From: an uncultured Candidatus Saccharibacteria bacterium | Lineage (GTDB): Bacteria > Patescibacteriota > Minisyncoccia > Phycocordibacterales > UBA9973 | Length of the DNA stretch: 64,000 nt | Direction of reading: 5' to 3' | Assembly (NCBI GenBank): GCA_964384645.1 | Contig: CAYLKL010000003.1 | Span: forward strand, 9,101-73,100 | In this document: piece by piece, positions 1-64,000 of the stretch | Position numbering within the stretch: the stretch's first letter is position 1 | How the letters are laid out: each line of letters starts with the position of its first letter | Notes under the pieces: generated by a model | Database searches by the model: none | Told to the model about the DNA's origin: nothing | What the model saw: the letters and a program-made list of their open reading frames with translations, nothing else | Position numbers and translations under genes: made by a program

Positions 1-1072
1 AAAGCCTATCAAAAGCAATGTGTTATTTTTGTCAGGCAAATAGTTTCTTTCATGATGAACAATTCTTCCCCCCATAGACATTCCACTTCCAGCCATAATT
101 ATCTTTGGTGAAGGTACTTTTAAAATACCCTTTGATTCATCCGTAGAAAGCGTAACCCGAAGGCCTGGAAAATTAAAAATATCATCCCCTTCTTTTATTT
201 TATCTAATGCAATTTTGTTTAAGTATTTTGTATATTTAGAATAAACAGCAGTAAGTTTTATGGCCAACGGTGAATCAATATAAACGGGCATTGGCGGGAT
301 CCTGTTATTCTCAACAAAATCGTTTATCTCAAAGAGTAACTCCTGACTTCTCTCCAAAGAAAATGTTGGAATAACCAAAACACCCTTTCTGCCATAATTG
401 TCTTCTATCACTTTTTCTAATTTTTTCTTTCTTTCATCTCGAGATTCATGGTTTCTGTCTCCGTACACACTCTCCATTATCAAATAGTCGACATTTTTTA
501 ATAGCTCTGTGTCTGGCAAAATTGGCGATGGAGAGTTTCCTAAATCTCCAGTAAAAACTATACTTTTACCGTACGCATTAAAGCAAATCATTGCCGAGCC
601 CAAAATATGTCCAGCGTCTTTTAGACTAACAGTTATGTCTTCAGAAATTTTAAACTCTTGATTGTATTCGTGAGTTTCCCACAAAGATAGAGCTAAATTA
701 ATATTTTTTTCGTTATAAAAAACGTCTAGACCGTTAGCGTCATCTTGTGTCAAAATACCAGCTGTATCCCGCATCATCAGATCAGCGATATCTTTTGAAG
801 GTATAGCTGAAATAATTTTTCCCCTGAACCCCTCTTCTATTAATTTTGGTATTCTACCCACGTGATCAATGTGTGCATGTGTCACAAATAAAATCTCTAC
901 TTCACTTGCGTTGTAAGGAAAAGGATCCCAGTTCACTTCATCTGCCAATTTAGAATTTTGAATCATTCCACAGTCAATCAAAAATTTTTTTTCATTTACT
1001 TCAAACAAAAAATTAGCACCTGTTACAGTACCGGCCCCAGAACAAAATGTTATCTTAGCTTTATTTGCCATT
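1..1072 (-). CDS. Metallo-beta-lactamase-fold beta-CASP family hydrolase (RNase J / CPSF-like), truncated by the window edge (N-terminal ~357 aa present)
   Basis: Minus-strand translation from the ATG at 1072 reads MANKAKITFCSGAGTVTGANFLF...ILFVTHAHIDHVGRIP (HxHxDH metal motif) ...DAGHILGSAMI. The open frame continues to position 1. It is not in the ORF track because the stop lies outside the window. Confidence 0.6.
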
Positions 1073-1462
1073 TATATTATTATATATGTTTTTATTTATT
1101 TTTGCTGTGAAAAAAGCGCCGATAGTCGCCCCAGCCATACCTAAAAATATATCTGAGACTGAATCAAATGTTCTTGCGTACTCAACACCAAAAGTATTGT
1201 CTAGATATATTTCAAAAAATTCCCATCCAATAGTAACAAAAAAGACAAGTAGTAGAATTTTAGATATTTTTATTTCTTTTTCAAAAATTAAAGCAAAATT
1301 ATAAATTATCAAAAACACAACAAGCCCTCCCAAAAAATGTGGGAGCATGTCAAATTCATAAAATAGATAGTACCAACCAAATTTAATAGCCCCTACGTGC
1401 AAAAACAGCAAGAGCGCAGATAAAATTAGAGTAATAAATATTTTTTTATTTAAAAAATTCAT
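1061..1462 (-). CDS. VanZ-like family small membrane protein (4 TM)
   Basis: 133 aa with four hydrophobic helices. The C-terminal motif WEFFEIYLDN...ARTFDSVSDIFLGMAGATIGA matches the VanZ-family E..Q / R.FD..D...G...G pattern as recalled. Confidence 0.5.
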   Translation of the reverse strand: MNFLNKKIFITLILSALLLFLHVGAIKFGWYYLFYEFDMLPHFLGGLVVFLIIYNFALIFEKEIKISKILLLVFFVTIGWEFFEIYLDNTFGVEYARTFDSVSDIFLGMAGATIGAFFTAKINKNIYNNINGK

Positions 1463-1471
1463 ATTTTTAGC

Positions 1472-1499
1472 AAAAAGCCGACAAAACGTCGGCTTTTTA
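1472..1499. terminator. Intrinsic terminator hairpin (gccgac-aaaac-gtcggc) with U-runs on both strands
   Basis: Perfect 6-bp GC-rich stem at 1477-1493, flanked by an A-run and a T-run. It lies only 14 nt upstream of the VanZ-like start codon. Confidence 0.7.
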
Positions 1500-1650
1500 T
1501 TTACGGTTATTACAAGAATATTACCGTAGCCTTAGCCCACGGGGGTGCCTGACTCCGACGTTTACCATCGGCGTACCGCATTCTCTTTAAAAAGTGAGAA
1601 AACTATTGGCTCCCAAAAATATTGTGTTTCTCGGTAATACGCTTCAATAA
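1500..1650 (-). promoter_or_regulatory. Candidate structured 5' leader or cis-regulatory RNA (class unassigned) upstream of the VanZ-like gene
   Basis: The termini are complementary (cggttatt 1504-1511 with aataaccg 1637-1644; attaccg 1520-1526 with cggtaat 1622-1628), enclosing ~140 nt with internal GC-rich hairpins. An intrinsic terminator follows immediately before the start codon, which is classic attenuator architecture. Confidence 0.25.
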
Positions 1651-1724
1651 CCGTATAAATATTTTATAAAAAAATTTTTACAAAAACAATATAGACAACT
1701 ACAAAAATGCGTTTTAGAAAAAAA

Positions 1725-2234
1725 TTATTTAGCCTTTCTCTTCAACGTAAATTTTTCATACACAGTTTCGTACTCAAAAATTTGATCATCAGAAAACCAG
1801 TGTGGAATTTCTTGAACAGCATCTTCGATAGAACCTGATGCATGAATAATATTAGGAAGTGCAATATCATTTCCATCAGCATGACCATAACTCATATGTG
1901 CGTAATCACCCCTAATTGTCCCTGGGGCTGAGCTTTTTGGTTCAGTTGCCCCAACCATCTTTCGAACAAGTGTGACAGCCTCTATGCCCTCTAAAATCAT
2001 TGCCAAAACAGGACCTTCGCACATCATATTCTTTGTCATATCACAAATTTTCTGCCCCATTCGTGTCGCAAGCTTACCTATTCCTTCATAATGCTGGTCG
2101 TAATGACTTTCACTTGGCCAAACCATTTTGACTCCAACTATTTTTAGCCCCGCTTTTTCAAAACGAGCAATAATTTCCCCAGTAATCCCTCTTTGGACCG
2201 CGTCAGGTTTAAATACTATAAGTGTTCTTTCCAT
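1725..2234 (-). CDS. ndk: Nucleoside diphosphate kinase
   Basis: LIVFKPDAVQRG...NIIHASGS active-site His region; full-length NDK fold pattern with one insertion. Confidence 0.9.
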   Translation of the reverse strand: MERTLIVFKPDAVQRGITGEIIARFEKAGLKIVGVKMVWPSESHYDQHYEGIGKLATRMGQKICDMTKNMMCEGPVLAMILEGIEAVTLVRKMVGATEPKSSAPGTIRGDYAHMSYGHADGNDIALPNIIHASGSIEDAVQEIPHWFSDDQIFEYETVYEKFTLKRKAK

Positions 2235-2324
2235 ATATAAATTTAATTAGTAATTAATAATCTCAAAAATTAAAAATGGCCTAAGCCACAAAGACTATAG
2301 CAAAATCTTCCCCTTATCTCAATA

Positions 2325-5063
2325 CTAAGCAGAATAACGACTTAAAATTTCAGCTTCGACAATTTTACGATCTTTTCCATATTTCAAATGTGAAAGCTCT
2401 TTAATCTTTTGAGCTAATTCTCTATTTCCTTCAGTTGGCTTCATTGTCCTAAGACTAAATGGTTTTGCAGGAAATCCATTTACGAGCATTTTTACATATG
2501 CATTTCTATTTTCTAATTTTTGTAAATCAAGTCCAGTAAAAGTAGGCTCAAATTGTTTTGCCAAAAAGTCTGCATCGTCTACTCCGATTCTAAAAGCAAC
2601 CATAGAGCCAACGTTTCCAAAAACAGCATTTTTTATACCTTCATCTATTTGAGCAATATATTGATGCGCTAAGTTAAGTCCTAGTTTGTATTTTCGAGCT
2701 TCCGAGAGAATCTGACTGATAGAATTTGTTGTGACATTTTGAAACTCATCGATGTAAAGATAAAACGGGGGCAAATCCTTACCAATTGAATCAACCCTAG
2801 AAAGTGCCGCCATAAACAATTTCCCAACAATCACAAGACCCAAAAGGTTTGAGTTTATCTCCCCCAACCTTCCTTTTGAAAGATTTACTAAAAATATTTT
2901 CTTACCGTCAATTATTTCCCTGAAATTCAGCGATGACTTTTGTTGAACAACAATTGGTCGCATTATTTCATTTGTTATAAAAACATCAAATTTATTGGTT
3001 ATGTAATTTACGTAGTTTGCCAAAGATGCTTCTCCGGTCGTCTTTTCTGCGCTTTCCCAAAATTGCCTAATTATTGGATTTACACATTTAGCAATCAATC
3101 TTTGTCGATATTCTTTGTTTGCCAAAACTCTACCAATTTCAAGAAGCGTCGCCCCTTCGGCTGGGTCATCCATTGCAAGTAGGGCTGAATTTCTAAAATA
3201 TTGCTCAAAAGCTGGACCCATACTTTCTGGAGTTCCTCCAAAAAGTTTTCTAAAAATAGAAAGAAGTTCATCGACAACAAAAGTCTTCTGCTCAGGAAAA
3301 CGAACATCATATTCCAACATATTAAGACCAATTGGCCTATCTATTGAACCTGGATCAAAATAAATAACGTCATCAGCTCGCTCTGGTGGAATATTTGCAA
3401 GAATATCTTCTATGTCATTTCCGTGCGGATCAATAAAACAAACACCTTCGCCATTTAAAATATCTTGAACAATCATATTTTTCAAAATGGTTGTTTTTCC
3501 AGTTCCAGTTTGTCCAATAACATACAAATGCCTAAGTCTATCTTCGGGAGAAAATTTTACTTCGGTTTCTTGTCCACGATAAGAATTTATTCCAAGCAAT
3601 ACCCCCTTATTAGAAACTTCTGCTGGCGCAGGAGAGAGAGTCATCGCACTTTGTGCAATGTGAGGAGAATCAATTGTGTTCTCTGGCATATGAACCATGC
3701 TAGCAATTTCTCTTTGTGTTAAAGGTAAATTATTTTCTTCTTTAAAAATTCTATAAGAAAAAGAGTGTAGTTCATCAAATAATCTAGATTCACCCACGTT
3801 TTGGAAAACTAATGAATTTGAAGTTGTGTCAGTGAACTGATTGAAAGCAGAAGATATTTCCCTTACCATCTGCTCTGTTCTTTCTTTTGTTGATGCTGAT
3901 ACAACTATACGAATATTTGCAGACAAAATAGTTGAAGTAAGCTTCTTGTTCATTTTTTCTATATTACTCCGTAGTTTTTCATCATCTTTTTTGTCGTCCT
4001 TATTTTCATCTTTTTTAACAGGAGCAGAAAAGAAATCTTTAGCTGCATTTTTCAAAGCACCACCCCAAGAATCTAATCCACTATAAACTTCTTTAACATT
4101 TCCGCCATTTCTAACTTGATCAAGAATTCTGTTGTATCTTTTTATAAAAGCATCTCCAACAGGCTTTACAACAAATTGAATAGACGCACCCTCTCCTGGT
4201 TGATTGAACTTTGAAAAAGCGGAAATTATTGAAGACATCGGATCTGTAGCACCATCTTCAAACGAACGAAGCGGAAAAACAGGTAGATCAGTTAGTTTGG
4301 CAATAGACGCAACGGCATAGCCTTGCTCATTAAAAATATTGTAATCATCTGGAACCTCTTTTATTTTTGCATCTGGATAAACCGCTAACATGTTTTTCTC
4401 AAAAAGATCAGCACGTGAAGCTGGCACAGCTACGTACAAAGACATGTTCGATCCATGATTCTCTACAGCAAGTTCAAGCGTGAAATATTCTTTTCCTTCT
4501 ATAGTCCTCCCGTCACCTACAGCCTGCATACCAGAGAGAAATTGCTCCATCCCTGCAATCAAAGATGCTGGAGTCTTTTTTTCTTTATCAAAATTTGGCA
4601 AACTAACTTCAAAAAGTCGCATAGAAAGACCCTTATTTTCTTCAAGCCCTTCTCTTAAGTCGCTCGGTTTTTGTCCAGTTATTAAATATTGAACTAAGAA
4701 TCTATGGAAATCATCATCTAGATGAGGATTATTCATCTTCTTTAAAACAGAAAAAGTGTTTTTTAAACCTTTTTCTAGCATCAATCCAAAAAACTCTTCT
4801 ATTTTTCTATCGTGAGTCTCTGGTGTAAGACTTAAAACGATTTGCTCCGCCTCTTGTCTTGGAATTAAATTATCAGGTATTACTTTCTCTGCAGGAACGA
4901 ATTTATAAGCGTCGATTGCGTCTTTGGCAACTTGCTCGAGTGGAATATTCTTTCTTTCCTCTGTTAGTTGTTTTTCTCTATTACTAATATGTTCTCGCAA
5001 ATAGCTAATCTCCTCTTCAGGAGTAGTAAATTTTGGTAGATCTTTGAAAAATTGATTTTCCAT
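2325..5063 (-). CDS. TraG/TraD/VirD4-family (T4SS coupling-protein-like) P-loop ATPase with a ~500-aa N-terminal non-membrane domain
   Basis: Walker A VIGQTGTGKTT and Walker B LYIDEFQN in the C-terminal half. No N-terminal TM helices. 912 aa. Confidence 0.55.
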   Translation of the reverse strand: MENQFFKDLPKFTTPEEEISYLREHISNREKQLTEERKNIPLEQVAKDAIDAYKFVPAEKVIPDNLIPRQEAEQIVLSLTPETHDRKIEEFFGLMLEKGLKNTFSVLKKMNNPHLDDDFHRFLVQYLITGQKPSDLREGLEENKGLSMRLFEVSLPNFDKEKKTPASLIAGMEQFLSGMQAVGDGRTIEGKEYFTLELAVENHGSNMSLYVAVPASRADLFEKNMLAVYPDAKIKEVPDDYNIFNEQGYAVASIAKLTDLPVFPLRSFEDGATDPMSSIISAFSKFNQPGEGASIQFVVKPVGDAFIKRYNRILDQVRNGGNVKEVYSGLDSWGGALKNAAKDFFSAPVKKDENKDDKKDDEKLRSNIEKMNKKLTSTILSANIRIVVSASTKERTEQMVREISSAFNQFTDTTSNSLVFQNVGESRLFDELHSFSYRIFKEENNLPLTQREIASMVHMPENTIDSPHIAQSAMTLSPAPAEVSNKGVLLGINSYRGQETEVKFSPEDRLRHLYVIGQTGTGKTTILKNMIVQDILNGEGVCFIDPHGNDIEDILANIPPERADDVIYFDPGSIDRPIGLNMLEYDVRFPEQKTFVVDELLSIFRKLFGGTPESMGPAFEQYFRNSALLAMDDPAEGATLLEIGRVLANKEYRQRLIAKCVNPIIRQFWESAEKTTGEASLANYVNYITNKFDVFITNEIMRPIVVQQKSSLNFREIIDGKKIFLVNLSKGRLGEINSNLLGLVIVGKLFMAALSRVDSIGKDLPPFYLYIDEFQNVTTNSISQILSEARKYKLGLNLAHQYIAQIDEGIKNAVFGNVGSMVAFRIGVDDADFLAKQFEPTFTGLDLQKLENRNAYVKMLVNGFPAKPFSLRTMKPTEGNRELAQKIKELSHLKYGKDRKIVEAEILSRYSA

Positions 5064-5119
5064 AGATTTTAATTATACCCTATTTGATATTTTATTTTAA
5101 TTCATATATCCTAATTAAT

Positions 5120-5620
5120 ATGGAATACCCACCAAAAGATGACGTAGATATATTAGAAGATGAGCCAGTGCAGATATCTAAGGAGAAACCTATTGAAAAA
5201 AGACTTCTTACTGTAAATGAGCATGGCTTAAGTAAAGATTATTTAAATGAATTCAATGTTACCAATCTATGGATTAAGGATTTGCTAGCAGACGAATATG
5301 ATAAAAATAACCCAGAAGAGCTACTGGATCTTAAAATTGTGACGAGTGGCCTTAATAACAAATTCCAAAATAAGGAGTTGAAAAAATATACCGAAAGACT
5401 ACGAGAAGAAGAGTATGGAAATGTTAAAAATGAAAAAAACCAAGCACTAATTGGTGAACTTGATGAAAAAATAGAAGAAATATATTCAATAATGAACGGA
5501 GTTGAACTTACTCCTGAAAATATTGATCAAAACAAAGATAAACTTAAAGAAGTATTAGAAACATACGATGATATAAAATCTCTTGTAGAAGAAGGGGTTT
5601 CTAGAAGAATTGCTGCTTAA
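5120..5620 (+). CDS. Hypothetical acidic, coiled-coil-rich protein
   Basis: ORF 5084..5620; the likely start is the ATG at 5120 (MEYPPKDD). Lys/Glu-rich with no recognisable motif. Its end overlaps the map stop convergently. Confidence 0.4.
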   Translation: MEYPPKDDVDILEDEPVQISKEKPIEKRLLTVNEHGLSKDYLNEFNVTNLWIKDLLADEYDKNNPEELLDLKIVTSGLNNKFQNKELKKYTERLREEEYGNVKNEKNQALIGELDEKIEEIYSIMNGVELTPENIDQNKDKLKEVLETYDDIKSLVEEGVSRRIAA

Positions 5621-6384
5621 GTAACAGTTAAAATTTTTGGGCCTTCTTTTGTAATCATAACAGTATGCTCAAAATGAGCTGACATAGACTTATCTTTTGT
5701 GACATAAGTATACTCATCACTCAAGGCTCTAACGTGCCCTTTACCCAACGTAAACATTGGCTCTATAGCAATAACCATTCCTTCCACAAGCTTTGTGCCT
5801 TGGCCCGGTTTGCCGTAATTTGGCACATAAGGGTCGTCGTGTATCTTCTTTCCGACACCGTGCCCTGAAAGTATTTTTACCAATCCATAGTTGCCATTTT
5901 TTGCCACAGATTCGATTGCGCTTCCAATATCACCAGTTGTATTACCAACTCTAGCTTGTCCTATTCCAAGCTCTAATGCTTTTTTAGTATCCTTTAGTAA
6001 ATTTTGAATTTCTTTCGAAACCTTTCCTACTGCAACAGTTTTTGCATGATCACAAAAAAGACCATTATGTTTGAGCCCAAGGTCGACAGAGACGATATCC
6101 CCTTCTTTTATTATTCTTTTTTTACTTGGGATACCGTGAACCACTTCTTCATTTATGGATACACACAGTGCTGACGGATATGGATTTCTAATTCCTTCTG
6201 GTGTGTAACCCAAAAAAGCTGGAATATCTACTATTTTTTCAATTTCATTTCTAGCAATTTTATCCAAATCTTCTGTTGTCATCCCTGCCTTTACAGACTT
6301 GGCAACAATATCTAAAACACTAGACAATCTTTTGCCGCATTCAATAATAGACTCTATTTCTGTTTTATCTTTTATAAGACTCAT
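5617..6384 (-). CDS. map: Methionine aminopeptidase type I
   Basis: DIVSVD, HNGLFCD, HGVGKKIHD, MVIAIEPM and EHTVMIT metal-ligand motifs. Conserved position downstream of adk. Confidence 0.9.
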   Translation of the reverse strand: MSLIKDKTEIESIIECGKRLSSVLDIVAKSVKAGMTTEDLDKIARNEIEKIVDIPAFLGYTPEGIRNPYPSALCVSINEEVVHGIPSKKRIIKEGDIVSVDLGLKHNGLFCDHAKTVAVGKVSKEIQNLLKDTKKALELGIGQARVGNTTGDIGSAIESVAKNGNYGLVKILSGHGVGKKIHDDPYVPNYGKPGQGTKLVEGMVIAIEPMFTLGKGHVRALSDEYTYVTKDKSMSAHFEHTVMITKEGPKILTVT

Positions 6385-6385
6385 T

Positions 6386-6997
6386 TTATTTATTAAAAAC
6401 TTTTTGAATCAGTTCGTTGTGCACCTCTTCAATTGTCTGCTCTCCATTTATTTCAATAAAATTATAAATACCACTATCCCGAAGATGATTCATGGCAGGT
6501 ACAACTTCATTGTCGAACCAATTTAGTCTTTTCTCAACTCCTTCTTCTGTGTCATCAAAACGCCCACGCCCAACAAGTCTTTCTTTTGACCAGTTTCGAC
6601 TTACGTTTAGATGAACAACTATTGGTTTAACTCTTCCATAAAAACCCATAACAGAATCTAAAATAACAGACTCTGAATAAGTTCTCGGTGTGCCGTCTAA
6701 AATGATATGATTATTTTCTTTTAAGTTCTCTATTAAGATATGAGACCAAATATGAATAGCCAAAAAGGCTGGCTGAAGATCGCCGTTTGAATAAATTTCT
6801 TTCGCGAGTTTACTTGTGAATGAATCACCTTCTATCATCTCCCGGAATTTTGCTCCAGTTTCAAGAGAAAAAATCTCTCTACTTTCAGAGTCATTTTGTT
6901 TTATGTAATCTTTTAATAGGGCTACCTGAGTCCCCTTTCCGCAACCTGAGCGACCCATAAAAATTATTGTCTGTAGTTCCATTTGTATATTATACAA
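6386..6997 (-). CDS. adk: Adenylate kinase
   Basis: P-loop GRSGCGKGTQ and LID/NMP-binding pattern; secY-adk-map order. The true start may be the internal Met (MELQTIIF). Confidence 0.85.
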   Translation of the reverse strand: MYNIQMELQTIIFMGRSGCGKGTQVALLKDYIKQNDSESREIFSLETGAKFREMIEGDSFTSKLAKEIYSNGDLQPAFLAIHIWSHILIENLKENNHIILDGTPRTYSESVILDSVMGFYGRVKPIVVHLNVSRNWSKERLVGRGRFDDTEEGVEKRLNWFDNEVVPAMNHLRDSGIYNFIEINGEQTIEEVHNELIQKVFNK

Positions 6998-7002
6998 AGA
7001 AT

Positions 7003-8265
7003 TTAGTATTCCCGAAGAGTAAGTTGTGCGTTTAGTTTCTTAACCAAATCAAGAATAACAGAAACTGCAATCAAAAGAGATGTTCCTCCAATAGAAATTG
7101 CCTGAGTATTAGACAGATTAGTTGTAATTATAGGTAAAATAGCAATCAAACCAAGGAATAGTGCTCCGACTGTTGTAACGCGACTAACAATTCCACCAAT
7201 ATACTCTGACGTTGATTGACCTGGTCTAATTCCAGAAACAAAAGCCCCGTTTCTTTGCAAATTATCTGATATAGTTTTTGGATCGAAAGTTACTGCAGTG
7301 TAGAAATAAGTAAAGAAGAAAACTAAAATAAAATAAACAACTGAGTAAATCCAATTATCCTGAGTAAATCCTGAAAGAGTTTTTGAGACAGACGCCAAAG
7401 TTGTATTATCTGAATTAGCCAAAAGACCACTTAAGATTTGAGGAAACACTAATATAGATAGTGCGAAAATAATTGGAATAACTCCTGCTTGGTTTAATTT
7501 TATAGGTAAATATGAAGCATTTGCTTGGCCAATACCACGAACTTGTCTTGCGTAAGTAACAGGAACCAATCTTTCTGCCTCTGTAATAAAAATAACTCCA
7601 GCAATAACAATAATTGCCACAGCCAAGAAAGCTAGATAAAGAGGTATCATTGTTGTGTCGAAAGTTGAAATAATCTGAGAAAAACTAGAAGGTAAACTAG
7701 CAACAATACCAGCGAAAATTATCATTGAAACACCATTTCCGATTCCATATTCTGATATAAGTTCTCCTAGCCACATAGCAATCAAAGCACCTGCAATCAA
7801 GATGATTATGTTTGAAAATAGAGCAAAGCCATAAAGCTGGTCAATGACACCTTGCTGAGAAAGCAGATAAATAAGACTGTATCCTTGAAGAGCTGCCAAA
7901 GGAACAGTTAAAAGTCTTCCGTATTGTGTAAATTTTTTCTTTCCAGCCTCTCCTTCTTCTGAATATAGTGCCTTTAGTTTTGGCGAAACCAATGTCAAAA
8001 CTTGTAAGATAATGGACGCGGTAATATATGGCCCAACACCAAGCATAACCAAAGAAAGATTTGAAAGTCCTCCTCCAGAGAATATATTCAATACACCCAA
8101 AAGTTGGCTTTGTTGTAGAAATTGTCCAAGTCTTGAAGCATCAATTCCTGGAATTGGAACATTTGCCAAAAGTCTAAAAATGAAAAGAATAAAGACTACG
8201 AAAAGTAATTTATTTCGTAGACCTTTATCACTTAACAATAATTTAACTTTTTGCCAAAAATTCAT
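7003..8265 (-). CDS. secY: Preprotein translocase subunit SecY
   Basis: 420 aa with 10 TM helices. N-terminal FRLLANVPIPGID signature. Located after rplO. Confidence 0.95.
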   Translation of the reverse strand: MNFWQKVKLLLSDKGLRNKLLFVVFILFIFRLLANVPIPGIDASRLGQFLQQSQLLGVLNIFSGGGLSNLSLVMLGVGPYITASIILQVLTLVSPKLKALYSEEGEAGKKKFTQYGRLLTVPLAALQGYSLIYLLSQQGVIDQLYGFALFSNIIILIAGALIAMWLGELISEYGIGNGVSMIIFAGIVASLPSSFSQIISTFDTTMIPLYLAFLAVAIIVIAGVIFITEAERLVPVTYARQVRGIGQANASYLPIKLNQAGVIPIIFALSILVFPQILSGLLANSDNTTLASVSKTLSGFTQDNWIYSVVYFILVFFFTYFYTAVTFDPKTISDNLQRNGAFVSGIRPGQSTSEYIGGIVSRVTTVGALFLGLIAILPIITTNLSNTQAISIGGTSLLIAVSVILDLVKKLNAQLTLREY

Positions 8266-8267
8266 AA

Positions 8268-8708
8268 TTATGTAACTTTACCTCCTGCTTTTTCTATCTT
8301 AGCCTTTGCTGATGGACTTACCTCTAATCCTGAAACTTCTATTTTTTTATCTATTTCCCCAGCTGACAGAATTTTTATTCGTGGAGTCTTACCTCTTCTT
8401 AATACTATAACCTTTTTTTCAACCAATGTCGCTCTTGTGACCGATTCTCCGTTTGCAAATACCATTGATAGAACGTTTAGATTTATAGGAGTAACTACTT
8501 CTCTAAATCTCTTAAAAATATTTTTTCCTCGTCCACGAAGTTTTGGAAGTTTTTTAATAGTGTCTCTAATTTCTGGTCGCATTTTTCTACCAGATCTAGA
8601 TTTTTGACCCTTAGTACCTCGCCCTGCAGTCTTGGCGTGTTTCCCTCCACGACCAACAACTCGGTGCTTTTTTCTTTTTGTATTTCTTTGTAATTTACTT
8701 TGTTCCAT
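8268..8708 (-). CDS. rplO: 50S ribosomal protein L15
   Basis: KRVGRGGKHAKTAGRGTKGQKSRSG Gly/Arg-rich N-terminus. Confidence 0.95.
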   Translation of the reverse strand: MEQSKLQRNTKRKKHRVVGRGGKHAKTAGRGTKGQKSRSGRKMRPEIRDTIKKLPKLRGRGKNIFKRFREVVTPINLNVLSMVFANGESVTRATLVEKKVIVLRRGKTPRIKILSAGEIDKKIEVSGLEVSPSAKAKIEKAGGKVT

Positions 8709-8713
8709 AAAAA

Positions 8714-9379
8714 TTATTTATCTTCTTTTACTTCTGCAACCTTTGGTCTTTTTACATTAAGTACAGGCTTTCCAAAAACAGATAGTGCTTCCATTGTTGC
8801 TTTCGCAATGTTCATTTTATTTTTACTTCCAGAAAGAATTTTTGCAGTAACATTTTTTATACCTGCCAAAACAAGAATTTCTCGCACAGCACTTCCGGCA
8901 ACAAGACCTTTTGATCTGTTAGGAAATAGGTACACTTTTGAAGTCGAATATTTGGCGTGCACATCATGAGGCAAACTTAAATCTTTTGTAAGAGTTATTT
9001 TTACCATGTTTTTCTTTGCGTCTCGAGTCGCCTTGTTTATAGCCAAAGCTGTATCCAGTGCTTTTCCAACCCCAAGACCTATCTTCCCCTTCTTATCACC
9101 AAGTGCAACCAAAACAGCCAATGAAAATCTTCGTCCTCCAGCAACAACTCTAGTTACTCTTCTTGCAAGCAATGTCTTTTGATCAAATTCTGAATCAGGT
9201 CTTGGGCCACTTCTTCGTGGTCCATTAGAATTTGGTCCGCGTGAACCAAAAGATCTTTGTCCTCCAGTAGAATTACCTCTAGGAACAAAAGCTCTCTTTA
9301 CTGGTGCCGCCACTCCTGGAGCAGAAGTTTCTGCTACTACCGGTGTGTTATTTTCTGTTGTTGTGTTTGTGTCTTCCAT
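8714..9379 (-). CDS. rpsE: 30S ribosomal protein S5 with a ~60-aa low-complexity N-terminal extension
   Basis: VVAGGRRFSLAVLVALGDKKGKIGLGVGKA core. It directly abuts rplO with a 5-nt gap, so there is no L30 gene. Confidence 0.95.
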   Translation of the reverse strand: MEDTNTTTENNTPVVAETSAPGVAAPVKRAFVPRGNSTGGQRSFGSRGPNSNGPRRSGPRPDSEFDQKTLLARRVTRVVAGGRRFSLAVLVALGDKKGKIGLGVGKALDTALAINKATRDAKKNMVKITLTKDLSLPHDVHAKYSTSKVYLFPNRSKGLVAGSAVREILVLAGIKNVTAKILSGSKNKMNIAKATMEALSVFGKPVLNVKRPKVAEVKEDK

Positions 9380-9381
9380 AA

Positions 9382-9732
9382 TTAAAAAATTAATCCGCCT
9401 TCACGAGCTCCTTCTGCTAATTGCTTAATTCTTCCTGTGTATTTAAATCCACCTCGATCAAAAACAACTTTTGTTATTCCTGCATTCTTTGCATTAACAG
9501 CAATCGTTTTTCCAATCTCTTTAGCTCTTTCCATAGGAGAACCTTTTTCAATTTTTATATCTGATGCAGAAGCAAGAGTTTTTCCTGTTGTGTCATCAAT
9601 CAACTGAGTATATATTCTAGAGTTAGATTTGAAAACAGCAAGTCTTGGTCGCTCCAAAGTACCAGAAACTTTTGCTCTGATTCTTCTCTTAACTCTAAAT
9701 CTTTTTTCAACTTTTGATTTTGTTTTACTCAT
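9382..9732 (-). CDS. rplR: 50S ribosomal protein L18
   Basis: [20 protein letters not shown]...TLASAS motif. Confidence 0.95.
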
Positions 9733-9737
9733 AAGCC

Positions 9738-10274
9738 TTATGCAGTCTTCTTACCTTGTTTTCGTCTAATAACTTCATCGCTATATCTAAAACCCTTACC
9801 TTTGTACGGTTCTGGTTTCTTCAATGCTCGAGTTGATGCTGTAAATTCTCCTACGGCTTCTTTATCAATTCCTGAAACTGTTATGTTGTTTTTTTCTGCT
9901 GTAACAGTTAGACCTTCTGGTATTTTAACATTTACAGGATGTGAAAAACCTAAAGCTAAAACCAATTCACTTCCCTTCACTTCAGATTTAAAACCAACTC
10001 CTTCAAGAATTAATTTCTTTGTAAATAGATTGTTTACTCCATTTACCATATTTTTCAAATGAGAAGCGTATGTACCCCAAAGAGCTCGAGATGAAATTTC
10101 TTCGTTTAGAGGTGTTACTTGAGCAATGTTACCTTCTACTGTTATAGCTACAGCTTTTGTGTTAAACGGCTTTGATAGTTCGCCCTTAGGGCCTTTTACA
10201 GTCATTACACCATCTGTAATTGTTACAGATGTTCCAGCTGGTATTTCAATAGGTTGTTTTCCAATTCTTGACAT
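9738..10274 (-). CDS. rplF: 50S ribosomal protein L6
   Basis: [19 protein letters not shown] and the two-domain L6 pattern. Confidence 0.95.
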
Positions 10275-10280
10275 AAATTT

Positions 10281-10673
10281 TTACCAAATCAAAAATAATG
10301 GCTCTCCTCCGACCAATTCTTTTCTGGCGTCAACGCCTGAAAGAATTCCTTTTGGAGTAGATAGTACAATAATACCTCGACCACCTTTAACTAACTTTAT
10401 TTCTCTGTAACCATAATACAAACGTCTTGATGGCTTAGAAACTCTTTTTGCTTCTTTCACCTTTGCTGATCCGTCTTCTGCATATGCAAGATTTATATCC
10501 AAAACCTGGTGCCCTTGTTTGATTCTCTTTTCAAAAGAATCAATAAAGCCAGCTTTTTTTAAACAATCAAGAATCGCACTTTTGATGCTTGAGTGTCTAA
10601 CTGTGATTGATGTCTTTTTTGCGATTCCACCAACCTTTATTTCATTTACCATTGCTCCAATAGGGTCTGTCAT
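10281..10673 (-). CDS. rpsH: 30S ribosomal protein S8
   Basis: MTDPIGAMVNEIK N-terminus and C-terminal GGEPLFLIW. Confidence 0.9.
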   Translation of the reverse strand: MTDPIGAMVNEIKVGGIAKKTSITVRHSSIKSAILDCLKKAGFIDSFEKRIKQGHQVLDINLAYAEDGSAKVKEAKRVSKPSRRLYYGYREIKLVKGGRGIIVLSTPKGILSGVDARKELVGGEPLFLIW

Positions 10674-10683
10674 AAATTTATTT

Positions 10684-10869
10684 TTACCAAGATGACTTTC
10701 TAACTCCAGGAATCATTCCTTCGTTTGAAAGTTCTCTAAAGCAAATTCTGCAAAGACCGAAGTCTCTCATAAATCCCTTTCCTCTTCCACAACGAAAACA
10801 GCGATTCTTCGCTCTTGTAGAAAACTTGGGTGTACGCGCAGCGCGTACTTTTACTGATGTTTTTGCCAT
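10684..10869 (-). CDS. rpsZ: 30S ribosomal protein S14 type Z (Zn-ribbon, 61 aa)
   Basis: [23 protein letters not shown] CxxC...CxxC motif. 61 aa. Confidence 0.95.
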
Positions 10870-10967
10870 ATTTATAATTACTTCGCAATATCACACGATT
10901 TTTCTTGGATATCTTCGTCCGAAAACTCGGATACCCAAGGAGAACCGTGGATTGCTGAAGTCCTAAG

Positions 10968-10996
10968 ATACTACCAAAAGGGCTTTTGGATGTCAA
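10968..10996 (-). promoter_or_regulatory. Near-consensus sigma70 promoter driving rpsZ and downstream spc genes
   Basis: Minus strand reads TTGACA (10991-10996), a 17-nt spacer, then TAGTAT (10968-10973). It lies ~95 nt upstream of the rpsZ start and immediately after a terminator. Confidence 0.55.
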
Positions 10997-11002
10997 ATAA
11001 TT

Positions 11003-11033
11003 CAAAATAAAAAAGCTGGTTTTATCCAGCTTT
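11003..11033 (-). terminator. Intrinsic terminator after the inserted hypothetical gene
   Basis: Stem agctgg / ccagct followed by a T-run on the minus strand, directly downstream of the stop at 11037. Confidence 0.7.
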
Positions 11034-11036
11034 AGA

Positions 11037-11660
11037 TTAGGCACTACTTGCCAAATTTTTTAAATGAAACTCAGCCTGTTTTTTAATAGACTCTAAATGT
11101 CTTTTTTGATACAACTCAGCACCTTCATTTATTATCGCCTCAATGCCTTTTATATCGGGTTGTCTGAGATTCTTATTCTCAATCCGATTAAACAATACAG
11201 ATATCGCTTCCCTCTTACTATTCATTTCTTCTTCGTTGTAAAGTTTGGTGTGGTTGAAATCTGATTTTTCCGACCATTTTTTTATCTTTTTGTATATAAA
11301 CTTTACCCAAAGATAATCAAAAGGGTGAAATAGTACGTAAAGCAAAGTTAATGTGGAGAAGAAAAAAATAACACCTAGCAATTCCTTACTTAATTTATAT
11401 CCTACGGGTAAGACTTGCGTGTTATTAACCTCCAAATTCAACTCAAAGAATACATATAACAAAGACATAACAATCATAGCCGAAACAAGACCTAGCACAA
11501 TAATGCTGACTCTGTACCAAAATAAGTATAACCATAGATGATCTCTGAGCTCATAAAACCTCAATCTATTTTCTTTGGTCACCAAAAAAGATTCGAACCC
11601 GCTAATCTCTTTAAGGTTTTTAAAGACATCTTCAATGTTTATTATTTTATTTTTCTTCAT
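11037..11660 (-). CDS. Hypothetical membrane protein (2 TM) inserted inside the spc operon
   Basis: 207 aa with hydrophobic helices WLYLFWYRVSIIVLGLVSAMIVM and GVIFFFSTLTLLYVLF. No recognisable family. Confidence 0.5.
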   Translation of the reverse strand: MKKNKIINIEDVFKNLKEISGFESFLVTKENRLRFYELRDHLWLYLFWYRVSIIVLGLVSAMIVMSLLYVFFELNLEVNNTQVLPVGYKLSKELLGVIFFFSTLTLLYVLFHPFDYLWVKFIYKKIKKWSEKSDFNHTKLYNEEEMNSKREAISVLFNRIENKNLRQPDIKGIEAIINEGAELYQKRHLESIKKQAEFHLKNLASSA

Positions 11661-11726
11661 AATATTTAGTTTTTAGAGTTTCGTAAACTTTACTCTTTGG
11701 ATAAAAATTGTCAATAAAATAAAGCC

Positions 11727-12080
11727 TCAATTGAGGCTTTTAGTTGAAAATAATTTTTTTAATTGTGATTTTGTAACATAACTAGCAAGTCGTTCAGTGT
11801 CATTATTTTGAATAAATTCTATACTTTTTACTTCTTTATTCTCCACAACAACCTCAACGAAACAACCGTACAATTCATATAGAGCGAAGGTCTCTTTTTT
11901 TATTTTTTTAAGTTTAACAAAAGTACCACTTTCCAACAGAACACCAGCTCTTTCCTCAAGAGATATATCTACTTTAAATTCCAAACCTTTCATAGTTCTA
12001 AGTTTTATTTTAGAAACAATACTACAATAAATTAAAAAAGTAGCAAGTCTTTTACACTTCTCATAAAATAAAAAAACCAC
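11727..12080 (-). CDS. Hypothetical small protein inserted inside the spc operon
   Basis: ORF-track start is a GTG buried in the rplE terminator hairpin. The true start is more likely the internal ATG at 11993 (MKGLEFKV..., 88 aa). Confidence 0.35.
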   Translation of the reverse strand: MVFLFYEKCKRLATFLIYCSIVSKIKLRTMKGLEFKVDISLEERAGVLLESGTFVKLKKIKKETFALYELYGCFVEVVVENKEVKSIEFIQNNDTERLASYVTKSQLKKLFSTKSLN

Positions 12081-12097
12081 CGAATGGTGGAGTTTTT
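12072..12097 (-). terminator. Intrinsic terminator immediately after rplE
   Basis: Minus-strand stem ccacc-attc-ggtgg followed by TTTTTTT, 7 nt after the rplE stop. Confidence 0.7.
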
Positions 12098-12675
12098 TAT
12101 TGAATATTTGTTTTGAATGGAAGGCCGATATGTGTCAAAAAATCTTTTGCTTCTTCTTTTGATTTAGCAGATGTCTCGATTGTTATAGCCATTCCAAAAA
12201 TATCTTTAATATCTTCGTCTGATGTTTCTGGGAAAATAGTGTGTTCTTTGATTCCAAAAGTGATGTTTCCGATATTATCAACTGAGTTTGGGTTTATTCC
12301 TCTAAAGTCTTTTGTACGTGGAAGTGCAATATTTATAAGTTTTTCCAAAAAGTCTTGCATTCTATTTCCTCTTAAAATTACCAAAAGTCCGATTGGGTCT
12401 CCTTGTCTTACCTTGAAAGATGCAACTGATTTTTTAGCTCCACGAACAGCTGGTTTTTGACCAGTTATTTTTGCAAGTCTGTCAGAAACAAAATCATTTC
12501 TTTTGTTGTCTTTCTTCATCATTGTTCCAGTTGCAACAGAAACAGCAACTTTTAAAATCTTTGGAGAAGACATTACGTTCTTATATCCAAATTTGTCTTT
12601 TGCTTCTTTAAAAAAGCTATCTTGTTTTTCTTTGATTGATTTCATATTAAATTTCTTTGCCAGACTTTTTGGCAA
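12097..12675 (-). CDS. rplE: 50S ribosomal protein L5
   Basis: KNVMSSPKILKVAVSV... and FRGINPNSVDNIGNITFGIKEHTIFPE pattern. Confidence 0.95.
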   Translation of the reverse strand: MPKSLAKKFNMKSIKEKQDSFFKEAKDKFGYKNVMSSPKILKVAVSVATGTMMKKDNKRNDFVSDRLAKITGQKPAVRGAKKSVASFKVRQGDPIGLLVILRGNRMQDFLEKLINIALPRTKDFRGINPNSVDNIGNITFGIKEHTIFPETSDEDIKDIFGMAITIETSAKSKEEAKDFLTHIGLPFKTNIQ

Positions 12676-12946
12676 TTCTTACATTTTTACCATCTACGAC
12701 CTTGGCTCCAATTCTTGTTCTTTTCTTTCCATCAAGAAGCATGACGTTTGACATATGGATCGGCATAGGAAATTCTGCAATCTGCCCTTTTTCACCTCGA
12801 GTCTTTGCTCTTGTGTGTTTTTTCTTTACGTTTACGCCTTCAACAACAACTCTGTTTACTGAAACAAAAACCTCTAGGATTTTTCCAGTCTTTCCTTTGT
12901 CATTTCCTGCGATAACTATGCAATTGTCTCCTTTCTTGATTTTCAT
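12647..12946 (-). CDS. rplX: 50S ribosomal protein L24
   Basis: MKIKKGDNCIVIAGNDKGKTGKILEV KOW motif. Confidence 0.95.
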   Translation of the reverse strand: MKIKKGDNCIVIAGNDKGKTGKILEVFVSVNRVVVEGVNVKKKHTRAKTRGEKGQIAEFPMPIHMSNVMLLDGKKRTRIGAKVVDGKNVRIAKKSGKEI

Positions 12947-12950
12947 AAAA

Positions 12951-13322
12951 TTAAATAACTTCAGGTGCTAATGAAATAATCTTTTGGTACCCTTTGTCTG
13001 CAAGCTCTCTTGGTATTGGCCCGAAAACACGTCCCGCCTTTGGTTCCTTTTTTCCCTTTTCTAAAATAACAACAGCGTTGTCGTCGAATCGGATGTAAGA
13101 ACCATCTCTTCTTCTTAGAGCTTCTCTTTGTCTTACGATAACAGCTTCAAGAACATCTTTCTTCTTTATGTTCTTTCTTGGTGTTGCAACCTTAACAGAG
13201 ATAATAACTCTGTCTCCAATTTCAGCATAACGTCTCTTTGAACCACCAAGTACTTTGAAAACTTGGCCGACTGTTCCACCACCGTTGTCTGTTATTTTTA
13301 CTACTGTTCCTGCTTGTATCAT
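12951..13322 (-). CDS. rplN: 50S ribosomal protein L14
   Basis: MIQAGTVVKITDNGG...AEIGDRVIISVK pattern. Confidence 0.95.
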   Translation of the reverse strand: MIQAGTVVKITDNGGGTVGQVFKVLGGSKRRYAEIGDRVIISVKVATPRKNIKKKDVLEAVIVRQREALRRRDGSYIRFDDNAVVILEKGKKEPKAGRVFGPIPRELADKGYQKIISLAPEVI

Positions 13323-13328
13323 AAAATT

Positions 13329-13571
13329 TTAACCATTAACAACAATAAAATGCTTGTCTTTTGAAATCGGCCTTGATTCTTCAATAAAAACCTTGTCACC
13401 AACCAAAGCAGTATTGCCTGGATTGTGTGCCTTTAGTTTTTTTGTAATCTTCATAAACTTCTGATATTTAGGGTGTTTAACAAATCGAACAACAGAAACA
13501 ACCACCGTGTCTTTCATTTTGTTAGACACGACTGTTCCTTGCAATGTTCTTTTGTTATTTTTCTTTTCCAT
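13329..13571 (-). CDS. rpsQ: 30S ribosomal protein S17
   Basis: RTLQGTVVSNKMKDTVVVSV...HNPGNTALVGDKV pattern. Confidence 0.95.
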   Translation of the reverse strand: MEKKNNKRTLQGTVVSNKMKDTVVVSVVRFVKHPKYQKFMKITKKLKAHNPGNTALVGDKVFIEESRPISKDKHFIVVNG

Positions 13572-13576
13572 AAATA

Positions 13577-13765
13577 TTATTTATCTAAACTTGCTAGTTG
13601 TGTTTTTGATCTAGCGATTGTTTTCTTTAAGTTTCTCTTTTCTACAAAACTCTTTTCTCCTGCCCCACTTGTACTAAAAGCTATTTCTCTAAGTCTTAAT
13701 TCTGATTCCTTGATAAGCTTTTGTAATTCTAGGGCAGATTTTGTTTTTAAATCTATCTTTTTCAT
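13577..13765 (-). CDS. rpmC: 50S ribosomal protein L29
   Basis: 62 aa; LKTKSALELQKLIKESELRL pattern; correct operon position. Confidence 0.9.
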   Translation of the reverse strand: MKKIDLKTKSALELQKLIKESELRLREIAFSTSGAGEKSFVEKRNLKKTIARSKTQLASLDK

Positions 13766-13766
13766 A

Positions 13767-14192
13767 TTAAATCACTCGTGAAATTACTCTTGTTTTGATT
13801 GGCAATTTTGTTCCAGCCTTTCTTAAAGCTTCTCGTGCGATTTTCTCATCAACACCATCAACTTCAAAAATAATTCTTCCTGGTTTTACCTCAAAACAAT
13901 ACTTTTGTAAATCTCCCTTACCTTTTCCCATACCCACCTCTGGTGGTTTTGCTGTTACAGGTCTATCTGGGAAAACTCTTATCCAAACTCTTCCTGTCTT
14001 TGTAAGTTGTCTAGCCATTGCCTTTCGAGCTGCTTCGATTTGGTTTGAAGTCATTCGAGCGTGAGTTTCAGCCTTAAGTCCGAATTCTCCGAATGACAAA
14101 GTTACCCCTCTTGTATCAGGACGAGTAAAAGTAGCAGAATTTCTTCTTGCAGTTTGCCACTTTCTAAATTTTACTTTTTTAGGGAATAACAT
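13767..14192 (-). CDS. rplP: 50S ribosomal protein L16
   Basis: MLFPKKVKFRKWQ... and VWIRVFPDRPVTAKPPEVGMGKGKG pattern. Confidence 0.95.
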   Translation of the reverse strand: MLFPKKVKFRKWQTARRNSATFTRPDTRGVTLSFGEFGLKAETHARMTSNQIEAARKAMARQLTKTGRVWIRVFPDRPVTAKPPEVGMGKGKGDLQKYCFEVKPGRIIFEVDGVDEKIAREALRKAGTKLPIKTRVISRVI

Positions 14193-14210
14193 AAGCCTTT
14201 TTTATATAAA

Positions 14211-14873
14211 TTATTTATCACTATCGAACTTTTCTCCTCTGTAAATCCAAACTCTAATTCCAACATCTCCGTACGGCAGATGTGCTCTTTCTCTTGCGAA
14301 ATCAACATCTGCTCTAAATGTCTGAAGTGGGATAGAGCCTTTTTTCAATTCTTCACTTCGAGCGATTTCTGCCCCACCAAGACGTCCACCTAAAACAATT
14401 CTAACTCCTTGAACTTCTCGAACAGTCGAAACTTTTTCGATTGTTTGCTTCATTACTCTTCTAAAAGGCATTCTCTTCTCTAGAGCTTCAGCTACTGAAT
14501 ATGCAACAATTGCGGCGTCTGCGTCTGGATTTGCAACTGGAACAACTTCAATTTTGAAATCTTCAGGCATAGAAATCTTGTTCTTTTTCATGAAGTTTCT
14601 TGTATCGTCCATCAACTTCTTTGAACCTTCTCCTGATCGTCCGATAACAATACCTGGTCGTGATGTTCGAACAAGGATTCGTGCTAGTTTTCGACTTCTT
14701 TCGATTTCGATAGAAGAAATATAAGCATTTCTAAGTTTCTTTGTTAGGTATTCGCGAATCAAAACATCTCCTCGTAGATTTTCTTTGAATTTTGAACCTA
14801 CAGAAAACCAGCGTGATCTCCAATCACGGATTATAGGTAGACGGTGTGCAAATGGGTTAACAATTTTTGACAT
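14211..14873 (-). CDS. rpsC: 30S ribosomal protein S3
   Basis: KIVNPFAHRLPIIRDWRSRWF N-terminus with KH domain and C-terminal domain. Confidence 0.95.
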   Translation of the reverse strand: MSKIVNPFAHRLPIIRDWRSRWFSVGSKFKENLRGDVLIREYLTKKLRNAYISSIEIERSRKLARILVRTSRPGIVIGRSGEGSKKLMDDTRNFMKKNKISMPEDFKIEVVPVANPDADAAIVAYSVAEALEKRMPFRRVMKQTIEKVSTVREVQGVRIVLGGRLGGAEIARSEELKKGSIPLQTFRADVDFARERAHLPYGDVGIRVWIYRGEKFDSDK

Positions 14874-14878
14874 ATAAA

Positions 14879-15331
14879 TTAATTATTTTCTTCTTTAGTT
14901 TCCTCTTCTTTATCAATCTTTGATAATTTTTTAGCTACAGTTTTCGCTTCAGCTGTACTCTTTTGCATATCTTTCTTGATTTTGCTGATTTTTTCTTTCT
15001 TTTCTGGTTTTGCACCTAGTGTAAGCATTATGTGACTTGATCGCTTCTTTATTGCAGCTGGTCGGCCAAAAGCTCTTGGCATAAATCTGTGCATTGTAAG
15101 ACCTTGATCTACTCTGATACTTTTGATGATCATATCGTCTTCACTTGCCCCACCCTTTACAGTAGCGTTTGCGTAAGCACTTTTGATAAGTTTCAAAATC
15201 GGATCGCTTGATCTCTTTGGCAAATATGTAAGCAAAAGCTCTGCGTCAGTTATAGTTTTACCTTGAACAAGACTAGCTACTAGTCTTACTTTTCTTGGTG
15301 ATATTCTTAGATTTGAAAGCTTTGCGTTCAT
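14879..15331 (-). CDS. rplV: 50S ribosomal protein L22 with a Lys/Glu-rich C-terminal extension
   Basis: AKLSNLRISPRKVRLVASLVQGK core plus a ~40-aa KEKISKIKKD... tail. Confidence 0.9.
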   Translation of the reverse strand: MNAKLSNLRISPRKVRLVASLVQGKTITDAELLLTYLPKRSSDPILKLIKSAYANATVKGGASEDDMIIKSIRVDQGLTMHRFMPRAFGRPAAIKKRSSHIMLTLGAKPEKKEKISKIKKDMQKSTAEAKTVAKKLSKIDKEEETKEENN

Positions 15332-15337
15332 ATATTT

Positions 15338-15688
15338 TTATTTCTTTTTCTTATCATCTGAAGATGAAGCTTTTGCGGCCTTAGCTGCTGCAATTTCAGA
15401 TTCTTTTGCTTTTGCTTCAAGTTCTTTTTGCATCTTACCTCCGTGTCTTCTAAATGTCTTAGTTGGAGAGAATTCACCCAATCTGTGACCAACCATATCT
15501 TCTGTTGCTAGGACTTCAATGTGGTTTTTTCCATTGTGAACACCAAAAGTGAAACCAACCATTTCTGGACTGATTACACATGCTCGTGACCATGTTTTAA
15601 TAACCCCGATTTCTCGAGGGTTTTTTCCTAGCACTTTCTTTAGGACTCTTTCGTCAACGTAAGGTCCTTTTTTAGTTGATCTTGTCAT
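15338..15688 (-). CDS. rpsS: 30S ribosomal protein S19 with an Ala/Lys-rich C-terminal tail
   Basis: [19 protein letters not shown] and [18 protein letters not shown]. The ORF-track start at 15745 is probably an upstream over-extension. Confidence 0.9.
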
Positions 15689-15827
15689 AAGGGTAAAATA
15701 AATAGCTCTCCAAAGAGCTAGAGACAGATTAGCAGAAAGAGCCATACCTTGTCAAATTATTAATCAGTTAGGGTTGATATTTAGCCACAAATAGTTACTA
15801 TAAGAAAAACACTTTAAAAACTATCAT

Positions 15828-16754
15828 ATGCAATACACTAAAACACCCCAAAAATTACCCGTTTCTCCATTAGGAAATGGAGCTGGAATCATAAAAACAG
15901 AAGATGATTTCAACAAGTTTCTGAAAATTGAAGATATTCCAGAAATATTGATTGGAAGCATTACTTCCCTTCCCCGTGAAGGCAATTCCGGAAACACTTT
16001 TTATTCTGGGCCAGGATATACACTAAATGCACTCGGGTTGCCGAACCCCGGAATTCAGTACTGGCTAGAAAATGATCGACTGAAAAAATGTGCAGAAAGG
16101 GCGCATAAAAAAGAAAAGCAAGTTGGGATAAGTATTGTTGGATTCAAAGAAGGAGAACTTGGAGAAATCGCCCAAATTGCCGAAGATGCTGAGATTGATT
16201 TCATTGAGATTAATGCTGGATGTCCTAATGTCTGGGCCGAAGGTAAACAAAAAGAAATTATAAGTTTCTCTTCTGAGGCATTATCCTTTGCTCTAGGAGA
16301 AATTTATGGGGCGACCGAAAAAATAAAAATTGGCTTCAAACTTTCTCCATATTCAAACCCCGGAGAACTTGAGAGAATTGCTAAATTCTTTAATCTCACC
16401 CACAAAGCCTTTGATAGAATCTCTTTCATTACCACCTGTAACACTTTCCCAAATTCATTCTCAGAAGATGAGGAAGGAAATCCACGAATAAGTGCCAATA
16501 ATGGTTACGGCGGAATGGCTGGAGAAGCAATCATTGCAATTGCTCTGGGGCAAGTAAAACAATTCAAAGCAGTCTTAATACCCGAAATTAAAATAAAGGG
16601 AGTCGGCGGAATAACAAAAGGAAGTGATGTAAGGAATTTTTTTAAAGCAGGAGCCTCGATGGTTCAGATTGTTTCAGCTTATTACCGAAACGAAGACCTT
16701 AGTGTCTTCTCTCGCATAAGGGCAGAGTACGAAATGCTTACAGAAAAAGTGTAA
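15828..16754 (+). CDS. pyrD: Dihydroorotate dehydrogenase, class 1 (Cys active-site base)
   Basis: FIEINAGCPN active-site motif and IKGVGGITKGSDVRNFFKAGASMVQIVSAYY C-terminal FMN-binding pattern. Confidence 0.7.
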   Translation: MQYTKTPQKLPVSPLGNGAGIIKTEDDFNKFLKIEDIPEILIGSITSLPREGNSGNTFYSGPGYTLNALGLPNPGIQYWLENDRLKKCAERAHKKEKQVGISIVGFKEGELGEIAQIAEDAEIDFIEINAGCPNVWAEGKQKEIISFSSEALSFALGEIYGATEKIKIGFKLSPYSNPGELERIAKFFNLTHKAFDRISFITTCNTFPNSFSEDEEGNPRISANNGYGGMAGEAIIAIALGQVKQFKAVLIPEIKIKGVGGITKGSDVRNFFKAGASMVQIVSAYYRNEDLSVFSRIRAEYEMLTEKV

Positions 16755-16767
16755 TACCTTATAGGGC

Positions 16768-16798
16768 AAAACGGCGCAGTAGTGCGCCGTTTTTTTAT
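16768..16798 (+). terminator. Intrinsic terminator after pyrD
   Basis: Stem acggcgca-gtag-tgcgccgt followed by TTTTTTT. Confidence 0.75.
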
Positions 16799-16850
16799 TT
16801 GCAATAAAAAAATAAAAATGTAGGATGAAGCAAACTTTAAAAAATATCAT

Positions 16851-17894
16851 ATGAAAGAAATCCAAATTATAAGACCTAGTGATATGCATTTACACTTCCG
16901 TGAAGGAGAAATGCTAAATCTTGTAGCTCCGCACACCGCACGACATTTCTATTATGGACTCGTTATGCCGAACACGACCAACCCACCTATTCGAACTGGA
17001 GAAAATGCAAAAAATTATGAGGAGCAGATTTTATCTGCAACAAAAGATTACCCTCATTTCATTCCAGTCATGACGATTAAAGCCTATGACACCGATGAAC
17101 ACCTAACAACTCCAGAGGTTGTAGAGGGAGCATATTCAAATGGCGCCAAAGCAATAAAAGTTTATCCTCAAGGCGCGACTACTAATTCTCATGATGCTGT
17201 TAAAGATATTAAAAAACTTTACCCTGCATTTGAAAAAGCAGAAGAGCTCGGAATGAGAGTATGTCTCCACGGAGAAAAACCAGATGATGAAATAATTGCT
17301 CTGGAATGGGAAAGACTTTTCTATAGTGATGTAAAAGAGTTATATAAAACTTTTCCAGAATTACGAATTATCTTTGAACACATTACTTGCGAAAGCACTA
17401 TTGGTTTCATTCAAGATGCACCGGACAATGTAGCAGCTACAATTACTGCCCATCACGCACTGGTTAATTTCAATCATCTCGCAGGTGGAATGTTGCGCCC
17501 CGACTTGTACTGCAAACCTCTACTTAAATCCCCGCAGGATCAAAAAGCGCTCCGGAAAATTATGATAAGTGGAAACCCAAAATTCTTCCTGGGAACAGAC
17601 AGTGCTCCACACGTTGAAGAGAAAAAATATTGTGACCATGGATGTGCAGGAGTTTATACTGCCCCAATTGCAATGTCTCTTTACACCCAGATCTTCTATG
17701 AAGAAGGTGAGCTATCTAGACTCGAGAATTTTTCATCAGTTTTTGGACCAAGGTTTTATGGTCTTGAAATTCCAACTGAAAAAATTACCGTTATAAAAGA
17801 AGAATTCATCCCTAATAAATTTTATCAAGAAGGAAACCTTAAGATAAATAATTACTGGGGTGGTATGAAGCTCGACTGGAAAGTTAAAGAATAA
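16851..17894 (+). CDS. pyrC: Dihydroorotase, type II (E. coli PyrC-like)
   Basis: SDMHLHFREGEM HxH metal site. ...KVYPQGATTNSHD..., RIIFEHIT, ...LGTDSAPH...CGCAGV are collinear with E. coli PyrC as recalled. Confidence 0.85.
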   Translation: MKEIQIIRPSDMHLHFREGEMLNLVAPHTARHFYYGLVMPNTTNPPIRTGENAKNYEEQILSATKDYPHFIPVMTIKAYDTDEHLTTPEVVEGAYSNGAKAIKVYPQGATTNSHDAVKDIKKLYPAFEKAEELGMRVCLHGEKPDDEIIALEWERLFYSDVKELYKTFPELRIIFEHITCESTIGFIQDAPDNVAATITAHHALVNFNHLAGGMLRPDLYCKPLLKSPQDQKALRKIMISGNPKFFLGTDSAPHVEEKKYCDHGCAGVYTAPIAMSLYTQIFYEEGELSRLENFSSVFGPRFYGLEIPTEKITVIKEEFIPNKFYQEGNLKINNYWGGMKLDWKVKE

Positions 17895-17898
17895 ATTG

Positions 17899-17927
17899 AA
17901 AGAGACCTGAAATGGTCTCTTTTTTAT
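17899..17927 (+). terminator. Intrinsic terminator after pyrC
   Basis: Stem agagacc-tgaaat-ggtctct followed by TTTTTT. Confidence 0.75.
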
Positions 17928-17984
17928 TTGCCCCAAAATAGTAGGTGTGATAGAAATATGAAAATTCATTTAAAAACAAAAACT

Positions 17985-18725
17985 ATGTCAAAACTACAAA
18001 GAAATGCAGAAGCCCTCGCTGAATGGGCTCTTAAAATTGGAGCAATAAAAATAAACCCGAAAGATCCATTTAAGTGGGCTTCCGGCTGGAGAAGTCCAAT
18101 TTATAATGACAATCGAATGTCGCTAGGCTATCCCGAGATGTTTCAAAGAGTCGTTGAGTCTTTTTCAGACCTTCTATCTGAAACTTTCCAAGGTGACTGG
18201 AAAAGAGAAATTGATGTAATTATGGGAACATCTACGGCTGGAATCCCGCACGCGACTATTCTTGCTTATCTTCACGGACTTCCGTTTGGATACATAAGAG
18301 ATAAAGCTAAAGACCACGGTCTGAAAAATCGGATAGAAGGAATAGATGTCGACAAAGATTTATCCGGCAAAAGAGTTTTGCTTATTGAAGACCTTATTTC
18401 AACTGGCGGAAGCAGTGTAAGCGCTGTGCAAGCAATAAGAAACGCCAATGGAAAAATCGATCATTGCATTTCAATTTTCAATTATGGTTTTCCAAAAGCC
18501 AAAGAAATGTTTGCCGGAAATGCTTCATTTTCAAAAGATGGAGTAGAACGACTTTCTGAACCATGCCAGATTTATTCACTCTTGGATTACCCCACTCTTC
18601 TTGAGGTTGCTATCAAAGTAGATTACATAAGCGAAGAAGACAGGGCTATGCTTGATGAATGGAGTAAGGATCCGGAAAGCTGGAGTAATAACTGGAAATC
18701 TCAGAACGAGAAAGTTTCAGCGTAA
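17985..18725 (+). CDS. pyrE: Orotate phosphoribosyltransferase
   Basis: VLLIEDLISTGGSSVSAV PRPP-binding motif and GWRSPIYND. The ORF track starts at 17928; the likely start is the ATG at 17985 (MSKLQRN). Confidence 0.8.
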   Translation: MSKLQRNAEALAEWALKIGAIKINPKDPFKWASGWRSPIYNDNRMSLGYPEMFQRVVESFSDLLSETFQGDWKREIDVIMGTSTAGIPHATILAYLHGLPFGYIRDKAKDHGLKNRIEGIDVDKDLSGKRVLLIEDLISTGGSSVSAVQAIRNANGKIDHCISIFNYGFPKAKEMFAGNASFSKDGVERLSEPCQIYSLLDYPTLLEVAIKVDYISEEDRAMLDEWSKDPESWSNNWKSQNEKVSA

Positions 18726-18737
18726 GTTTTGAAATAA

Positions 18738-18772
18738 AAACAGGGAGACACAAATGTGTCTCCCTTTTTAAT
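18738..18772. terminator. Bidirectional intrinsic terminator between pyrE (+) and pyrF (-)
   Basis: Stem gggagacac-aaat-gtgtctccc with an A-run upstream and a T-run downstream. Confidence 0.8.
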
Positions 18773-18781
18773 TTAAATTGA

Positions 18782-19660
18782 TTAGTGAATAGATTGAGCG
18801 CGTAGTTCCATAACTTCTTTACGATATTCTGTTATGAGATCATGGGTCTCTTGAGCTGCTTCTCTGATGTTGCCTTTTGTGAAAATTATTCCACTCGAGG
18901 AATTAATAATGACTCCTGTTCCAAAACGATCTAGTCCATTTTCCACCACCTGCTTAAGGCTTCCTCCTTGTGTGCCTACACCAGGAATAAGAATTGGAAT
19001 ATCCCCTATAATCTCCCGAATTATTTGTAATTCTTCAGGATATGTTGCGCCGGCCACCAACAAACAATTACCATTTATGTTCCACTTATCACGCACGGTT
19101 TCTGCCACAACTTCAAAAAGTTTTTTGAATTGGGAATTACCAACCCTTACTTCTAAATCCTGAAATTCACCTGCTCCAGAATTAGAAGTCCGACAAAGCA
19201 CAATTACGCCCTTATCTTTTTGGTCAAGAAATGGCTTCATGGCTTCGCTTCCAAGATACGGATGTACCGTAATAGCATCGGCTTCGAGTTCATCAAAAAT
19301 TCCAGCAATATAGCCCATATTGGTATTCCCAATATCAGCTCTCTTTCCGTCCAGAATAATTGGAACATCTGGTGCAACATCATCCAGATATGCTTTTGTT
19401 CCAAACAATGCGGCAATTCCAATTTCTCCGTGAGCTTCGTAAAAAGCAATATTCGGCTTATAGGCACAAACAAGATCTTTTGTTTGATCGATCACCATTT
19501 TATTGAATTCGATAATAGTATCGAGTATTCGATGTCGGCTGTCTATAAATTTGTCGTGGATGAATTGGGGGATTTTTTTGTATTCAGAATCAAGCCCAAC
19601 ACATAAAAATTTATCTTCTGCCCATTTGGCGCGAAGCATTTCCATAAAGTTTCTTTCCAT
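18782..19660 (-). CDS. pyrF: Orotidine 5'-phosphate decarboxylase (long type-2 form)
   Basis: FLCVGLD, KPNIAFYEA and ILDGKRADIGNT (DxKxxDIxxT) motifs. Confidence 0.75.
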   Translation of the reverse strand: MERNFMEMLRAKWAEDKFLCVGLDSEYKKIPQFIHDKFIDSRHRILDTIIEFNKMVIDQTKDLVCAYKPNIAFYEAHGEIGIAALFGTKAYLDDVAPDVPIILDGKRADIGNTNMGYIAGIFDELEADAITVHPYLGSEAMKPFLDQKDKGVIVLCRTSNSGAGEFQDLEVRVGNSQFKKLFEVVAETVRDKWNINGNCLLVAGATYPEELQIIREIIGDIPILIPGVGTQGGSLKQVVENGLDRFGTGVIINSSSGIIFTKGNIREAAQETHDLITEYRKEVMELRAQSIH

Positions 19661-19721
19661 AATTTTTGTTTTTAAATGTGAATTTTCTTCAGATTAACCT
19701 TCTAGTTCAAGAATGTCAATC

Positions 19722-19750
19722 AAAAAAACCGCCCAATGGGCGGTTTTTTG
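19722..19750 (-). terminator. Intrinsic terminator after rplB
   Basis: Minus-strand stem ccgccc-att-gggcgg followed by TTTTTTT, 4 nt after the rplB stop. Confidence 0.8.
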
Positions 19751-19753
19751 TTC

Positions 19754-20596
19754 TTATTTCTTTCGTCGAGATTTTACTCTTCGTGTAACAATAAGCTTGT
19801 TTGAGTACTTCTTTGGAGTTCGTGTCTTTCTTCCTCCTGTAACCTTACCATGACGTGTTTTAGGGCGTCTTAGACCTCGTCCTTGTCGTCCTTCTCCTCC
19901 ACCGTATGGGTGGTCAACAGGGTTCATGGCAGTACCTCGAACAGTTGGTCTAATACCAAGCCATCGTGAGCGTCCAGCCTTACCAAAATTCTTCAACTTG
20001 TGTTCTTCGTTTGAAACTGAACCAATAGTAGCCCAGCATTCTTCAGAAACTTTTCGAACTTCAGTTGATGGCATTTTGATTTGAGAATACCCAGCGTCGT
20101 TTGCAACAACTTGAGCGAAACTTCCAGCAGAACGAACAAGCTTTGCGCCTCCGTTTGCTTTTAGTTCAATGTTGTAAACAAAAGTACCAGATGGAATTTT
20201 CTTCAAAGGAAGTCTGTTTCCGATCGTTACTGGTGCATCAGCTGAAACAATAAAAGTATCACCTACTTTTACGTTCTTCGAAGCAAGAACATATCTTCTT
20301 TCGCCGTCTTTATACAAAGCTCGAGCAATAAAAGATGATCTATTTGGATCGTATTCTACGTGTTCCACTTTAGCAGGGATATTTTTCTTGTCATACATGA
20401 AATCAACATCTCTGAAAAGTCTCTTATTTCCACCACCTTTGTGTTGAGTTGTAACACGACCAAGGTTATTTCTTCCAACACTTCTCTTTCTTCCATAAGT
20501 CAAAGACTTTAGAGGATCATTCGTTGTGATTTGACCTCGATAGTTTACTGTTATCATCCCACGTCGTGATGGTGTTGTTGGTTTATACTTTTTCAT
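19754..20596 (-). CDS. rplB: 50S ribosomal protein L2
   Basis: GRNNLGRVTTQHKGGG... and MNPVDHPYGGGEGR pattern. 280 aa. Confidence 0.95.
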   Translation of the reverse strand: MKKYKPTTPSRRGMITVNYRGQITTNDPLKSLTYGRKRSVGRNNLGRVTTQHKGGGNKRLFRDVDFMYDKKNIPAKVEHVEYDPNRSSFIARALYKDGERRYVLASKNVKVGDTFIVSADAPVTIGNRLPLKKIPSGTFVYNIELKANGGAKLVRSAGSFAQVVANDAGYSQIKMPSTEVRKVSEECWATIGSVSNEEHKLKNFGKAGRSRWLGIRPTVRGTAMNPVDHPYGGGEGRQGRGLRRPKTRHGKVTGGRKTRTPKKYSNKLIVTRRVKSRRKK

Positions 20597-20598
20597 AA

Positions 20599-20877
20599 TT
20601 AATAGATATTAATAGTCTCCCCTTTTTTAAGTGTTACGACCGCTTTTTTGCCTCCCTTTTTAACCCCTTTGATTCCTTTTCTAACAATCTTTTTTGGCTT
20701 TATATAAATTATTCCAACTTTCACTGGATTAACTTTATAAATTTCCTTGATTGATTTCATTATTTCAGTTTTTGTAGCATCACGTTCTACATCAAAAGTG
20801 TAAGTCGAATTCGAAGATGCCCGAACAGCTTTTTCAGTAACTCTAGGATTTTTGATTATTCTATGAATTGATTTCAT
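20599..20877 (-). CDS. rplW: 50S ribosomal protein L23
   Basis: IIKNPRVTEKAV...YTFDVERDATKTEIMKSIKEIYKVNP pattern. Confidence 0.9.
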   Translation of the reverse strand: MKSIHRIIKNPRVTEKAVRASSNSTYTFDVERDATKTEIMKSIKEIYKVNPVKVGIIYIKPKKIVRKGIKGVKKGGKKAVVTLKKGETINIY

Positions 20878-20878
20878 G

Positions 20879-21559
20879 TTATTTCTTTCTTGGCTTCTTT
20901 GTAATTCGACCTGCTAACACCTTATCAGCTTCTTCTGGATTTACCAAAACCACATTCTTGTGATCCAAGATATCCAAAATACTAGCTTGAGATACAGGCA
21001 TAACATCTATTTTTGGAAGATTTTTGAATGCACGAACCATTTCTCTGTCGATTTTTGGAGTCAAAAATAGTGTACTTGTAGGATTCTTTCGAGACAATGT
21101 TTCAAAACCTTCAACTTTTGCAAGTCCGATCATTACGTCTTTTGCAAGTTTAGTTTTTGATTCTTTCAGTGTCACAGAATCTACAAAAAGCATTCTTCCT
21201 TCCTTTAATTTTTCTGACATTACCATAGTAAATACAACCTTAAGCATGTTTGCATTTACTTTTCTGTCATAATTTTTTTCACTTGTTGGTCCATGAGTAA
21301 TACCTCCACCAACCCAAATTGGAGATCGAGACGAACCGTGTCGAGCGCGTCCAGTACCTTTTTGTTTCCAAGGTTTTTTTCCACCACCACGAACTTCACT
21401 TCGATCTTTTACGTTTGCAGTTCCCTTTCGTGCTCGAAGTCGAAGAGATGTCATTGTTTGATGAACCGCATCTTTATTGGCTTTTACACCGAAAACATTA
21501 TCTGAAATTTCGATATCTTTAACCTTCTTTCCTTCTTGATTGTATAAAGCTGTTTTCAT
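20879..21559 (-). CDS. rplD: 50S ribosomal protein L4
   Basis: RGGGKKPWKQKGTGRARHGSSRSPIWVGGG. The ORF-track start at 21649 over-extends into rplC; the likely start is the ATG at 21559 (MKTALYNQ). Confidence 0.9.
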   Translation of the reverse strand: MKTALYNQEGKKVKDIEISDNVFGVKANKDAVHQTMTSLRLRARKGTANVKDRSEVRGGGKKPWKQKGTGRARHGSSRSPIWVGGGITHGPTSEKNYDRKVNANMLKVVFTMVMSEKLKEGRMLFVDSVTLKESKTKLAKDVMIGLAKVEGFETLSRKNPTSTLFLTPKIDREMVRAFKNLPKIDVMPVSQASILDILDHKNVVLVNPEEADKVLAGRITKKPRKK

Positions 21560-21560
21560 A

Positions 21561-22178
21561 TTATTTTGATTCAATCTTAACAAGTGTTCCTCTTCGACCT
21601 GGTACTGCACCTGAAACAAGGATTTGATTTGTATCCTTATCAACAGCAAGTACCTTTAAATTTTTTACAGTCACAGTATCTCCACCAGTTCTTCCGGCCA
21701 TTCTCATACCCTTTGGAACTCGTGTTCTAAGACCTCCTCCGATAGATCCAGCTTCACGTTCTGAGTGTTTTTGTCCGTGTGAACGTGGACCTCCTTTGAA
21801 GTTATATCTTTTTACAACACCTTGAAATCCTTTTGACTTCGAAACTGAAGTAACTGTAACTTTATCTCCTGGTGTAAAATTGTCTACAGTAACAGCCACA
21901 CCCACAGAGCTTTCCCCTAAATCTTTTTCGTCTACTCGAAATTCGCGTAGGTATCTGAAGTTTCCAAGATCTTTAAGTGCGCCTTTTCTTGGCTTACTCA
22001 TAAGAGCTTCTCTTTGAACTCCAAACCCCATTTGCACAGCAGAATAACCATCCTTGTCTTTCGACATAATCTTGGTCACAGTAGCTGGTCCTGCGACAAT
22101 AACAGTCGCTGGATACGCTCTTCCGTCTTCAGAAAAAAACTGAGTCATATTTAGTTTTGTTCCAAGAATTTTTTTCAT
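21561..22178 (-). CDS. rplC: 50S ribosomal protein L3
   Basis: MKKILGTKLNMTQFFSEDGRAYPATVI...FQGVVKRYNFKGGPRSHG. The likely start is the ATG at 22178. Confidence 0.9.
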   Translation of the reverse strand: MKKILGTKLNMTQFFSEDGRAYPATVIVAGPATVTKIMSKDKDGYSAVQMGFGVQREALMSKPRKGALKDLGNFRYLREFRVDEKDLGESSVGVAVTVDNFTPGDKVTVTSVSKSKGFQGVVKRYNFKGGPRSHGQKHSEREAGSIGGGLRTRVPKGMRMAGRTGGDTVTVKNLKVLAVDKDTNQILVSGAVPGRRGTLVKIESK

Positions 22179-22306
22179 AATTTTGTTTATACACATACAG
22201 AAATAGTGGCTGTGCAGTGTTTAACTACAACAGTCCACTTAATTTCCGTGTCCATTTCGTGGTTTATCTTTTTTCTTTGTTTAAAGTCCGAGTCTGATTA
22301 ACAGAT

Positions 22307-22687
22307 TTACATCATCTTAACATCAACATCAACACCAGATGGAAGAGATAGGTTTGTCAAAGCTTCAATAGTTTTCGGTCCTGGATTTATGATATCTATT
22401 AGTCGCTTGTGCATTCTGATCTCGAATTGCTCTCTAGTATTTTTGTAAATAAACGGCGATCGATTGACAGTGTACTTCTTTATTTCAGTCGGCAATGGAG
22501 TTGGGCCCATTATTTTTGCATCATGGCGCAAAGCAGTATCAATGATTTGCTTTACAGACGCATCAAGAATTTTATTCTCGTACGCCCTAACTCTTACCCT
22601 AAGTCTAACAACCTCCTTGTCTTCTGAAGTCTTTGTTACCTTTTTCTTAGGTGCAGTCTTTGTCTTTTTTTCTTTTGCCTCTGACAT
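22307..22687 (-). CDS. rpsJ: 30S ribosomal protein S10 with a Lys-rich N-terminal extension
   Basis: LRVRVRAYENKILDASVKQIID...GPTPLPT core. Confidence 0.9.
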   Translation of the reverse strand: MSEAKEKKTKTAPKKKVTKTSEDKEVVRLRVRVRAYENKILDASVKQIIDTALRHDAKIMGPTPLPTEIKKYTVNRSPFIYKNTREQFEIRMHKRLIDIINPGPKTIEALTNLSLPSGVDVDVKMM

Positions 22688-22694
22688 GAATTTT

Positions 22695-23882
22695 TTATTT
22701 AATAACTTTAGTTACAACTCCAGCTCCAACAGTTTTACCTCCTTCTCGGATAGCAAATCTTTGTTGATCTTCAAGTGCAACAGGGGTAATAAGCTTAACT
22801 TTAAAAGTAATTGTGTCTCCTGGCATAACCATTTCCTTTCCTTCTGGAAGGGTAACTTCTCCTGTTACGTCAGTTGTTCTGATGTAGAACTGAGGCTTAT
22901 AACCTTTAAAGAAAGGTGTGTGACGACCTCCTTCTTCTTTTTTCAAAATGTAAACTTCTGATTCGAATTCATCGTGTGGAGTAACTGAAGCTGGCTTTGC
23001 CAAAACTTGTCCTCGTGTGATGTCTTCTTTCTTAACTCCTCGTAGAAGAATACCGGCGTTGTCTCCGGCCATACCTACATGTAGAGACTTGTTGAACATT
23101 TCAATACCAGTAACTGTAGTTTTTACAGTGTCCTTAATACCGATAATTTCAATTTCTTCTCCAACCTTTACAACACCTCTTTCAATTTTACCTGTAACAA
23201 CAGTTCCTCTTCCTTCGATAGAGAAAATGTCTTCAACTGGCATAAGGAAAGGCTTTGTAACGTCTCTCTCTGGTACTGGGATGTAAGTATCTAGCGCTTC
23301 TGTAAGTTCTAGAACTTTCTTTGCCCATTCGTCGTCCATTGAAGATGCTTCAAGAGCTTTTAGTCCTGAACCTCTTATAACTGGACAATCCTTATCAAAA
23401 CCTTGCTTTTCAAGGATTTCTCGGATTTCTTCTTCAACTAGATCGATAAGATCTTTGTCTTCAACCATGTCGCACTTGTTTAGGAAAACGATGATCTTTG
23501 GCACTCCAACTTGTTTTGCCAAAAGAACGTGTTCTCTTGTTTGTGGCATAGCTCCATCAGTTGCTGCAACTACTAGAATTGCACCGTCCATTTGAGCTGC
23601 ACCTGTGATCATGTTCTTGATGTAGTCAGCGTGACCTGGAGCATCAATGTGAGCATAGTGACGAGCTGAAGTTTCATACTCGTTGTGCGAAATGTTAATA
23701 GTAATACCTCGCTCCTTTTCTTCTGGAGCGTTGTCGATATCACCGATTCCCTTCATTTTAACAGTCTGTCCAGACATGTTAAGAACGTGCAGGATCGCTG
23801 CAGTTAGGGTAGTTTTTCCGTGGTCAACGTGACCAATTGTTCCCACGTTTACGTGAGGCTTGTCTCTTTTAAAATCTGCCAT
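22695..23882 (-). CDS. tuf: Elongation factor Tu
   Basis: [18 protein letters not shown] and NKCD G-motifs. 395 aa. Confidence 0.97.
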
Positions 23883-24095
23883 AATTATTCTAAATTGGTT
23901 GCAACGCTTTTATACGTGCAACATATTAGCTGGTAATAGTAACCGCAATGATTTTTTGACCAAAAATCAAGTTTTGAGGATTTTTACAATAAAAAAAGCC
24001 CCAATGAGCGATTGGAGGTATATTAGCAGAAATGTTTATACTGTGTCAAATTCCCTTTTACCCCTTTTTACCGGAAAAAGGGGTGCAAAACCTCT

Positions 24096-24233
24096 CGCCG
24101 CATAAAGTTTTATTATGTTCACGTAATTCGTCTTCGCAAAAACTTTAAACTCTCCTTCGGCAAGCCCAAGATCAAACAGAAAAGTTTTAGTCTTCGGACT
24201 GATTGGTTCACATATATAAAACTTTATGCGGCG
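24096..24233. repeat. 138-bp element bounded by perfect 18-bp terminal inverted repeats (MITE-like, or a long-stem structured RNA)
   Basis: cgccgcataaagttttat (24096-24113) is the exact reverse complement of ataaaactttatgcggcg (24216-24233). The 102-bp interior contains small hairpins (cttcggcaag, gtcttcggac). No obvious target-site duplication. Confidence 0.45.
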
Positions 24234-24260
24234 AAGGACGACAAAACTTCTTAAGATAAA

Positions 24261-24290
24261 ATAAAAAACTCTCCGAAGGAGAGCTTTTGT
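24261..24290 (-). terminator. Intrinsic terminator after the SDR-like gene
   Basis: Minus-strand stem ctctcc-ttcg-ggagag followed by TTTTTT. Confidence 0.7.
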
Positions 24291-24304
24291 GACAATTTAG
24301 CTTT

Positions 24305-25036
24305 TTAGTCGGCTTTTAGTCCCACAGTTGTGATTACTTCATAGGCGAAATCTTCCGGGGTTTGAATTTCATCCCAAGGAGGATTTTCTCCAATGGTAAT
24401 TTCATTGAATTGTTTATGGGCCAAAGGACTGTTTATAAGTCCCGGTTCAAAAAGATAGACTTCTTCAAAAATCCCCTCTTCCTTTAAATCTTTAGCTAAT
24501 TTGGCAACTGCTTTCATAGAAGCAATATATCCCTCTTCTTTGTAGCCAGTCTTAAGATTAAGCCTTCTAGGGTCATCTTCAGCAAAATTTGCAGCATGAG
24601 AACCAATTAAAATAACTTTTGTCTTCTTATTAATGTTTTTTGGAAGCTTTTTAAGAGATTCAATTACAGCAACTTTAGTCTTAAAGTTTGCATTCATGAG
24701 ATCATTGGCTACTTGCTCTGCAGTTTTTGGATTTTCCATTCGCTTGTCGTTATCCCATTCAAAACTCCCCGCAGCCAAATCTACTGCATCAAAATAAACA
24801 TCAACGGCCGACATGTTAAAAATAAACACATTAACAGAATTTGAATCCTCCAAATCAAATCCATCATACAAATACACTCGTAAATCGCGCTTACCATCTA
24901 CCTTAAACATTTCTTCTGCCTTCTTTATATCTCTAACCATGGCGTAGACTTCATAGCCAAGTCTAAGAAATTTTTGAGCAATTTCGAAGCCGACACTACC
25001 TGTTACTCCTCCCACTAATGCTTTTTTAGTTTCCAT
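24305..25036 (-). CDS. NAD(P)-binding Rossmann-fold protein (SDR / NmrA-like), inserted between fusA and tuf
   Basis: N-terminal LVGGVTGSVGFEIAQKFLRLGYEVYAMVRD GxxGxxG dinucleotide-binding motif. 243 aa. Confidence 0.55.
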   Translation of the reverse strand: METKKALVGGVTGSVGFEIAQKFLRLGYEVYAMVRDIKKAEEMFKVDGKRDLRVYLYDGFDLEDSNSVNVFIFNMSAVDVYFDAVDLAAGSFEWDNDKRMENPKTAEQVANDLMNANFKTKVAVIESLKKLPKNINKKTKVILIGSHAANFAEDDPRRLNLKTGYKEEGYIASMKAVAKLAKDLKEEGIFEEVYLFEPGLINSPLAHKQFNEITIGENPPWDEIQTPEDFAYEVITTVGLKAD

Positions 25037-25243
25037 AAGTTCATATTTTATAACAGATTATCATTTTTGGCGAAAAAGACTAGGAGTTGATTTATTTTTA
25101 ATAAGGAATAAAATAAAAATCAAGAAATACTGGAACCTAAAAACTAAAAAACCATGCGCACAAAATTCAAAACCATCGTTGCTGTAATAATTATCGCAGT
25201 AACACTAGCGTTAATTTAGTAAAAAACAAAAACTCTGATAAAC

Positions 25244-25273
25244 AAAAAACCGCTCATATAGAGCGGTTTTTTT
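25244..25273. terminator. Intrinsic terminator after fusA (bidirectional hairpin)
   Basis: Stem ccgctc-atata-gagcgg with an A-run and a T-run, 10 nt after the fusA stop. Confidence 0.75.
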
Positions 25274-25283
25274 ATTTAGAAAA

Positions 25284-27425
25284 TTATTTTCTGTTCTTTA
25301 TGATTTCATCAGCGACGTTATTTGGAACAATGTCGTATCTCAAGAATTCCATTGTAAATCCCGCTCGTCCTTCTGTCATCGAACGAAGGTTTGTCATGTA
25401 TCCGAACATTTCAGAAAGTGGTACCACAGCTTTGATTGCTTGGTTTAGACCTCTTTCTTCTACGCCATCAATAAGACCTCGCTTTGCAGAAAGTGAACCT
25501 GTTACGTCTCCTAGGAATTTATCTGGTGTAACAACCTCAACTTTCATCATAGGCTCCAATATAACTGGTTTTGCTCGATTACAAGCCTCTTGTACTGCCA
25601 TTGAAGAAGCGATTTTGAAAGCCATTTCGTTTGAGTCAACTTCATGGTAACTTCCGTCCCAAAGTTCAACAGAAATATTAACCATTTTGTAACCTGCTAA
25701 AATTCCACGATCAAGACCCTCCTTAAATCCTTTTTCACAAGCAGGTATATATTCTTGTGGAATAACACCTCCTTTGATTGTATTTATGAATTCAAATCCT
25801 TCACTTCTCTTTGTGTTCTTTGGAAGATCGTCTTTGTCTACTGTCATATCCATTGGTTTAACCTTAATTCGAACGTGTCCGTAGTTTCCTCGTCCTCCTG
25901 ATTGCTTGATATATTTTCCTTCAGCTTCAGAATTTGCTGTAATTGTTTCTCGGTAAGCAACTTGAGGTCGCCCAACATTTGCTTCAACAGAAAATTCTCT
26001 CTTCATACGATCCACAATAATTTCAAGGTGAAGTTCTCCCATACCAGCAATAATTGTTTCCATAGTTTCAGGATCACTCATTACTTTAAATGTTGGATCT
26101 TCATCAGAAAGTCGTGAAAGCGCAAGACCCATTTTTTCTTGGTCAGCTTTTGTCTTTGGTTCAATACGCATAGAGATAACTGGTTCTGGGAATTTAATCT
26201 TATCTAGTACGATTGGGTTTGTTTCATCACAAAGTGTGTCAGAAGTTTTTGTATCCTTTAGACCAACTGCTGCCGCAATTTCTCCAGCATAAACTTTCTT
26301 TACTTCTTCTCTTTCATTCGCTTGCATGATAACGATACGTCCAAGTCTTTCCTTGTTTCCAGTTCGTGGATTGTAAATATATGAACCAGCTTCAACGGTT
26401 CCAGAGTAAACTCTAAAGAATATAAGTTGACCAACGAAAGGATCTGTCGCAACCTTGAAAGCAAGTGCAGAGAAAGGTTCAGCGTCAGACGGACCTCTTT
26501 CAAGTGGCGCGTCAGTGTCAGGGTGTGTTCCATTAACAGCCTTGATATCAAGTGGACTTGGAAGATAATCAACAACGGCGTCGAGAACCAATTGCACACC
26601 TTTATTTTTTAGAGCAGAACCAGCAAAAACTGGGAAAATTTCATTTGCAATAACAGCCTTTCGAGCAATCTTTTTTAATGTTTCAATGTCAGGAGTATTG
26701 CCGTCTAGATAAGCAGTCATCATCGCCTCATCATTTTCAACGATTTTCTCAATAAGTTCAGCGTGATACTTTTCTGCATCAGCCTTAAGGTTCTCCGGAA
26801 TATCTTTTTCTATAACTTTGTTACCCATATCCCCTTCGAAATAATAGGCCTTCATTTTTAGAAGGTCTACAACACCTTCGTGCTCACCTTCAAGTCCAAT
26901 TGGAATTTGAAAACGAACTGCTTTAGGAGAAAGTCTTTCTTTGATTGTTTTGAATGAGTGCTCAAATGATGCACCTGTTCTATCAAGTTTGTTTATGAAA
27001 CAAATTCGAGGAACTTTTGCTTCGTCAGCATAACGCCAGTTTGTTTCAGATTGTGGTTCTACACCTGCAACACCGTCGAAGACCACAACCGCACCGTCGA
27101 GAACTCGAAGAGATCGCTTTACCTCAACGGTAAAGTCGATGTGTCCTGGAGTATCAATAATATTGAATCGATGTTTTTTTGCCTTATCTCCCGGAGCATA
27201 AGTTGGAGTCCAAAAACAAGAAACAGCCGCAGCGGTAATTGTAATACCTCGTTCTTTTTCTTGTTCCATCCAGTCAGTAGTAGCGCCTCCATCGTGCACT
27301 TCTCCGATTTTGTGTGATTGTCCTGTGTAGTACAAAACACGCTCAGATGTAGTAGTTTTACCCGCATCAATGTGCGCAATAATTCCAAAATTTCTTAATT
27401 TTTCGATAGGGTGTTCTCGTTGCAT
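25284..27425 (-). CDS. fusA: Elongation factor G
   Basis: [22 protein letters not shown] and NKLD G-motifs. The ORF-track start at 27476 is over-extended; the likely start is [15 protein letters not shown]. Confidence 0.95.
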
Positions 27426-27523
27426 AAATGATTGTTTATAAAATATTTTTAATAAAAAAAGACTTCGGAAAGTCAAGGATAACTATACGGCAAGACGCTG
27501 TTTTTTGCAAATAAAAAAGGGGC

Positions 27524-27760
27524 CTATTGGCTCCTTACTTTTTTAACACTATGTGGCAACACACATACGTTTTTAATTAAATTTACAGTTTCTTTATCAT
27601 TCTTTTTAGAATTCAAAATAATGTGCTCTTTTCTTGTGTCAAGAATCAATTTACCATCAGATTTTACTTTTAAAACCTTTACATGGATTAATCCTTTAAC
27701 ACATTTATATTCCACAGTGTCTCCGGTGGAAATATTTTCTTTATTTTCAATCTTTTTCAT
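27524..27760 (-). CDS. Hypothetical small basic protein (78 aa) inserted between rpsG and fusA
   Basis: Intact ORF filling the rpsG-fusA spacer. No recognisable motif, possibly a KOW/SH3-like beta protein. Coding status unverified. Confidence 0.3.
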   Translation of the reverse strand: MKKIENKENISTGDTVEYKCVKGLIHVKVLKVKSDGKLILDTRKEHIILNSKKNDKETVNLIKNVCVLPHSVKKVRSQ

Positions 27761-27839
27761 TTAGTAAGTTTTTAATTTTTGTCAATTTACACCTCAAAAA
27801 GCAAACCGTCAAACAAAAAAGCCCCTTTCGGGATTTTTT

Positions 27840-28310
27840 TTACCAAGCAAAGTGTGCGAACGCTTTGTTTGAATCTGCCATTTTATGAGTATCTTCTCTT
27901 TTCTTTACAGCGACTCCTTCGTTGTTTGCAGCAGCCATCAATTCATCTGCTAGTTTTTGCGCCATTGGTTTTCCTTTTCCAGATCTTGCTGCTCCGATGA
28001 TCCATCTGATTGAAAGAGCTAGTCTTCTTTCAGGTCTTACTTCTCGTGGAACCTGATAGTTTGCACCTCCGATTCTTCGTGAACGTACTTCCATAGTTGG
28101 TCCAGTGTTTTTCAAAGCTAGGTCAAATATTTCAAGTGGGTTTGGATTTCCAGTCTTTTCTTTGATTATATCAAAGGCATCATAAACAATACCTCTTGCA
28201 GTTTCTTTTTTTCCACTCCACATAACACAGTTAATAAACTTTCCGAGCTTTGCGGAATTATAAATTAAATCTGGTTCTGCGATATTTCTATTTTTTACTG
28301 GTCTTCTCAT
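27840..28310 (-). CDS. rpsG: 30S ribosomal protein S7
   Basis: MRRPVKNRNIAEPDLIYNS...ALKNTGPTMEVRSRRIGGANYQVP pattern. Confidence 0.95.
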   Translation of the reverse strand: MRRPVKNRNIAEPDLIYNSAKLGKFINCVMWSGKKETARGIVYDAFDIIKEKTGNPNPLEIFDLALKNTGPTMEVRSRRIGGANYQVPREVRPERRLALSIRWIIGAARSGKGKPMAQKLADELMAAANNEGVAVKKREDTHKMADSNKAFAHFAW

Positions 28311-28315
28311 ATTGA

Positions 28316-28735
28316 TTATTTAGCAGCTTTAGGTCTCTTTGCTCCGTATAGTGATCGACTCTTTCGTCTTGCGTCTACTCCTGTAGTATCAAGTCTTCCT
28401 CGAACGATGTGGTATCGAACTCCAATCAAGTCCTTAACACGACCTCCTCTAAGTATTACCACAGAGTGTTCTTGTAGGTTGTGTCCCATACCTGGAATAT
28501 AAGCTGTTACTTCTTGTCCATTTGTTAGTCTTACTCTAGCGATTTTTCGAACAGCTGAGTTAGGTTTCTTTGGTGTAGTTGTTGTTACTTTAGTACATAC
28601 CCCTCTCTTGAATGGAGATGGATAAAAAACCGGTCGGTTCTTCAAAGTATTGAAGCCACGACTAAGAGCAACAGTTCGTGTTGCTTTTTTTGATTTAGTT
28701 CTTGGTTTTTTTACTAATTGACTTATTCTTGCCAT
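28316..28735 (-). CDS. rpsL: 30S ribosomal protein S12
   Basis: [28 protein letters not shown]...[18 protein letters not shown]. The likely start is the ATG at 28735 (MARISQLV); the ORF track over-extends. Confidence 0.95.
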
Positions 28736-28764
28736 AAAAACAAAATGCACCGATGTGCCGAAAC

Positions 28765-28793
28765 ACTTTAACAAATATGTAGATTTTATGCAA
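28765..28793 (-). promoter_or_regulatory. Candidate sigma70 promoter of the str operon
   Basis: Minus strand reads TTGCAT (28788-28793), a 17-nt spacer, then TAAAGT (28765-28770). It lies ~30 nt upstream of the rpsL start. Confidence 0.35.
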
Positions 28794-28837
28794 GAGGCTT
28801 TAATATCATCTTGGCGATCTAACTCATTTATTAGGGT

Positions 28838-31246
28838 TTAAACTACTGGCTCCTCTCCTGCATCAGGTGTGTCTGTTGGAGCGTCTCCCCCTTGATCAGA
28901 CCCATCATCTTGGGTATCTGGAGTCTGACCTCCATCACCCTCTGGTTGACCGCCATCATCAACAACGTCGCCACTATCTGTGCCTCCATTAGAATCCGAA
29001 TTAGTATCGACGTTACTTTGTTCTAAAATTTGCAAAAATTGATCTCGAGTGACACAAACATCTTCAACACAAAGTTCTTTGGTTGTTATTTTATCTGTAA
29101 TAATTTCTACAAAATTTACCACACCATTTATTGTCTTTTGAATTCCACTTTCTAAATATTCAACAACCGAAGATAAACTTAGACCACTATTTCCACCTCC
29201 AACATTCATTGAATCAACTTTTAGGTTCAAATCTTGGATAGATTTCACAATCAAAGGTGTAAGTTTTGAATAATCTACCATCCAATATTTATCCTCTTCT
29301 TCTGGAACCATAACAGCATCTGGGTACACTTCAAAAAGTTCCTGAGCAATCACACCGTGAGTTAATTTCTGACTAGGATCATTTTTCCAATTAAAATCTC
29401 GTATTTTTATGTCTAAAAGACTGTCCAAAGACAAATCTGTATCTTCAATGTTTTCCTTAAGCCTTTGGTCTGAAGTTGTATTGTAGGATGTTGCGTTTGA
29501 AGCAAAAGTAATTGAACCAATAGTTGGATTACCTAGTGGATGAAAATTTATAAGAGTAGTTGGAGTAACATCTGATGGATCATTTCCTGCCACAACTGTT
29601 ATACCGAGATTTCCTGCAACACCTGAGGTGTTTTCAAATTTCGCAACAGCAGTCACAGGAGCTCCTCCAACGCTTAAAATATTCCCATTATCTATACTTG
29701 TACCGATATTTACTTCGCCCATAACATTAGCAAGGTAAATCCGCCCAACAGATCCAGCGTTAGAACCTGTCCCGCCCGCACCAGGATTTACATATATATC
29801 ACCCCCGTCTCCAGCTGTGTCAGAGGCACCAGTGGAATTACCCCCATCGCCAGCCAAGATATTAACGTCTCCACCAAAACCACCCTGTGCAGCTATGAAA
29901 CCTTGTTCTTCTCCATTACCTCCATCTCCAGCAAATAAATTCAAATTACCGGCATAGCCACCATTTGCAGTATTACCTACCGCGGTTCCATTTCCACCGT
30001 CCCCAGTAGAAATTGTGACATCTTGTCCAGAAGTACCAGCGGTATCTGTGTTATCAGCTCCATTTCCAGCAGATGCAACGATTACACCATTAGAATCCAA
30101 ATAAATCTGCCCTTCTGCACTTGTAGAATTAATTGCTCTGAAAGCATATGTTCCAGCACCGTCACCTAAAACATCGAGCGTTGAATCTGGTGAACTTGTA
30201 CCGACTCCTAAAAAATTATTAGTACTATTGTAAAAAAGTTGTGGTTCACCTTTTGATAATTGTTTCTGTCCAGAATTAGAAGTCCAAAAAGCAACTTGTC
30301 CTTCGAGTTGTGTACCGACACCTCCTTGTGTCACATAAGTTGATGGAGTAATACTCGTGTAAGTAATATTACTAGTACCAAAAACTGGTGCGTCTGTTTC
30401 TTGAACCCATTGTTTACCTTTTATTGTCCAGTTTCCACCTTCTGTGGCAATCACTATTTGTGGCGACATTTCACTCGGCTCGTCTGCATCGGTTGTTCTT
30501 GTTAAAACATATGGTGAACCGCCACTACCTAAACTTGTCACGATATAAACACCATTTTGAGTTTGCGCAGATTGATTTTTAACCAAAAGCCTATCGCCCA
30601 CACCAAGACTAATCCCGTTTATATTAGGCAAGGCACCATTTGTCGATTTTGTTATTGTTGCTCCAACACCAGAGCTTCCATTATCATAAGTCACGCCAGA
30701 AAGAGCTGCCGCTGTCCCTGCTCTAACTATTGTTGGAGATACAACCAAGTCATCGAAGTTTGGTGTTGCTAACCATTGATTCCCTCTTATTGACTCAAAA
30801 ATAAATCCTTTTCTATTACTTGTTAGATAAACAGTTGTTGTTTCATTTATGTAATCTCCAGAATATGCGTCTACTGTGACAGTATTCGAAGCCGATGTTT
30901 TTAAAACAGTAATTTTCCTGCTTTCTGTTACCGAAGATATCTGAGGAAGCACAATATTTACATCACCGGCGGCTGTATCTGCATAAATAACCTGATCGGT
31001 AGATAAAATACTATAAGGACTATCTGAGTCGTCGACGGTTGTGAAATTAACAACAGCAGGAGCAACGGCAGTTGTACAGTTTGTATCACTCGGTCCACAA
31101 GTTGGATCGAGAGTTATACCCGGTAAATATTTTGTAGTTGGTGGAGCAGAAAAAACAGTCAGTGTAGTAGAAAATAAAATGAAAAACAAAAGTATACCTG
31201 CTACTTTTTTCCAAACACTATCTGTATTTATTAAAAACTTTATCAT
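28838..31246 (-). CDS. Secreted tail-fibre-like protein: Gly-rich beta-helix-like repeats plus a C-terminal intramolecular-chaperone autoprocessing (peptidase S74-like) domain and an acidic tail
   Basis: N-terminal signal anchor. Long GDGGNG / GxGG repeat region. ...TTSDQRLKENIEDTDLSLDSLL... matches the S-D-x-R-x-K-E-N-I start of phage tail-fibre/endosialidase chaperone domains (Ser ~residue 592, nt ~29471). C-terminal D/E/G/P-rich tail. Confidence 0.6.
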   Translation of the reverse strand: MIKFLINTDSVWKKVAGILLFFILFSTTLTVFSAPPTTKYLPGITLDPTCGPSDTNCTTAVAPAVVNFTTVDDSDSPYSILSTDQVIYADTAAGDVNIVLPQISSVTESRKITVLKTSASNTVTVDAYSGDYINETTTVYLTSNRKGFIFESIRGNQWLATPNFDDLVVSPTIVRAGTAAALSGVTYDNGSSGVGATITKSTNGALPNINGISLGVGDRLLVKNQSAQTQNGVYIVTSLGSGGSPYVLTRTTDADEPSEMSPQIVIATEGGNWTIKGKQWVQETDAPVFGTSNITYTSITPSTYVTQGGVGTQLEGQVAFWTSNSGQKQLSKGEPQLFYNSTNNFLGVGTSSPDSTLDVLGDGAGTYAFRAINSTSAEGQIYLDSNGVIVASAGNGADNTDTAGTSGQDVTISTGDGGNGTAVGNTANGGYAGNLNLFAGDGGNGEEQGFIAAQGGFGGDVNILAGDGGNSTGASDTAGDGGDIYVNPGAGGTGSNAGSVGRIYLANVMGEVNIGTSIDNGNILSVGGAPVTAVAKFENTSGVAGNLGITVVAGNDPSDVTPTTLINFHPLGNPTIGSITFASNATSYNTTSDQRLKENIEDTDLSLDSLLDIKIRDFNWKNDPSQKLTHGVIAQELFEVYPDAVMVPEEEDKYWMVDYSKLTPLIVKSIQDLNLKVDSMNVGGGNSGLSLSSVVEYLESGIQKTINGVVNFVEIITDKITTKELCVEDVCVTRDQFLQILEQSNVDTNSDSNGGTDSGDVVDDGGQPEGDGGQTPDTQDDGSDQGGDAPTDTPDAGEEPVV

Positions 31247-33345
31247 TATAAATTTATTTTGAACACTTCGTTTATGTAACCCTTGTTTGCATTTATAACG
31301 CCTGATTTGAATACTGTTTTATAAGATTCATCTGCCAATTTTTGGTCTATTTCAACATAATAATTTCCTTGTGGCATCAAACAATAATATTGTCCGTATT
31401 TATTTGCCACTTTTTTAGAAATCAAAGTCTGTGTATCAGAATTGTATACTTTTATTATAGCAAATGAGATAGGATTCCCTTCCACATCCAAAATTTTTCC
31501 AAAATTTTTCGTTTTTATACCTGTTTCTCTTAAAAATAGAAGAATTAGGTACAAGCAAAAGACTAAAATATTGTAAGTTGAAAAAGAGGAAAGAATTGCT
31601 AGACATGAAACTGTAAATCCAAAAGAAAAGAAAGAGTCAGAAAGCTTTGTCAAAAAAACATCTCTTTTTGAATAATACTTCATCAGTTTTTGATCTCGCT
31701 TTGCAAATTCATTCCAATCAAAACCAATTGGATCCATTGGGATATTCTTGATAATCACGTCACCTGCTCTACTTACCTCAAAAACATCTCCGAAATACAA
31801 ATCCAAATATATTTCATCACGAGTTTTTCCCACCAATTTAAGTGACGGGAAAGAATAGTGAGTCTTTTTGGGTAACAGTCTATATTTTCCAGGCTCAACT
31901 AAAAATCCATAACGCCCATCCATATCAGTTATTGAGGATTGAATTTCTTTTCCTTCCAAATCTTGAAGAGAAACCATAACAGGATCTAGTGGTTGTTTTG
32001 TAACTGCATCATAAACAGTCCCCCAAGGTCTTGCTCTTTTTTTAATTCCAAAAGCACTCATAAGGGCTGACCACAATCTATACGGCAACATCCAAATTTC
32101 AGTAAAAGAAAGTGGTGTACCGAAAAGTTTTGGAAGAACAGAGAAAATTGCACCGAACAAAATTCCAACAATTCCAATCATTTTAATTATAGGATTGCCA
32201 TAATCACTCGTGATTATTTCTTTCATTTCATCAAAAGCAGCCAAAAAAGTATCTATAGTGTAATCATAGGTATCGATTATTATGCACCAAATGACACCCA
32301 ATATACTTGTTTCGTATTCGCACCCTGTCAGTGGGTCGAAAACATCGTCATCGCTTGGATCTTCTTCGTCATCATCAGTGGGAGGGTTATCATCGTCGTC
32401 AATTGGGTCCAAATCATCTCCCGGGTCTTCTTCATCTACTGGAACATCCTCGTCTGTTGGATCTTCCTCTTCATCAACAGGATCATCATCGCCAGGAGAA
32501 GAACACAAAGAATTTTGTGGATTTAGTGTACAAAAATCACCACCGAAATTTAAAATTATAATCCCAGTATAAACGTCTCCTCTAGAATTATCTATTGCTC
32601 GATATTTAAGTTCATAGTCACCTAAACTAGGCGGTGTCCAAGGAATAGAAATAGAATTGGAATTATTTACCAAAGCAACTAGTACGTCATCTATATAAAT
32701 AAAAATCTTTAAAATTGAACCGTCCGGGTCAGTAGCGTTTGCCGAAAGAGTAACATTTTGTAAAGTTGCATAGTTGTTGACTGTGTTGGTCGGATTTAGA
32801 ACAGTAATAATTGGTAAAATATTGTCATTTCCACCCCCACCACCTCCGCCAGTAACAACTGTGTTTCTCCAACTTGTATTTACACAGGCATCAACAACAC
32901 CACAATCAAATTGTATCCAGCCATAATTTTGACTCCAAGCATAACCATCAAAATTTCCATTGCTATCTATGGTTACAGTTTGAGCAGATGAATTATCAAA
33001 CGGTCCGAAATTTACCCAGCCAGCGTTCTCTCCCCAGGCAAAACCAGAAAGAACACCGCTTGTGGTATTGCTCACCTTAAAATCACTACCTCCACAAGAA
33101 CTATTATTTGAACAATTTAAACTAATCCAACCAATATTTTCTCCCCAAATATAACCCGTGAGTTCGCTTGATGTTACCGTGACGTTTTTATCTGAGTTGG
33201 TCGTAAAATAACCAAAATTTATAATACTACTATCGCTCTCTAATTTTGCTTTGTAATTTACAGAGTCGATGTTTCCAACGGCAAAAATAAAACTAGAAGG
33301 AAATAAAAATAGTGTTAAAAATAAAATTTTTTTTAGAAATTTCAT
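31246..33345 (-). CDS. Large polytopic surface protein: signal peptide, three G[FY]AW..GW[IV].F repeats, Ig-like domain, D/E/P-rich acidic linker, TM helices and two carboxypeptidase-regulatory-like beta-sandwich domains
   Basis: Repeats TGYIWGENIGWISLNCS, SGFAWGENAGWVNFGP and DGYAWSQNYGWIQFDC. GGGGGGG run. ~45-aa acidic linker. Hydrophobic helices at ~residues 390-440 and 560-600. GTVYDAVTKQPLDPVMVSLQD...DGRYGF carboxypeptidase-regulatory-like motif. 1-nt overlap with the downstream gene and 4-nt overlap with the upstream M50 gene. Confidence 0.55.
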   Translation of the reverse strand: MKFLKKILFLTLFLFPSSFIFAVGNIDSVNYKAKLESDSSIINFGYFTTNSDKNVTVTSSELTGYIWGENIGWISLNCSNNSSCGGSDFKVSNTTSGVLSGFAWGENAGWVNFGPFDNSSAQTVTIDSNGNFDGYAWSQNYGWIQFDCGVVDACVNTSWRNTVVTGGGGGGGNDNILPIITVLNPTNTVNNYATLQNVTLSANATDPDGSILKIFIYIDDVLVALVNNSNSISIPWTPPSLGDYELKYRAIDNSRGDVYTGIIILNFGGDFCTLNPQNSLCSSPGDDDPVDEEEDPTDEDVPVDEEDPGDDLDPIDDDDNPPTDDDEEDPSDDDVFDPLTGCEYETSILGVIWCIIIDTYDYTIDTFLAAFDEMKEIITSDYGNPIIKMIGIVGILFGAIFSVLPKLFGTPLSFTEIWMLPYRLWSALMSAFGIKKRARPWGTVYDAVTKQPLDPVMVSLQDLEGKEIQSSITDMDGRYGFLVEPGKYRLLPKKTHYSFPSLKLVGKTRDEIYLDLYFGDVFEVSRAGDVIIKNIPMDPIGFDWNEFAKRDQKLMKYYSKRDVFLTKLSDSFFSFGFTVSCLAILSSFSTYNILVFCLYLILLFLRETGIKTKNFGKILDVEGNPISFAIIKVYNSDTQTLISKKVANKYGQYYCLMPQGNYYVEIDQKLADESYKTVFKSGVINANKGYINEVFKINL

Positions 33346-33965
33346 AAATTAAAACTTATGCCTGTCATTAAATTAAAAATCCAAAAAACTATAGGTGAAA
33401 TAACTGGCCAAATAAAGAAGACAACTATTATAAAAAGTGGCAATGTATAAGCGCTCGCAAGCTTTTCAAAACGACTAAATCTATCTGGTAACAATGAAAA
33501 AAGAATTCCTGATCCATCAAGCGGTGGAACTGGCACGGCATTAAATACTGCAAGTAAAATATTTAAAAATACAATTAAAGCTGATATTTCTATAATTGAC
33601 GATGGAAGAGCTATAAAAGCTGAAGACCTAATAACCATAGAAAAGAAAAACGCGATTAGAAGATTTACAACAATACCTGCTATTGAAACAAAGAACAGTG
33701 CTTTTTTTCTAATCTCTGGGGCGAAATTGGCAGAATTTACTGGAACAGGCTTTGCCCAACCAAACAAAAAGCCGGCATTTGTGACTACTAAAATTATAGG
33801 TAATAATATTGATCCAAAAAGATCTAAGTGTGGAATAGGATTTATTGTCAGCCGACCCGCCATTTTGGCAGTTTGATCACCAAATTTGAAAGCGACATAG
33901 CCGTGAGCGACTTCGTGCGCCACAACTGAAATAATAAGGATTAAAATGTAAAAAATAGAATCCAT
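33342..33965 (-). CDS. Site-2 protease family (peptidase M50) intramembrane Zn metalloprotease
   Basis: HEVAHG zinc motif in TM1 and the NAVPVPPLDGS (LDG) motif. Polytopic, 207 aa. Confidence 0.75.
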   Translation of the reverse strand: MDSIFYILILIISVVAHEVAHGYVAFKFGDQTAKMAGRLTINPIPHLDLFGSILLPIILVVTNAGFLFGWAKPVPVNSANFAPEIRKKALFFVSIAGIVVNLLIAFFFSMVIRSSAFIALPSSIIEISALIVFLNILLAVFNAVPVPPLDGSGILFSLLPDRFSRFEKLASAYTLPLFIIVVFFIWPVISPIVFWIFNLMTGISFNL

Positions 33966-34011
33966 ACTTGTCTAATTAATACCCTTATGATAGCATACCC
34001 AAACAACACAT

Positions 34012-34254
34012 ATGGCAAAAAAATGCGCAATAACTAATAAAAGTTCACTAATGGCAAGCGGATATTCAAACCGCGTGCGTGCTACTAAGTTCAATCCGAC
34101 TGTTAAGACTCGAAGATATGCAAACTTACAAACAAAAACAATCTTTGTTCCTGAAATAAACAAGAAAATAAAGATAACTGTTTCAACTAGAGGCCTAAAA
34201 ACAATCGCAAAACTAGGAGCCTTCCAAGCACTAAAACAAGCAAACTTAATTTAA
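34012..34254 (+). CDS. rpmB: 50S ribosomal protein L28
   Basis: MAKKCAITNKSSL...SNRVRATKFNPTVKTRRYANLQTK... fits the L28 C..T.K....N.S.A.N.TKR.F.PNLQ pattern. 80 aa. Confidence 0.8.
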   Translation: MAKKCAITNKSSLMASGYSNRVRATKFNPTVKTRRYANLQTKTIFVPEINKKIKITVSTRGLKTIAKLGAFQALKQANLI

Positions 34255-34280
34255 AAATCCCGTCCAAGACGGGATTTTTA
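34255..34280 (+). terminator. Intrinsic terminator after rpmB
   Basis: Stem tcccgtc-caa-gacggga followed by TTTTT. Confidence 0.75.
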
Positions 34281-34310
34281 AATAAGATTCTATTTTCTAT
34301 ATTCTAATAT

Positions 34311-35168
34311 CTAATTATCTAAATAAATTTTTTCCCCGTCGCTTATAAAAGTGATTATTCCAAAATCATAAGTCGCCAGACTTTTAATATTTAAAGCCTC
34401 AACCCTATCCATAACGTCTTTGTGCGGATGTCCGTATGTATTATTAAGTCCGGCTGAAATAATAACGACTTCGGGATCGACTGCTTTCAAAAATTCCATC
34501 GAAGAAGAAGTTTTTGAACCATGATGTCCTAATTTCAAAACATCCGATTCTATATTTTTAAAATTTTTTATTATTCTTTCTTCGTCTTCAATATAAGCAT
34601 CCCCCGTTAGCATGAATTCTGAATTTCCATACACCAACCGTCCGCAAATAGAAGCATCATTTGCTTCAACAAAAGAGACATCTGAATCGGGTGATAAAAT
34701 TTCAAAGCGCACATTTTTATCTTTGTCTAAATAAATATTTGTCCCCGCTCTAGCTAAAAAAGTTTTTATTCCTTTATTTTGAGCAATCTTTAAAATTTGA
34801 TTATAATTAGTGTTGTCGGCAATATTTCCAGAAATAAATAAAGAGCCAATATCATATTCTTGAATAATAGAAACCAAGCCACCAGAATGATCTTCGTCTG
34901 GATGTGTGACAACCAACACATCAATTCTATTATCAAAGCTATCCATCACCGAGTCTAATTTCTGTAACAATAAATCCCCTGACCTACCCCCGTCTATCAA
35001 CATATCAGTCTTCCCAAATGCCTTTATATAAATAGCGTCACCTTGACCAATATCTAAAAAAGAAACCTGTAGAGGGTATTCTTTTTTAAATTCCCTAATA
35101 GAAAGAAACCCTAAAATTACCAAAAGTAGAAATATTACAAAAATCTTGTTTTTCTTAATTCTTTCCAT
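34311..35168 (-). CDS. Stand-alone metallo-beta-lactamase domain protein of the ComEC C-terminal-domain type
   Basis: VLVVTHPDEDHSGGL (HxDxDH) plus downstream GHHGS and DAS motifs. N-terminal TM anchor. 285 aa. Confidence 0.65.
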   Translation of the reverse strand: MERIKKNKIFVIFLLLVILGFLSIREFKKEYPLQVSFLDIGQGDAIYIKAFGKTDMLIDGGRSGDLLLQKLDSVMDSFDNRIDVLVVTHPDEDHSGGLVSIIQEYDIGSLFISGNIADNTNYNQILKIAQNKGIKTFLARAGTNIYLDKDKNVRFEILSPDSDVSFVEANDASICGRLVYGNSEFMLTGDAYIEDEERIIKNFKNIESDVLKLGHHGSKTSSSMEFLKAVDPEVVIISAGLNNTYGHPHKDVMDRVEALNIKSLATYDFGIITFISDGEKIYLDN

Positions 35169-35775
35169 GAGTTATACTTCTTATGTTATGACACAATTTA
35201 ACCCAAAACAATTTAATATCCCTACTCTTATCGGTATAAGCGCTAAAAATATAGAAGAGCACACGAAACTCTATTTAGGCTATGTAAAACACGCTAATTT
35301 AATTCAAGAACATATAGAAGAATTGTCTAAAGATTCTGAAAAATATGCTTACGAACTTGGCGAAATAAATCGTCGATTTTCTTTTGAATTTAATGGAATG
35401 AGAAACCACGAAGTCTATTTTTCTCTTTTTGAAGATGGAGCAAAAGAATTAAACACAGATAGTTTGCTTTCAAAAGAAATCGAGAAAACTTTCGGAAGTT
35501 TTGATAATTTAATAAACAAATTTAAAGCTATTGCCATGACTCGCGGAATTGGCTGGGCAATGTTATCTTTGGATCTTGAAAACAAATCTTTAATCCTTCA
35601 TTGGCTAGATGAACAACATCTAGGTCAACTCCAAAATACAAAACCAATCGTCGCTCTTGATATGTGGGAACATTCATTTGTTTCTGATTATCAACCAAGT
35701 GGTAAAAAACAGTACGTTGAAGATTTCTTCAAAAATATAAACTGGACTGTCTCTGAAAAAAGATTCGAAGAATAA
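35146..35775 (+). CDS. Fe/Mn superoxide dismutase family protein (divergent)
   Basis: EEHTKLYLGYVKHAN, NGMRNHEVYF, RGIGWAMLSLD and ALDMWEHSFVSDY are collinear with the SOD HHTKHH / WNHTFYW / GSGWAWL / DVWEHAYY motifs, with metal ligands retained. The start is more likely the ATG at 35167 or 35188. Confidence 0.6.
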   Translation: MFFLILSMSYTSYVMTQFNPKQFNIPTLIGISAKNIEEHTKLYLGYVKHANLIQEHIEELSKDSEKYAYELGEINRRFSFEFNGMRNHEVYFSLFEDGAKELNTDSLLSKEIEKTFGSFDNLINKFKAIAMTRGIGWAMLSLDLENKSLILHWLDEQHLGQLQNTKPIVALDMWEHSFVSDYQPSGKKQYVEDFFKNINWTVSEKRFEE

Positions 35776-35808
35776 AAAAAGCCTCTCATAAAAATGAGAG
35801 GCTTTTGC
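35774..35808. terminator. Bidirectional intrinsic terminator between the SOD-family gene and the secreted-protein gene
   Basis: Stem gcctctca-taaaaa-tgagaggc with an A-run and a T-run. Confidence 0.75.
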
Positions 35809-35822
35809 AATTTAAACGCAGT

Positions 35823-37526
35823 TTATTCTTTTATAAATCGCTTGGTCTTGTGACCAACAACTACAAAATAAAAACCAGGTTTAATTTTTGAAACATCAAT
35901 CACCTCTTCGATAGCACCGGCAGATTGTTCGATAACAACTTTACCTAATGGATCGATAACAGTAATGGTATCTCCTACTTTGATCTTTTCGATAACCAAA
36001 TGGTCGGTTGTCGGATTTGGGTAGATTTTTATATCACCCATATCATCCTGAAACGCTTCTGTACGGACTTCGGCATTATCAGTAACTTCTTCCTGTTTTT
36101 CATCCGCAGAAAGACGACAGCTTGCTCCAAGAGTAACATTGACCACAGTGGAAGTTCTAAGAACTCCATACTTGTTAGTAACGATAACCTTGTATTTACC
36201 GACAGTAGTAACAATTAAACTATTCCCGGTTGCTCCGGCAATAACGTTCCCATACTTCTTCCAAACATAAGTAGCGTTTGAATCATATGGAACAGAAAGA
36301 GTGACATCTTGTCCGGGACAGATAGTTGTACTACCAAGTATTGATACTGCAGCACTTGGCGCAGGATATGTGACACGAGTTAAAATCATGTCGTAAGTTG
36401 AACTCGGCATATATGCTCGTGAACGCATACCTACAAACACCCAACCTATACCTGCATTCCTTTGAGCAAGACCTGTAAAGACATAAGCTCCCGTACTATT
36501 AGTTGTTTCTTTCCTGACCCAAATTCTATTAAAATTTGGGGAGTACTCAGCACCATAAGCACCGGTTGTTGTATTGAAATTTCCAAACATTCCCGCAACA
36601 ACAAAACCAGCATAAGAGTCTTCCATCTGAACTATCGATCCAGCTTCTGTTGTCTGAAATATTCCTGATACATTACCAAGCAAATCAACACTGACAAAAG
36701 AAATAAGGCTAGTCGCAGCATCTTCTTTGAGTCCGACAAAAAGAGAATTTTCTCTTTCGCCAAAACACATTTCAGTTGCAGTGTAACCCAGTGGCAAAGC
36801 AGATGACCAAAGTGTACCCCCGGAAGCATCCAAACAATAAACCGTTTGAATAACATTCCAAGAAGGATCATATCCTCTTACAAGAACAAAAGAATTTCCA
36901 GCGATCGTTGGAGCAACCGAAGTTGCAGCAAAACCATTAAAAAATCTTGTCCAAGTAGGAACACCTAATAAATCAAGCTTTGTAACGAAAGCGTTTTGAC
37001 CCTGAGCAGGTATTCTGTCTGAGCTAAAACAAGATCCGGATAAAAATAAATTATTACCCAAAATCCTCAAGCTTATAGGATTATCGTGACCACTACCGGA
37101 GACATTTGTAAGAATCGTAGACCATAAAACATTTGCAGATGCATCTTTTTTATACAAAGAGATGTCTCCGTTATTTTGGTCTTTCGAATAAACAAAAAAT
37201 ACACCAGATTGATCAGAGACCGTCGCCATATCAGACGATACCGCAGACTGTGACACAAACGATGAATCAAACCCACGAATTGCACCGTTATTGTAAGTAG
37301 TACTCGAGACAACACCAATACTTCCAGTTCCTTTCGGAACTCTGAGCCCACCAACGTATGAGTTTGCACCCATTGTTGATATGACTGGATTAATGGTCGA
37401 TTCGGATGTATCTACTACAGCTTTTTTGAATGTAACGGCTGGAGATTGAGCATTTACTATTTCGGGGCAATATATACCCTGGATAAGTATAATCAATAAG
37501 ATCATAAGATATTTGATTGTTTTCAT
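35823..37526 (-). CDS. Secreted beta-rich protein with an Ig-like domain and a C-terminal Por_Secre_tail (T9SS-type sorting) domain
   Basis: Signal peptide. C-terminal DIKIYPNPTTDHLVIEKIKVGDTITVIDPLGKVVIEQSAGAIEEVIDVSKIKPGFYFVVVGHKTKRFIKE fits the T9SS CTD consensus (YPNP...I.D..G..V...........ID.S.L..G.Y.V.V....). Confidence 0.55.
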   Translation of the reverse strand: MKTIKYLMILLIILIQGIYCPEIVNAQSPAVTFKKAVVDTSESTINPVISTMGANSYVGGLRVPKGTGSIGVVSSTTYNNGAIRGFDSSFVSQSAVSSDMATVSDQSGVFFVYSKDQNNGDISLYKKDASANVLWSTILTNVSGSGHDNPISLRILGNNLFLSGSCFSSDRIPAQGQNAFVTKLDLLGVPTWTRFFNGFAATSVAPTIAGNSFVLVRGYDPSWNVIQTVYCLDASGGTLWSSALPLGYTATEMCFGERENSLFVGLKEDAATSLISFVSVDLLGNVSGIFQTTEAGSIVQMEDSYAGFVVAGMFGNFNTTTGAYGAEYSPNFNRIWVRKETTNSTGAYVFTGLAQRNAGIGWVFVGMRSRAYMPSSTYDMILTRVTYPAPSAAVSILGSTTICPGQDVTLSVPYDSNATYVWKKYGNVIAGATGNSLIVTTVGKYKVIVTNKYGVLRTSTVVNVTLGASCRLSADEKQEEVTDNAEVRTEAFQDDMGDIKIYPNPTTDHLVIEKIKVGDTITVIDPLGKVVIEQSAGAIEEVIDVSKIKPGFYFVVVGHKTKRFIKE

Positions 37527-37585
37527 AGAACAAGTTTTTAGAGTTTGACTGAATTTTTGTTTACTTAACTATATCACACAAATAC

Positions 37586-39049
37586 CTATTTTGTCAAGTA
37601 AAAAACCCTTGTTTTATAAGCCCAAACAGCAATAATTCCATACAAGACTAACATTATAAATAGCCCGAAATCCTTGAAAACAAAGGCCGAAATTGATAAT
37701 CCCGAAATAAATTTAGAAATGCTTATAACTACCCTTAACCCAAAATCCACACCTATTACAAAAGGAAAGGCTAAAACCGGACTAACTACCCCCACTATTC
37801 CCCCAATAAAACCTAGTAGCATGATTACCGGAATTAGAGGCAAAACAACAATATTTGTAGGCACAGATAAAACAGAAAGGAGTCTAGTTTGGTAAAGAAT
37901 AATTGGCAAAACTGCAACTTGAGCAGCCAAAGATGTTGCAATTATTTCTTTCAAAAAATATGGCAATTTTGTGTACAAACTTTGTTGTATTTTTTTAGTA
38001 AATAAAATTATTCCTAATGTTGCCAAAACTGAAAGCTGAAATGAAAAATCAAAATAAATAAGCCGAGGATTTATTATGTTCATAACAAGTACAGCAATAA
38101 ATAAAGCCCGAAGAGACATATACATATTTCCAGAACGTAAAGCGATGAGAGATATTATGGCCATAATTCCCGCCCTAACTGCAGTGATAGGAACACCTGT
38201 CATTAGAATAAAAAGAATTATTGATACAACTGAAAAAACAGAACTAGTTTTAGCTCCTATATTTAAAAACAATGCTTTTACCCAAGAAGCAATAACTGTA
38301 ATATTATAACCAGACAAAGCAATAATATGAGTCAGACCTGCAATACGAAATGAGTCAGCCAAATCGCTACTTAAAATATTTTTACCAAACAAAATACCAG
38401 CAAATAAATTTTCAATATCTCCCCGCAATCTATCTGCAAAAGGTTCAATGAAATTATCCCTCAAAAGAAAAAGTTTTCTTCTAAAATTATTCTTATTACT
38501 CTCTACTTTTTCAATTTTTGTATCATAACTTAAATAAAAAATGTTTTTAGTCTTCAAAAATTCATCGTATTCAAATTCTGTATTTGTATCAGTTTTAAAA
38601 GGTTTTGGTTTCTCAAAATTACCCACCACAGAAAGAATGTCTCCGTGCAAAAAGTTTTCTCCTATATCCTTACTGTATAACAAAACATTTTCTTTAGTTT
38701 TTTGCCCATTTATTACTGGCTTACACTGAAATTTAAATTGATTATTCTTGTACTCAACATCACCTGATACTTGGCAACTTAGATATAATGGCGCTTTTCC
38801 TTCAATTTTAAGAGCAGAAACTCTATTGGAATTATCCAATTTGAAATAACCAAAGCCAAACAAAAATGAAAATAAAAATACAGCGATCAATCCAATTTCT
38901 GCTGATTTTCTTATTACTGCTAAAAATAAAATAGCAAAATTAATTGCTATTAAAATATAAATTTCTATATTTAAAATTGGTGAAAAAAACAGGCCAAATA
39001 AAAATCCAAAACCTAATATTAAAGATATTTTATTTAAATTTGCGCCCAT
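37586..39049 (-). CDS. comEC: Competence protein ComEC/Rec2 membrane channel domain, without the C-terminal MBL domain
   Basis: Polytopic. GLTHIIALSGYNITVIASW matches the ComEC competence-domain signature. 487 aa. Confidence 0.75.
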   Translation of the reverse strand: MGANLNKISLILGFGFLFGLFFSPILNIEIYILIAINFAILFLAVIRKSAEIGLIAVFLFSFLFGFGYFKLDNSNRVSALKIEGKAPLYLSCQVSGDVEYKNNQFKFQCKPVINGQKTKENVLLYSKDIGENFLHGDILSVVGNFEKPKPFKTDTNTEFEYDEFLKTKNIFYLSYDTKIEKVESNKNNFRRKLFLLRDNFIEPFADRLRGDIENLFAGILFGKNILSSDLADSFRIAGLTHIIALSGYNITVIASWVKALFLNIGAKTSSVFSVVSIILFILMTGVPITAVRAGIMAIISLIALRSGNMYMSLRALFIAVLVMNIINPRLIYFDFSFQLSVLATLGIILFTKKIQQSLYTKLPYFLKEIIATSLAAQVAVLPIILYQTRLLSVLSVPTNIVVLPLIPVIMLLGFIGGIVGVVSPVLAFPFVIGVDFGLRVVISISKFISGLSISAFVFKDFGLFIMLVLYGIIAVWAYKTRVFYLTK

Positions 39050-39744
39050 TCTTTTAGTAATTCAGATTCTTCTTCTTTTGAGTGTACTTTTCTAAATTTT
39101 GCACCATTCTTCCCCTTAACATCCTGCTCACAAGATTTCCAATCTTTATACGTTTTTAAAACACCAGCAACTAAACTAACATAAGAATAAGCTGGCCTTT
39201 TGTCGTTTGATTTTTTAATAGTCACCTTAAGGTCTTTTAAAATATCTTCATGTTTACTTTTTTCTCCCACAAAAAGAGTTATGCTCTTGTTATCAGCAAA
39301 AGCTTGAGCAATAATATCCGCTCTCTCATTTAAAATAACACCGGCGTGACCAGGAACTTTTTCCAATTTCAAACCTCTACTCTTAAGTCTAAAACAAATA
39401 CCAAATAAATCTTTCCAAATATCTTGATTTAAAACTATATTCCCCTCTTTTGTTTTCCATCCAGTTTTCTCCCAAGCAAACATCCAACCAGAAATACCAT
39501 TTACTACATAGGCTGAATCAGAAAAAATAACAATTTCACCATTATTCGTTCTGCTTTCAATTAATTCCAAACTTTTCAAAACAGCCATCATTTCCATTCT
39601 GTTGTTTGTAGTTTTGTCTTCTCTGCCACCTATCTCTAAAATCTTACCTTCTGAAAATAAAATAATTGCACCATACCCTCCAGGACCAGGATTTCCTCTA
39701 GATGCTCCGTCTGTATAAACAAGTATTTTATTTTCATTATTCAT
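39034..39744 (-). CDS. rnhA: Ribonuclease HI with an ~80-aa basic C-terminal extension
   Basis: VYTDGASRGNPGPGGYG...NNRMEMMAV...FSDSAYVVNG...PGHAGVILNERADIIA catalytic D-E-D-D pattern. Overlaps the comEC start by 16 nt. Confidence 0.85.
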   Translation of the reverse strand: MNNENKILVYTDGASRGNPGPGGYGAIILFSEGKILEIGGREDKTTNNRMEMMAVLKSLELIESRTNNGEIVIFSDSAYVVNGISGWMFAWEKTGWKTKEGNIVLNQDIWKDLFGICFRLKSRGLKLEKVPGHAGVILNERADIIAQAFADNKSITLFVGEKSKHEDILKDLKVTIKKSNDKRPAYSYVSLVAGVLKTYKDWKSCEQDVKGKNGAKFRKVHSKEEESELLKEWAQI

Positions 39745-39770
39745 AACCTTATTTTATCAGCATAAACTAA

Positions 39771-39800
39771 TAAAAAAAACCTATTTTATAGGTTTTTTTT
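39771..39800 (-). terminator. Intrinsic terminator after giant surface-protein gene 1
   Basis: Stem acctat-ttt-ataggt flanked by an A-run and a T-run; AT-rich and weak. Confidence 0.5.
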
Positions 39801-39822
39801 ATTAAATAAACTTTTAAGATTA

Positions 39823-42800
39823 TTAGAAAACTGAAACTCTGGTTATCGTAATTATTGGCGTTGAGGCCACTTCTGCACCCTGAGCGTTATATCCTTTTGC
39901 TTGATATTGAATATCTTTTGTTATAAGCCCTAACGGTCTCCATGTGCAGTTAAAATTAGGTGCAGAACTTGACGTACACTCTCTTGTCAATCCATTGTTA
40001 TACCTAAAATATTTTACCTTTGTTATTGGCCCGCCAACTGAAACTTTCATAGTGTAAACTTGGCCACTTTGTACAGTAAGGCCGTTTGTTGGGAAAACCC
40101 ATGAAATATAAGTTCCAGCTAAAACAGACACATTAACAGCAGTTGATGTCGAAGTATTGCCCACGGCGTCAATAGCGATAGCAGTTATTGTATGATTGCC
40201 ACCTGATGCCCCTGTAGTATCCCACGAAACACTATAAGGTGAAGTTGTGTCTATTCCAACAGACACACCGTCTACTTTGAATTCAACAGAAGCAATGCCT
40301 GAAGCGTCGGTTGCGTTTGCAGATAAGGTTACAGTTGTTCCTACTGCCACACTTGACCCGTCTATTGGTGCACTAATTGAAACAGTTGGAGGTGTTGTTT
40401 CTGGACCACAACTCCCCAAATTCAAATTAGAATTTTCAGTAAGTATGAATTTATCAAGTTGGAAGTTAGCTGAAAGTCCTGTGAATGTGAAAGTGTGCGC
40501 AGTGTTTGGGGTAACAGAAGAGAAAACGATAGGTGTACCTGCTTGGTTTTTGTTACACCAACCAAAAGTTGTTGAGTTTGAAGAAATTGTTTGAGCTGTA
40601 CCTGAATCTACTTTTACTGTAGCAGTTGATGTTCCAGTTGCTGATTTTGCGAAATACCATAGGTAATATGTTTTTGGAATAGAACCTGTTGCGTCTCTTG
40701 GTTCAAATTTGTAAGTTGTTGATCCAGTGCTTGGGTTTATGTAAGTTGTGAAGTTTGTGTAGTCTCCCGCTGGTGTACCTGCTGGAGTTGTAGTAGTTCT
40801 TGATGCAGAACCTGTGTCATAGACTTCTGCTTCAAAACTAAAGTCCTTTGACCAGTACCATGGGTGTGATGATTCGTGCCATGCGTCTAGTTGGTAAAAT
40901 ACTGGTGATGCTCCTGTTTTATCGTAGATGTAGGTGGAGCCTTGGCGTCTTGAATTAAATTTCAAAACTTCCCCAGAAAGATTTATGTTAACTGGTGCAA
41001 TTTCTGGAACAGCACCATCCATATTAGTATATTGATTTAAGTTAGTTGCAATTAAATATTTATTTACAGAATTATCTTTTCTAACAGTAGTAAATGCATC
41101 CATTCTTCCACTCTTGAAAGCGTAACCCGGAGTAGTACTAGAAGAAGCATAATCAAGAGGTAAATCACCAGTCATAACATTACTATTTTTATAGAAAGAA
41201 TCTACATAACTAAATACAGCTTGAGAATAAGAAGGTATCATATTCTGCCAAATTTTTTGAGCAGGCCAACCATCTTCACTTGTTCCAACTCGATTAAAAT
41301 ATCCAGTATGGAAAAATTCCGATCCCATATTGTTTACGTTTTTAGAAAGACCCAACCATTGACCAGGTGAAATATTTTGCTCAGCTTTCAAATCCCAACC
41401 TGGAGACATGTAAGCTCCGAAGAATTTATCTCCTGTTGCTTGTTGTCTGCCCATTACTTTTTGGATAAAGTACATACCGTTCCAAGCAGAAATTTTACTT
41501 CTCCAGTTAGATGGCCATCTTGGATAAAAGTCAGGCGTTGCATAGTATTGGCCATTTATAGGAGATTGCATTTTTCTTGCCTCACTCCACTTAAATCTTG
41601 TAGCTTCTTCGTATCCATCTACTGCGTACTCTAAATATTTTGAACCAGCAAGTCCTGGGATAGACAAAATTATATCTCTATATGTTTGATTGGCCATATC
41701 TGAAACGGTTTTCGCAACGTAAGACTGTGCATCCATTCCAGAAGAACTTATTGCAGAACTAACTGCTGGATCAGAATTTAGAGCATTTGTTTCGTACTTA
41801 ACTAAAATTTCACCATTCTCACTTATTAGATCAATTTTTGGTGCTGGCTTTGTTAATTGATTCACAACGCTATTAACCATACTTTTCATAGCATTTCCGT
41901 CTGGTGTGTATTGTGAAAACTGAGAACTAAGAGGTCTCCAAACTTTTGAAGTTGTTACGTTTCCGTTTATATCAATAAACTGACCAGAAGAATTTTGTAA
42001 ATAATACTGGTTTCCAAATCCTTGGTACCTCAAACAAGGCATATTAGATCCACCTCCACAAGTTGAAGCACCTGAAAGCTGAGCTCTTAAAATAACCAAC
42101 TGAGTTGGTAAAGTTGGATTTGAATTTGAATAACTTATCAATCCAGGTGTCCCTGAAACACCTGTGTCCAAGTTACTACTTGTAAGACTTGGAGCTAGAT
42201 CTAAATAATAATTCCATTTCTTTGCCATTTCACCCGCGATTGAAACTCCAGCCTGAACTTGAGCAGCTGAGTGCGTGTAAGTAAAATCTGTTGGTGTAAA
42301 GTGTGCTAAATAATCTAGGTCGTTCCAGTTAAAATTTCTAAGTAATGTATGCCCTGTTTTATATCTAGGCAATGGAACACTTTGAAGTTGAGTTAACACA
42401 GTTGGTGGTGTTGTTGAATATGTTGTGTAAGGAGAAGTTCCAAGCTGTGCTCCTGGCAAATAATCCATTGTGTCAAAAGATGACGAAACAGCTTGAGCAT
42501 TTGGGGTATTTGTAATATTTGTTACCCAAGAATAAGACTGTCCGTTTGTTATTGAATCTAAATAGTGCTGATATATTAGGTTACCAGGCAAATCATTACT
42601 CCATAGTGCAAATTGATCTATTGCACCAACATATCTTCTTTCGGCGGTACTGTTACCAAAAAACTTTATGTCACCGTTTGAAGATTTTATTTTATTAGTA
42701 TTCGCAACTGTTTTTGAAAAACCAGTTGGCAAAACTCCATCAACCCAAATTTCTTTTACTCCATTTGAGTATTTAAAAACCATATGATGCCAATTACCGT

Positions 42801-43362
42801 CGTTGTAATATGCTGGAGATTTTGGCCCAACTCCATCTAAGGCAATTTGGAAATCGTCTGAAACTGAATTTGTACCAGTAGTTCCAGTTGTTGAAAATCT
42901 AATATAAGGAACAGAAGTACTTGCTACAGGACTCTCAAATAAGATAGAAAAAGAATTATCAGTAGTTGTCATAAAATTTGAAACCAATATGTCGTCAGGT
43001 TTCCAAATAAATTCAACAGCAAAAGAAGAAGAAGCTGAAGTTGGTGTTTTCCCAATTGTTTGATAACAACCAGAACTGCTTGTATAGTTCAAATACTTCC
43101 CAACTGGACCATTTGATTGTTGAACAAATGGACAACTCGTCCCATTTGTAAATGTCGAAGATCCGATGGTCGCAGAGTTCCAAGGATTTCCTTCAAATTG
43201 CCAGTACGAATAAGGCTGAATCGGAGTTGTTACAGCGTTATACGTTGCAGCCAACTGTCCCCCAAAAAATCTAGATAAATTAAATGGAGACAAAAAATCT
43301 ATAACTAATAAAATTACTAATAATAATACAACTGATAAAATTAAACTCTTTTTCTTTTTCAT
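39823..43362 (-). CDS. Giant surface protein 1 (1179 aa): signal anchor, LamG/concanavalin-A-like domain, large conserved central domain, C-terminal Ig-like domains
   Basis: N-terminal TM. DGNWHHMVF LamG-type motif. C-terminal ...VTLSANATDASGIASVEFKVDGVSVGIDTTSPYSVSWDT Ig-like repeats. Paralog of the downstream gene. Confidence 0.6.
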   Translation of the reverse strand: MKKKKSLILSVVLLLVILLVIDFLSPFNLSRFFGGQLAATYNAVTTPIQPYSYWQFEGNPWNSATIGSSTFTNGTSCPFVQQSNGPVGKYLNYTSSSGCYQTIGKTPTSASSSFAVEFIWKPDDILVSNFMTTTDNSFSILFESPVASTSVPYIRFSTTGTTGTNSVSDDFQIALDGVGPKSPAYYNDGNWHHMVFKYSNGVKEIWVDGVLPTGFSKTVANTNKIKSSNGDIKFFGNSTAERRYVGAIDQFALWSNDLPGNLIYQHYLDSITNGQSYSWVTNITNTPNAQAVSSSFDTMDYLPGAQLGTSPYTTYSTTPPTVLTQLQSVPLPRYKTGHTLLRNFNWNDLDYLAHFTPTDFTYTHSAAQVQAGVSIAGEMAKKWNYYLDLAPSLTSSNLDTGVSGTPGLISYSNSNPTLPTQLVILRAQLSGASTCGGGSNMPCLRYQGFGNQYYLQNSSGQFIDINGNVTTSKVWRPLSSQFSQYTPDGNAMKSMVNSVVNQLTKPAPKIDLISENGEILVKYETNALNSDPAVSSAISSSGMDAQSYVAKTVSDMANQTYRDIILSIPGLAGSKYLEYAVDGYEEATRFKWSEARKMQSPINGQYYATPDFYPRWPSNWRSKISAWNGMYFIQKVMGRQQATGDKFFGAYMSPGWDLKAEQNISPGQWLGLSKNVNNMGSEFFHTGYFNRVGTSEDGWPAQKIWQNMIPSYSQAVFSYVDSFYKNSNVMTGDLPLDYASSSTTPGYAFKSGRMDAFTTVRKDNSVNKYLIATNLNQYTNMDGAVPEIAPVNINLSGEVLKFNSRRQGSTYIYDKTGASPVFYQLDAWHESSHPWYWSKDFSFEAEVYDTGSASRTTTTPAGTPAGDYTNFTTYINPSTGSTTYKFEPRDATGSIPKTYYLWYFAKSATGTSTATVKVDSGTAQTISSNSTTFGWCNKNQAGTPIVFSSVTPNTAHTFTFTGLSANFQLDKFILTENSNLNLGSCGPETTPPTVSISAPIDGSSVAVGTTVTLSANATDASGIASVEFKVDGVSVGIDTTSPYSVSWDTTGASGGNHTITAIAIDAVGNTSTSTAVNVSVLAGTYISWVFPTNGLTVQSGQVYTMKVSVGGPITKVKYFRYNNGLTRECTSSSAPNFNCTWRPLGLITKDIQYQAKGYNAQGAEVASTPIITITRVSVF
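40407..40951. repeat. Copy A of an intragenic duplicated block (identical to 45627-46171)
   Basis: 40432-40951 is 100% identical to 45652-46171 at a constant offset of 5220. Near-identity extends back to ~40261 / 45481. Confidence 0.9.
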
Positions 43363-43400
43363 AACTTATATAAGTATACAACTTTTGCAACTAAAAAAAT

Positions 43401-43430
43401 AAAAAACTCTGGATATCCAGAGTTTTTTAT
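43401..43430 (-). terminator. Intrinsic terminator after giant surface-protein gene 2
   Basis: Palindrome ctctggat|atccagag followed by TTTTTTT. Confidence 0.7.
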
Positions 43431-43440
43431 TTTTTTAGTT

Positions 43441-46400
43441 TTATTTAACTTTAATATTTTTTGTTGTTGTATTTCCGGCAACATCAACCGCTTGAACATT
43501 TATTGTAGAAGTTCCAAACCCCCACAACACAGACGGAACCGTAAAGCTGCAACTGTAAGAACTTGGTGGTGTTGTTGCACTTGTAAGTGTACATTTTGGA
43601 GTAGTAGATGTTGCACCCAAGAAGAATTTAACTTGCTTTACAGAAACATTATCTGTAACTGTTGCTATAAATGTTACAGGACTTGTGTTTGATACATTTG
43701 CGTTATTAGCGGGACTTGTGATTGAAACAGTCGGAGCAGTCGTGTCTGCCACTGTTGTTGAAATAGATACTGAAACAGCTGAAGAAGTAGAAGAATTTCC
43801 AGCATTGTCAGTTGCAATTGCAGTAATTGTATGACTTCCAGAAGTAAATCCTGTAGTGTTCCAAGAAATACTATACGGTGAAGTGGTTAATGTTGATCCA
43901 TATTGATTTCCATCAATATAAATTTTGACATTTTGTATACCAGAAGCATCACTTGCGTTCGCTGTTATTGTAGTATTAGATCCACCAGTCACTACAACTC
44001 CGTTAGCTGGACTTGTAATTGAAACAGTTGGAGCGGATGTATCAGTTCCCACTGTGATAGTTTCGGAAGTTGTATTATTTGCCTCATTTACTTCAGCAAA
44101 TCTATTAATATCATCAACAACCGCCGTTATGTTATGTGAACCGCCGGTCGCGTTCCATGCTGTAAATATACCAGTATCCGCTGACTGATTTGAACAATAA
44201 GCAGAGCCTGTACCCATACCAAGATTTACAGTTTTTCCAGCTCCAATTGAAGTTGTTTGAGCGTCTGAACAACCCAAAGCTACTCCATCCATCATAAACA
44301 TAACACCAACAACCATACCTTCTGGAGTGCCAACTGTTCCCTGGTTTTTAACAGTTGCAGTAAATGAAACATTTGCACCAACACTAGGACTTACAGGTGA
44401 CCAAACAATATCAGTCACAAGAACATCTGGTTGTCCTGTTGCATTTGAAACAGTCACTGAAACATTTGCTGAAGTTGCATTGTTTCCAGCTGCATCAAAT
44501 GCTTTTGCTTTTACTGTATGTGTTCCGTTTGAAAGAGTTGAACTATCTAATGTAACAGAATATGGAGCAGATGTATCAGTGGCAAAGGGTGATGTTGATG
44601 AATCAGTAAAGAACTGAACAGTAGTAACCCCAACATTATCACTCGCATTTGCACTAACGGTAACTAAACCTGAAACAGTTGCACTAGGTGTTGGTGCGGT
44701 AACTGAAACAGTTGGTGCAGTTGTGTCTGCGGGTGGTGTTGTTACGTTGTTTACCGTAACACCAAAGGCTGTAGTTGTTGTTGAGTTTGAACCTGGAACA
44801 GTAACTTTGTCGTAAGCTTTTGCTGTAATTTGATAACTACCGTTTGCAACACCTGTTGTATTCCAAGAACAAGAAAATGTTCCTGATGTTTGCCCCGTAG
44901 CTGTTGCTGTACAAATTAGAACTGTTCCTCTGTAAAACTCTATATGATTTATTCCAGTTGTGTCTGTTGCAGAAGCTGTCATTGTAACAGTGCCAGAAAG
45001 TGTTGCTCCAGAAACTGGAGAAGTTACCGTCGTCGAAGGACCCGCAGTATCAATATTTATTGATACTTGATTTGAAGCTGATGAAAAATTACCAGAACTA
45101 TCTTTTGATTTAACAATATACGTATGACTAGCATTTGCTGACGGTGTGTCTGTATAACCAAGGTTTGTTACAGCGCTTGTATTAATAGCAGTTGTAGAAC
45201 CATCTCTATATATATAGTAACCTTCAAGACCTGAACCAGAATCAGTTGATCCACCCCAAGATAAAACCGCACTGTTTGATTGTCTTGTAACAGAAAGTGT
45301 TGTTGGTGTTGTTGGAGCAACTGTGTCAGGAAGAGAAACTGTAATACTAACTGAAGAGTTTGCAGTATTACCAACAGTGTCAGTAGCTGTCGCTGTTATT
45401 TGATGTGAGCCATTCGTAACACCCGTTAGTGACCACGAAACACTATAAGGTAAAGTTGTGTCTATTCCAACAGATACACCGTCTACTTTGAATTCAACAG
45501 AAGCAATGCCTGAAGCGTCGGTTGCGTTAGCCGACAGAGTCGCTGGTCCAGTAGAAATTGTTGCTCCAGTTGTTGGCGCAGTAACTGAAACAGTTGGTGC
45601 TATTGTGTCAGTTGGAGTAGTTCCACCACAACTCCCCAAATTCAAATTAGCATTTTCAGTAAGTATGAATTTATCAAGTTGGAAGTTAGCTGAAAGTCCT
45701 GTGAATGTGAAAGTGTGCGCAGTGTTTGGGGTAACAGAAGAGAAAACGATAGGTGTACCTGCTTGGTTTTTGTTACACCAACCAAAAGTTGTTGAGTTTG
45801 AAGAAATTGTTTGAGCTGTACCTGAATCTACTTTTACTGTAGCAGTTGATGTTCCAGTTGCTGATTTTGCGAAATACCATAGGTAATATGTTTTTGGAAT
45901 AGAACCTGTTGCGTCTCTTGGTTCAAATTTGTAAGTTGTTGATCCAGTGCTTGGGTTTATGTAAGTTGTGAAGTTTGTGTAGTCTCCCGCTGGTGTACCT
46001 GCTGGAGTTGTAGTAGTTCTTGATGCAGAACCTGTGTCATAGACTTCTGCTTCAAAACTAAAGTCCTTTGACCAGTACCATGGGTGTGATGATTCGTGCC
46101 ATGCGTCTAGTTGGTAAAATACTGGTGATGCTCCTGTTTTATCGTAGATGTAGGTGGAGCCTTGGCGTCTTACTTTGAATTTCAAATTTTCTGTTGGTGT
46201 AACTGTTGTTGCAGGATATGTATCACCACCAAAAGATATGTCAGCTAGTGATTCTTCTGCGGCATTACCTTGATAATTTGACCAAGGGTTTTCCATACCT
46301 GTTATGACAAATCTATTAGCACTGTTTTGCTTTCTGGCAACAACAAGTTGGCCAGGATTTCCAGTATAAAATCTAAATCCAGGATTTGAGTCTGGCGGGT

Positions 46401-48618
46401 AAACCAAACGTGTTGTATCTCCACGCATCATTTTTCCATTTTTAAGAATATCTTCGTAATAACTTGTTACACCTTGTGCATATGAAGGAGTTGATGCTTG
46501 CCATACATAGTTTTCAGGATAAAGGTTGTCTGCAATGTTTGGTTCTATATTGAAAACACCTGGATAGAAAAATTCAGCACCTGTTGCAGCTAAAACTTTT
46601 GTAAAACCAAGCATTTGAGCTGGTCGAACATTGTTTCTTTCAACTCTATCCCAACCAGCAGATATAAATGGAGAATATAGATTATCTCCAGCTGCTAATT
46701 CCCCGTTTCTACTATTTACAACCCACTGCCATCCGTGCCAAGCACTACTCCAATATTTCCAGTTCCATGGATATCGAATATAAAAATCAGGAGTAGAGTA
46801 ATACATACCATTTATTGGATCATTTACTTTTCTTGCTTCTTCCCATTTAAATTCATATATATGTTCACCTTCAATAGCGTACTCTGTGAAAGTTGAATTT
46901 GAAACAGCTTGAATACTTTTTATTTTATCAACATAAGCTCTTTCGTTTGTATAAAATTGTCTAGCTACATAAGTATACGCATCAAGTCCAGATGCATTTT
47001 TTGCAGCCAAAACAGCTGGGTCATTATTAACTATATTTGTTGTACTTTCTGCTGTATACGGAGGGAAAACTTCACCGTTATCATTAATGATATCGATCGC
47101 ACGTGTTGGATATTGAGCAACTCTATTTGGTATAGAATTTAAAACAGTTTGAATGTGCGACTTTGCAGCTTCTCCGTCTGGAGCGTAACTTGAAAGATAA
47201 GTTGAGACAGGCCTCCATCTTTTATCGGTTGTTACATTTCCATTAGGGTCCAAAAATTGCCCTGATGAATTTTGTAAATAATGAGTACTTGGTAAATTTT
47301 GAGAAGAGATACAAGATCTTGTACAAGCTGAAGTATAAAGTTGAGCTCTAAAAGATGTTGCGGCTATAGGAATAAAATTTGCACCAGGTGTAATGTATTG
47401 CTGTTCATTTGCCAAAGATTGATCTGCCGCAGAAAAACCATTTGAACTTCCTGTGTTATTCGTAACTTGAATATGGTAGTTCCATTTTGTAGCAAGTTGT
47501 CTGTTTATGTCCTTTGACTTTGCGTGGTTTGTTGTAGTGTTCCCAACTGAAGTACCTGAAATACTTGATGAAGCTAAGTTTGAAAGATAATCATATGCCA
47601 ACCAGTTACCGACATTCCTTATTAAGGTATTTGAAGATTTATAACGAGGCAAAGGATAAGTTTCAAGCTGATCAATAACAGAAACATTTACTCCTGGTGT
47701 TTGTCCTGATGAAGAAGAAAGATTTGTTCCTGCCATAAAATCAAGAGGGTTGTAAACTCCAGCAACTGAATCAGCTGATGGAACATTTGTGATTGCTGTT
47801 GTAGTTGAATAGCTAAGGCCTGCACTTGCATTATTGTGGTGTTCTAAAATTAAGTTTGGTGGCAAAGATTTGTCATACAGCGCAATTTGATCTAGCGAAC
47901 AATTACATTGAGTGTACTCTGCTGAATTAAGGCTCGAGAATTTTACAGCACCTGTTGTAGATACTGCTGTGTTAAACGAATACCCAGCTGGAAGTTGTCC
48001 GTCAATCCAAAATTGTACTTTTTGTGAAGAAGAAGTTGGGTCATATTGAATAACAAAATGGTGCCAATTTCCATCAGCAATATATGCTAAAGATTTTCTA
48101 CCAGCCTCATCTAGGTTGATATAAGAATCAACGCCATTAAGTACAAGTTTCCACCTAGCCATACTACCGTTTGGATTTCCTCCAACTGGTGTCTGGAACT
48201 CAAGCTTAAAATTAGAACCAAATGAGAAAATTGTTCCAGCTTCAAAAGTTTTTGAAGGCTTAAACAAAAATTCAACAGCCCAACCACTCGCAGAAGGAGT
48301 TATGTTGCCTGCTGTATTACCAGACCCAGATAGATCTATGTAATTTCCAACCTTTCCGCCTGTTTTTGGTGTCCAAGTAGAAGTTTCTGTTCCTCCGAAT
48401 TGCTGAGATCCAATAGTTGGAGTTTTTTGACCAGCAGTAGTTGTGTCAGAGAACTGCCAATAACTTACTGGAGTGATTGGACTTGTGACAGCTGTATAAG
48501 TGGCAGCCTTTTGGCTATTGCTTAATATTTGCGGATCAATAGGAGAAATTACCTTTGAAAACAAAAAAACCGCAATCACAAAGAATGATAATAATAATGC
48601 CTTATTTATTTTTTTCAT
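43441..48618 (-). CDS. Giant surface protein 2 (1725 aa): signal anchor, LamG-like domain, conserved central domain, multiple Ig-like domains, FN3 domain, CARDB domain
   Basis: DGNWHHFVI. FN3-like LSWGGSTDSGSGLEGYYIYRDG. CARDB-like DVLVTDIVWSPVSPSVGANVSFTATVKNQG...EVNEANN. At least 6 Ig-like repeats (TAPTVSVTAPT...). Shares a ~200-aa identical segment with gene 1. Confidence 0.6.
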   Translation of the reverse strand: MKKINKALLLSFFVIAVFLFSKVISPIDPQILSNSQKAATYTAVTSPITPVSYWQFSDTTTAGQKTPTIGSQQFGGTETSTWTPKTGGKVGNYIDLSGSGNTAGNITPSASGWAVEFLFKPSKTFEAGTIFSFGSNFKLEFQTPVGGNPNGSMARWKLVLNGVDSYINLDEAGRKSLAYIADGNWHHFVIQYDPTSSSQKVQFWIDGQLPAGYSFNTAVSTTGAVKFSSLNSAEYTQCNCSLDQIALYDKSLPPNLILEHHNNASAGLSYSTTTAITNVPSADSVAGVYNPLDFMAGTNLSSSSGQTPGVNVSVIDQLETYPLPRYKSSNTLIRNVGNWLAYDYLSNLASSSISGTSVGNTTTNHAKSKDINRQLATKWNYHIQVTNNTGSSNGFSAADQSLANEQQYITPGANFIPIAATSFRAQLYTSACTRSCISSQNLPSTHYLQNSSGQFLDPNGNVTTDKRWRPVSTYLSSYAPDGEAAKSHIQTVLNSIPNRVAQYPTRAIDIINDNGEVFPPYTAESTTNIVNNDPAVLAAKNASGLDAYTYVARQFYTNERAYVDKIKSIQAVSNSTFTEYAIEGEHIYEFKWEEARKVNDPINGMYYSTPDFYIRYPWNWKYWSSAWHGWQWVVNSRNGELAAGDNLYSPFISAGWDRVERNNVRPAQMLGFTKVLAATGAEFFYPGVFNIEPNIADNLYPENYVWQASTPSYAQGVTSYYEDILKNGKMMRGDTTRLVYPPDSNPGFRFYTGNPGQLVVARKQNSANRFVITGMENPWSNYQGNAAEESLADISFGGDTYPATTVTPTENLKFKVRRQGSTYIYDKTGASPVFYQLDAWHESSHPWYWSKDFSFEAEVYDTGSASRTTTTPAGTPAGDYTNFTTYINPSTGSTTYKFEPRDATGSIPKTYYLWYFAKSATGTSTATVKVDSGTAQTISSNSTTFGWCNKNQAGTPIVFSSVTPNTAHTFTFTGLSANFQLDKFILTENANLNLGSCGGTTPTDTIAPTVSVTAPTTGATISTGPATLSANATDASGIASVEFKVDGVSVGIDTTLPYSVSWSLTGVTNGSHQITATATDTVGNTANSSVSITVSLPDTVAPTTPTTLSVTRQSNSAVLSWGGSTDSGSGLEGYYIYRDGSTTAINTSAVTNLGYTDTPSANASHTYIVKSKDSSGNFSSASNQVSINIDTAGPSTTVTSPVSGATLSGTVTMTASATDTTGINHIEFYRGTVLICTATATGQTSGTFSCSWNTTGVANGSYQITAKAYDKVTVPGSNSTTTTAFGVTVNNVTTPPADTTAPTVSVTAPTPSATVSGLVTVSANASDNVGVTTVQFFTDSSTSPFATDTSAPYSVTLDSSTLSNGTHTVKAKAFDAAGNNATSANVSVTVSNATGQPDVLVTDIVWSPVSPSVGANVSFTATVKNQGTVGTPEGMVVGVMFMMDGVALGCSDAQTTSIGAGKTVNLGMGTGSAYCSNQSADTGIFTAWNATGGSHNITAVVDDINRFAEVNEANNTTSETITVGTDTSAPTVSITSPANGVVVTGGSNTTITANASDASGIQNVKIYIDGNQYGSTLTTSPYSISWNTTGFTSGSHTITAIATDNAGNSSTSSAVSVSISTTVADTTAPTVSITSPANNANVSNTSPVTFIATVTDNVSVKQVKFFLGATSTTPKCTLTSATTPPSSYSCSFTVPSVLWGFGTSTINVQAVDVAGNTTTKNIKVK
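45627..46171. repeat. Copy B of the intragenic duplicated block (identical to 40407-40951)
   Basis: See copy A. Antisense ORFs 40247..40594 and 45458..45814 in the ORF track are near-identical artefacts of this duplication. Confidence 0.9.
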
Positions 48619-48730
48619 AATAGAAACTTATTTTTTAATAATAATTAATAAACACCAAAAACAAATGCCACCCTAATTTATTTATATTATATATGTTTTT
48701 TGGTTAAATTTTCAGACAAATGTGGATAAT

Positions 48731-50413
48731 TTAATGTATATCAAGTATTCTAATTCTAATTTTTTCATAACCTCCAAAAAAACTTTTTTCCACCAATCCA
48801 ACCATAGTAATGAAATCACCTTTTTTCATATCTATTTTGTAATCTTCAGGTTTTTTAAAAAAGGCAATGGCTTTAATTGCTTGCCCGTTAATACTAATCT
48901 CAAGCTCTGTATGGTTTTTTTCTTTACCAAAAGTCTTTACACCCAAAATAAGAGCATCTTTTAGTTCAAAAACAGGCTTTGGATTACCCATCCCAAAAGG
49001 GGCGAACTTTTCCATACTCGAAACACCGTTTCTATTAACAAAAAAACTGTCGAATTCTATAAAATTTTCATTTTCTTCATTATTCTGACTACTTGAACTT
49101 AAAAAAGCCTTCTCAAGTAACGCTGGCAGGTTATGTATTTCACCATCTTTAACAGAAAATCCACCTGCTTTTTTGTGGCCACCTATATCTATAAAGGAAT
49201 CTACTGTATTTTTCATTATTTCAACTACGTCAGCATTTCCAAAAGACCTACAAGACCCCTTAATAACCTCTTTTTCTCCATGAGTCCTACCCCAAACAAA
49301 TGTAGTCTTTTTATATTCTTCACATAACTTACTGGCCAAAAGACCTAAAAGCCCAGGACTCCATGTCGGACTACCGACACAAATGACATTTTCGAAACCT
49401 CTAGTTTTTATGCTTTTATTGGCTTCTTTCATCATAGTTGCGACGATTATCTTTCTTTTGTCAGAAAGTTTTGCTAAATCCTCAGACAAAATATCTGCTG
49501 AATCTTTATCTTCCGCACTTAAAAGCTGATATGCCTTGTAAGCCTCATCCATTCGGGAAGCCGCATTTATCTTTGGGGCAATTGAGAAATTTATATCGTC
49601 TTCTGTGATATTTCTAATATTTATCTTTGATCTATCCGCCAAGGCTTTGAGTCCGAGACGTTTTCCTTTTCTCATAACCATAAGGCCGTATTTTGCCAAA
49701 ACCCTATTTTCATCAATTAAAGGAACTTGGTCAGCAATAGTAGAAAGTGCCACCAAATCAAGTAACCATTTTTCTTTACCGCGTGGATATTTAAAATACT
49801 CATGGTATTTATCCAAAAAACCTAATATAACTTTGTAGGTTATACCTGTTCCACAAAGTTCTCGGAATGGATATTTAGAATCTTTTAACTTTGGGTTTAT
49901 TAGGGCGAAAGGCTTTGGTAAAACATCCGGCGCTTCGTGATGATCAATAACAATAACGTTTACTCCATTTGCTTCAGCAAAATCAATCGCCTCTCTAGCC
50001 GTCGTCCCTAAATCTATAGTTATCAGCAAGGTTGTTTTTAAATCTATGATTTTCTCAAGAATCCCTTGGTGTAGTCCGTAACCTAAAGTATTTCGATCAG
50101 GTATGTAAACTTCTAAATGTCTAACACCTAAACTTCTTAAAAATTCAGAAAGTATTGTTGCCCCAGGTATTCCATCACAATCATAATCTGAATATATAGC
50201 TATTTTCTCACCCGCCGTAATGGCACTAAAAATTCTCTCAATCGCTTTTTCGAGATCTGGTAACAGTTTAGGATCATGCAAATCCCTTATATAATCAGGA
50301 TTTAAAAACTTTTCTTTTTCAATTTCTGTTTTAATACCTATTTTTTCAAATAGTTTGTCGAAAACATTTTCCATCTTGGATTCATTAGGGGTCTTTTGCG
50401 TAAGCATGGTCAA
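48731..50413 (-). CDS. recJ: Single-stranded-DNA-specific exonuclease RecJ
   Basis: DHH motifs SDYDCDGIPG, ITIDLGT and VIVIDHHE, plus DHHA1 GGHKKAGG. The true start may be the internal MENVFDKL. Confidence 0.85.
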   Translation of the reverse strand: MTMLTQKTPNESKMENVFDKLFEKIGIKTEIEKEKFLNPDYIRDLHDPKLLPDLEKAIERIFSAITAGEKIAIYSDYDCDGIPGATILSEFLRSLGVRHLEVYIPDRNTLGYGLHQGILEKIIDLKTTLLITIDLGTTAREAIDFAEANGVNVIVIDHHEAPDVLPKPFALINPKLKDSKYPFRELCGTGITYKVILGFLDKYHEYFKYPRGKEKWLLDLVALSTIADQVPLIDENRVLAKYGLMVMRKGKRLGLKALADRSKINIRNITEDDINFSIAPKINAASRMDEAYKAYQLLSAEDKDSADILSEDLAKLSDKRKIIVATMMKEANKSIKTRGFENVICVGSPTWSPGLLGLLASKLCEEYKKTTFVWGRTHGEKEVIKGSCRSFGNADVVEIMKNTVDSFIDIGGHKKAGGFSVKDGEIHNLPALLEKAFLSSSSQNNEENENFIEFDSFFVNRNGVSSMEKFAPFGMGNPKPVFELKDALILGVKTFGKEKNHTELEISINGQAIKAIAFFKKPEDYKIDMKKGDFITMVGLVEKSFFGGYEKIRIRILDIH

Positions 50414-50415
50414 AA

Positions 50416-50826
50416 TTGTATCATGGAAACATGAATGACTGTATTTTTTGCAAAATAATCAAAGGAGAAATTCCAAGCTATAAAATTTATGAAGATGAAT
50501 CTTTTATTTCGTTCTTAGATATCAATCCAGTTTCTAAAGGACACGCCCTTATAATTCCTAAAAGTCACATTGAATGGATGCACGAGGCGGATGATAGTTT
50601 GATAAAAGAGATATTTGTATTAACTAAAAAAATGATGTTAAACATAAAGGAAAAGCTTCCGTGTGATTATGTGCAAATTGGTGTAGTCGGCAAAGATGTT
50701 CCACATTTTCATGTTCATCTAATACCTAGATCTTTAGAAGAGGCTGTTACTCAAACAACGAGACCACATGCTCCATACATGTCTCAGGAAGAAATAGATG
50801 AAATAGTAAATAAAATAAAAATGTAA
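50416..50826 (+). CDS. HIT-family (histidine triad) nucleotide hydrolase
   Basis: CIFCKII and the histidine triad HFHVHLIP. The start is possibly the internal ATG at 50431. Confidence 0.85.
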   Translation: MYHGNMNDCIFCKIIKGEIPSYKIYEDESFISFLDINPVSKGHALIIPKSHIEWMHEADDSLIKEIFVLTKKMMLNIKEKLPCDYVQIGVVGKDVPHFHVHLIPRSLEEAVTQTTRPHAPYMSQEEIDEIVNKIKM

Positions 50827-50830
50827 AAGA

Positions 50831-50860
50831 AAAAAAGCGACCTTGTGAGGTCGCTTTTTG
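50831..50860. terminator. Bidirectional intrinsic terminator (after HIT and after the small minus-strand ORF)
   Basis: Stem gcgacct-tgtg-aggtcgc with an A-run and a T-run. Confidence 0.75.
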
Positions 50861-50878
50861 TTAAGTCACAGCAGAGCT

Positions 50879-51013
50879 TTATTTTACCCAGGCAAAGTAT
50901 TTACCTGTTTCAGCTTTACTTTTAAAAGATACTCCTGTAAGTCCGAGGAAGAGGATAAGCACGAAGCCGATTACATAAACATTCTTGTTTGCTCTTTGAC
51001 GGATAATTTCCAT
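50879..51013 (-). CDS. Small single-TM protein (44 aa), unannotated sORF with its own consensus promoter
   Basis: Minus-strand ATG at 51013 and TAA at 50879-50881, encoding MEIIRQRANKNVYVIGFVLILFLGLTGVSFKSKAETGKYFAWVK. It is bracketed by a perfect promoter and the 50831-50860 terminator, and is below the ORF-track length cut-off. Confidence 0.4.
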   Translation of the reverse strand: MEIIRQRANKNVYVIGFVLILFLGLTGVSFKSKAETGKYFAWVK

Positions 51014-51056
51014 GTTTTTTTAGTTTTTAATTGGTTTAATTATTTAACTTTCTTTA

Positions 51057-51084
51057 ATTATACCATACATAGAGTTATTGTCAA
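51057..51084 (-). promoter_or_regulatory. Consensus sigma70 promoter (TTGACA-16-TATAAT) on the minus strand
   Basis: Minus strand reads TTGACA (51079-51084), a 16-nt spacer, then TATAAT (51057-51062). It points at the small ORF ~45 nt downstream. Confidence 0.55.
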
Positions 51085-51115
51085 GTCTCATTTACGGACA
51101 CTTATATAGACGAAT

Positions 51116-52243
51116 TTATGCCTTTTTTATTACAGCTTCTATTCCGACGAGAGTACTAAAGGCCAAAAAATCAAGTGTGGCACCCCCGCCAGTCGAAACA
51201 AACCTATATTTTTCAAGTTTATTTTCCTTTTCAAGGATAGCAAGCGTGTCTCCACCACCCAAATAAACATCCCCCGACACATCTGCCAAAAATGAAAGTA
51301 AATCATTCGTTGTTTTATCGAAACCGTTCTCGTAATTGCCTAGAGGTCCGTTCCAAAGTATCGTTTTTGAAACTCGAGCAAGGTCAAAAATCTGTTCCAT
51401 GCTTTTGTGCCCGACATCTACAATATTTTCATCTTCTGTTACTTCATTTAAAAGTCTTTCTCTTGTGCCGTTTGGTCCAGTCACAACTACGTCTACTGGA
51501 AGATGTAAATTTTCTCTTCCCAAAAAAGGCTGAGCGAGCTCTGGATTATCAGCCAAAGATATTCCTGTTTCAAAACCTTGTGCTTCAAAAAAGGAATTCG
51601 CTAAAGCACCGGCCACGTAAACATTGTCTGCTCGATCTAAAAAATTTTTCAGTAACGGAACTTTAGTGCTAATTTTTGCGCCACCTGAAATAAACAAAAA
51701 GGGGTGTTCTGGATTTTCAATAATTTTATTTAAATTCTCTATTTCGTTCCACATACCAAAACCAAAATAAGATGGTAAATATTTTGGAAGACCCACTACT
51801 GAAGCATGTGCTCGGTGTGAAACTGAAAAAGCATCATTTACATAGAAATCTGCTAGGCTGGCGAGATCTTTTGCAAAAGTTTCATCATTTGATTCTTCCA
51901 TTTTGTTTCGCCGAATATTTTCAACTAAAACAATTTCATTTTCAACTATACATTTCTTTATACTTTCGACTTCTGGCTTGTCACAGAAAGATGCTGTTAT
52001 ATTTTTTTGTTTTAACAAATCTATAAAAGGCAGTAGTGAGTCCTCTGTCTTACCTCGATGGCTTAAAATTATTATTTTGCATCCTTTTTCTTTTAGAAAT
52101 TCTATTGTTTTAATACTTTGTAAAAATCTCTGACTATTTATCATCGGAGCCCCTGGGACATTGTAATCAACTCGCAAAAGAACAATGTCGCCACGATGAC
52201 ACTGAAGATTTTCTATATTATGTTGATTTATTTTATCCTGCAT
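51116..52243 (-). CDS. pgk: Phosphoglycerate kinase
   Basis: VLLRVDYNVP and the hinge ...ISGGAKISTK... and GGGDT pattern. 375 aa. Confidence 0.9.
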   Translation of the reverse strand: MQDKINQHNIENLQCHRGDIVLLRVDYNVPGAPMINSQRFLQSIKTIEFLKEKGCKIIILSHRGKTEDSLLPFIDLLKQKNITASFCDKPEVESIKKCIVENEIVLVENIRRNKMEESNDETFAKDLASLADFYVNDAFSVSHRAHASVVGLPKYLPSYFGFGMWNEIENLNKIIENPEHPFLFISGGAKISTKVPLLKNFLDRADNVYVAGALANSFFEAQGFETGISLADNPELAQPFLGRENLHLPVDVVVTGPNGTRERLLNEVTEDENIVDVGHKSMEQIFDLARVSKTILWNGPLGNYENGFDKTTNDLLSFLADVSGDVYLGGGDTLAILEKENKLEKYRFVSTGGGATLDFLAFSTLVGIEAVIKKA

Positions 52244-52979
52244 AAGCGATAATTTTTAAGAATTTTTTTGTATCCAAACTAGCTCTACCCACCAAAACAC
52301 CGTCTATTTCTTTTGCTTCTACAAAATTTTTAGCATTTACTTCGTCCACCGATCCGCCGTACAAAACCTTTGAAACTTTTTCTGACTCAAAAACTTCTTT
52401 AATTGTTTTTTTAATAAACAAAGACATCTCACGAGCTTCGTCGAGCGTTGCCTCTCGGACGGCTTCACTTCCAATTGCCCAAATAGGCTCATACGCAACA
52501 ATGACTTTGCTTACTTTGTTTGCTGGAACCAAAGACAAATCTATACTTAACTGATTTTTAATAAATTTAAAAAATTCTCCAGTATTATCTCTTTTTGATT
52601 CACCGACGCACAATATAGGAGTAATTCCTTCAGACAAAAGACTTTCTATTTTTCTAGCAATCAATTCGTCTGACTCTCCTCTTTTTCTTGATTCAGAATG
52701 CCCAACAATTCCATACTTAGCGCCTAGAGTTTTTAAATGTTTCGGTGAAAGTGTGCCAGTGAAAGACCCAGAAGAATCAAGACCATTATCCTGTGAACCC
52801 GTTACCAAGCTCCCTTTAAGTCCATAAAACAAGGATTGAAACAAAGGTGGTGGAAAAATAATTACTTCAGAATTTTTAAATTTTCTTAGATTTTTATTTA
52901 AATCAGTAAAAAGTTTCTTCGCGGTTTTGGGGTCATTTGGATTTGTTTTCCAATTTCCGGCAATTATTTTTTTTATCAT
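52233..52979 (-). CDS. tpiA: Triosephosphate isomerase
   Basis: IIAGNWKTN, GHSESR and VAYEPIWAIGS active-site motifs. Overlaps pgk by 11 nt. Confidence 0.9.
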   Translation of the reverse strand: MIKKIIAGNWKTNPNDPKTAKKLFTDLNKNLRKFKNSEVIIFPPPLFQSLFYGLKGSLVTGSQDNGLDSSGSFTGTLSPKHLKTLGAKYGIVGHSESRKRGESDELIARKIESLLSEGITPILCVGESKRDNTGEFFKFIKNQLSIDLSLVPANKVSKVIVAYEPIWAIGSEAVREATLDEAREMSLFIKKTIKEVFESEKVSKVLYGGSVDEVNAKNFVEAKEIDGVLVGRASLDTKKFLKIIAYAG

Positions 52980-53107
52980 TACCTAATTTTACCTTAACTT
53001 TCAAATTCTTTCCATTTAGTTAACATTGCATATTTTAAGTATTGCTAAAAAAATAATTTGTTGAGCTAAGCTCCTTAATAAAAGACTGTAAACTGTTTTA
53101 ATGGGAA

Positions 53108-53136
53108 TAAAAAAATCCGACAAAGTCGGATTTTTA
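53108..53136 (-). terminator. Intrinsic terminator after the Gly-rich secreted-protein gene
   Basis: Minus-strand stem atccgac-ttt-gtcggat followed by TTTTTT. Confidence 0.7.
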
Positions 53137-53149
53137 AAATTATTATTTA

Positions 53150-54634
53150 TTATGGTGTTTCTTGCCAGCTAAATATAACGATACCGTTTCCCCCTTTACA
53201 TCCACTTCCTAGATTTGGAAGAAATGGATTAACTGCACCTGCACCACCACCACCCGAACTAATTCCTCCGCTTGTACAGCTTATCGAGCCCACACCTCCT
53301 TTTCCGGCATCCCTACTACCATCGTCGTTAAAGCTAGAAGCATTACCCCCAAGACCACCATTACCACTAGTACTACCAGAATGGACAACAGATCCATAAC
53401 TTAGCAGATCACCTGTTGATGTGTCTATCAAATAAGGCCACGCTGTGTACTTACCACTAGCTCCAGCTACTCCATTTTGAACATTTGCCCCTACTGTAAA
53501 AGACCCTCCTGTTCCACCAGCACCAGTTCCCGTTGAAGAAGATGGTGTATGTGGATTTACTATTATTTTTCCACCTAGTCCACCTTTTCCACCTTCAGCT
53601 TGAGCTACAACTGTAGATTGAGGTAAGGGACCTATAACCTTAGACTCTCCTCCGTTTTGTCCATCAGAAGCACCGTAACCAGATGGTGGACTATTAAAGT
53701 TTAAAATACTTGATACCCAACCACTAGGTGAGCCATAGAAAGAACCACTAACACCGTATCCTTTTTTAGTACCAGCACTACCGCCTGCACCAACTTGAAC
53801 ACTGTATTGCAAAGAAAGCTGTGTACCGATGCTATTAAATTCAGAGTAAGCTCCTCCACCACCACCTCCACCACCAGAGTTTATTTGACATTTTGCAGCT
53901 TGAGGTCCGGCATCATTAATAGTTCCAGGAGCACCCGATGTTCCAGAACAACCAGTAGAAAGATTATTTCCTTGACTAAATTGATAAGCGAGACCTCCCC
54001 CACCTCCTCCACCAGCACCGTTTATACTTACCCTAAGACTTCCCGCTACATATTTTACTGGTGTAATAAATATATTATTACTACAAGAACCTAACGGAGA
54101 ACTACAATCACCACTTGAGATTTGTGATCCAGAAGAATTAATAGAGTAAGTTTGATATTTAGTTGTGTTAACTACATTGCTTTCACTATTATCAGAAGAA
54201 CTTGTACAGCCCGGATCATTTGGATAGTCGACTAGTCCGTCACTATCATTATCCACGCCATCACTACACTCTGAAGTAGAAGTTGTTACCCCACAAAGAT
54301 AAAGTGTTCCGTTTGACTGAGCACAAACATGAGTATCGCCTGAATTTGTGTGTTGCAAGGTTGCAACCTTAAGTGTTCCAGTTCCAGGATCAGTAGTGTA
54401 ATCACCAACTGTTGTATCTCCAACCAAAAGTGATCCTCCAAAAACAGCAAGAGAATTTAACCCAAGTCCAGAATTTTTTATTTGGTTTGTTGTTCCAACA
54501 TTTACTGGACCCTGAGCATTATTACCAGGAGGCGGACCAGCTGGCGCAACCCAACTACCGGCATAAGAAATACCCGCTGACAATACTAGACCTATAACTA
54601 TTATTTTTAATCCATTTATAACTTGCTGTTTCAT
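53150..54634 (-). CDS. Secreted Gly-rich protein with a Cys-bracketed Asp-rich (TSP3/dockerin-like Ca-binding-type) motif
   Basis: Signal peptide. CSDGVDNDSDGLVDYPNDPGC. Two GGGGGGG runs and long GxGG low-complexity tracts. 494 aa. Confidence 0.5.
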   Translation of the reverse strand: MKQQVINGLKIIVIGLVLSAGISYAGSWVAPAGPPPGNNAQGPVNVGTTNQIKNSGLGLNSLAVFGGSLLVGDTTVGDYTTDPGTGTLKVATLQHTNSGDTHVCAQSNGTLYLCGVTTSTSECSDGVDNDSDGLVDYPNDPGCTSSSDNSESNVVNTTKYQTYSINSSGSQISSGDCSSPLGSCSNNIFITPVKYVAGSLRVSINGAGGGGGGGLAYQFSQGNNLSTGCSGTSGAPGTINDAGPQAAKCQINSGGGGGGGGAYSEFNSIGTQLSLQYSVQVGAGGSAGTKKGYGVSGSFYGSPSGWVSSILNFNSPPSGYGASDGQNGGESKVIGPLPQSTVVAQAEGGKGGLGGKIIVNPHTPSSSTGTGAGGTGGSFTVGANVQNGVAGASGKYTAWPYLIDTSTGDLLSYGSVVHSGSTSGNGGLGGNASSFNDDGSRDAGKGGVGSISCTSGGISSGGGGAGAVNPFLPNLGSGCKGGNGIVIFSWQETP

Positions 54635-54689
54635 ATGTTTATAATTTTACCACGCTAATAATAATTTTTATTAATAATTGTTTATAATT

Positions 54690-57143
54690 TTATCTTTCTT
54701 CAATAATTGGTTTTATATTTCCGTTTCCACCGCCACCTCCTGGAGGCACAACACTACAATCTGTTGCAACTACAACTGAAACTTGAGAACTTTCAGAATC
54801 TCCAGAACCATCAACACAAGATATTGAATAATTTAATGTTCCACCATCTGCAACTCCACTTGGAATAAACGGCCCAAAATCAGTTGTACCGCTACTGTTC
54901 AATTGATTAAACCAAAACATTGAGCCAAAATTATTCCAGCCAACTGGTGCAGGTACACCTCCGCCAGGAACATAAGAGTATCCAGTTGTACAAGAAGCGA
55001 AAGGATTTGATTGAGCGCTCGCTGAGCTTACGGTCAAAGTTAGAGAATCACCTGGTTCAATACACGCAGTATTTGTATTTAAGTCCAAATAAACACTTGA
55101 ATTAGCCCTAGGCACAATTGTTACAGAGTCAGTTACAATTGGAATATGTGTATTATTTAATTTATCTTCGCAAGTTATATTGTAATAAACAATATCTCCA
55201 ACATTTGCTCCCCCAATATCTATATTCAAGAAGCTTCCATCTGGATCGTGCGTAACGCTGTTAATTGCATTCCAAGCGGTCGTTGGTGATGATGTAATGT
55301 CACAAGTTCCAGAATTAAAATCTCCTGCTGTTTTCTTTATATCTATTTTTACTGTTCCACCTACCTCAACAGTATTCAAGTTTCCATCATTGTCATTTTC
55401 GTCACTTGCATTAAGTGACAACTGAAGACCATTTAGCCCTGCGATAGAAACTTGCGTTGATGCTGTATAAGTTTGTAGTGTTACCTTATCTCTACAAGTT
55501 AGCGTATAGGTTGTTGTTGCCGGAATAACGGACACTCCATTTTCAATTGCTGTAAATGAGTTCCCCGCAAAAAGATCAGTTTTTGGACCAAACCAAGCAC
55601 CATTTGGAGACGAAACACCTCCCATTCCAACAGCAGAACACTCTAAATCTTTATTCAAAACAGATTCCCATCTCAAAGAAATTTTTTCACCGAGATTCAC
55701 CTGACTAATTGCCTGACTACCTAAAACATAAGGATCTTTGTGCGCAGTAAGAACTAGTGAAACATTTTCATTAACAACCACAATGTCTTGACCACAAACA
55801 AGACTAGGAGATGTACCACAAGAAGCACCTGTAGTACCCGCACCTCGTGTACAAGTTAATTTAAATATAGTTGCATCACCAACAGCACTACCTGGCACAA
55901 GAACATCGTTTATAACCCCAGAAGTTCCAAGGAAAATATATGGTAAAGGTTGCGCAAGTGGGGTTGTCCATTTTGGATTTGTGTAAACAACACCATTAAA
56001 AGTAGTCATACCGACGCAAGTATTTGGCACAATAGCGTTTGTTGTCCAAGTTATATCAGTAAGGAAAAAACCATTCGCATCTGGAACATTTTTAGGATTT
56101 GCACTAACGACAACTGAAGCAACTTTTCCACCTGGAAGTATTGTAACTAAAATATTTCTAACCATCGGACCGATAGTTCCAGTTCCATTTTCGTCACCCT
56201 GACATGTAATTGTAAAAGATTTAGTTATAGCGGCAGATGTAGTATTCAAAAAAGTAAGCGCAGGCCACGCATGACCTCCGTTAGTAGAACTTCTGCCTGG
56301 ATTTCCAGACAACCAGTCTCCACTTGCAGTACAACTATTTGGAACAACATCTAAAACATTCCAACTCAGCACTACGTTGTTATTTGAAGAAGTAGAAGAA
56401 GTAGAGACTGATGGATTCTGTTGATTTGCAATAACATTACCCGAACTTGTTGTTGCAGAAAAAGTTAAAAGTGATTTTCCGCCGGCATTTCCATCTATGA
56501 ACACTTGACTCATATCAATCCAGCCGACATTTAATGGTCCACCCCAAGCAAAACCCGAAAGAAATCTTTGACCTTGGGCATTTGGCTGACCAACACTTAC
56601 AGAATAAGAGCCGGACTCGCTTCCGTTAAACATTGCATCTCCTGCAAAACTAATCCATCCATCCCAACCACCATTTGGATTATCTGTCATTGAACTACAG
56701 TTCCCTGGAACGTTTGATCCTAGAGTATTTAGTGTTGCACTACAAAATCTTGCCCAGCCAACAATATTATTACCAGCTAGCCTTGCGTTTACGGGAGTTG
56801 TCCCTGATCCAACAGGAAAACCTGAAAGACCTCCAAACTTAACCCATCCGTAACTTTTTGTTCCCGTGATAGAGTCTACTGGGTTCGCCCATGCATATCC
56901 AGATAAATTACCAACCGAATCAATAGTAACTTGATAACTTGCAGGGTCGGTCAAGCTATCCTTAAAAGAAATCCACCCCGCGCCTCCAGGAATACCACTA
57001 GGCTGACCAATCCCCGCCCAAGCCCAGCCGTCCATTTCTTGAAATGAAGTCTGTGCTTTTAAAATAGACGTATCACCAAAAACAAAAAAACTTATCATTA
57101 GGAGTCCTAGTATTGCGAAGAAAAATTTTCTAGTGTTTTTCAT
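54690..57143 (-). CDS. Large secreted protein (817 aa) with N-terminal G[FYW]AW..GW[IV].F repeats and C-terminal Ig-like / beta-sandwich domains
   Basis: Signal peptide. Repeats DGWAWAGIGQ...AGWISFKD, SGYAWANPVD...YGWVKFGG, GWARF, GWDGWISFAG and SGFAWGGPLNVGWIDMS. The same repeat type occurs in the 31246..33345 protein. Confidence 0.55.
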   Translation of the reverse strand: MKNTRKFFFAILGLLMISFFVFGDTSILKAQTSFQEMDGWAWAGIGQPSGIPGGAGWISFKDSLTDPASYQVTIDSVGNLSGYAWANPVDSITGTKSYGWVKFGGLSGFPVGSGTTPVNARLAGNNIVGWARFCSATLNTLGSNVPGNCSSMTDNPNGGWDGWISFAGDAMFNGSESGSYSVSVGQPNAQGQRFLSGFAWGGPLNVGWIDMSQVFIDGNAGGKSLLTFSATTSSGNVIANQQNPSVSTSSTSSNNNVVLSWNVLDVVPNSCTASGDWLSGNPGRSSTNGGHAWPALTFLNTTSAAITKSFTITCQGDENGTGTIGPMVRNILVTILPGGKVASVVVSANPKNVPDANGFFLTDITWTTNAIVPNTCVGMTTFNGVVYTNPKWTTPLAQPLPYIFLGTSGVINDVLVPGSAVGDATIFKLTCTRGAGTTGASCGTSPSLVCGQDIVVVNENVSLVLTAHKDPYVLGSQAISQVNLGEKISLRWESVLNKDLECSAVGMGGVSSPNGAWFGPKTDLFAGNSFTAIENGVSVIPATTTYTLTCRDKVTLQTYTASTQVSIAGLNGLQLSLNASDENDNDGNLNTVEVGGTVKIDIKKTAGDFNSGTCDITSSPTTAWNAINSVTHDPDGSFLNIDIGGANVGDIVYYNITCEDKLNNTHIPIVTDSVTIVPRANSSVYLDLNTNTACIEPGDSLTLTVSSASAQSNPFASCTTGYSYVPGGGVPAPVGWNNFGSMFWFNQLNSSGTTDFGPFIPSGVADGGTLNYSISCVDGSGDSESSQVSVVVATDCSVVPPGGGGGNGNIKPIIEER

Positions 57144-57144
57144 A

Positions 57145-57471
57145 TTATAAATTATTTAAAGCGTCTAATTTTTGTTCATCAGTTGTATAAGTACCTGAAC
57201 TTACATTTAATTCTTCTAGGTATTTATCTTTTTCTTCTTTAGATAGAGAGTTTTCTGATTCGAGAGAATTTAAAACATCTAATTTTTGTTCTATAGTTTT
57301 CTCTTTAACTTCGAATTTTTTATAAATAAGAAATCCAACAAATACTATTATTAGAATTATTATGATCCAAAGAAAAACTTTTTTTGAATCATGTTCACTA
57401 ACTTCTTTTTGAGGATTTGAAAGATTATAAAGATTTTTTTGCATTGTGTATAAATTATAGCAACAAATCAA
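57145..57471 (-). CDS. Small single-TM protein immediately upstream of the 54690..57143 gene
   Basis: TM helix VFLWIIIILIIVFVGFLIY followed by a coiled-coil-like EQKLD repeat. The ORF-track start is TTG. The first ATG is at 57444, preceded by a TGcTATAAT extended -10 (57454-57462). 1-nt gap to the downstream gene. Confidence 0.45.
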   Translation of the reverse strand: MICCYNLYTMQKNLYNLSNPQKEVSEHDSKKVFLWIIIILIIVFVGFLIYKKFEVKEKTIEQKLDVLNSLESENSLSKEEKDKYLEELNVSSGTYTTDEQKLDALNNL

Positions 57472-57507
57472 AAGTAGAAGAAGATATTTGTGGAAAACAA
57501 AAATACT

Positions 57508-57536
57508 TTGACAATAAAATGGTAAAAGAGTAGAGT
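57508..57536 (+). promoter_or_regulatory. Candidate sigma70 promoter for the 57563..58171 gene
   Basis: TTGACA (57508-57513), a 17-nt spacer, then TAGAGT (57531-57536), 26 nt before the start codon. Confidence 0.4.
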
Positions 57537-57562
57537 TTTATAAACCTCAAAAACTTCTGCAC

Positions 57563-58171
57563 ATGAAAAACAAATACAAAATACTTAGTCTAATTATCTC
57601 CTGCTTATTGGCGTATTTAAGCTACGAAAACCCCATAAACGACCGTAGTGAAATCGTGCCCCAGATTATTATCCACGCATGGATAGCTTCCATGTATATG
57701 TCTGCGATTATTTTTTCCATAAACGCGCAAGATCTACTAACTAGTGAAGAAAAAGAAGTAGAAAAAAACTTAACAGACAGCGCCTCAAACCTGCAGTACC
57801 TAATTCTCTTTATGTTTTCGTCTTTCGTGACATTATCTGCCGGAAACATAGTTATCTTAGTGAATTACAGCTCTTTAGAAACCGCCCTGGTTTATGCTTT
57901 GTTGTTTTTTGTTTCTTTCGCATTTGTATCTGTCAAATGCTTAAATCTTTTTGACAAAAGAAACTTGCAAATTCAATGGGTTGTTTCTTTTACACTTATA
58001 CCGATACTATCTGTGTCTGCAATATCAATACTAGGAACAGATCTATTAGCAAAAATAAAAATGAACCAATTATGGTTAATGATTTTTGTTTTTGTTTTAT
58101 TCTTTGTTTCCTTTCTTTCATTTTATATTACAAAAACAGAGGAGAGTAAAATCAAAAAGCCCGCTACTTAG
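57563..58171 (+). CDS. Hypothetical polytopic membrane protein
   Basis: 202 aa with ~6 hydrophobic helices. No recognisable motif. Confidence 0.45.
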   Translation: MKNKYKILSLIISCLLAYLSYENPINDRSEIVPQIIIHAWIASMYMSAIIFSINAQDLLTSEEKEVEKNLTDSASNLQYLILFMFSSFVTLSAGNIVILVNYSSLETALVYALLFFVSFAFVSVKCLNLFDKRNLQIQWVVSFTLIPILSVSAISILGTDLLAKIKMNQLWLMIFVFVLFFVSFLSFYITKTEESKIKKPAT

Positions 58172-58185
58172 CGGGCTTTTTTTAT
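58153..58185. terminator. Bidirectional intrinsic terminator (membrane-protein gene on plus, tig on minus)
   Basis: Stem agcccgct-actt-agcgggct followed by TTTTTTT; an A-run precedes it. Confidence 0.8.
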
Positions 58186-59237
58186 TCTTCCAAAAATTTC
58201 ATTACGGACTCCTTAGTTAAAACATCCTCAATATACGCTTCTGCTCTACCTCTATCAGCGCCTTGATACTGAGACATTATCAACTCAACTTCTTTATTTA
58301 TTTCTTCGGCTTCTGGAAAAAGATTATTTTCTCTAGCTATATCTCTTACAACCAAAGCAAGTGTAACTCTTTTTTCAGCATCTTTTGCAAAATCTGCTCT
58401 CATTTCGTCTTCTGTTTTACCAATCTGCTTTATGTAATCTTCAAACTTAAGACCAGCATCTGCTATATTTTGCTTTGCTGTTTGGAATAACTGTTCTTGC
58501 TCAGCATTTACAAGTATTTTTGGAAGTTCAACTTTTGTTTCCTTAATCAAAGCTTCTGCAATCCTTGTTCTCTTATCACTTTTTTGTTTTAATTTTTTCT
58601 CTTCTAAGATATTTTCTTTTAATTTTACTTTCAGATCTTCTACGTTTTTAAAACCACCAAGAGATTGAGCAAAAGTATCGTCTAGTGCTGGGAGATTTTC
58701 ATCTTTGAGCTCTGGATGATCATGAGTGTGAACTGAATTATCCCCGTGCGCATGTAGTTCGTCATGTATGCGCATTTTTTGAATAGTCCGCATTGTATCT
58801 TCAATTTCTTTTTCTGTAACCTCAAGACTTTCTTCTTTCTCTTCTTTAATAACATCTTTTGCTACTTTTTTGTAATCCTTCTTTTCAATTTCTGGCAAAG
58901 TTGCAATTAAAATATTATATTCAAGGTCGTTTCCTTTTGCGATTTTAGAAATAGTTATATGCGGCCTACCAAGAGTTTCAAGCCTATTTTCTTTTACAAC
59001 TTCCGCGAATTGCTCACCAATAGCAAGAGCTGCCATTTCTTCAAGCAGAACCATTTCAGGAGTGTTTTTTTTAATAATTTCAGCAGGAGCTTGCCCCTTT
59101 CGAAATCCAGTAAACTCTCTATCCTTCCCTAGAATTTCTAATGCTTTTGCCTCAAAAGATTCAAATTTTTCAGCCGGTATTACGGCGTCAATTTTTGTAA
59201 TACTTTCAGGCATTTTTGTTATTTTTATATCTTTCAT
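58182..59237 (-). CDS. tig: Trigger factor lacking the PPIase domain
   Basis: Ribosome-binding signature GFRKGQAP (TF GFRxGxxP) in the N-domain. The likely start is the ATG at 59237 (MKDIKITKM), giving ~351 aa with no FKBP-type segment. The ORF track over-extends to 59357. Confidence 0.7.
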   Translation of the reverse strand: MKDIKITKMPESITKIDAVIPAEKFESFEAKALEILGKDREFTGFRKGQAPAEIIKKNTPEMVLLEEMAALAIGEQFAEVVKENRLETLGRPHITISKIAKGNDLEYNILIATLPEIEKKDYKKVAKDVIKEEKEESLEVTEKEIEDTMRTIQKMRIHDELHAHGDNSVHTHDHPELKDENLPALDDTFAQSLGGFKNVEDLKVKLKENILEEKKLKQKSDKRTRIAEALIKETKVELPKILVNAEQEQLFQTAKQNIADAGLKFEDYIKQIGKTEDEMRADFAKDAEKRVTLALVVRDIARENNLFPEAEEINKEVELIMSQYQGADRGRAEAYIEDVLTKESVMKFLEE

Positions 59238-59410
59238 CCGGTAGTGAAAAATGGCATTAAAATTAAAGCCATTTATTAAATTAACTTCTAAATAAAATTT
59301 CCAAACCTTTAATATATTTAAAATCCGAACTAATAGAATTTTAAATGGCAATGCCATTTTCTAATAACCGGACAGGTAAGTGAAGACACTTTAACACAGT
59401 TTCCCGGAAA

Positions 59411-59452
59411 AACAAAAAGGCTCATATTTTTTAAATATGAGCCTTTTTGTTT
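59411..59452. terminator. Bidirectional intrinsic terminator
   Basis: 12-bp stem aggctcatattt / aaatatgagcct followed by a T-run; an A-run precedes it. Confidence 0.8.
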
Positions 59453-59454
59453 TT

Positions 59455-59730
59455 CTATTCTATTTCTACTTCAAGCGAATTAAAGTCTGTTGACTCAAAA
59501 TCTGCTTCTATTGATTCAATTTCAGTAGAATCAGATTGTGTACCCATAGAGTCTGCTGATTGCTCATTTTGACTCATACTTTCCTGTGTATTGTTCATCT
59601 TATTTTCACGAGATTCACCACCCAGTAAAATATATCCCAGAACAACAATGATTACTATTGCAACTATTGACCACAAAAGTGAATTAGACTTATTCTCAAC
59701 CACTTGAACCGAATTATTGTCTCCTTCCAT
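59455..59730 (-). CDS. Small single-TM protein with an acidic Ser/Glu-rich C-terminus
   Basis: TM helix LLWSIVAIVIIVVLGYILLGG. 91 aa. Confidence 0.4.
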   Translation of the reverse strand: MEGDNNSVQVVENKSNSLLWSIVAIVIIVVLGYILLGGESRENKMNNTQESMSQNEQSADSMGTQSDSTEIESIEADFESTDFNSLEVEIE

Positions 59731-59767
59731 AATATTTTTCTAAAAAATATAAAGATACTCGACCAAA

Positions 59768-60703
59768 TTAATTTTTACCTGAATTATCGTCATTTGAATT
59801 ATCTCTTAAATCCTTTAGAGCCACAAGTGCTTTTCTAAGATTTTCAAAAGCAGATTTTAATTCTTGCTTTGTTGAATCTAGATATACCTTAACCATATCT
59901 TTTGACTCATCTCTTCTTGATTCCCATTCAAGCTTTGCTTTTGCATGAAAATCTTTCGCTTGAACTAAGTCAGTTTTTGCATTTTCTAAACTAGCACTAA
60001 CCAAAGAAACATCTTTACCTTCTGCCTTAAATTTACCCGCAGCTGTTTCAATTCTTACAATAAATTTCTCAATGTGTTTTACTGCTTCTTCAAATCTCTT
60101 AAATACAAATTCAGCTGACATTTTTCTTACAAAACTATCTTCTCTTTTTGAATCATCGTTTCTTTCACTCTTACCAAAAAAAGAAGCTTTTATCTTTGCA
60201 CCAATACTATTATCATCAATGCTATTATTTTTTCTATCATATCCTTCTTTGTCATCATTTCCTGAATTACTTCTTTCTGTATTTTTTTCGCTAGGTCTTG
60301 AATCTCTATTTTCAGTTTCAAGATTTAAAACAGCTTCTACTTCGGCCTTTGTTAAAGTTGGATATTTAGAAACCACTTCCGCAACAATTTCATCTCTAGT
60401 CTTTGCTGATGTTGAAAAAATTGATTTTTTATCATTAATTTCAACCTTAACAATTGTTTCGTTAGTAAAGATATCGGCTTCCACTTCAAGCGCACTACTA
60501 CTACTTGAAGAACTAGAACTATCGTCACTATTTGAATTATCATCACTTGAACTATCATCTTCTACCTTAACACCACCCGATAACCCAAATTCAAACGATC
60601 CTTTTCCGCTTCCACTATTTTCGCTCTTAGCGTAAACACTTGGAGCAGAAACAATAATTGCTAACAAAAATACAAATATTGATAAATTAAATACTTTTTT
60701 CAT
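59768..60703 (-). CDS. Secreted Ser/Asp-rich low-complexity protein with a coiled-coil C-terminus
   Basis: Signal peptide MKKVFNLSIFVFLLAIIVSAPSVYA. Poly-Ser/Asp tracts. 311 aa. Confidence 0.45.
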   Translation of the reverse strand: MKKVFNLSIFVFLLAIIVSAPSVYAKSENSGSGKGSFEFGLSGGVKVEDDSSSDDNSNSDDSSSSSSSSSALEVEADIFTNETIVKVEINDKKSIFSTSAKTRDEIVAEVVSKYPTLTKAEVEAVLNLETENRDSRPSEKNTERSNSGNDDKEGYDRKNNSIDDNSIGAKIKASFFGKSERNDDSKREDSFVRKMSAEFVFKRFEEAVKHIEKFIVRIETAAGKFKAEGKDVSLVSASLENAKTDLVQAKDFHAKAKLEWESRRDESKDMVKVYLDSTKQELKSAFENLRKALVALKDLRDNSNDDNSGKN

Positions 60704-60780
60704 AAAATTTTATTACATTAATAAAGCCAAAAGGCTACGACATTTATTATAACGCAGACTACCGCAAATAAGTAACGCAA

Positions 60781-60812
60781 ATAAAAAAACGCCCTTACGG
60801 ACGTTTTTTTAT
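60781..60812 (-). terminator. Intrinsic terminator after hppA
   Basis: Imperfect hairpin aacg(t)cc-gtaa-gg(g)cgtt flanked by an A-run and a T-run. Confidence 0.5.
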
Positions 60813-60820
60813 ATTTATAA

Positions 60821-62794
60821 TTAAATAATCATCGAAACTATAAGTAGTGCCACGATATTTAATATTTTAATCATAGGATTTATAGCAGGCCCGGCTGTAT
60901 CCTTATAAGGATCTCCTACAGTATCTCCTGTTACTGAAGCTTTATGTGCTTCTCCTCCTTTTCCGCCAAAATTTCCAAGTTCAATATATTTCTTAGCATT
61001 GTCCCATGCACCTCCACCTGAAGTCATTGAAACCGCTACAAAAATACCTGTAATAATTGCTCCAATCAAAAGACCTCCAAGAGCTTCAACCCCCAAAGTG
61101 AAACCAACAATAATTGGTACAACTACTGGTAGTAGTGCAGGGAAAATCATTTCTCTAATTGCACTCTTTGTAACAATATCAACTGTTCTTCCGTAGTCTG
61201 GCTTTTCAGTTCCAGTCATTATACCTGGGTGATTTTTGAATTGATCACGAACATCTTCAACAACAGCACCAGCTGCTTTTCCAACAGCTTCCATAGAAAG
61301 AGCGCCGAAGAAATAAGGTAGTAGTCCTCCTATAAATAGACCTGCTAAAACTCGAGGATCATCAATAAAGAAAGCATAACCATCTCCAATAGAATTAGTG
61401 AAGTCAGCAAATAAAACCAATGAAGCAAGAGCAGCTGATCCAATTGCGTAACCTTTTGTTACTGCCTTTGTTGTATTTCCAACAGCATCTAGCGGATCAG
61501 TAATATCTCTAACTTCTTTTCCAAGCTCACTCATTTCAGCAATACCGCCTGCGTTATCAGTAATAGGTCCGTATGCGTCAATTGTTACGATTATTCCAGC
61601 CATACCAAGCATTGCCATTGCAGCAATCGCAACACCATAAATTCCAGCAAAAGAATAAGCTCCCAACATTCCGGCAACAATAACAATCACAGGAGCTGCT
61701 GTTGATCTCATAGACAACGCAAGCCCAGCAATTATATTTGTTCCGTGTCCTGTAGTTGACGCTTTAGCCAATTTTTTTACAGGAGAAAATGATGTTGATG
61801 TGTAGTATTCAGTTATAACAATAAGTAACCCTGTTACAACTAGTCCAACAACTGCAGAAAGGAAAACATTCATAACGTCCATTTCTGTAAAGAATTGTTT
61901 TACAACAAAGTAAAAAGCCACTGCCGCGATAACACCTGAAGCAATAAGACCTTTATACAGAGCCATCATTATGTTTCCTTTTTTACCAAGTCTAATGAAA
62001 GCAAGTCCGATAATTGAAGCAAGTATTGCAACTGCACCTAAGACCAAAGGAAATACCACCAAGTTTGATTCAGCTCCAAAGAATATAACCCCAAGAAGCA
62101 TTGCTGCGACAGTTGTAACTGCATAAGTTTCGAACAAGTCTGCTGCCATTCCCGCACAGTCTCCAACGTTATCTCCAACGTTATCCGCTATAACAGCAGG
62201 ATTTCTTGGATCATCTTCTGGAATTCCAGCTTCAACTTTTCCAACCAAGTCAGCACCAACGTCAGCTGCTTTTGTAAAAATTCCTCCACCAAGTCTTGCG
62301 AAAATAGAAATCAAAGATCCTCCAAATCCAAACCCAACAAGAGCGTGTGTATCTTTTGTTATGAAATATATTAATGCTGTTCCAAGCAAAGCAAGACCAA
62401 CAACCAACATACCAGTTACAGATCCTCCACCAACAGCTACTGCCAAAGCTTTTTTCATTCCACCTCGAGCTGCTTCAGTTGTTCGAACATTTGCTCGTAC
62501 AGAAACATACATTCCAATAAATCCTGCTAGTCCTGAAAAAATAGCACCTACCAAGAAACCAATTGCAGCACTCCAACCCAAAGATGGGATAAATCCAAGA
62601 ACTCCAAACAAAACAACAGCAACAACCGCGATTGTCTTATATTGTCTTGTCATATAAGCTTTCGCTCCGATTTGAATCGCTTTTGCGATTTCCTTCATTT
62701 TTTCATTACCTTCTGGCATCTTAAGAATTGACCATGTTCTGATCAAACCATAGATGATTGCGGCTCCCGCTGCTCCAAATATTAACGCTTGCAT
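60821..62794 (-). CDS. hppA: Membrane-bound H+(or Na+)-translocating pyrophosphatase
   Basis: [31 protein letters not shown] and [13 protein letters not shown] motifs. ~15 TM. 657 aa. Confidence 0.9.
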
Positions 62795-62852
62795 ATAAAT
62801 TTAATTTATTAACTAATGATTAATTTTACGACTTTATAATTTTATAAACCTT

Positions 62853-63968
62853 CTAACTTGAAACTTCGTTATCTTCTTTTTTATCATTTTCACCTTCTTT
62901 TTGTAAAGACGATATTGCAGTTTTCAAATCATTCAAAGATGTATATTCTTCTTTTTCCTCTTCTCCTTCAACGACTTCTCCGTCAGATGAAACAACTGTT
63001 TCAGCTGTTACTCCTTTTATGTCAATTCTCCAACCGGTAAGTTTTGCAGCTAGTCTAACATTTTGACCGCCCTTTCCAATCGCAAGTGACAACTGATCGT
63101 CCGCCACTTCCACAAAAGCTTTGTGTTCTTCTTCTTGAACTTGAATATCCAAAACTTTTGCAGGTGATAGAGATTTTGCAATAAAAGCTGAAGCGTCAGA
63201 AGACCATTCAATTATGTCGATTTTTTCACCAGAAAGTTCACTCATAACAGTAGTGACCCGAACCCCTTTTTGTCCGACACAAGATCCAACAGGATCAACA
63301 GACTCATCGTTTGAAAAAACGGCGATCTTTGATCGAGAACCTGGTTCTCGTGCGATAGATTTTATTTCAACAACACCACCCGCAATTTCTGGCGCTTCCA
63401 TTTCAAATAATTTCTTCAAAAACATCGGATGTGTTCTTGAAAGTCTCAAGGTTACACCTCTTGGTCCTTCTTCTACTTGATAAAGATACGCGCGCAATCT
63501 TTCGCCTCTTCTGAAATATTCTCCTGGAATTTGTTCTTCACTAGGAAGTATTCCAACAGCTCTTCCGAAATCGACAAAAACCATCCCGCGTTCTACCTTT
63601 TGAACAACGCCAGAAACAATGTCGCCCGACTTTCCACCGAACTCTCCAACGATTGATTCTCTTTCAGCTTCACGAATTCTTTGGATAATAACTTGTTTTG
63701 CTGTTTGCGCAGCAATTCTTCCAAAGTCTTCTTGGGTCTCTAATGGAAAAACAATCTCCTCTCCTAGTTCAGCGTTTCCTTTCATTATTTTTACATCTTC
63801 TAAAAGAATGTGTTTTTCTGGATCAAAACGAACTCTTCCGTCATCTTCTGTGTTTTCGTTTTCATCTAGTAGCGGCACAACTTCTTCTTCTCCGTCTTTT
63901 GGCATAACAGCAGTCGTTTCATCAACAACTTTTTTTATTTGAGAAAAAGTTGTTGTACCAGTATTCAA
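62853..63968 (-). CDS. nusA: Transcription termination/antitermination factor NusA (N-domain + S1 + two KH domains, no C-terminal AR repeats)
   Basis: RIAAQTAKQVIIQRIREAERE, the S1 segment GDIVSGVVQKVERGMVFVDFG, and KH segments VGSCVGQKGVRV and AIGKGGQNVRLAAKLTGWRIDI. Confidence 0.85.
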   Translation of the reverse strand: MNTGTTTFSQIKKVVDETTAVMPKDGEEEVVPLLDENENTEDDGRVRFDPEKHILLEDVKIMKGNAELGEEIVFPLETQEDFGRIAAQTAKQVIIQRIREAERESIVGEFGGKSGDIVSGVVQKVERGMVFVDFGRAVGILPSEEQIPGEYFRRGERLRAYLYQVEEGPRGVTLRLSRTHPMFLKKLFEMEAPEIAGGVVEIKSIAREPGSRSKIAVFSNDESVDPVGSCVGQKGVRVTTVMSELSGEKIDIIEWSSDASAFIAKSLSPAKVLDIQVQEEEHKAFVEVADDQLSLAIGKGGQNVRLAAKLTGWRIDIKGVTAETVVSSDGEVVEGEEEKEEYTSLNDLKTAISSLQKEGENDKKEDNEVSS

Positions 63969-64000
63969 ATCAAAATGCGCTCGAACTATTTGTCCGCGCT

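Follow-up and report, generated by a model that had tools for sequence, protein, structure and literature searches.

Few regions of bacterial genomes are as syntenic as the ribosomal-protein supercluster usually is. In the window, the whole 64,000-nt stretch of DNA analysed here, two genes are found between rplE (L5) and rpsZ (S14), and the first-pass annotation took them for an uncommon insertion which, by implication, had split the spc operon. This raises the question whether the two genes broke the operon or were received at a boundary that already existed. The window derives from a Patescibacteria/CPR bacterium of the Paceibacterota/Nomurabacteria type with a tiny genome, the closest genomes being Ca. 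Paceibacterota and Nomurabacteria MAGs. Comparison with related loci disclosed that the window is an unexceptional case of an accessory-gene hotspot shared across the clade, to which is added a new candidate ribosomal leader in front of rpsZ.

Layout of the rplE-rpsZ junction

All features described here lie on the minus strand, in the order rplE, ORF A, ORF B, rpsZ. Identical contigs were found in independent assemblies of SRR12712864 and SRR12712865, and the arrangement is therefore not an assembly artefact. The last gene of the unit running from S19 to L5 is rplE (12097-12645, 182 aa, Pfam Ribosomal_L5 and L5_C). It is followed by a terminator at 12065-12098, composed of a hairpin at 12077-12090 (CCACC-AUUC-GGUGG) and a T-run at 12065-12076 (-10.0 kcal/mol), with an equivalent in 37 of 67 related species. 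This terminator, earlier described as strong, is real but modest, as its GC core spans only 5 bp. ORF A (11727-11993, 88 aa from an ATG) has upstream of it a weak promoter-like site at 12019-12046 (TTGCTA-16-TAGTAT), which with 8 of 12 consensus matches falls under the scan threshold; the equivalent site in the related locus L009 reads TTGTCA..TATTAT. ORF A ends at a terminator with an 8-bp stem (11713-11741, -11.5 kcal/mol) that is kept in the related loci L003, L009 and L014. ORF B (11037-11660, 207 aa, two TM helices) is preceded by a cassette promoter at 11687-11714 (TTGACA-16-TAAAGT, 10 of 12 in the scan), whose sequence, TTGACAAT..TAAAGT, occurs once in the window and is followed by a stereotyped 5' UTR. 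The second terminator, already proposed to close the inserted genes, was recovered at 11004-11034 as a hairpin at 11012-11033 (8-bp stem, -10.5 kcal/mol) with a T-run at 11004-11011. Downstream lie the rpsZ promoter (10968-10996), a structured leader (10870-10967), rpsZ itself (10684-10869, 61 aa, zinc-ribbon S14, Pfam S14 at 6.9e-23), which is the first gene of the unit running from S14 to SecY, and rpsH (S8, 10281-10673), taken from the ORF list and identical to a gene in the related locus L001 that matches Pfam Ribosomal_S8.

The region scanned contains more terminator-like sites than expected (24 against 10.0 +/- 3.5), and the three terminators of the insert region each lie no more than a few bases from a stop codon, with energies of -10 to -11.5 kcal/mol. 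The terminator at 11713-11741 and the promoter-like site at 11687-11714 were absent from the first-pass annotation. Owing to this extra pair of signals between them, ORF A and ORF B are each a predicted transcription unit, and they are separate monocistronic cassettes rather than one inserted block.

That the two genes are real, as had been proposed, was supported by purifying selection and by homologues in relatives. For ORF A, homologues with 72-100% identity were found in close relatives only, adjoining rplE wherever the flank is visible, and dN/dS was 0.34-0.48; for ORF B, dN/dS was 0.33 against the homologue in L012. A word-indexed homologue search gave only three close homologues of ORF B, and an exhaustive HMMER search of 1.84 billion representatives returned its own cluster and one marginal match, P0007, of the same architecture. 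The length of ORF A is best taken as 88 aa, as favoured by gene callers and homologues, since the alternative 117-aa version from a GTG begins within the rplE terminator, upstream of the promoter-like site of ORF A. Neither ORF gave a significant match in Pfam, PHROG or PADLOC (best E values of 0.12 and 0.03, taken as noise). The predicted fold of ORF A consists of one helix, a four-strand meander and two helices (AF2 pLDDT 68); structural matches to colicin D, Pur-alpha, MRP2 and PC4-like folds were set aside as too weak to count as evidence. ORF B has hydrophobic helices at about residues 41-72 and 93-118 by hydropathy, and its AF2 model (pLDDT 51) was unusable. The lack of family matches and the low-confidence structure of ORF B are what would be expected of chance ORFs in an AT-rich spacer. 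This is barely credible here, as both ORFs are conserved (dN/dS 0.33-0.48) against diverging synonymous sites, a promoter-like site and a terminator belong to each, and the distant homologue of ORF B retains the two-TM layout. ORF A and ORF B evolve rapidly under purifying selection and are orphans confined to their lineage; ORF A is predicted to be a small soluble protein and ORF B a two-TM membrane protein.

An accessory-gene slot between L5 and S14

Examination of synteny in relatives showed that just three junctions of the cluster are open, L5/S14 among them: gaps longer than 300 nt occur at L2/S19 in 83%, at L5/S14 in 58% and at SecY/Adk in 37%, every other junction remaining at 0-1%. Across 67 related species-level loci the L5/S14 gap measures 72-2982 nt (median 662) and is never tight. 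In 57% of these species it holds unrelated genes, one to seven in each, which fall into about 65 unrelated protein clusters and include pilin-like, AIR-synthase-like, lectin-like, peptidoglycan-binding, Kelch and AAA proteins as well as many orphans. The supercluster is split clade-wide, in the form ...L2 / S19...L5 / S14...SecY / Adk..., and cargo at this junction, far from being uncommon, is the majority state in the clade (gap above 450 nt in 38 of the 67).

The near-consensus promoter reported at 10968-10996 (TTGACA, 17-nt spacer, TAGTAT) was confirmed, and it carries in addition a TG extension (TG-n-TAGTAT, an extended -10). A plain promoter scan of the window was not significant (40 sites against 40.4 expected), while for TTGACW-N13-16-TGNTAKKAT a single instance in the 64 kb compares with 0.03 expected. 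All 74 leader-bearing relatives (61 species-level genomes and additional metagenome contigs) have an extended -10 promoter (TTGAC..TGnTAnnnT) at this position, its spacer measuring 17 nt in 71 of them. The earlier view that a promoter here serves rpsZ-rpsH-rplF and onward is supported, and the promoter is predicted to be strong. The promoter and a leader of about 100 nt are also present in cargo-free genomes, in which the gap of about 165-200 nt contains a terminator, the promoter and the leader, or the promoter and the leader alone. The claimed transcriptional uncoupling holds insofar as signals divide the spc cluster at this junction; it is not universal, as in ten of the relatives without cargo no terminator separates rplE from the rpsZ promoter.

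Most bacteria have rplE and rpsN/rpsZ side by side on one transcript (PMC3616713), and in the window terminators flank the insert, as might be expected if a recent insertion had broken a contiguous spc operon and the promoter existed to restart transcription after it. Such an event is very improbable: 25 related species whose gap is at most 250 nt long and holds no gene have the promoter and leader before rpsZ all the same, none of the leader-bearing loci is without the promoter, and homology to relatives that carry other cargo begins again at 11000, immediately 5' of the -35 box. Since the promoter and leader occur without cargo, the operon was divided earlier, and insertion exploits the boundary and does not create it. 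A clade-wide slot filled by cassettes, next to a promoter and leader that are ancestral in the clade, is very probably the correct description of the locus. The DNA from the end of rplE to the rpsZ promoter would then lie outside every essential transcript, so that genes arriving there would be tolerated harmlessly and the spacer could become an accessory slot throughout the clade.

The content of the slot differs between close relatives: A and B in the window, A and 386 in L014, A, 192 and 386 in L009, and 195 and 208 in L012, where the numbers name cassettes by protein length in aa, the 386-aa one being AIR-synthase-like. In this genus the cassettes are separated by a terminator, the promoter TTGACAAT..TAAAGT and a CAGGGAAACT UTR, and paralogous copies of the ORF B promoter precede other cassettes in L009, L012 and L014. 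The junction sequences suggest that recombination between near-identical terminator tails, promoters and 5' UTRs would be the likely route of turnover. The cassette-like layout with its stereotyped junctions, the variable content and a tail-fibre chaperone domain in one relative could also recall delivery by a mobile element, be it integron-like cassettes, a genomic island, a phage or a transposon. This origin is highly unlikely, given that the two ORFs have no integrase or transposase match in Pfam, PHROG or PADLOC and that the junction repeats are ordinary promoter and terminator sequence. A repeat search at the slot revealed no att-like or IS-like boundaries and no direct or inverted flanking repeats beyond the T-runs of the terminators, and there is no tRNA or tmRNA in the window.

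A conserved structured leader upstream of rpsZ

The rpsZ leader is predicted to fold into a long irregular hairpin (MFE -32.5 kcal/mol, z = -4.27). From the base upwards it comprises P1 (10957-10960 with 10881-10884), P2 (10952-10955 with 10885-10888), P3 (10943-10951 with 10891-10900, U10893 being bulged), an internal loop with CUC (10940-10942) opposite AAA (10901-10903), and P4 (10930-10939 with 10904-10913). A covariance model matched the window at 10867-10975 (73 bits, E 4e-15) and nowhere else in the 64 kb. In the relatives it gave one match per locus, always directly 5' of rpsZ-rpsH, at 61 species-level genome loci, with strong matches at nine genome loci outside the seed alignment, and at 13 of 13 model-positive metagenome contigs; the loose pattern used on metagenomes was mostly non-specific, 13 of 80 fetched loci being true leaders. 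Rfam gave no match in the window at the gathering threshold and none overlapping 10867-10975 at E up to 10, where only chance terminator-like matches appeared. The first-pass annotation had missed this conserved RNA structure in the predicted 5' UTR of rpsZ.

The structure is supported by covariation. In a MAFFT alignment of 51 sequences 84% of the cells were paired, compared with 36-51% in slid controls, and the covariation score was 0.568 against at most 0.197; with 74 sequences 86.6% of the cells were paired, with double changes in 26 of 29 pairs. Over both analyses pairing was 84-87% against 36-53% in the controls, and covariation 0.57-0.60 against at most 0.20. RNAalifold independently predicted P3 and P4. 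Against this background of changing stems, two elements stay fixed or nearly so. The first is a core, 5'-R-A-U-C / G-A-n-A-U-Y-3', whose 3' half in the window is G-A-U-A-U-U (10887-10892), paired with A-A-U-C (10950-10953) and leaving U10890 and A10889 bulged. Three pairs of the core are invariant in 74 of 74 sequences, the flanking R-Y pair is always either GC (38) or AU (36), and among 63 distinct sequences G, A, A and U on the 3' side and A, U and C on the 5' side never change. The second, nearly invariant element is the CUC/AAA loop, located 7-8 bp above the core, in which U and A are invariant and the C.A mismatches are conserved. In L049 the leader is minimal and consists of the core hairpin only, devoid of the CUC/AAA loop.

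Three other readings of the leader were tried and rejected: UUCUCCUU as an anti-Shine-Dalgarno sequester, as rpsZ and the genes around it lack Shine-Dalgarno sequences; a transcription attenuator, as no U-run follows any leader hairpin; and a K-turn or loop E in the core, as the patterns do not match.

It is likely that the leader is a cis-regulatory RNA. Its core resembles the S8 binding site of 16S helix 21, as this is defined in PMC4176348. The bulged A equivalent to A642 is invariant in 63 of 63 distinct sequences, the base before it (641) being U in 56 and another base in the rest, and the U-A pair 598/640 stacked on C-G is matched by two pairs invariant in 74 of 74. The pair G597-C643, which in the rRNA forms a triple with 641, is absent, its equivalent being A-U in 74 of 74. 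Isosteric substitutes are reported to bind in SELEX work cited in PMC4176348, so that the A-U pair may still be functional. In the rRNA the pair 596-644 forms a base triple with a bulged 595; its counterpart here is the covarying R-Y pair. The bulged 5' base resembling 595 is adjacent to the R-Y pair in the majority GAUC type, whereas the L030 type and the window have it 1-2 bp away. Compared with helix 21, the core has an extra 1-nt bulge beside the C-G pair and a 595-like bulge 0-2 bp off the rRNA position. Position matches between helix 21 and the leader refer to the E. coli 16S sequence. No 16S gene is present in the window or in any fetched relative locus. In E. coli S8, Ser106 of the STSKG motif contacts A642 (PMC4176348), and S8 of this clade has STPKG at that place.

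The resemblance suggests a ribosomal-protein autoregulatory operator, in which excess S8, the product of the second gene of the unit, would bind the asymmetric loop of the core as a mimic of its helix 21 site and repress translation of rpsZ. Repression would reach the tightly packed downstream genes by translational coupling, with which the gaps from S14 to SecY are compatible (medians of at most 26 nt). On resemblance of a short motif and gene order, and with the departures from helix 21, the STPKG motif of S8 and a hairpin base clear of the start codon counting against it, the case for S8 as the ligand is evenly balanced. The nearly invariant CUC/AAA loop, which S8 binding does not explain, might instead be recognized by another protein of the unit (L18, S14, S5, L6 or L15), and assignment of a ligand from gene content alone is uncertain (PMC7247131). 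Such an operator is nevertheless rather unlikely, since S8 is the sole protein of the unit with an established precedent as spc repressor and binds rRNA independently, and L049, with its minimal leader, has retained the S8-like core but not the loop. The hairpin is also very stable, lies a few nt from the predicted 5' end and leaves the start codon free, its base being about 14 nt upstream of the AUG, and it could in principle be a stabilizing or processing element with no protein feedback that shields a long, heavily used mRNA from 5'-end-dependent decay. This function appears improbable because it needs only a stem, whereas in the leader specific unpaired and non-canonical positions are invariant although the stems have fully turned over. 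An operator with S8 as its candidate ligand is thus retained, and the account as a whole, from the divided layout through the slot and its cassettes to the leader operator, is considered reasonably probable.

Significance and comparison with known systems

CPR bacteria have reduced genomes and unusual ribosomes. A literature search turned up no account of the way in which ribosomal-protein synthesis is balanced in them, and nothing that mentions both 'ribosomal protein leader' and Patescibacteria. If correct, the covariation-supported leader before rpsZ-rpsH is a concrete, testable operator for ribosome homeostasis in the CPR. Should S8 be the ligand, it would be an S8 operator outside the Gammaproteobacteria and another case of unrelated RNAs converging on a mimic of the same rRNA site. 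If the inferences hold, the spc operon, regarded as universally contiguous, would owe its contiguity solely to the demands of transcription and translational coupling, and a promoter inside the cluster would make the boundary a favoured site for accessory genes that evolve fast and mostly encode surface or membrane proteins, which would be of use for MAG annotation and for finding lineage-specific host-interaction genes. A broader reading can be offered only tentatively and is doubtful as it stands: that the leader arose independently as an S8-responsive operator and represents the first CPR-specific r-leader class, and that re-partitioning of S10-spc into units with their own promoters and regulation created three fixed landing pads (L2/S19, L5/S14 and SecY/Adk) that are, in these streamlined genomes, principal sites of accessory gain and loss through recombination between stereotyped terminator-promoter junctions with no dedicated recombinase.

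Among the closest known systems is the S8 operator of the E. coli spc operon, assigned to the Gammaproteobacteria by Fu et al. (PMC3616713) and the only S8 operator found described. Both are cis RNAs of the spc cluster that mimic, by hypothesis in the case of the rpsZ leader, the S8 site of 16S helix 21; they have in common a U-A pair, a bulged n-A with an invariant A and two Watson-Crick pairs, with S8 encoded downstream among genes packed tightly enough for translational coupling. The E. coli operator, however, overlaps the start codon of rplE inside the operon, between rplX and rplE, whereas the rplX-rplE junction is tight here and the leader is predicted to be a true 5' UTR of rpsZ behind its own promoter, ending short of the AUG. 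The rpsZ leader has no sequence or covariance-model similarity to the E. coli operator (no Rfam match), its pair 597-643 is A-U and not G-C, and it has extra helices and a second conserved loop. With the r-leaders of Fu et al. 2013 (PMC3616713) and of Eckert and Weinberg 2020 (PMC7247131) it shares a covariation-supported structure, a consistent position upstream of r-protein genes, a predicted promoter upstream and a partial resemblance to an rRNA site. None of the 20 new leaders in Table 1 of PMC7247131 precedes rpsN/rpsZ or has S8 as predicted ligand, and the rpsZ leader is put forward as a candidate for a previously undescribed structured leader. As to the slot, it resembles genomic hotspots at operon boundaries in being a fixed site between core genes that holds different, mostly unrelated accessory genes from one relative to another. 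It differs from them in lying inside the ribosomal-protein supercluster, in having no recombinase, tRNA or att sites, and in that its cargo consists of single-gene promoter-terminator cassettes.

Genes and transcription signals between rplE and rpsZ

The ribosomal-protein cluster lies on the minus strand of the window, and its features between L5 and S14, all on that strand, were read from 12645 down to 10684. rplE (12097-12645) is followed by a predicted terminator, a hairpin with a T-run (12065-12098, about -10 kcal/mol), and by a weak promoter-like site, TTGCTA-16-TAGTAT (12019-12046), upstream of ORF A (88 aa, 11727-11993). A second terminator (11713-11741) and the promoter-like site TTGACA-16-TAAAGT (11687-11714) separate ORF A from ORF B (207 aa with two hydrophobic helices, 11037-11660). 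A third terminator (11004-11034) lies 3' of ORF B, and the promoter TTGACA-17-TAGTAT with a TG extension (10968-10996) and a 98-nt untranslated region precede rpsZ (10684-10869). The first-pass annotation, made from the sequence alone, had placed two genes and accompanying signals between rplE and rpsZ; this feature-by-feature reading confirmed the observation and its coordinates, and added the overlooked terminator and promoter between ORF A and ORF B, because of which the two are predicted to be separate monocistronic units. A 117-aa version of ORF A was excluded, as it would start at a GTG within the rplE terminator, ahead of the promoter-like site of ORF A itself. Mis-assembly does not account for the arrangement, since two sequencing runs, assembled independently, gave identical contigs.

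Both genes are real and are conserved in relatives; their dN/dS (ORF A 0.34-0.48, ORF B 0.33), set beside 0.035-0.11 for L5 in the same comparisons, points to coding but fast-evolving sequences. Homologues of ORF A (72-100% identity) are confined to a few very close relatives and lie directly 3' of rplE wherever the flank is visible, and three close homologues of ORF B were found. An exhaustive HMMER search of ORF B against 1.84 billion representative proteins returned its own cluster only and one marginal match, a 195-aa protein sharing the two-TM layout. Of the homology and structure searches suggested with the first-pass annotation, the former thus yielded a few homologues in close relatives and no match for either ORF in Pfam, PHROGs or PADLOC, and the latter an unusable model of ORF B (pLDDT 51). 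We commit only to a small soluble protein for ORF A and a small membrane protein for ORF B; both are orphans, lineage-specific accessory genes.

Accessory genes at three junctions of the supercluster

By L5 comparison the window falls among Candidatus Paceibacterota/Nomurabacteria MAGs (Patescibacteria/CPR). The content of the L5|S14 gap, here called the slot, varies inside one genus in which L5 is ~98% identical. ORF A precedes ORF B in the window and in locus L003, it precedes a 386-aa AIR-synthase-like gene in L006, L008 and L014, and in L009 it is followed by a 192-aa and then the 386-aa gene; L012, a short contig without L5 and S14, carries a 195-aa gene followed by a 208-aa ORF B homologue. 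DNA homology between the window and same-genus relatives ends inside or just past ORF A and restarts at precisely 11000, which is one turn 5' of the rpsZ -35 box. All junctions between these cassettes (single-gene promoter-terminator units) obey one grammar: stop codon, GC hairpin, tail TTTTTTATT, TTGACAAT-N-TAAAGT, a CAGGGAAACT-type UTR and ATG. The A-to-B junction of the window holds the upstream part of the L009 junction that precedes the 192-aa gene, which would fit loss of the 192-aa cassette from the window by recombination between paralogous junctions. Scans found no recombinase among the two ORFs (Pfam, PHROGs, PADLOC), no tRNA in the window and no att-like repeat.

Across 67 species-level genomes with both L5 and S14 inside the fetched locus, the gap measured 72 to 2982 nt (median 662), and in 38 it exceeded 450 nt and held 1-7 ORFs, mostly co-oriented, so that the insertion is not the oddity it had been taken for; in three further genomes S14 was absent within 5 kb of L5. 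These extra genes, the cargo, sort into about 65 unrelated clusters, among them a recurrent pilin-like pair, AIR-synthase-like, Laminin_G, peptidoglycan-binding, Kelch, AAA_14/DUF4143 and Tim44-like proteins, a tail-fibre chaperone domain and many orphans. The recurrent pair, of ~107 aa (7 copies) and ~180 aa (11 copies), is found in L019, L025, L037, L078, L082, L088 and others, and is duplicated as a two-gene module in L078; in the one ~180-aa member scanned, from L019, the N-terminus carries a methylation motif of type IV pilin-like kind.

When each neighbouring gene pair from L2 to Map was measured, the sole open junctions were L2|S19, L5|S14 and SecY|Adk (83%, 58% and 37% longer than 300 nt), the remaining fifteen being open in 0-1%. 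Thus, the window typifies a lineage whose supercluster is split into modules, with accessory genes gathering at the module boundaries, and this three-junction pattern of slots inside the ribosomal-protein supercluster is a second, clade-wide result.

The L2|S19 junction is also broken in the window, where rplB (19757-20596) and rpsS (15338-15688) are separated by a set of putative pyrimidine-biosynthesis genes. It comprises a pyrF-like gene (18782-19660, minus strand) and three plus-strand ORFs (17928-18725, 16851-17894, 15828-16754) read from their translations alone as candidate pyrE, pyrC and pyrD; relatives carry only OMP decarboxylase or a 127-aa orphan here. Two perfectly palindromic hairpins with T-runs on both strands, at 18742-18765 between convergent genes ending at 18725 (+) and 18782 (-), and at 17898-17923 between co-directional plus-strand ORFs (end 17894, start 17928), look like bidirectional terminators. 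rpsS has a conserved promoter of its own (TTGACWTTATTTT..TTTGCTAKTAT; window 15689-15775, minus strand, and L014-L065), followed by a short, likewise conserved hairpin and U-run, AAGCUC-NNNN-GAGCUUUUUGUUU (window hairpin 15703-15720), which is present in nearly all relatives and, as the second such candidate, may act as leader or attenuator of the S19..L5 unit. The secY/adk junction is tight in the window (6997/7003), whereas in L003, a close relative, a pair of orphans (272 and 119 aa) occupies it, at 9336-10520 of that locus. Elsewhere, rpsE and rplO are adjacent (8708-8714) with no rpmD (L30) between them, in agreement with the absence of L30 that is reported for CPR bacteria; S5 (8714-9379) is extended at its N-terminus by ~60 aa of low complexity, and L22 (14879-15331) has a K/E-rich C-terminal tail.

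Ancestral promoter and structured leader of rpsZ

Relatives with and without cargo share a conserved sequence upstream of rpsZ. In cargo-free genomes the gap consists of terminator, promoter and leader, the ~100-nt structured 5' UTR of rpsZ, and in ten of them promoter and leader alone directly follow the rplE stop. The promoter reads TTGAC(T/A/G), TG extension, TAnnnT in all 74 leader-bearing sequences, with a spacer of 17 nt in 71 and 16 nt in 3; a terminator 3' of rplE was present in 37 of the 67 species. On these counts a dedicated rpsZ promoter appears universal in the clade, and full uncoupling frequent but not universal. The synteny comparison suggested with the first-pass annotation thus finds the slot and the rpsZ promoter and leader clade-wide. 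The spc operon is divided at rplE/rpsZ, as had been claimed, but the insertion is not the cause, given that promoter and leader also occur in cargo-free genomes: they are ancestral and no response to insertion, which is a common consequence of the division.

The window leader folds to -32.5 kcal/mol (z = -4.27), and RNAalifold, applied to a structure-blind MAFFT alignment of 51 leaders, gave two helices with compensatory changes in 16 of 18 pairs. This alignment was turned into a covariance model, which gave one match per locus, always directly 5' of rpsZ-rpsH, and recovered nine genome loci outside the seed and 13/13 model-positive contigs of an independent metagenome scan; its single match in the 64-kb window was at 10867-10975 (73 bits, E 4e-15). 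With the full four-helix model, 84.1% of cells were paired for 51 sequences and 86.6% for 74 (slid controls 36-53%), and the covariation score was 0.57 and 0.60, respectively (slid controls 0.20 or less). The leader is missing in six of the most divergent relatives, one of which (L049) retains only a short hairpin with the invariant core. Nothing in Rfam 15 matched it, and no leader for rpsN/rpsZ, nor any r-leader in CPR, was found described in the literature. This covariation-supported and apparently undescribed rpsZ leader in CPR is the more valuable result, and lay just outside the emphasis of the first-pass annotation. In L044, L054, L057 and L071 an extra ~70-nt element lies between leader and rpsZ ATG, in which CCCGUUAGAAAAUU pairs with AAUUUUCUAAUGGG immediately before AUG and would sequester the start codon.

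The leader core, S8 and known systems

The invariant leader positions are A-U-C on the 5' strand and G-A-n-A-U on the 3' strand. The core pairs C-G, U-A and A-U surround a two-base bulge n-A, of which the A is invariant, and the next pair outward, R-Y, shows covariation in every sequence (38 G-C, 36 A-U). The core is A-A-U-C / G-A-U-A-U-U in the window, and E. coli rRNA has A596-G597-U598-C599 / G639-A640-U641-A642-C643-U644. The S8 site in 16S helix 21 is a helix broken by an asymmetric loop; A642 is bulged and invariant, base 641 varies and is associated with pair 597-643, and the site also has pairs 598/640 and 596-644, the latter with 595 bulged (PMC4176348). The leader differs in having A-U at the 597-643 equivalent, where the rRNA has G-C, and a one-base bulge after the C-G pair; its 595-like bulge is adjacent in most sequences and 1-2 bp off in others, including the window.

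In the rpsZ unit S8 is encoded by the second gene, and in E. coli it is the established spc operon repressor (PMC3616713); from S14 to SecY no median gap exceeds 26 nt, close packing of the kind that translational coupling requires. Together with the helix 21-like core, these points suggest S8 as the ligand of the leader, a proposal that we regard as evenly balanced. Caution is due to the shortness of the core motif, to the operator base, which lies ~14 nt upstream of the start codon and does not cover it, to the absence of a Shine-Dalgarno sequence at rpsZ, and to another element that hardly varies, the CUC/AAA loop in UUCUCCUU/AAGAAAA, which S8 does not explain. A further caution is the S8 motif, STPKG throughout the clade (window 10281-10673, L014-L093) and STSKG in E. 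coli, where Ser106 makes a base-specific contact to A642 (PMC4176348).

Under the operational definition of r-leaders the rpsZ leader would count as one and probably works like one; it falls outside the E. coli S8-operator family, from which it differs in position, context and sequence model. The slot behaves like accessory-gene hotspots, without the features of integrons or genomic islands, and slot and leader are both variants of already known kinds.

Follow-up and report, generated by a model that had tools for sequence, protein, structure and literature searches.

Of all gene rows in prokaryotes, the S10 ribosomal-protein operon is the best conserved. The pyr operon of Bacillus subtilis has the order pyrR-P-B-C-AA-AB-K-D-F-E. 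Hotspots that lack mobile elements and are flanked by recombining core genes have been described (Oliveira, Touchon, Cury & Rocha, 2017; PMC5635113); core-gene hotspots of horizontal gene transfer (HGT) without mobile elements have also been named replacement or additive flexible genomic islands. In the window, by which we mean the whole stretch of 64,000 nucleotides analysed here, the row rplB–rpsS is interrupted by pyrD, pyrC and pyrE on the plus strand and pyrF on the minus strand, four genes that cover the final steps of UMP synthesis. Profile matches bear out the placement of these genes by an earlier note on this DNA, which had also called pyrF convergent; this is true with respect to pyrE only, since pyrF and rplB are co-oriented.

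Like the hotspots of PMC5635113, the gap between rplB and rpsS (the slot) shows fast turnover of unrelated accessory genes between persistent genes and has no recognisable mobile element, and a DNA-uptake channel (ComEC) is encoded. Unlike them, it splits the S10 operon instead of lying between operons, its flanks being adjacent operon members; the cargo is tiny, at 0.4–4 kb, and in the window is made up of single genes that each have a promoter and a terminator to themselves; and the host has a minimal-size CPR genome. Integron gene cassettes likewise form serial, strain-variable single-gene modules at one fixed site, but the slot has no integrase, attI or attC, and its modules carry promoter and terminator and lie on both strands. 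As in bacterial pyr operons, genes for successive steps of UMP synthesis lie together; unlike those operons, the window holds the last four steps only, as four predicted monocistronic units on two strands that would not be co-transcribed, without PyrR, attenuator or PyrK, and with mixed enzyme types (Proteobacteria-like type II PyrC, Bacillus-like PyrE, type-2 PyrF and a divergent class-1-like PyrD).

The left core flank of the slot is rplB (L2; 19754–20596, minus strand; TIGR01171, 364 bits), which closes the S10 operon's upstream part and encodes a protein that at least 11 other contigs carry with 100% identity. An intrinsic terminator follows it (19722–19749, minus strand; 12-bp stem and U-run, −17.1 kcal/mol, z −4.9). 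The right core flank, rpsS (S19; 15338–15688, minus strand; 116 aa; TIGR01050, 115 bits, aligned from ORF residue 20), opens the downstream part. Its start is the ATG at 15688: the S19 ORF as called spans 15338–15745 (minus strand), and the ATG at 15745 is internal to the rpsS promoter (15726–15755, minus strand; TTGACA-N18-TAATCT), between its −35 and −10 boxes; this promoter is kept in all alleles of the species. The N-terminus MTRS(T/L)KKGPY is common to the window and its relatives. The rpsS leader contains a hairpin with a U-rich run (15703–15720, minus strand; −8.3 kcal/mol, z −1.7), the core of which, AGCUC/GAGCU, is kept in L096, L113, L115 and L118 with one compensatory pair change; promoters analogous to that of the window are found 5′ of rpsS in L096, L113 and L115.

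Did the pyr genes break the operon? The earlier note had supposed that their insertion did so and forced a new rpsS start near 15746–15827. A dedicated promoter does exist, but it lies at 15755–15726, just outside that interval, and is not new. Judged from its distribution, the rplB|rpsS break predates the pyr genes, because a terminator 3′ of rplB and a dedicated rpsS promoter occur in every allele of this species and also in six of the seven related lineages sampled, with quite different cargo. In these lineages, whose relationships were judged from pairwise identities and not from a tree, the slot holds an NHL-like protein (L087), a 98-aa ORF and DAGK (L096), DAGK, an Asp/Glu racemase and a 324-aa ORF (L113), two PG_binding_1 proteins and two unknown ORFs (L115–L118), the pilus genes T2SSE and T2SSF in a row further disrupted downstream (L119), or a pyr cluster with DAGK (L098), the rplB terminator being present in all alike. 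In the outgroup L120–L124, rplB and rpsS are spaced by 30 bp without a terminator. The arrangement, which the earlier note had allowed might be universal in the lineage, is so for the break and not for the pyr cargo.

Flank DNA is 95.7–99.4% identical between the window and other contigs of the species, yet the slot content differs. A more divergent strain of about 96% identity (L081) has ORF129, an unknown ORF of 129 aa; L084 has a pseudogenised ORF129; L082, L083 and L086 have pyrF282 and ORF129; and L097 has ORF129 with about 290 bp of additional sequence. The pyrF282 product is just 33% identical in amino acids to PyrF of the window. The right junction of the variable segment (15757–15758) lies directly upstream of ATTTGACAAGG, the rpsS −35 box; five alleles are identical from there toward rpsS and unrelated past that point. 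The left junction is sharp, at the pyrF start codon, and, as far as ATGGAAA, the leader of pyrF agrees with that of ORF129 in strain contig L082. Because near-identical strains hold different genes in the same gap, and lack pyr genes at that position, these alignments indicate that the gap is a strain-variable swap site and not the scene of a one-off insertion, and that the pyr genes are an insertion or replacement, not a fixed lineage trait.

By sequence motifs, a sigma-70-like promoter and an A-rich leader precede each pyr gene, and a strong intrinsic terminator follows it. The putative pyrD promoter (15774–15801, plus strand; TTGATA-N16-TACTAT) is divergent from the rpsS promoter. The pyrD terminator (16768–16793, plus strand; −17.5 kcal/mol, z −4.5) has the putative pyrC promoter on its 3′ side (16799–16826, plus strand; TTGCAA-N16-TAGGAT), the two together occupying 16768–16826, and the layout of −35, −10 and leader 5′ of pyrC is the same in L098. 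The pyrC terminator (17898–17923, plus strand; −14.3 kcal/mol, z −5.8) is directly abutted by the putative pyrE promoter (17928–17956, plus strand; TTGCCC...TAGAAA), and the module TTTTTTATTTG is seen twice, at 16791 and 17920. A bidirectional terminator (18742–18765; −18.5 and −18.6 kcal/mol per strand, z about −5.5 and −5.2) is common to the convergent pyrE and pyrF. The putative pyrF promoter (19691–19719, minus strand; TTGACA-N17-TAATCT), read from the sequence, is followed by a leader ending in GAAAATTCACATTTAAAAACAAAAATT-ATG. Leaders recur as well, with 95% identity between those of pyrE and pyrF and 83% over 30 nt between those of pyrD and pyrC, and the leader motif ACTyTAAAAAC is also found 5′ of native genes; the expression signals of the pyr units look native. 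On folding, the slot terminators range from −14.3 to −18.6 kcal/mol (z −4.5 to −5.8), and fold energies agree with the terminators that had been noted after pyrD, pyrC, pyrE and rplB; the scan counted 13 terminator-like sites in 10 kb, against 6.7 ± 2.8 in shuffles.

How old is the pyr allele? The distant relative L098, whose contig stops before rpsS, has the same pyr architecture adjoining rplB, in the order rplB-pyrF-pyrE-pyrC-pyrD. Identity between the window and L098 is 69% for pyrC, 51% for pyrF and 36% for pyrD, with 70% for L2 and 45% for L4 as references, and orotate phosphoribosyltransferase (OPRT) is of the Thermus type in L098 versus the Bacillus type in the window. By such comparisons, the pyr cluster is a mosaic. 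At the DNA level, one continuous alignment of the two (66% over 1292 nt) runs from rplB across the terminator and into pyrF, and homology also spans the pyrC promoter and pyrC. The rplB terminator, also present in L081 and L084, is almost the same in L098, and those of the window, L081 and L084 are closer to that of L098 than to that of strain L082. Because of this continuity and the L098-like terminator, the pyr allele could be the old state and ORF129 the replacement.

It is accordingly conceivable, if doubtful, that the cluster is an ancient vertical resident, which entered once beside rplB in an ancestor shared with L098, was kept by the window strain and was lost or replaced in sister strains and most related lineages, the pyr genes being ancestral and the ORF129 alleles derived. 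The shared architecture, the unbroken homology and the terminator speak for such a history, the values for pyrF and pyrD would fit a deep divergence like that of L4, and a leader present twice within the cluster (pyrE and pyrF) could be native to it; but pyrC is far better conserved than L4, and the OPRT position is filled by non-orthologous enzymes. Moreover, ORF129 is in every other allele, including L081, from several independent samples, against a single sighting of the pyr allele, and many independent losses would be required (L087, L096, L113, L115 and L119). GC3 of all four genes is slightly raised (0.30–0.32 versus 0.242 ± 0.028), about 2 SD above the host mean, which also counts against long residence.

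The enzymes themselves bear on whether the cargo works. PyrC (16851–17894, plus strand; 347 aa) is a homodimeric (E. coli-like, type II) dihydroorotase (TIGR00856, 343 bits versus a cutoff of 293) with H13, H15, K103, H140, H177, D250 and H254 invariant in the alignment. PyrE (17976–18725, plus strand; 249 aa) is a Bacillus-type OPRT (TIGR00336, 106.9 versus 106.8); its closest solved structure is OPRT 3m3h (E 3e-41), with which the KAKDHG loop and the VLLIEDLISTGGS PRPP motif align, and its start is most likely at 17976 (alternatives 17949 and 17928), because this position lies directly 3′ of a leader like that of pyrF. PyrF (18782–19660, minus strand; 292 aa) is a type 2 OMP decarboxylase (TIGR02127, 217 bits versus 110.6) with D24, K68, D104, K106 and D109 invariant across a 30-sequence alignment. 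PyrD (15828–16754, plus strand; 308 aa; Pfam DHO_dh, 132 bits) is a divergent, Cys-type class-1-like dihydroorotate dehydrogenase (DHODH). Like class 1A DHODH (L. lactis DHODA, trypanosomatid fumarate-dependent DHODH), its best structural-sequence match at E about 1e-23 (top PDB match L. lactis DHODA, 1.6e-23), it is soluble, has about 310 aa and keeps the CPN-motif catalytic Cys, orotate-binding Asn residues and the equivalent of FMN Lys164. Unlike that class, it has only about 25–30% identity to solved structures, falls far under every NCBIfam DHODH equivalog cutoff (149 versus 301) and has a class-2-like VGSIT motif and Gly for Lys43. Its subfamily is small and separate (216 clusters at E ≤ 1e-30 among 1.84 billion representatives).

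De novo nucleotide synthesis is missing in 93% of Patescibacteria genomes (bioRxiv 10.64898/2026.06.21.733656), in line with the earlier note's remark on CPR; its view that the genes are unusual there is right for pyrC and this pyrD, but not for pyrF: its homologs at 55–60% identity run into the thousands, those with names are from Patescibacteria, and pyrE is frequently adjacent.

Could the four genes be silent, decaying or repurposed cargo that makes no working UMP pathway, for example because pyrB/carAB are missing or because PyrD, being divergent, uses a different substrate? We consider this unlikely. No pyrB, carA or carB domain was found among about 50 scanned ORFs of the window, as had been noted before; PyrD scores low and lacks the class-1A Lys43; sister strains manage without the cluster; and OPRT of L098 has an in-frame stop (TAG). 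However, all four window ORFs are intact and alignment of their catalytic residues, proposed earlier as a check, found these and the metal ligands kept. Gly occupies the Lys43 position in 25 of 25 aligned PyrD subfamily members, in which the catalytic Cys132, the Asn residues and Lys171 are kept, the Cys being invariant; each gene retains promoter, leader and terminator; and that genes for four steps in a row lie together speaks for pathway function.

That a phage, ICE, transposon or integron put the genes site-specifically into the rplB–rpsS spacer appears quite improbable. The second-closest pyrC (48%) adjoins DHO_dh on a 105-kb phage-like contig (L099), and this dihydroorotase type is on 13 IMG/VR viral contigs, with DHO_dh adjacent in two of them, as in virus-encoded pyrimidine genes (auxiliary metabolic genes) on large contigs; but these homologs are only 33–48% identical and mostly on contigs of 50–63% or 24–28% GC, the viral DHO_dh is unrelated to pyrD of the window, and no viral genes lie near the cluster. 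The window encodes a TraG/VirD4-like ATPase (2325–5063), but no integrase, transposase or att-like direct repeat was found at or near the slot, no repeats were found flanking it and no tRNA gene was found in the window; a search of phage and plasmid collections gave no DNA match to the insert, and a promoter for each cassette is unlike integron cassettes.

An assembly or binning artefact joining a 4-kb pyr segment of another organism into the ribosomal contig is extremely improbable: the allele is known from a single assembly (PyrC and PyrF each on one contig only in a 15-billion-protein collection) and contigs of this species often end just 3′ of rplB, but to build such a chimera, two false joins would be needed, the second leading back into the same genome at precisely the adjoining position. 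In addition, pyrF is preceded by the ORF129 leader of this very species, and on the right the variable segment ends against that species' rpsS promoter; GC content and leader motifs are host-like, and L098, assembled independently, has the same gene order.

We therefore think it probable that rplB|rpsS is a long-standing, transcriptionally insulated cargo slot, with gene turnover without a mobile element, in this part of Paceibacteria (Patescibacteria/CPR). The strong rplB terminator and the separate rpsS promoter would insulate the junction, so that foreign or accessory genes could sit there without disturbing ribosomal-protein expression. The slot would act as a turnover hotspot between two core genes, its content differing among lineages and even among strains with flanks about 99% identical, and in the window it would hold four single-gene expression units of promoter, A-rich leader, CDS and terminator. 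Recombination may exchange cargo via the conserved ribosomal flanks, via the recurring leader and terminator-promoter modules, or both, probably preceded by DNA uptake, given the ComEC gene at 37586–39049. Within the species, the pyr allele would on this cargo-slot reading have replaced the ORF129 cassette, not the reverse. The four enzymes are presumably active and together would make UMP from PRPP and N-carbamoyl-aspartate (or dihydroorotate or orotate taken up from outside), the first pathway steps being encoded elsewhere or bypassed by uptake. The most fitting reading of the locus is a hotspot of HGT that involves no mobile element and lies within the best-conserved gene row known, a reading under which pyrimidine synthesis becomes an accessory trait.

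Nearly all genes of the window lie on the minus strand; its str-S10-spc ribosomal supercluster extends from rpsL (28316-28774) as far as secY, adk and map. Between rplB (19754-20596, minus strand) and rpsS lie four pyr genes, as the earlier note had claimed and as ORF positions and Pfam/TIGR profile scores confirm: pyrD (15828-16754, plus strand), carrying a DHO_dh domain; pyrC (16851-17894, plus strand), for a dihydroorotase of the homodimeric type; pyrE (17928-18725, plus strand, with its start probably at 17976), for orotate phosphoribosyltransferase (OPRT); and pyrF (18782-19660, minus strand), for OMP decarboxylase. The last had been described as convergent; its assignment to the minus strand stands, but it is co-oriented with rplB. 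Terminators are found where they had been placed: four strong hairpin-plus-U structures (-14.3 to -18.6 kcal/mol, z -4.5 to -5.8) lie 3′ of pyrD, 3′ of pyrC, at pyrE/pyrF (bidirectional) and 3′ of rplB. The start codon of rpsS is the ATG at 15688, not 15745, and is preceded by a promoter, TTGACA-N18-TAATCT, at 15755-15726.

Expression signals recur among these genes. One leader is common to pyrE and pyrF (95% over 21 nt) and another to pyrD and pyrC (83% over 30 nt), while a terminator-into-promoter module, TTTTTTATTTG, is repeated 3′ of pyrD and 3′ of pyrC. Since native monocistronic genes (11037-11660, 35823-37526 and 57563-58171) have the leader core ACTyTAAAAAC in front of them as well, the cargo uses expression signals of the host type. 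GC3 of all four pyr genes is raised, at 0.30-0.32 against 0.242 +/- 0.028 for the host, a difference from the mean of about 2 SD. The window genes are without Shine-Dalgarno-like sequences; genes with their own promoter carry the A-rich ACTyTAAAAAC leader about 8-10 nt 5′ of the ATG (for example upstream of 11660, 37526, 57563, 15828 and 16851), in place of which closely packed genes inside operons have (T)AAAAWTTT-ATG. The ACTyTAAAAAC leader may be a translation-initiation signal of this lineage.

The rplB-rpsS interval, hereafter the slot, differs among strains of the species. At least 11 more contigs, from several projects, encode exactly the L2 protein of the window, and their flanks are 95.7-99.4% identical to the window in DNA until sharp breakpoints. 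Between these flanks, contig L081 carries a 129-aa ORF (ORF129) without family match, L084 carries ORF129 with two stop codons, L082, L083 and L086 carry a gene for a 282-aa OMP decarboxylase followed by ORF129, and L097 carries ORF129 with about 290 bp of other sequence. The 282-aa OMP decarboxylase is just 33% identical to PyrF of the window. Altogether at least four gene contents occur between identical rplB/rpsS flanks in one species; a metagenome scan for the rpsS promoter sequence returned a single contig, L097, and with it one additional allele. In this species the slot most often holds ORF129 (METKNNFPEIYK...; L081 1402-1791, L082 7140-7529, L084 3763-4150), the L084 copy being a pseudogene in which two TGG codons have become stops; neither it nor the other uncharacterised cargo ORFs match Pfam, NCBIfam or PHROG. 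Among 15 billion collected proteins, PyrC and PyrF as encoded in the window come from one contig only, so the pyr cluster is a rare allele at a polymorphic site. The pyr genes are a real insertion or replacement and an unusual cargo, and to this extent their earlier description is right.

The borders of the alleles coincide with regulatory sequences. On the rpsS side the exact point at which all alleles converge is ATTTGACAAGG (window 15757), which is the -35 box of the promoter of rpsS, and on the rplB side the rplB terminator is common to the window, L081 and L084. The pyrF leader of the window, CTGAAGAAAATTCACATTTAAAAACAAAAATT-ATGGAAA, equals the ORF129 leader of L082 through the first codons and diverges beyond. 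Among 15 contigs of the species and its closest relatives, six (L085, L090, L092, L093, L094 and L095) end less than 100 bp past the rplB stop codon, a pattern expected from assemblers meeting strain-level variation at the slot.

Relatives outside the species were ranked by L2 identity, with taxon names taken from the nearest named homologs, and these lineages add six further slot contents: an NHL-like membrane protein in L087 (L2 92%); a 98-aa ORF and diacylglycerol kinase (DAGK) in L096 (77%); DAGK, Asp/Glu racemase and a 324-aa ORF in L113 (76%); two PG_binding_1 proteins and two unknown ORFs in L115-L118 (75%); T2SSE, T2SSF and more in L119 (74%); and a pyr cluster with DAGK in L098 (70%). 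By pairwise L2/L4 identities the window, L087 and L095 form one tight group and L096 and L113 another, the others being about equidistant. Each relative listed here with its slot content has a terminator 3′ of rplB, and a promoter 5′ of rpsS is present wherever the contig extends there. One sampled lineage, the outgroup L120-L124 (L2 71%), has the canonical order with a 30-bp rplB-rpsS spacer and no terminator. In these outgroup contigs a Y1 (IS200-like) transposase gene (841-1494) lies immediately upstream of tuf, and rplE is followed by unknown genes in place of rpsN and rpsH.

The split between rplB and rpsS is widespread in this part of Paceibacteria, and the comparison of gene orders indicates that the break predates the pyr genes. 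The idea that the pyr genes broke the operon does not hold, as rplB and rpsS are also separated in relatives with other cargo. Nor did their insertion force a new transcription start for rpsS, as had been claimed: the rpsS promoter is common to all alleles and occurs in relatives with other cargo, so it was already present. In at least 80 GTDB loci with pyrF relatives, none of the matches listed had rplB or rpsS within 10 kb or was a close relative of the window, and a search of open-access literature text found no description of gene insertions between rplB and rpsS in CPR bacteria.

The rpsS transcript carries at its 5′ end a short hairpin (15703-15720, minus strand) with the core AGCUC/GAGCU and, after it, a U-rich run. 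The hairpin has a low predicted stability (-8.3 kcal/mol, z -1.7) and is kept upstream of rpsS in L096, L113, L115 and L118, where the loops vary and one base pair has changed in a compensatory way (U-A to G-C); an Rfam search of the whole window, including this leader, returned no known RNA family. Possible roles are mRNA stabilisation as a 5′ stem-loop, attenuation, or autoregulation of the rpsS-led operon.

The distant relative L098 bears on how the pyr cluster arose. Its gene order, rplD-rplW-rplB-pyrF followed by pyrE, pyrC and pyrD on the opposite strand, is that of the window. Two stretches of unbroken DNA homology link them: one leads from rplB across the terminator and into pyrF (66% over 1292 nt), the other from the pyrC promoter through pyrC (68% over 1116 nt). 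It follows that at least the rplB-pyrF and pyrC promoter-pyrC junctions share ancestry. Protein identity is uneven, at 69% for PyrC, 51% for PyrF and 36% for PyrD, and the remaining PyrC sequences in the database, mostly from Proteobacteria, do not exceed 48% identity. For OPRT, L098 has a Thermus-type enzyme and the window a Bacillus-type enzyme at the corresponding position, without meaningful similarity between them. The Thermus-type gene (L098 2877-3641) has an in-frame TAG that splits it into 81 and 162 aa; it could be a pseudogene or, the source being an unpolished Logan contig, a read error. The uneven identities, shared leaders and modules, host-type signals and GC3 fit gene-by-gene replacement inside a conserved frame.

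Because every other allele carries ORF129, the more parsimonious course within the species is that the pyr genes took its place. That the cluster is instead an ancient resident, replaced later in the other strains, would suit the homology spanning the rplB-pyrF junction and the rplB terminator common to the window and L098; set against ORF129 in all the other alleles, it seems possible but not very likely. An assembly chimera joining a pyr segment into a ribosomal contig is very unlikely, as regulatory sequences native to the species lie at both junctions and the independent assembly of L098 has the identical gene order.

The four enzymes would lead from N-carbamoyl-aspartate through dihydroorotate, orotate and OMP to UMP, and the sequences were inspected for loss of catalytic residues, which the earlier note had named as a possibility. 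PyrC scores 343.4 bits against TIGR00856 (pyrC_dimer; curated equivalog cutoff 292.95) over the full profile length, and its metal-ligand and substrate residues H13, H15, K103, H140, H177, D250 and H254 are invariant in a 13-sequence alignment; the binuclear-metal ligands of dihydroorotase are, in E. coli numbering, H16, H18, K102, H139, H177 and D250 (HxH, carboxylated Lys, two His and Asp). PyrF is a type 2 OMP decarboxylase (TIGR02127, pyrF_sub2, 217.2 bits against 110.6), and its catalytic D24 and K68 and the motif D104-x-K106-x-x-D109 are invariant in 30 sequences. PyrE narrowly passes TIGR00336 (106.9 bits, cutoff 106.8) and aligns over its full length with Bacillus anthracis OPRT (PDB 3m3h, E 2.9e-41), including the flexible catalytic loop KAKDHG ('rdkakdhg' versus 'rskakghg' in 3m3h) and the PRPP-binding loop ('vlliedlistggs' versus 'vvvvedlistggs'). 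With these residues intact in PyrC, PyrF and PyrE, and with the Cys, Asn and Lys164 equivalent kept in PyrD, the alignments speak against such a loss.

PyrD stands apart from the other three: it passes only the general Pfam DHO_dh model (132 bits versus 27) and falls below every NCBIfam DHODH equivalog cutoff (best NF002702, 149.5 bits versus 301). Its best solved relatives are of class 1A, namely L. lactis DHODA and the trypanosomatid fumarate-dependent DHODH (E about 1e-23). The catalytic base is a Cys (C132 in GCPN) of the class 1 type, invariant in all 25 subfamily members aligned; among these, the orotate-binding N67 and N129 are invariant and N205 and N209 occur in at least 90%, and K171, equivalent to Lys164, is conserved. 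Position 43 is Gly rather than the class 1A Lys43, which in L. lactis numbering is a residue contacting FMN. Since Gly stands there in 25 of 25 members, it is a family trait and not decay; a Gly-Ser is likewise invariant in the subfamily, giving a class-2-like VGSIT motif. As for class 1B, the slot holds no ORF for a PyrK electron-transfer subunit, the neighbours of pyrD being rpsS and pyrC. Class 2 does not fit: the 308-aa protein has no N-terminal membrane/quinone-binding extension, its DHO_dh domain beginning at residue 13, the marker Ser base is replaced by Cys, and class 2 models score just E 1e-9 to 1e-12. The subfamily is small (216 clusters at E <= 1e-30 among 1.84 billion representatives, best identity 48%). 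The Cys-type DHODH subfamily with Gly for Lys43 represents a divergent, putative enzyme class, and its electron acceptor is of interest in a host organism with almost no redox metabolism.

The earlier note was right that pyrB, carA and carB are absent here, no such domain being present in any scanned ORF of the window, which also encodes ndk (1725-2234) and adk (6386-6997). The strain either has genes for the first steps of the pathway elsewhere or takes up an intermediate. Sister strains have pyrF alone or no pyr gene at the slot.

Lying inside the S10 operon and common to several lineages, the slot is a gene-turnover hotspot without a mobile element, a kind known as HGT hotspot or flexible genomic islet. 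It agrees with such hotspots (PMC5635113) in being an interval between two core genes in which accessory genes differ by strain; a further trait of theirs is raised homologous recombination in the flanking core genes, and here the pairwise flank identities are 95.7-99.4%. The alleles show a slot insulated by a predicted terminator and promoter, with cargo varying by strain and lineage and sharp junctions at putative regulatory modules. Pfam tables of all alleles list no integrase, transposase or phage gene in the slot, its unknown ORFs have no PHROG match, the window has no tRNA, and its roughly 50 scanned ORFs include no integrase. No repeats or att sites flank the slot except the shared leaders and the terminator-promoter module, and the insert has no match in plasmid and phage DNA collections. 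An integron has an IntI integrase with attI and promoterless cassettes ending in attC, whereas the slot cassettes have their own promoters and Rho-independent terminators.

A phage as direct donor was considered and rejected. The phage-like contig L099 carries pyrD and pyrC, but the DHO_dh of L099 and of viral contigs is unrelated to PyrD of the window, most viral contigs have a GC content of 50-63% or 24-28%, and PyrC identity is at most 48%. Adjacent DHO_dh and type II dihydroorotase genes occur in L099 (7013-9032) and in L100 and L103, on contigs of 105-436 kb with a GC content of 50-59%; L099 also encodes a protein-primed DNA polymerase B, RtcB and a Ro60/TROVE protein, and type II dihydroorotase is found on giant-virus MAG contigs as well (GC 24-28%).

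Exchange may have proceeded by recombination following DNA uptake. DNA would first be taken up, ComEC being encoded at 37586-39049, after which the strongly conserved ribosomal genes, the repeated leader and terminator modules, or both would anchor recombination. Naturally transformable bacteria show such exchange at hotspots that carry no mobile element (PMC5635113).

Two other junctions of the supercluster also vary. Between fusA and tuf, splitting the str operon, lies a gene for a 243-aa short-chain dehydrogenase (SDR; 24305-25036, minus strand), where L082 and L083 have a 229-aa SDR only about 73% identical to it in DNA while neighbouring genes are 99% identical; fusA-tuf is probably a second variable slot. 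Between rplE and rpsN/rpsH, the segment 11000-11713 holds a 207-aa ORF without family match (11037-11660, minus strand), with its own TTGACA promoter and ACTCTAAAAAC leader, and there is a further ORF at 11727-12080; L081 has 81-aa and 93-aa ORFs instead, and L096 a cytidylate-kinase-like gene, truB and a 258-aa ORF at this junction, which looks like a third variable slot.

A wider reading, tentative and in our judgement rather improbable, is that fixed junctions of the ribosomal supercluster serve this Paceibacteria clade as dedicated exchange sites, at which single-gene cassettes are swapped singly in an integron-like manner without an integrase. Here rplB-rpsS would be the clearest junction and fusA-tuf and rplE-rpsN probably further ones; a cassette would be self-contained, consisting of promoter, conserved leader, coding sequence and terminator, and the recurring leader and terminator-promoter modules would be where cassettes recombine. 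If this were true, core metabolism such as pyrimidine synthesis would be a strain-level accessory trait in CPR bacteria, and each strain's nucleotide dependence on its host would be tuned by its cargo.

Elsewhere the window encodes a 912-aa TraG/VirD4-like coupling ATPase (2325-5063, minus strand) and very large surface proteins (within 28838-33345 and 39823-48618, minus strand) some with Big_7 Ig domains (1179 and 1725 aa), others with a CarboxypepD_reg domain or a Peptidase_S74 chaperone domain, a set that fits an episymbiotic lifestyle. An assignment of the 1179-aa and 1725-aa ORFs to rpoB/rpoC was ruled out, these being the Big_7 proteins.

The S10-spc row is regarded as practically invariant and is a backbone of CPR phylogenomics and binning. 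Contigs break right past rplB because the row holds strain-variable cargo, which cautions against presuming the block syntenic. That Patescibacteria depend on hosts is argued in large part from their missing nucleotide synthesis. The last four steps to UMP are encoded in one strain and absent from the slot in strains with about 99% identical flanks, so metabolic calls based on a single MAG per species can mislead; as the alleles suggest, the slot makes pyrimidine synthesis a strain-level accessory trait. In Patescibacteriota 93% of genomes are without de novo nucleotide synthesis, the genes being phylogenetically scattered (preprint 10.64898/2026.06.21.733656), and the pyr locus offers a concrete genomic mechanism for that scatter. 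A streamlined genome with scant intergenic space can gain genes via a transcriptionally insulated 'safe harbour' beside conserved recombination anchors.

Follow-up and report, generated by a model that had tools for sequence, protein, structure and literature searches.

A perfect inverted repeat upstream of tuf in a CPR bacterium is a single-locus hairpin, probably in the tail of a variable cassette slot that holds a diversity-generating retroelement in relatives

The element described here lies in a 422-nt gap within a minus-strand gene array of the window, by which we mean the whole 64-kb stretch of DNA that was analyzed. Read along the minus strand, the array comprises fusA (25284–27476), an SDR-like gene (24305–25036), the gap, tuf (22695–23882), rpsJ, rplC, and rplD. 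The SDR-like gene, which encodes 243 aa with Pfam matches to adh_short and Epimerase, is the left neighbor of the element and is itself located within a variable islet. The EF-Tu sequence groups the organism with Paceibacteria/Nomurabacteria-like CPR bacteria. No tRNA or tmRNA gene was found by ARAGORN in the 64-kb window, and the Rfam 15 covariance models, applied to the whole window at gathering score, matched no family; both searches were blank although the ribosomal-protein cluster with tuf and fusA and a pair of very large ORFs (39823–48618) fall within the window. A group of pyrimidine-synthesis-type genes (dihydroorotate dehydrogenase, amidohydrolase, phosphoribosyltransferase, and OMP decarboxylase) sits within or beside the ribosomal-protein cluster at 15828–19660, and OMP decarboxylase directly follows rplB in relatives as well. 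A 912-aa ORF at 2325–5063, with weak matches to HerA/DUF87 and to the TraG/TraD C-terminal ATPase, may be a conjugation- or defense-type NTPase.

In minus-strand order, the gap contains a terminator-like hairpin, T1, followed by a long hairpin, a second short hairpin, H2, a sigma-70-like promoter, and a leader of ~130 nt. T1 (24264–24288, minus strand) was identified by a terminator scan and has a UUCG loop followed by a U-run on the minus strand; comparison with the loci of three relatives, L037, L036, and L007, indicates that it took the place of an ancestral, degenerate terminator of the SDR-like gene. H2 (24060–24084, minus strand) emerged from the repeat search, with arms ACCCCTTTTT and AAAAAGGGGT. 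The tuf promoter (24020–24049, minus strand; TTGACA, 18 nt, TAATAT), located by a promoter scan, is invariant across relatives and forms the fixed right-hand boundary of a slot whose contents vary. The promoter and the ~170 nt that lead to the tuf start (23883–24052, minus strand) are nearly unchanged in relatives (L002, L005, L009, L037, L042, and L043), and L038, more distant with an EF-Tu of 88%, shares the tuf-leader layout but not its sequence. A terminator-like hairpin with a T7 run (24017–23999) begins just 3 nt past the tuf −10 hexamer, and the consensus fold of the leader displays little covariation. From its sequence, this hairpin could be an attenuator or a terminator for upstream cassettes.

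The initial annotation had reported cgccgcataaagttttat at 24096–24113 and its exact reverse complement at 24216–24233, enclosing 102 bp. Both are present, and a repeat search combined with an exact-match search lengthens the perfect arms to 19 nt, at 24095–24113 and 24216–24234 (plus-strand coordinates), with 102 nt measured between them. With one bulged base the stem reaches 24091–24237, and it continues inward past a few mismatches to give a hairpin of ~147 nt, referred to here as the rod, in which an outer stem of ~28 pairs closes a 92-nt interior. The longest spaced inverted repeat obtained by chance had 15-nt arms, in 40 simulations of the 64-kb window under a first-order Markov model that preserves its dinucleotide frequencies, and the rod has a folding z-score of about −6.5 on both strands; for these two reasons the inverted repeat is real and beyond chance. 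The interior, with z-scores of +0.4 and −0.3 on the two strands, folds on par with shuffled sequence. The structural signal therefore comes entirely from the outer stem, and the interior, in which small hairpins had been proposed, has no significant structure of its own. Folding is stronger on the minus strand (−56.7 vs. −49 kcal/mol), and G-U pairs number 4 and 5 on the two strands, without strand bias.

Two further perfect palindromes were observed in the window, one of 26 + 26 nt at 43389–43440, where it fills most of the 78-nt gap between a 1179-aa and a 1725-aa ORF, and one a 23 + 23-nt hairpin at 59407–59455. Each is rich in A/T around a short G/C core and, by its sequence, looks like a bidirectional terminator.

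Two further ideas about the rod were considered and rejected. A type I toxin or other small peptide would have to be encoded by a 30-codon ORF at 24211–24119, which fills the interior but has a stop at codon 4 in the L003 allele (C to G at 24201) and no Shine-Dalgarno sequence. An inverted duplication of T1 into the center of the rod, suggested by the common word CTCTCCTTCGG, is not significant (53 of 1000 shuffles match it).

The loci of relatives, anchored on EF-Tu and SDR-like homologs and taken from other assemblies, reveal how variable this slot is. The element is carried, among the assemblies compared, only by the window, by L001 (identical, partial), and by L003 (97.7% identical); L003 differs from the window at 22 positions in 2789 nt overall, four of them within the hairpin. 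All three carriers have it, in one orientation, in the gap that separates the SDR-like gene from tuf. L002, L005, L009, L037, and L042 lack it; in these the terminator of the SDR-like gene directly adjoins the ATTTGACA of the tuf promoter, and the relatives without it include strains with 99% identical EF-Tu. L037 provides an empty allele: its SDR-like gene is of the same type as that of the window and 85% identical to it (that of L036 is 87% identical), and the window, like L003, has an extra segment of ~237 nt that L037 lacks, running from 24288 to 24052 on the minus strand. The left junction of this segment, AAATTGTCACA at 24289–24299, repeats the tuf −35 region AATTTGACACA (24042–24052) imperfectly in direct orientation and also resembles the −35 region ATATTGACAAA of the promoter of the retroelement cassette in L036 described below; these likenesses are short matches and only suggestive.

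Elsewhere the slot holds different genes. L006, L007, and L008 have opposite-strand ORFs of 435 or 441 aa (L007/L008 2241–3736; L006 250–1557), joined in L007 and L008 by a 52-aa ORF, and neither the 435/441-aa nor the 52-aa products have a match in Pfam or NCBIfam. The SDR-like gene is itself only 38–39% identical between strains whose EF-Tu sequences are 96–99% identical (window vs. L002 1202–1891 and L009 3069–3788), the value being 39% for a strain with 99% identical EF-Tu. From this pattern, the islet between two highly conserved genes, fusA and tuf, appears to be exchanged by recombination.

On its size and architecture, the element had been likened to a miniature inverted-repeat transposable element (MITE), that is, a non-autonomous transposon inserted upstream of tuf with further copies elsewhere in the genome. 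The likeness to bacterial MITEs and palindromic intergenic repeats (Correia, ERIC, RUP) is genuine in that the element is ~140 bp long, intergenic, bounded by perfect 19-bp terminal repeats, able to fold as a long hairpin, and present in some strains and absent from others. In contrast to those families, however, in the sequences searched it occupies a single locus and has no target-site duplication, no family members, and no cognate transposase. No direct repeat adjoins the arms, in agreement with the initial annotation; the flanks read GCAAAA before the CCT that opens the element and ACGACAAAAC after the AGG that closes it, and their sole shared word, CAAAA, is 4 nt off on one side. The statement that the window holds no second copy also stands, since blastn, an arm search allowing 3 mismatches, and a window-wide inverted-repeat scan detected neither another element nor another arm in the 64 kb. 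A Pfam scan of 28 window ORFs, namely the SDR-like ORF and 27 others of at least 150 aa, revealed no transposase or recombinase domain.

The wider collections, scanned with exact 18-nt or 12 + 12-nt words that diverged copies would escape, yielded only chance matches. A 12 + 12 arm pattern matched five times in genome contigs (one genome per GTDB species), in unrelated phyla and with no similarity in the interior, and the 18-nt arm matched 21 loci in JGI metagenome contigs, all attributable to chance. Three scans of IMG/VR returned nothing related, the single match being to an interior 18-mer in a GC-rich virus, again by chance. Blastn against phage and plasmid collections gave no match. The empty-site comparison points the same way: L037 lacks 24052–24288 rather than 24091–24237, and since this indel of ~237 nt is larger than the repeat unit, it is not bounded by the repeat ends. 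In addition, one arm corresponds to plain, non-repeated sequence in L043 and L036 (see below), and the repeat was therefore built in place. We accordingly find the MITE interpretation unsupported and highly improbable.

An inverton, in which a site-specific recombinase would flip the 102-bp interior and a promoter carried on it, is in our view scarcely credible. The geometry fits, with repeats of at least 19 bp around ~100 bp upstream of a gene, and the interior contains a weak promoter-like match (9/12), but that match is at chance level, all three sequenced copies (3/3) are in one orientation, the Pfam-scanned ORFs of the window include no recombinase, and tuf has its own invariant promoter.

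The most informative occupant of the slot is found in L036, where a complete diversity-generating retroelement (DGR) lies at 2485–4953, between the SDR-like gene and, presumably, tuf. Its target gene encodes 244 aa, a product without a Pfam match, and the last 120 nt of the gene constitute the variable repeat (VR, 3096–3215), which recurs as the template repeat (TR) at 3463–3582; all 14 mismatches between the two (14/14) fall at TR adenines. A hairpin is located past the VR at 3246–3273. The reverse transcriptase (RT) of 289 aa has an RVT_1 domain and the motifs GLPLGNVTSQ and YCDD, and its best match among solved structures is 8ub7_A (2.8e-34), which we take to be the Bordetella phage DGR enzyme. 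In L043 (EF-Tu 95%), the contig starts with the C-terminus of an RT of the L036 type (77% identical); a spacer of 508 nt separates it from tuf. The comparison of DGR-bearing relatives covers two loci, one (L036) whose contig ends inside the tail downstream of the RT gene and one (L043) whose contig begins inside the RT gene.

Both of these tails contain a perfect palindrome, of 20 + 20 nt in L043 (353–392) and of 15 + 15 nt in L036 (5060–5089). The palindrome of L036 coincides with the end of its contig, and the Logan contig L001 stops inside a hairpin of the window type; these contig ends suggest that assembly breaks at such structures.

A DGR clade restricted to Patescibacteria/CPR is carried by CPR bacteria (PMC8144416). 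The extra segment in the window resembles DGRs, those of the Patescibacteria/CPR clade included (PMC8144416), in that it is homologous to the post-RT DNA of relatives and occupies the same chromosomal slot. It differs from them in that the window has no RT, TR, VR, or target gene, and the tail is not a defined DGR part such as the TR, VR, IMH, VR-proximal hairpin, or spacer RNA upstream of the RT. A tblastn search with the L036 RT found nothing in the window, which likewise encodes no relative of the L036 DGR target protein. The possibility that the insert contains an orphan template repeat was rejected, as the insert, scanned with adenines masked against each strand of the window, gave 0 matches.

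A retron msr-msd noncoding RNA was also considered. Inverted repeats (a1/a2-like) around ~100 nt and an RT gene nearby in relatives recall such an RNA, whereas the RT of the relatives is DGR-type and upstream rather than immediately downstream, and the window has no RT. This candidate was rejected: the gene next to the element is tuf, and the interior has neither a significant fold nor a stable msd-like hairpin.

The homology between the extra DNA of the window and the post-RT tails consists of several aligned blocks. A conserved unit that contains one repeat arm (24192–24244, minus strand) is homologous to post-RT sequence at 252–298 of L043 and about 4999–5051 of L036. By blastn, window 24241–24195, which comprises this arm and ~20 nt of the interior, is 85% identical to L043 252–298 over 47 nt, and the L003 allele is 91% identical. 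The unit lies ~50 nt past the RT stop codon in both L043 and L036, and the score of the L036 alignment was matched by 2 of 500 shuffles. A partial extra copy of the unit, ATTTTATCTTAAGAAGTTTTG at 24242–24262 (minus strand), is homologous to the left arm of a long hairpin in L043, with an alignment score that 0 of 500 shuffles matched. Alignment with L043 is collinear along the segment: the score of the pre-rod portion was matched by none of 500 shuffles (0/500), as was that of H2 with the promoter (0/500; H2 itself also 0/500), and the right part of the rod, made up of interior and the other arm (24086–24188, minus strand), is weakly homologous to L043 393–484 (local score 34, 2/500), an interval that takes in the right arm of the L043 hairpin.

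The L043 hairpin is itself instructive. In L043 the ~47-nt unit is tandemly duplicated as a direct repeat, and the second copy pairs with the homolog of the other window arm to form a long hairpin (arms 307–338 and 444–475) at the equivalent position. When the rods of the window and L043 are anchored on their AAGTTTT/AAAACTT core, six pairs are changed on both sides and still pair and four positions of the L043 stem are unpaired, a comparison that rests on two lineages, with uncompensated changes in the stem of L003. H2, as GCTACTTTT and AAAAGTAGC in L043, is conserved in position, and four of its pairs are changed on both sides with pairing kept.

These observations bear on the alternative raised in the initial annotation, a structured RNA with a long closing stem. 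A hairpin, or local structure, fits better than a transposon and has a positional counterpart in L043; an RNA family is not indicated, as an Rfam E-value search of 23850–24350 returned, at the element, only plant microRNA hairpin models at chance level, and any action as an RNA would be putative. The proposed check by folding and covariation points both ways, with the strongly folding outer stem and the six compensatory pairs on one side and the shuffled-like interior and the uncompensated L003 changes on the other, and templated conversion of the arms is another possible cause of the compensatory pairs.

The perfection of the 19-nt repeat can be traced to two adjacent bases. At 24229–24228 the window has GC, exactly complementary to the opposite arm, where L003, L043, and L036 all have TT, which makes TT the ancestral and GC the derived state. 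To judge from these alleles, the perfection of the repeat is a recent, local product and not the signature of transposon ends. Two neighboring substitutions that together produce complementarity are characteristic of templated quasi-palindrome correction (the Ripley model). The rod resembles quasi-palindromes corrected by template switching in this respect, as the two-base change from TT to GC perfects the repeat and the arms evolve in concert across lineages; it differs from them in that the mechanism is here read from the pattern alone, and selection on a hairpin gives an identical pattern. For the TT-to-GC change, likewise, templated correction and compensatory substitution under selection would look alike.

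Selection is central to a different interpretation, in which the rod is a selected cis-acting hairpin of the minus-strand RNA, serving, in the interval that separates the tuf operon from the upstream cassette, as a terminator or insulator, a 3′-end stabilizer, or an RNase III processing site, with its DGR association in relatives incidental. Consistent with such a role are the positional counterpart in L043, which persists with six compensatory pairs despite diverged arms, the four compensatory pairs in H2, the restoration of pairing by the TT-to-GC change in the window, and the greater stability of the minus-strand fold. The rod would also resemble intrinsic terminators and 3′-end stabilizing hairpins in its position at the end of a transcription unit, beside T1 and the conserved short hairpin H2. 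Its stem, however, is far longer than that of an intrinsic terminator, closes an unstructured loop of 92 nt, and has no U-run of its own after it. The rod may, moreover, hardly be transcribed, because the strong terminator-like T1 precedes it and the tuf promoter comes only after it. It is missing from many close relatives, some of them strains with 99% identical EF-Tu, two unpaired stem positions are tolerated in L003, the G-U counts are equal on both strands, and concerted evolution of the arms by template switching mimics covariation. Taken together, we judge this interpretation to be unlikely, albeit one to be kept in mind: the compensatory changes in the rod and H2 could come from real selection on a functional hairpin, in which case the term "relic" would be too dismissive.

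A role tied to the retroelement was also weighed, namely that the tail (unit, rod, and H2) is a working cis element of the CPR DGR lineage, such as a 3′ module of an RNA, a cassette boundary, or a site of recombination, perhaps serving in trans a DGR located elsewhere in the genome. The tail is conserved beside the RT gene in two DGR loci, and both tails have long perfect palindromes (20 + 20 nt in L043, 15 + 15 nt in L036). Against this, the window has no RT, target gene, or VR counterpart, and at 76 viral DGR loci long inverted repeats are no commoner in the 450 nt downstream of the RT than in control segments. The notion that a long palindrome after the RT is a general feature of DGRs was rejected on the same 76 loci, to which the tail has no sequence similarity either. 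We know of no such tail element described for DGRs, and we consider a working element of this kind very unlikely. That the tail is a new functional cis module of a CPR-specific DGR lineage, a 3′-end structure or a signal directing cassettes to the position immediately ahead of the tuf promoter, of which the window would hold an orphan copy after DGR loss, is likewise a doubtful proposition.

Homology and collinearity with the post-RT tails, confinement to a single locus, and polymorphism of the slot are matters of observation. What they probably add up to is that the inverted repeat is the stem of a single-locus hairpin within ~237 nt of strain-specific noncoding DNA, located between the SDR-like gene terminator and the conserved tuf promoter, which would represent the tuf-proximal tail of a cassette slot that is of the DGR type in relatives. 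There the slot holds a complete DGR, and the homologous tail directly follows the RT gene. In the lineage of the window the DGR genes would have been lost, or would never have been gained beside an older spacer; they are absent from this lineage, and the tail would therefore be orphaned. Either the tail is part of the DGR cassette or it is older than the DGR.

Within this tail, the arms would have been kept complementary by templated (quasi-palindrome) correction, by selection, or by both, and the perfect 19 bp would have arisen when the ancestral TT turned to GC in one arm. The rod may simply be a structural relic whose palindromic form is maintained by template switching. If it is functional, the rod, T1, and H2 would together form a 3′-end, terminator, or insulator structure for transcripts of the upstream cassette, and in an insulator role they would protect the promoter from which the essential operon of tuf and ribosomal-protein genes is transcribed. 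From sequence and position, the most likely putative function, if there is any, is that of a 3′-end or insulator hairpin for upstream-cassette transcripts.

As a feature, the rod is of a known kind, a quasi-palindromic hairpin that a cassette has left between genes, and by itself it matters little: it is specific to its lineage and gives no sign of mobility or of a conserved RNA family. That cassette loss can leave hairpin-rich, MITE-like tails should be borne in mind when mobile elements in metagenome-assembled genomes are annotated from repeats. The turnover of the slot, and the DGR found in it, are more notable by-products of the analysis than the hairpin. The element serves as a marker of a hotspot of cassette swapping: the small interval separating fusA from tuf in these tiny CPR genomes may contain SDR-like alleles just 39% identical, a DGR, or unknown genes.
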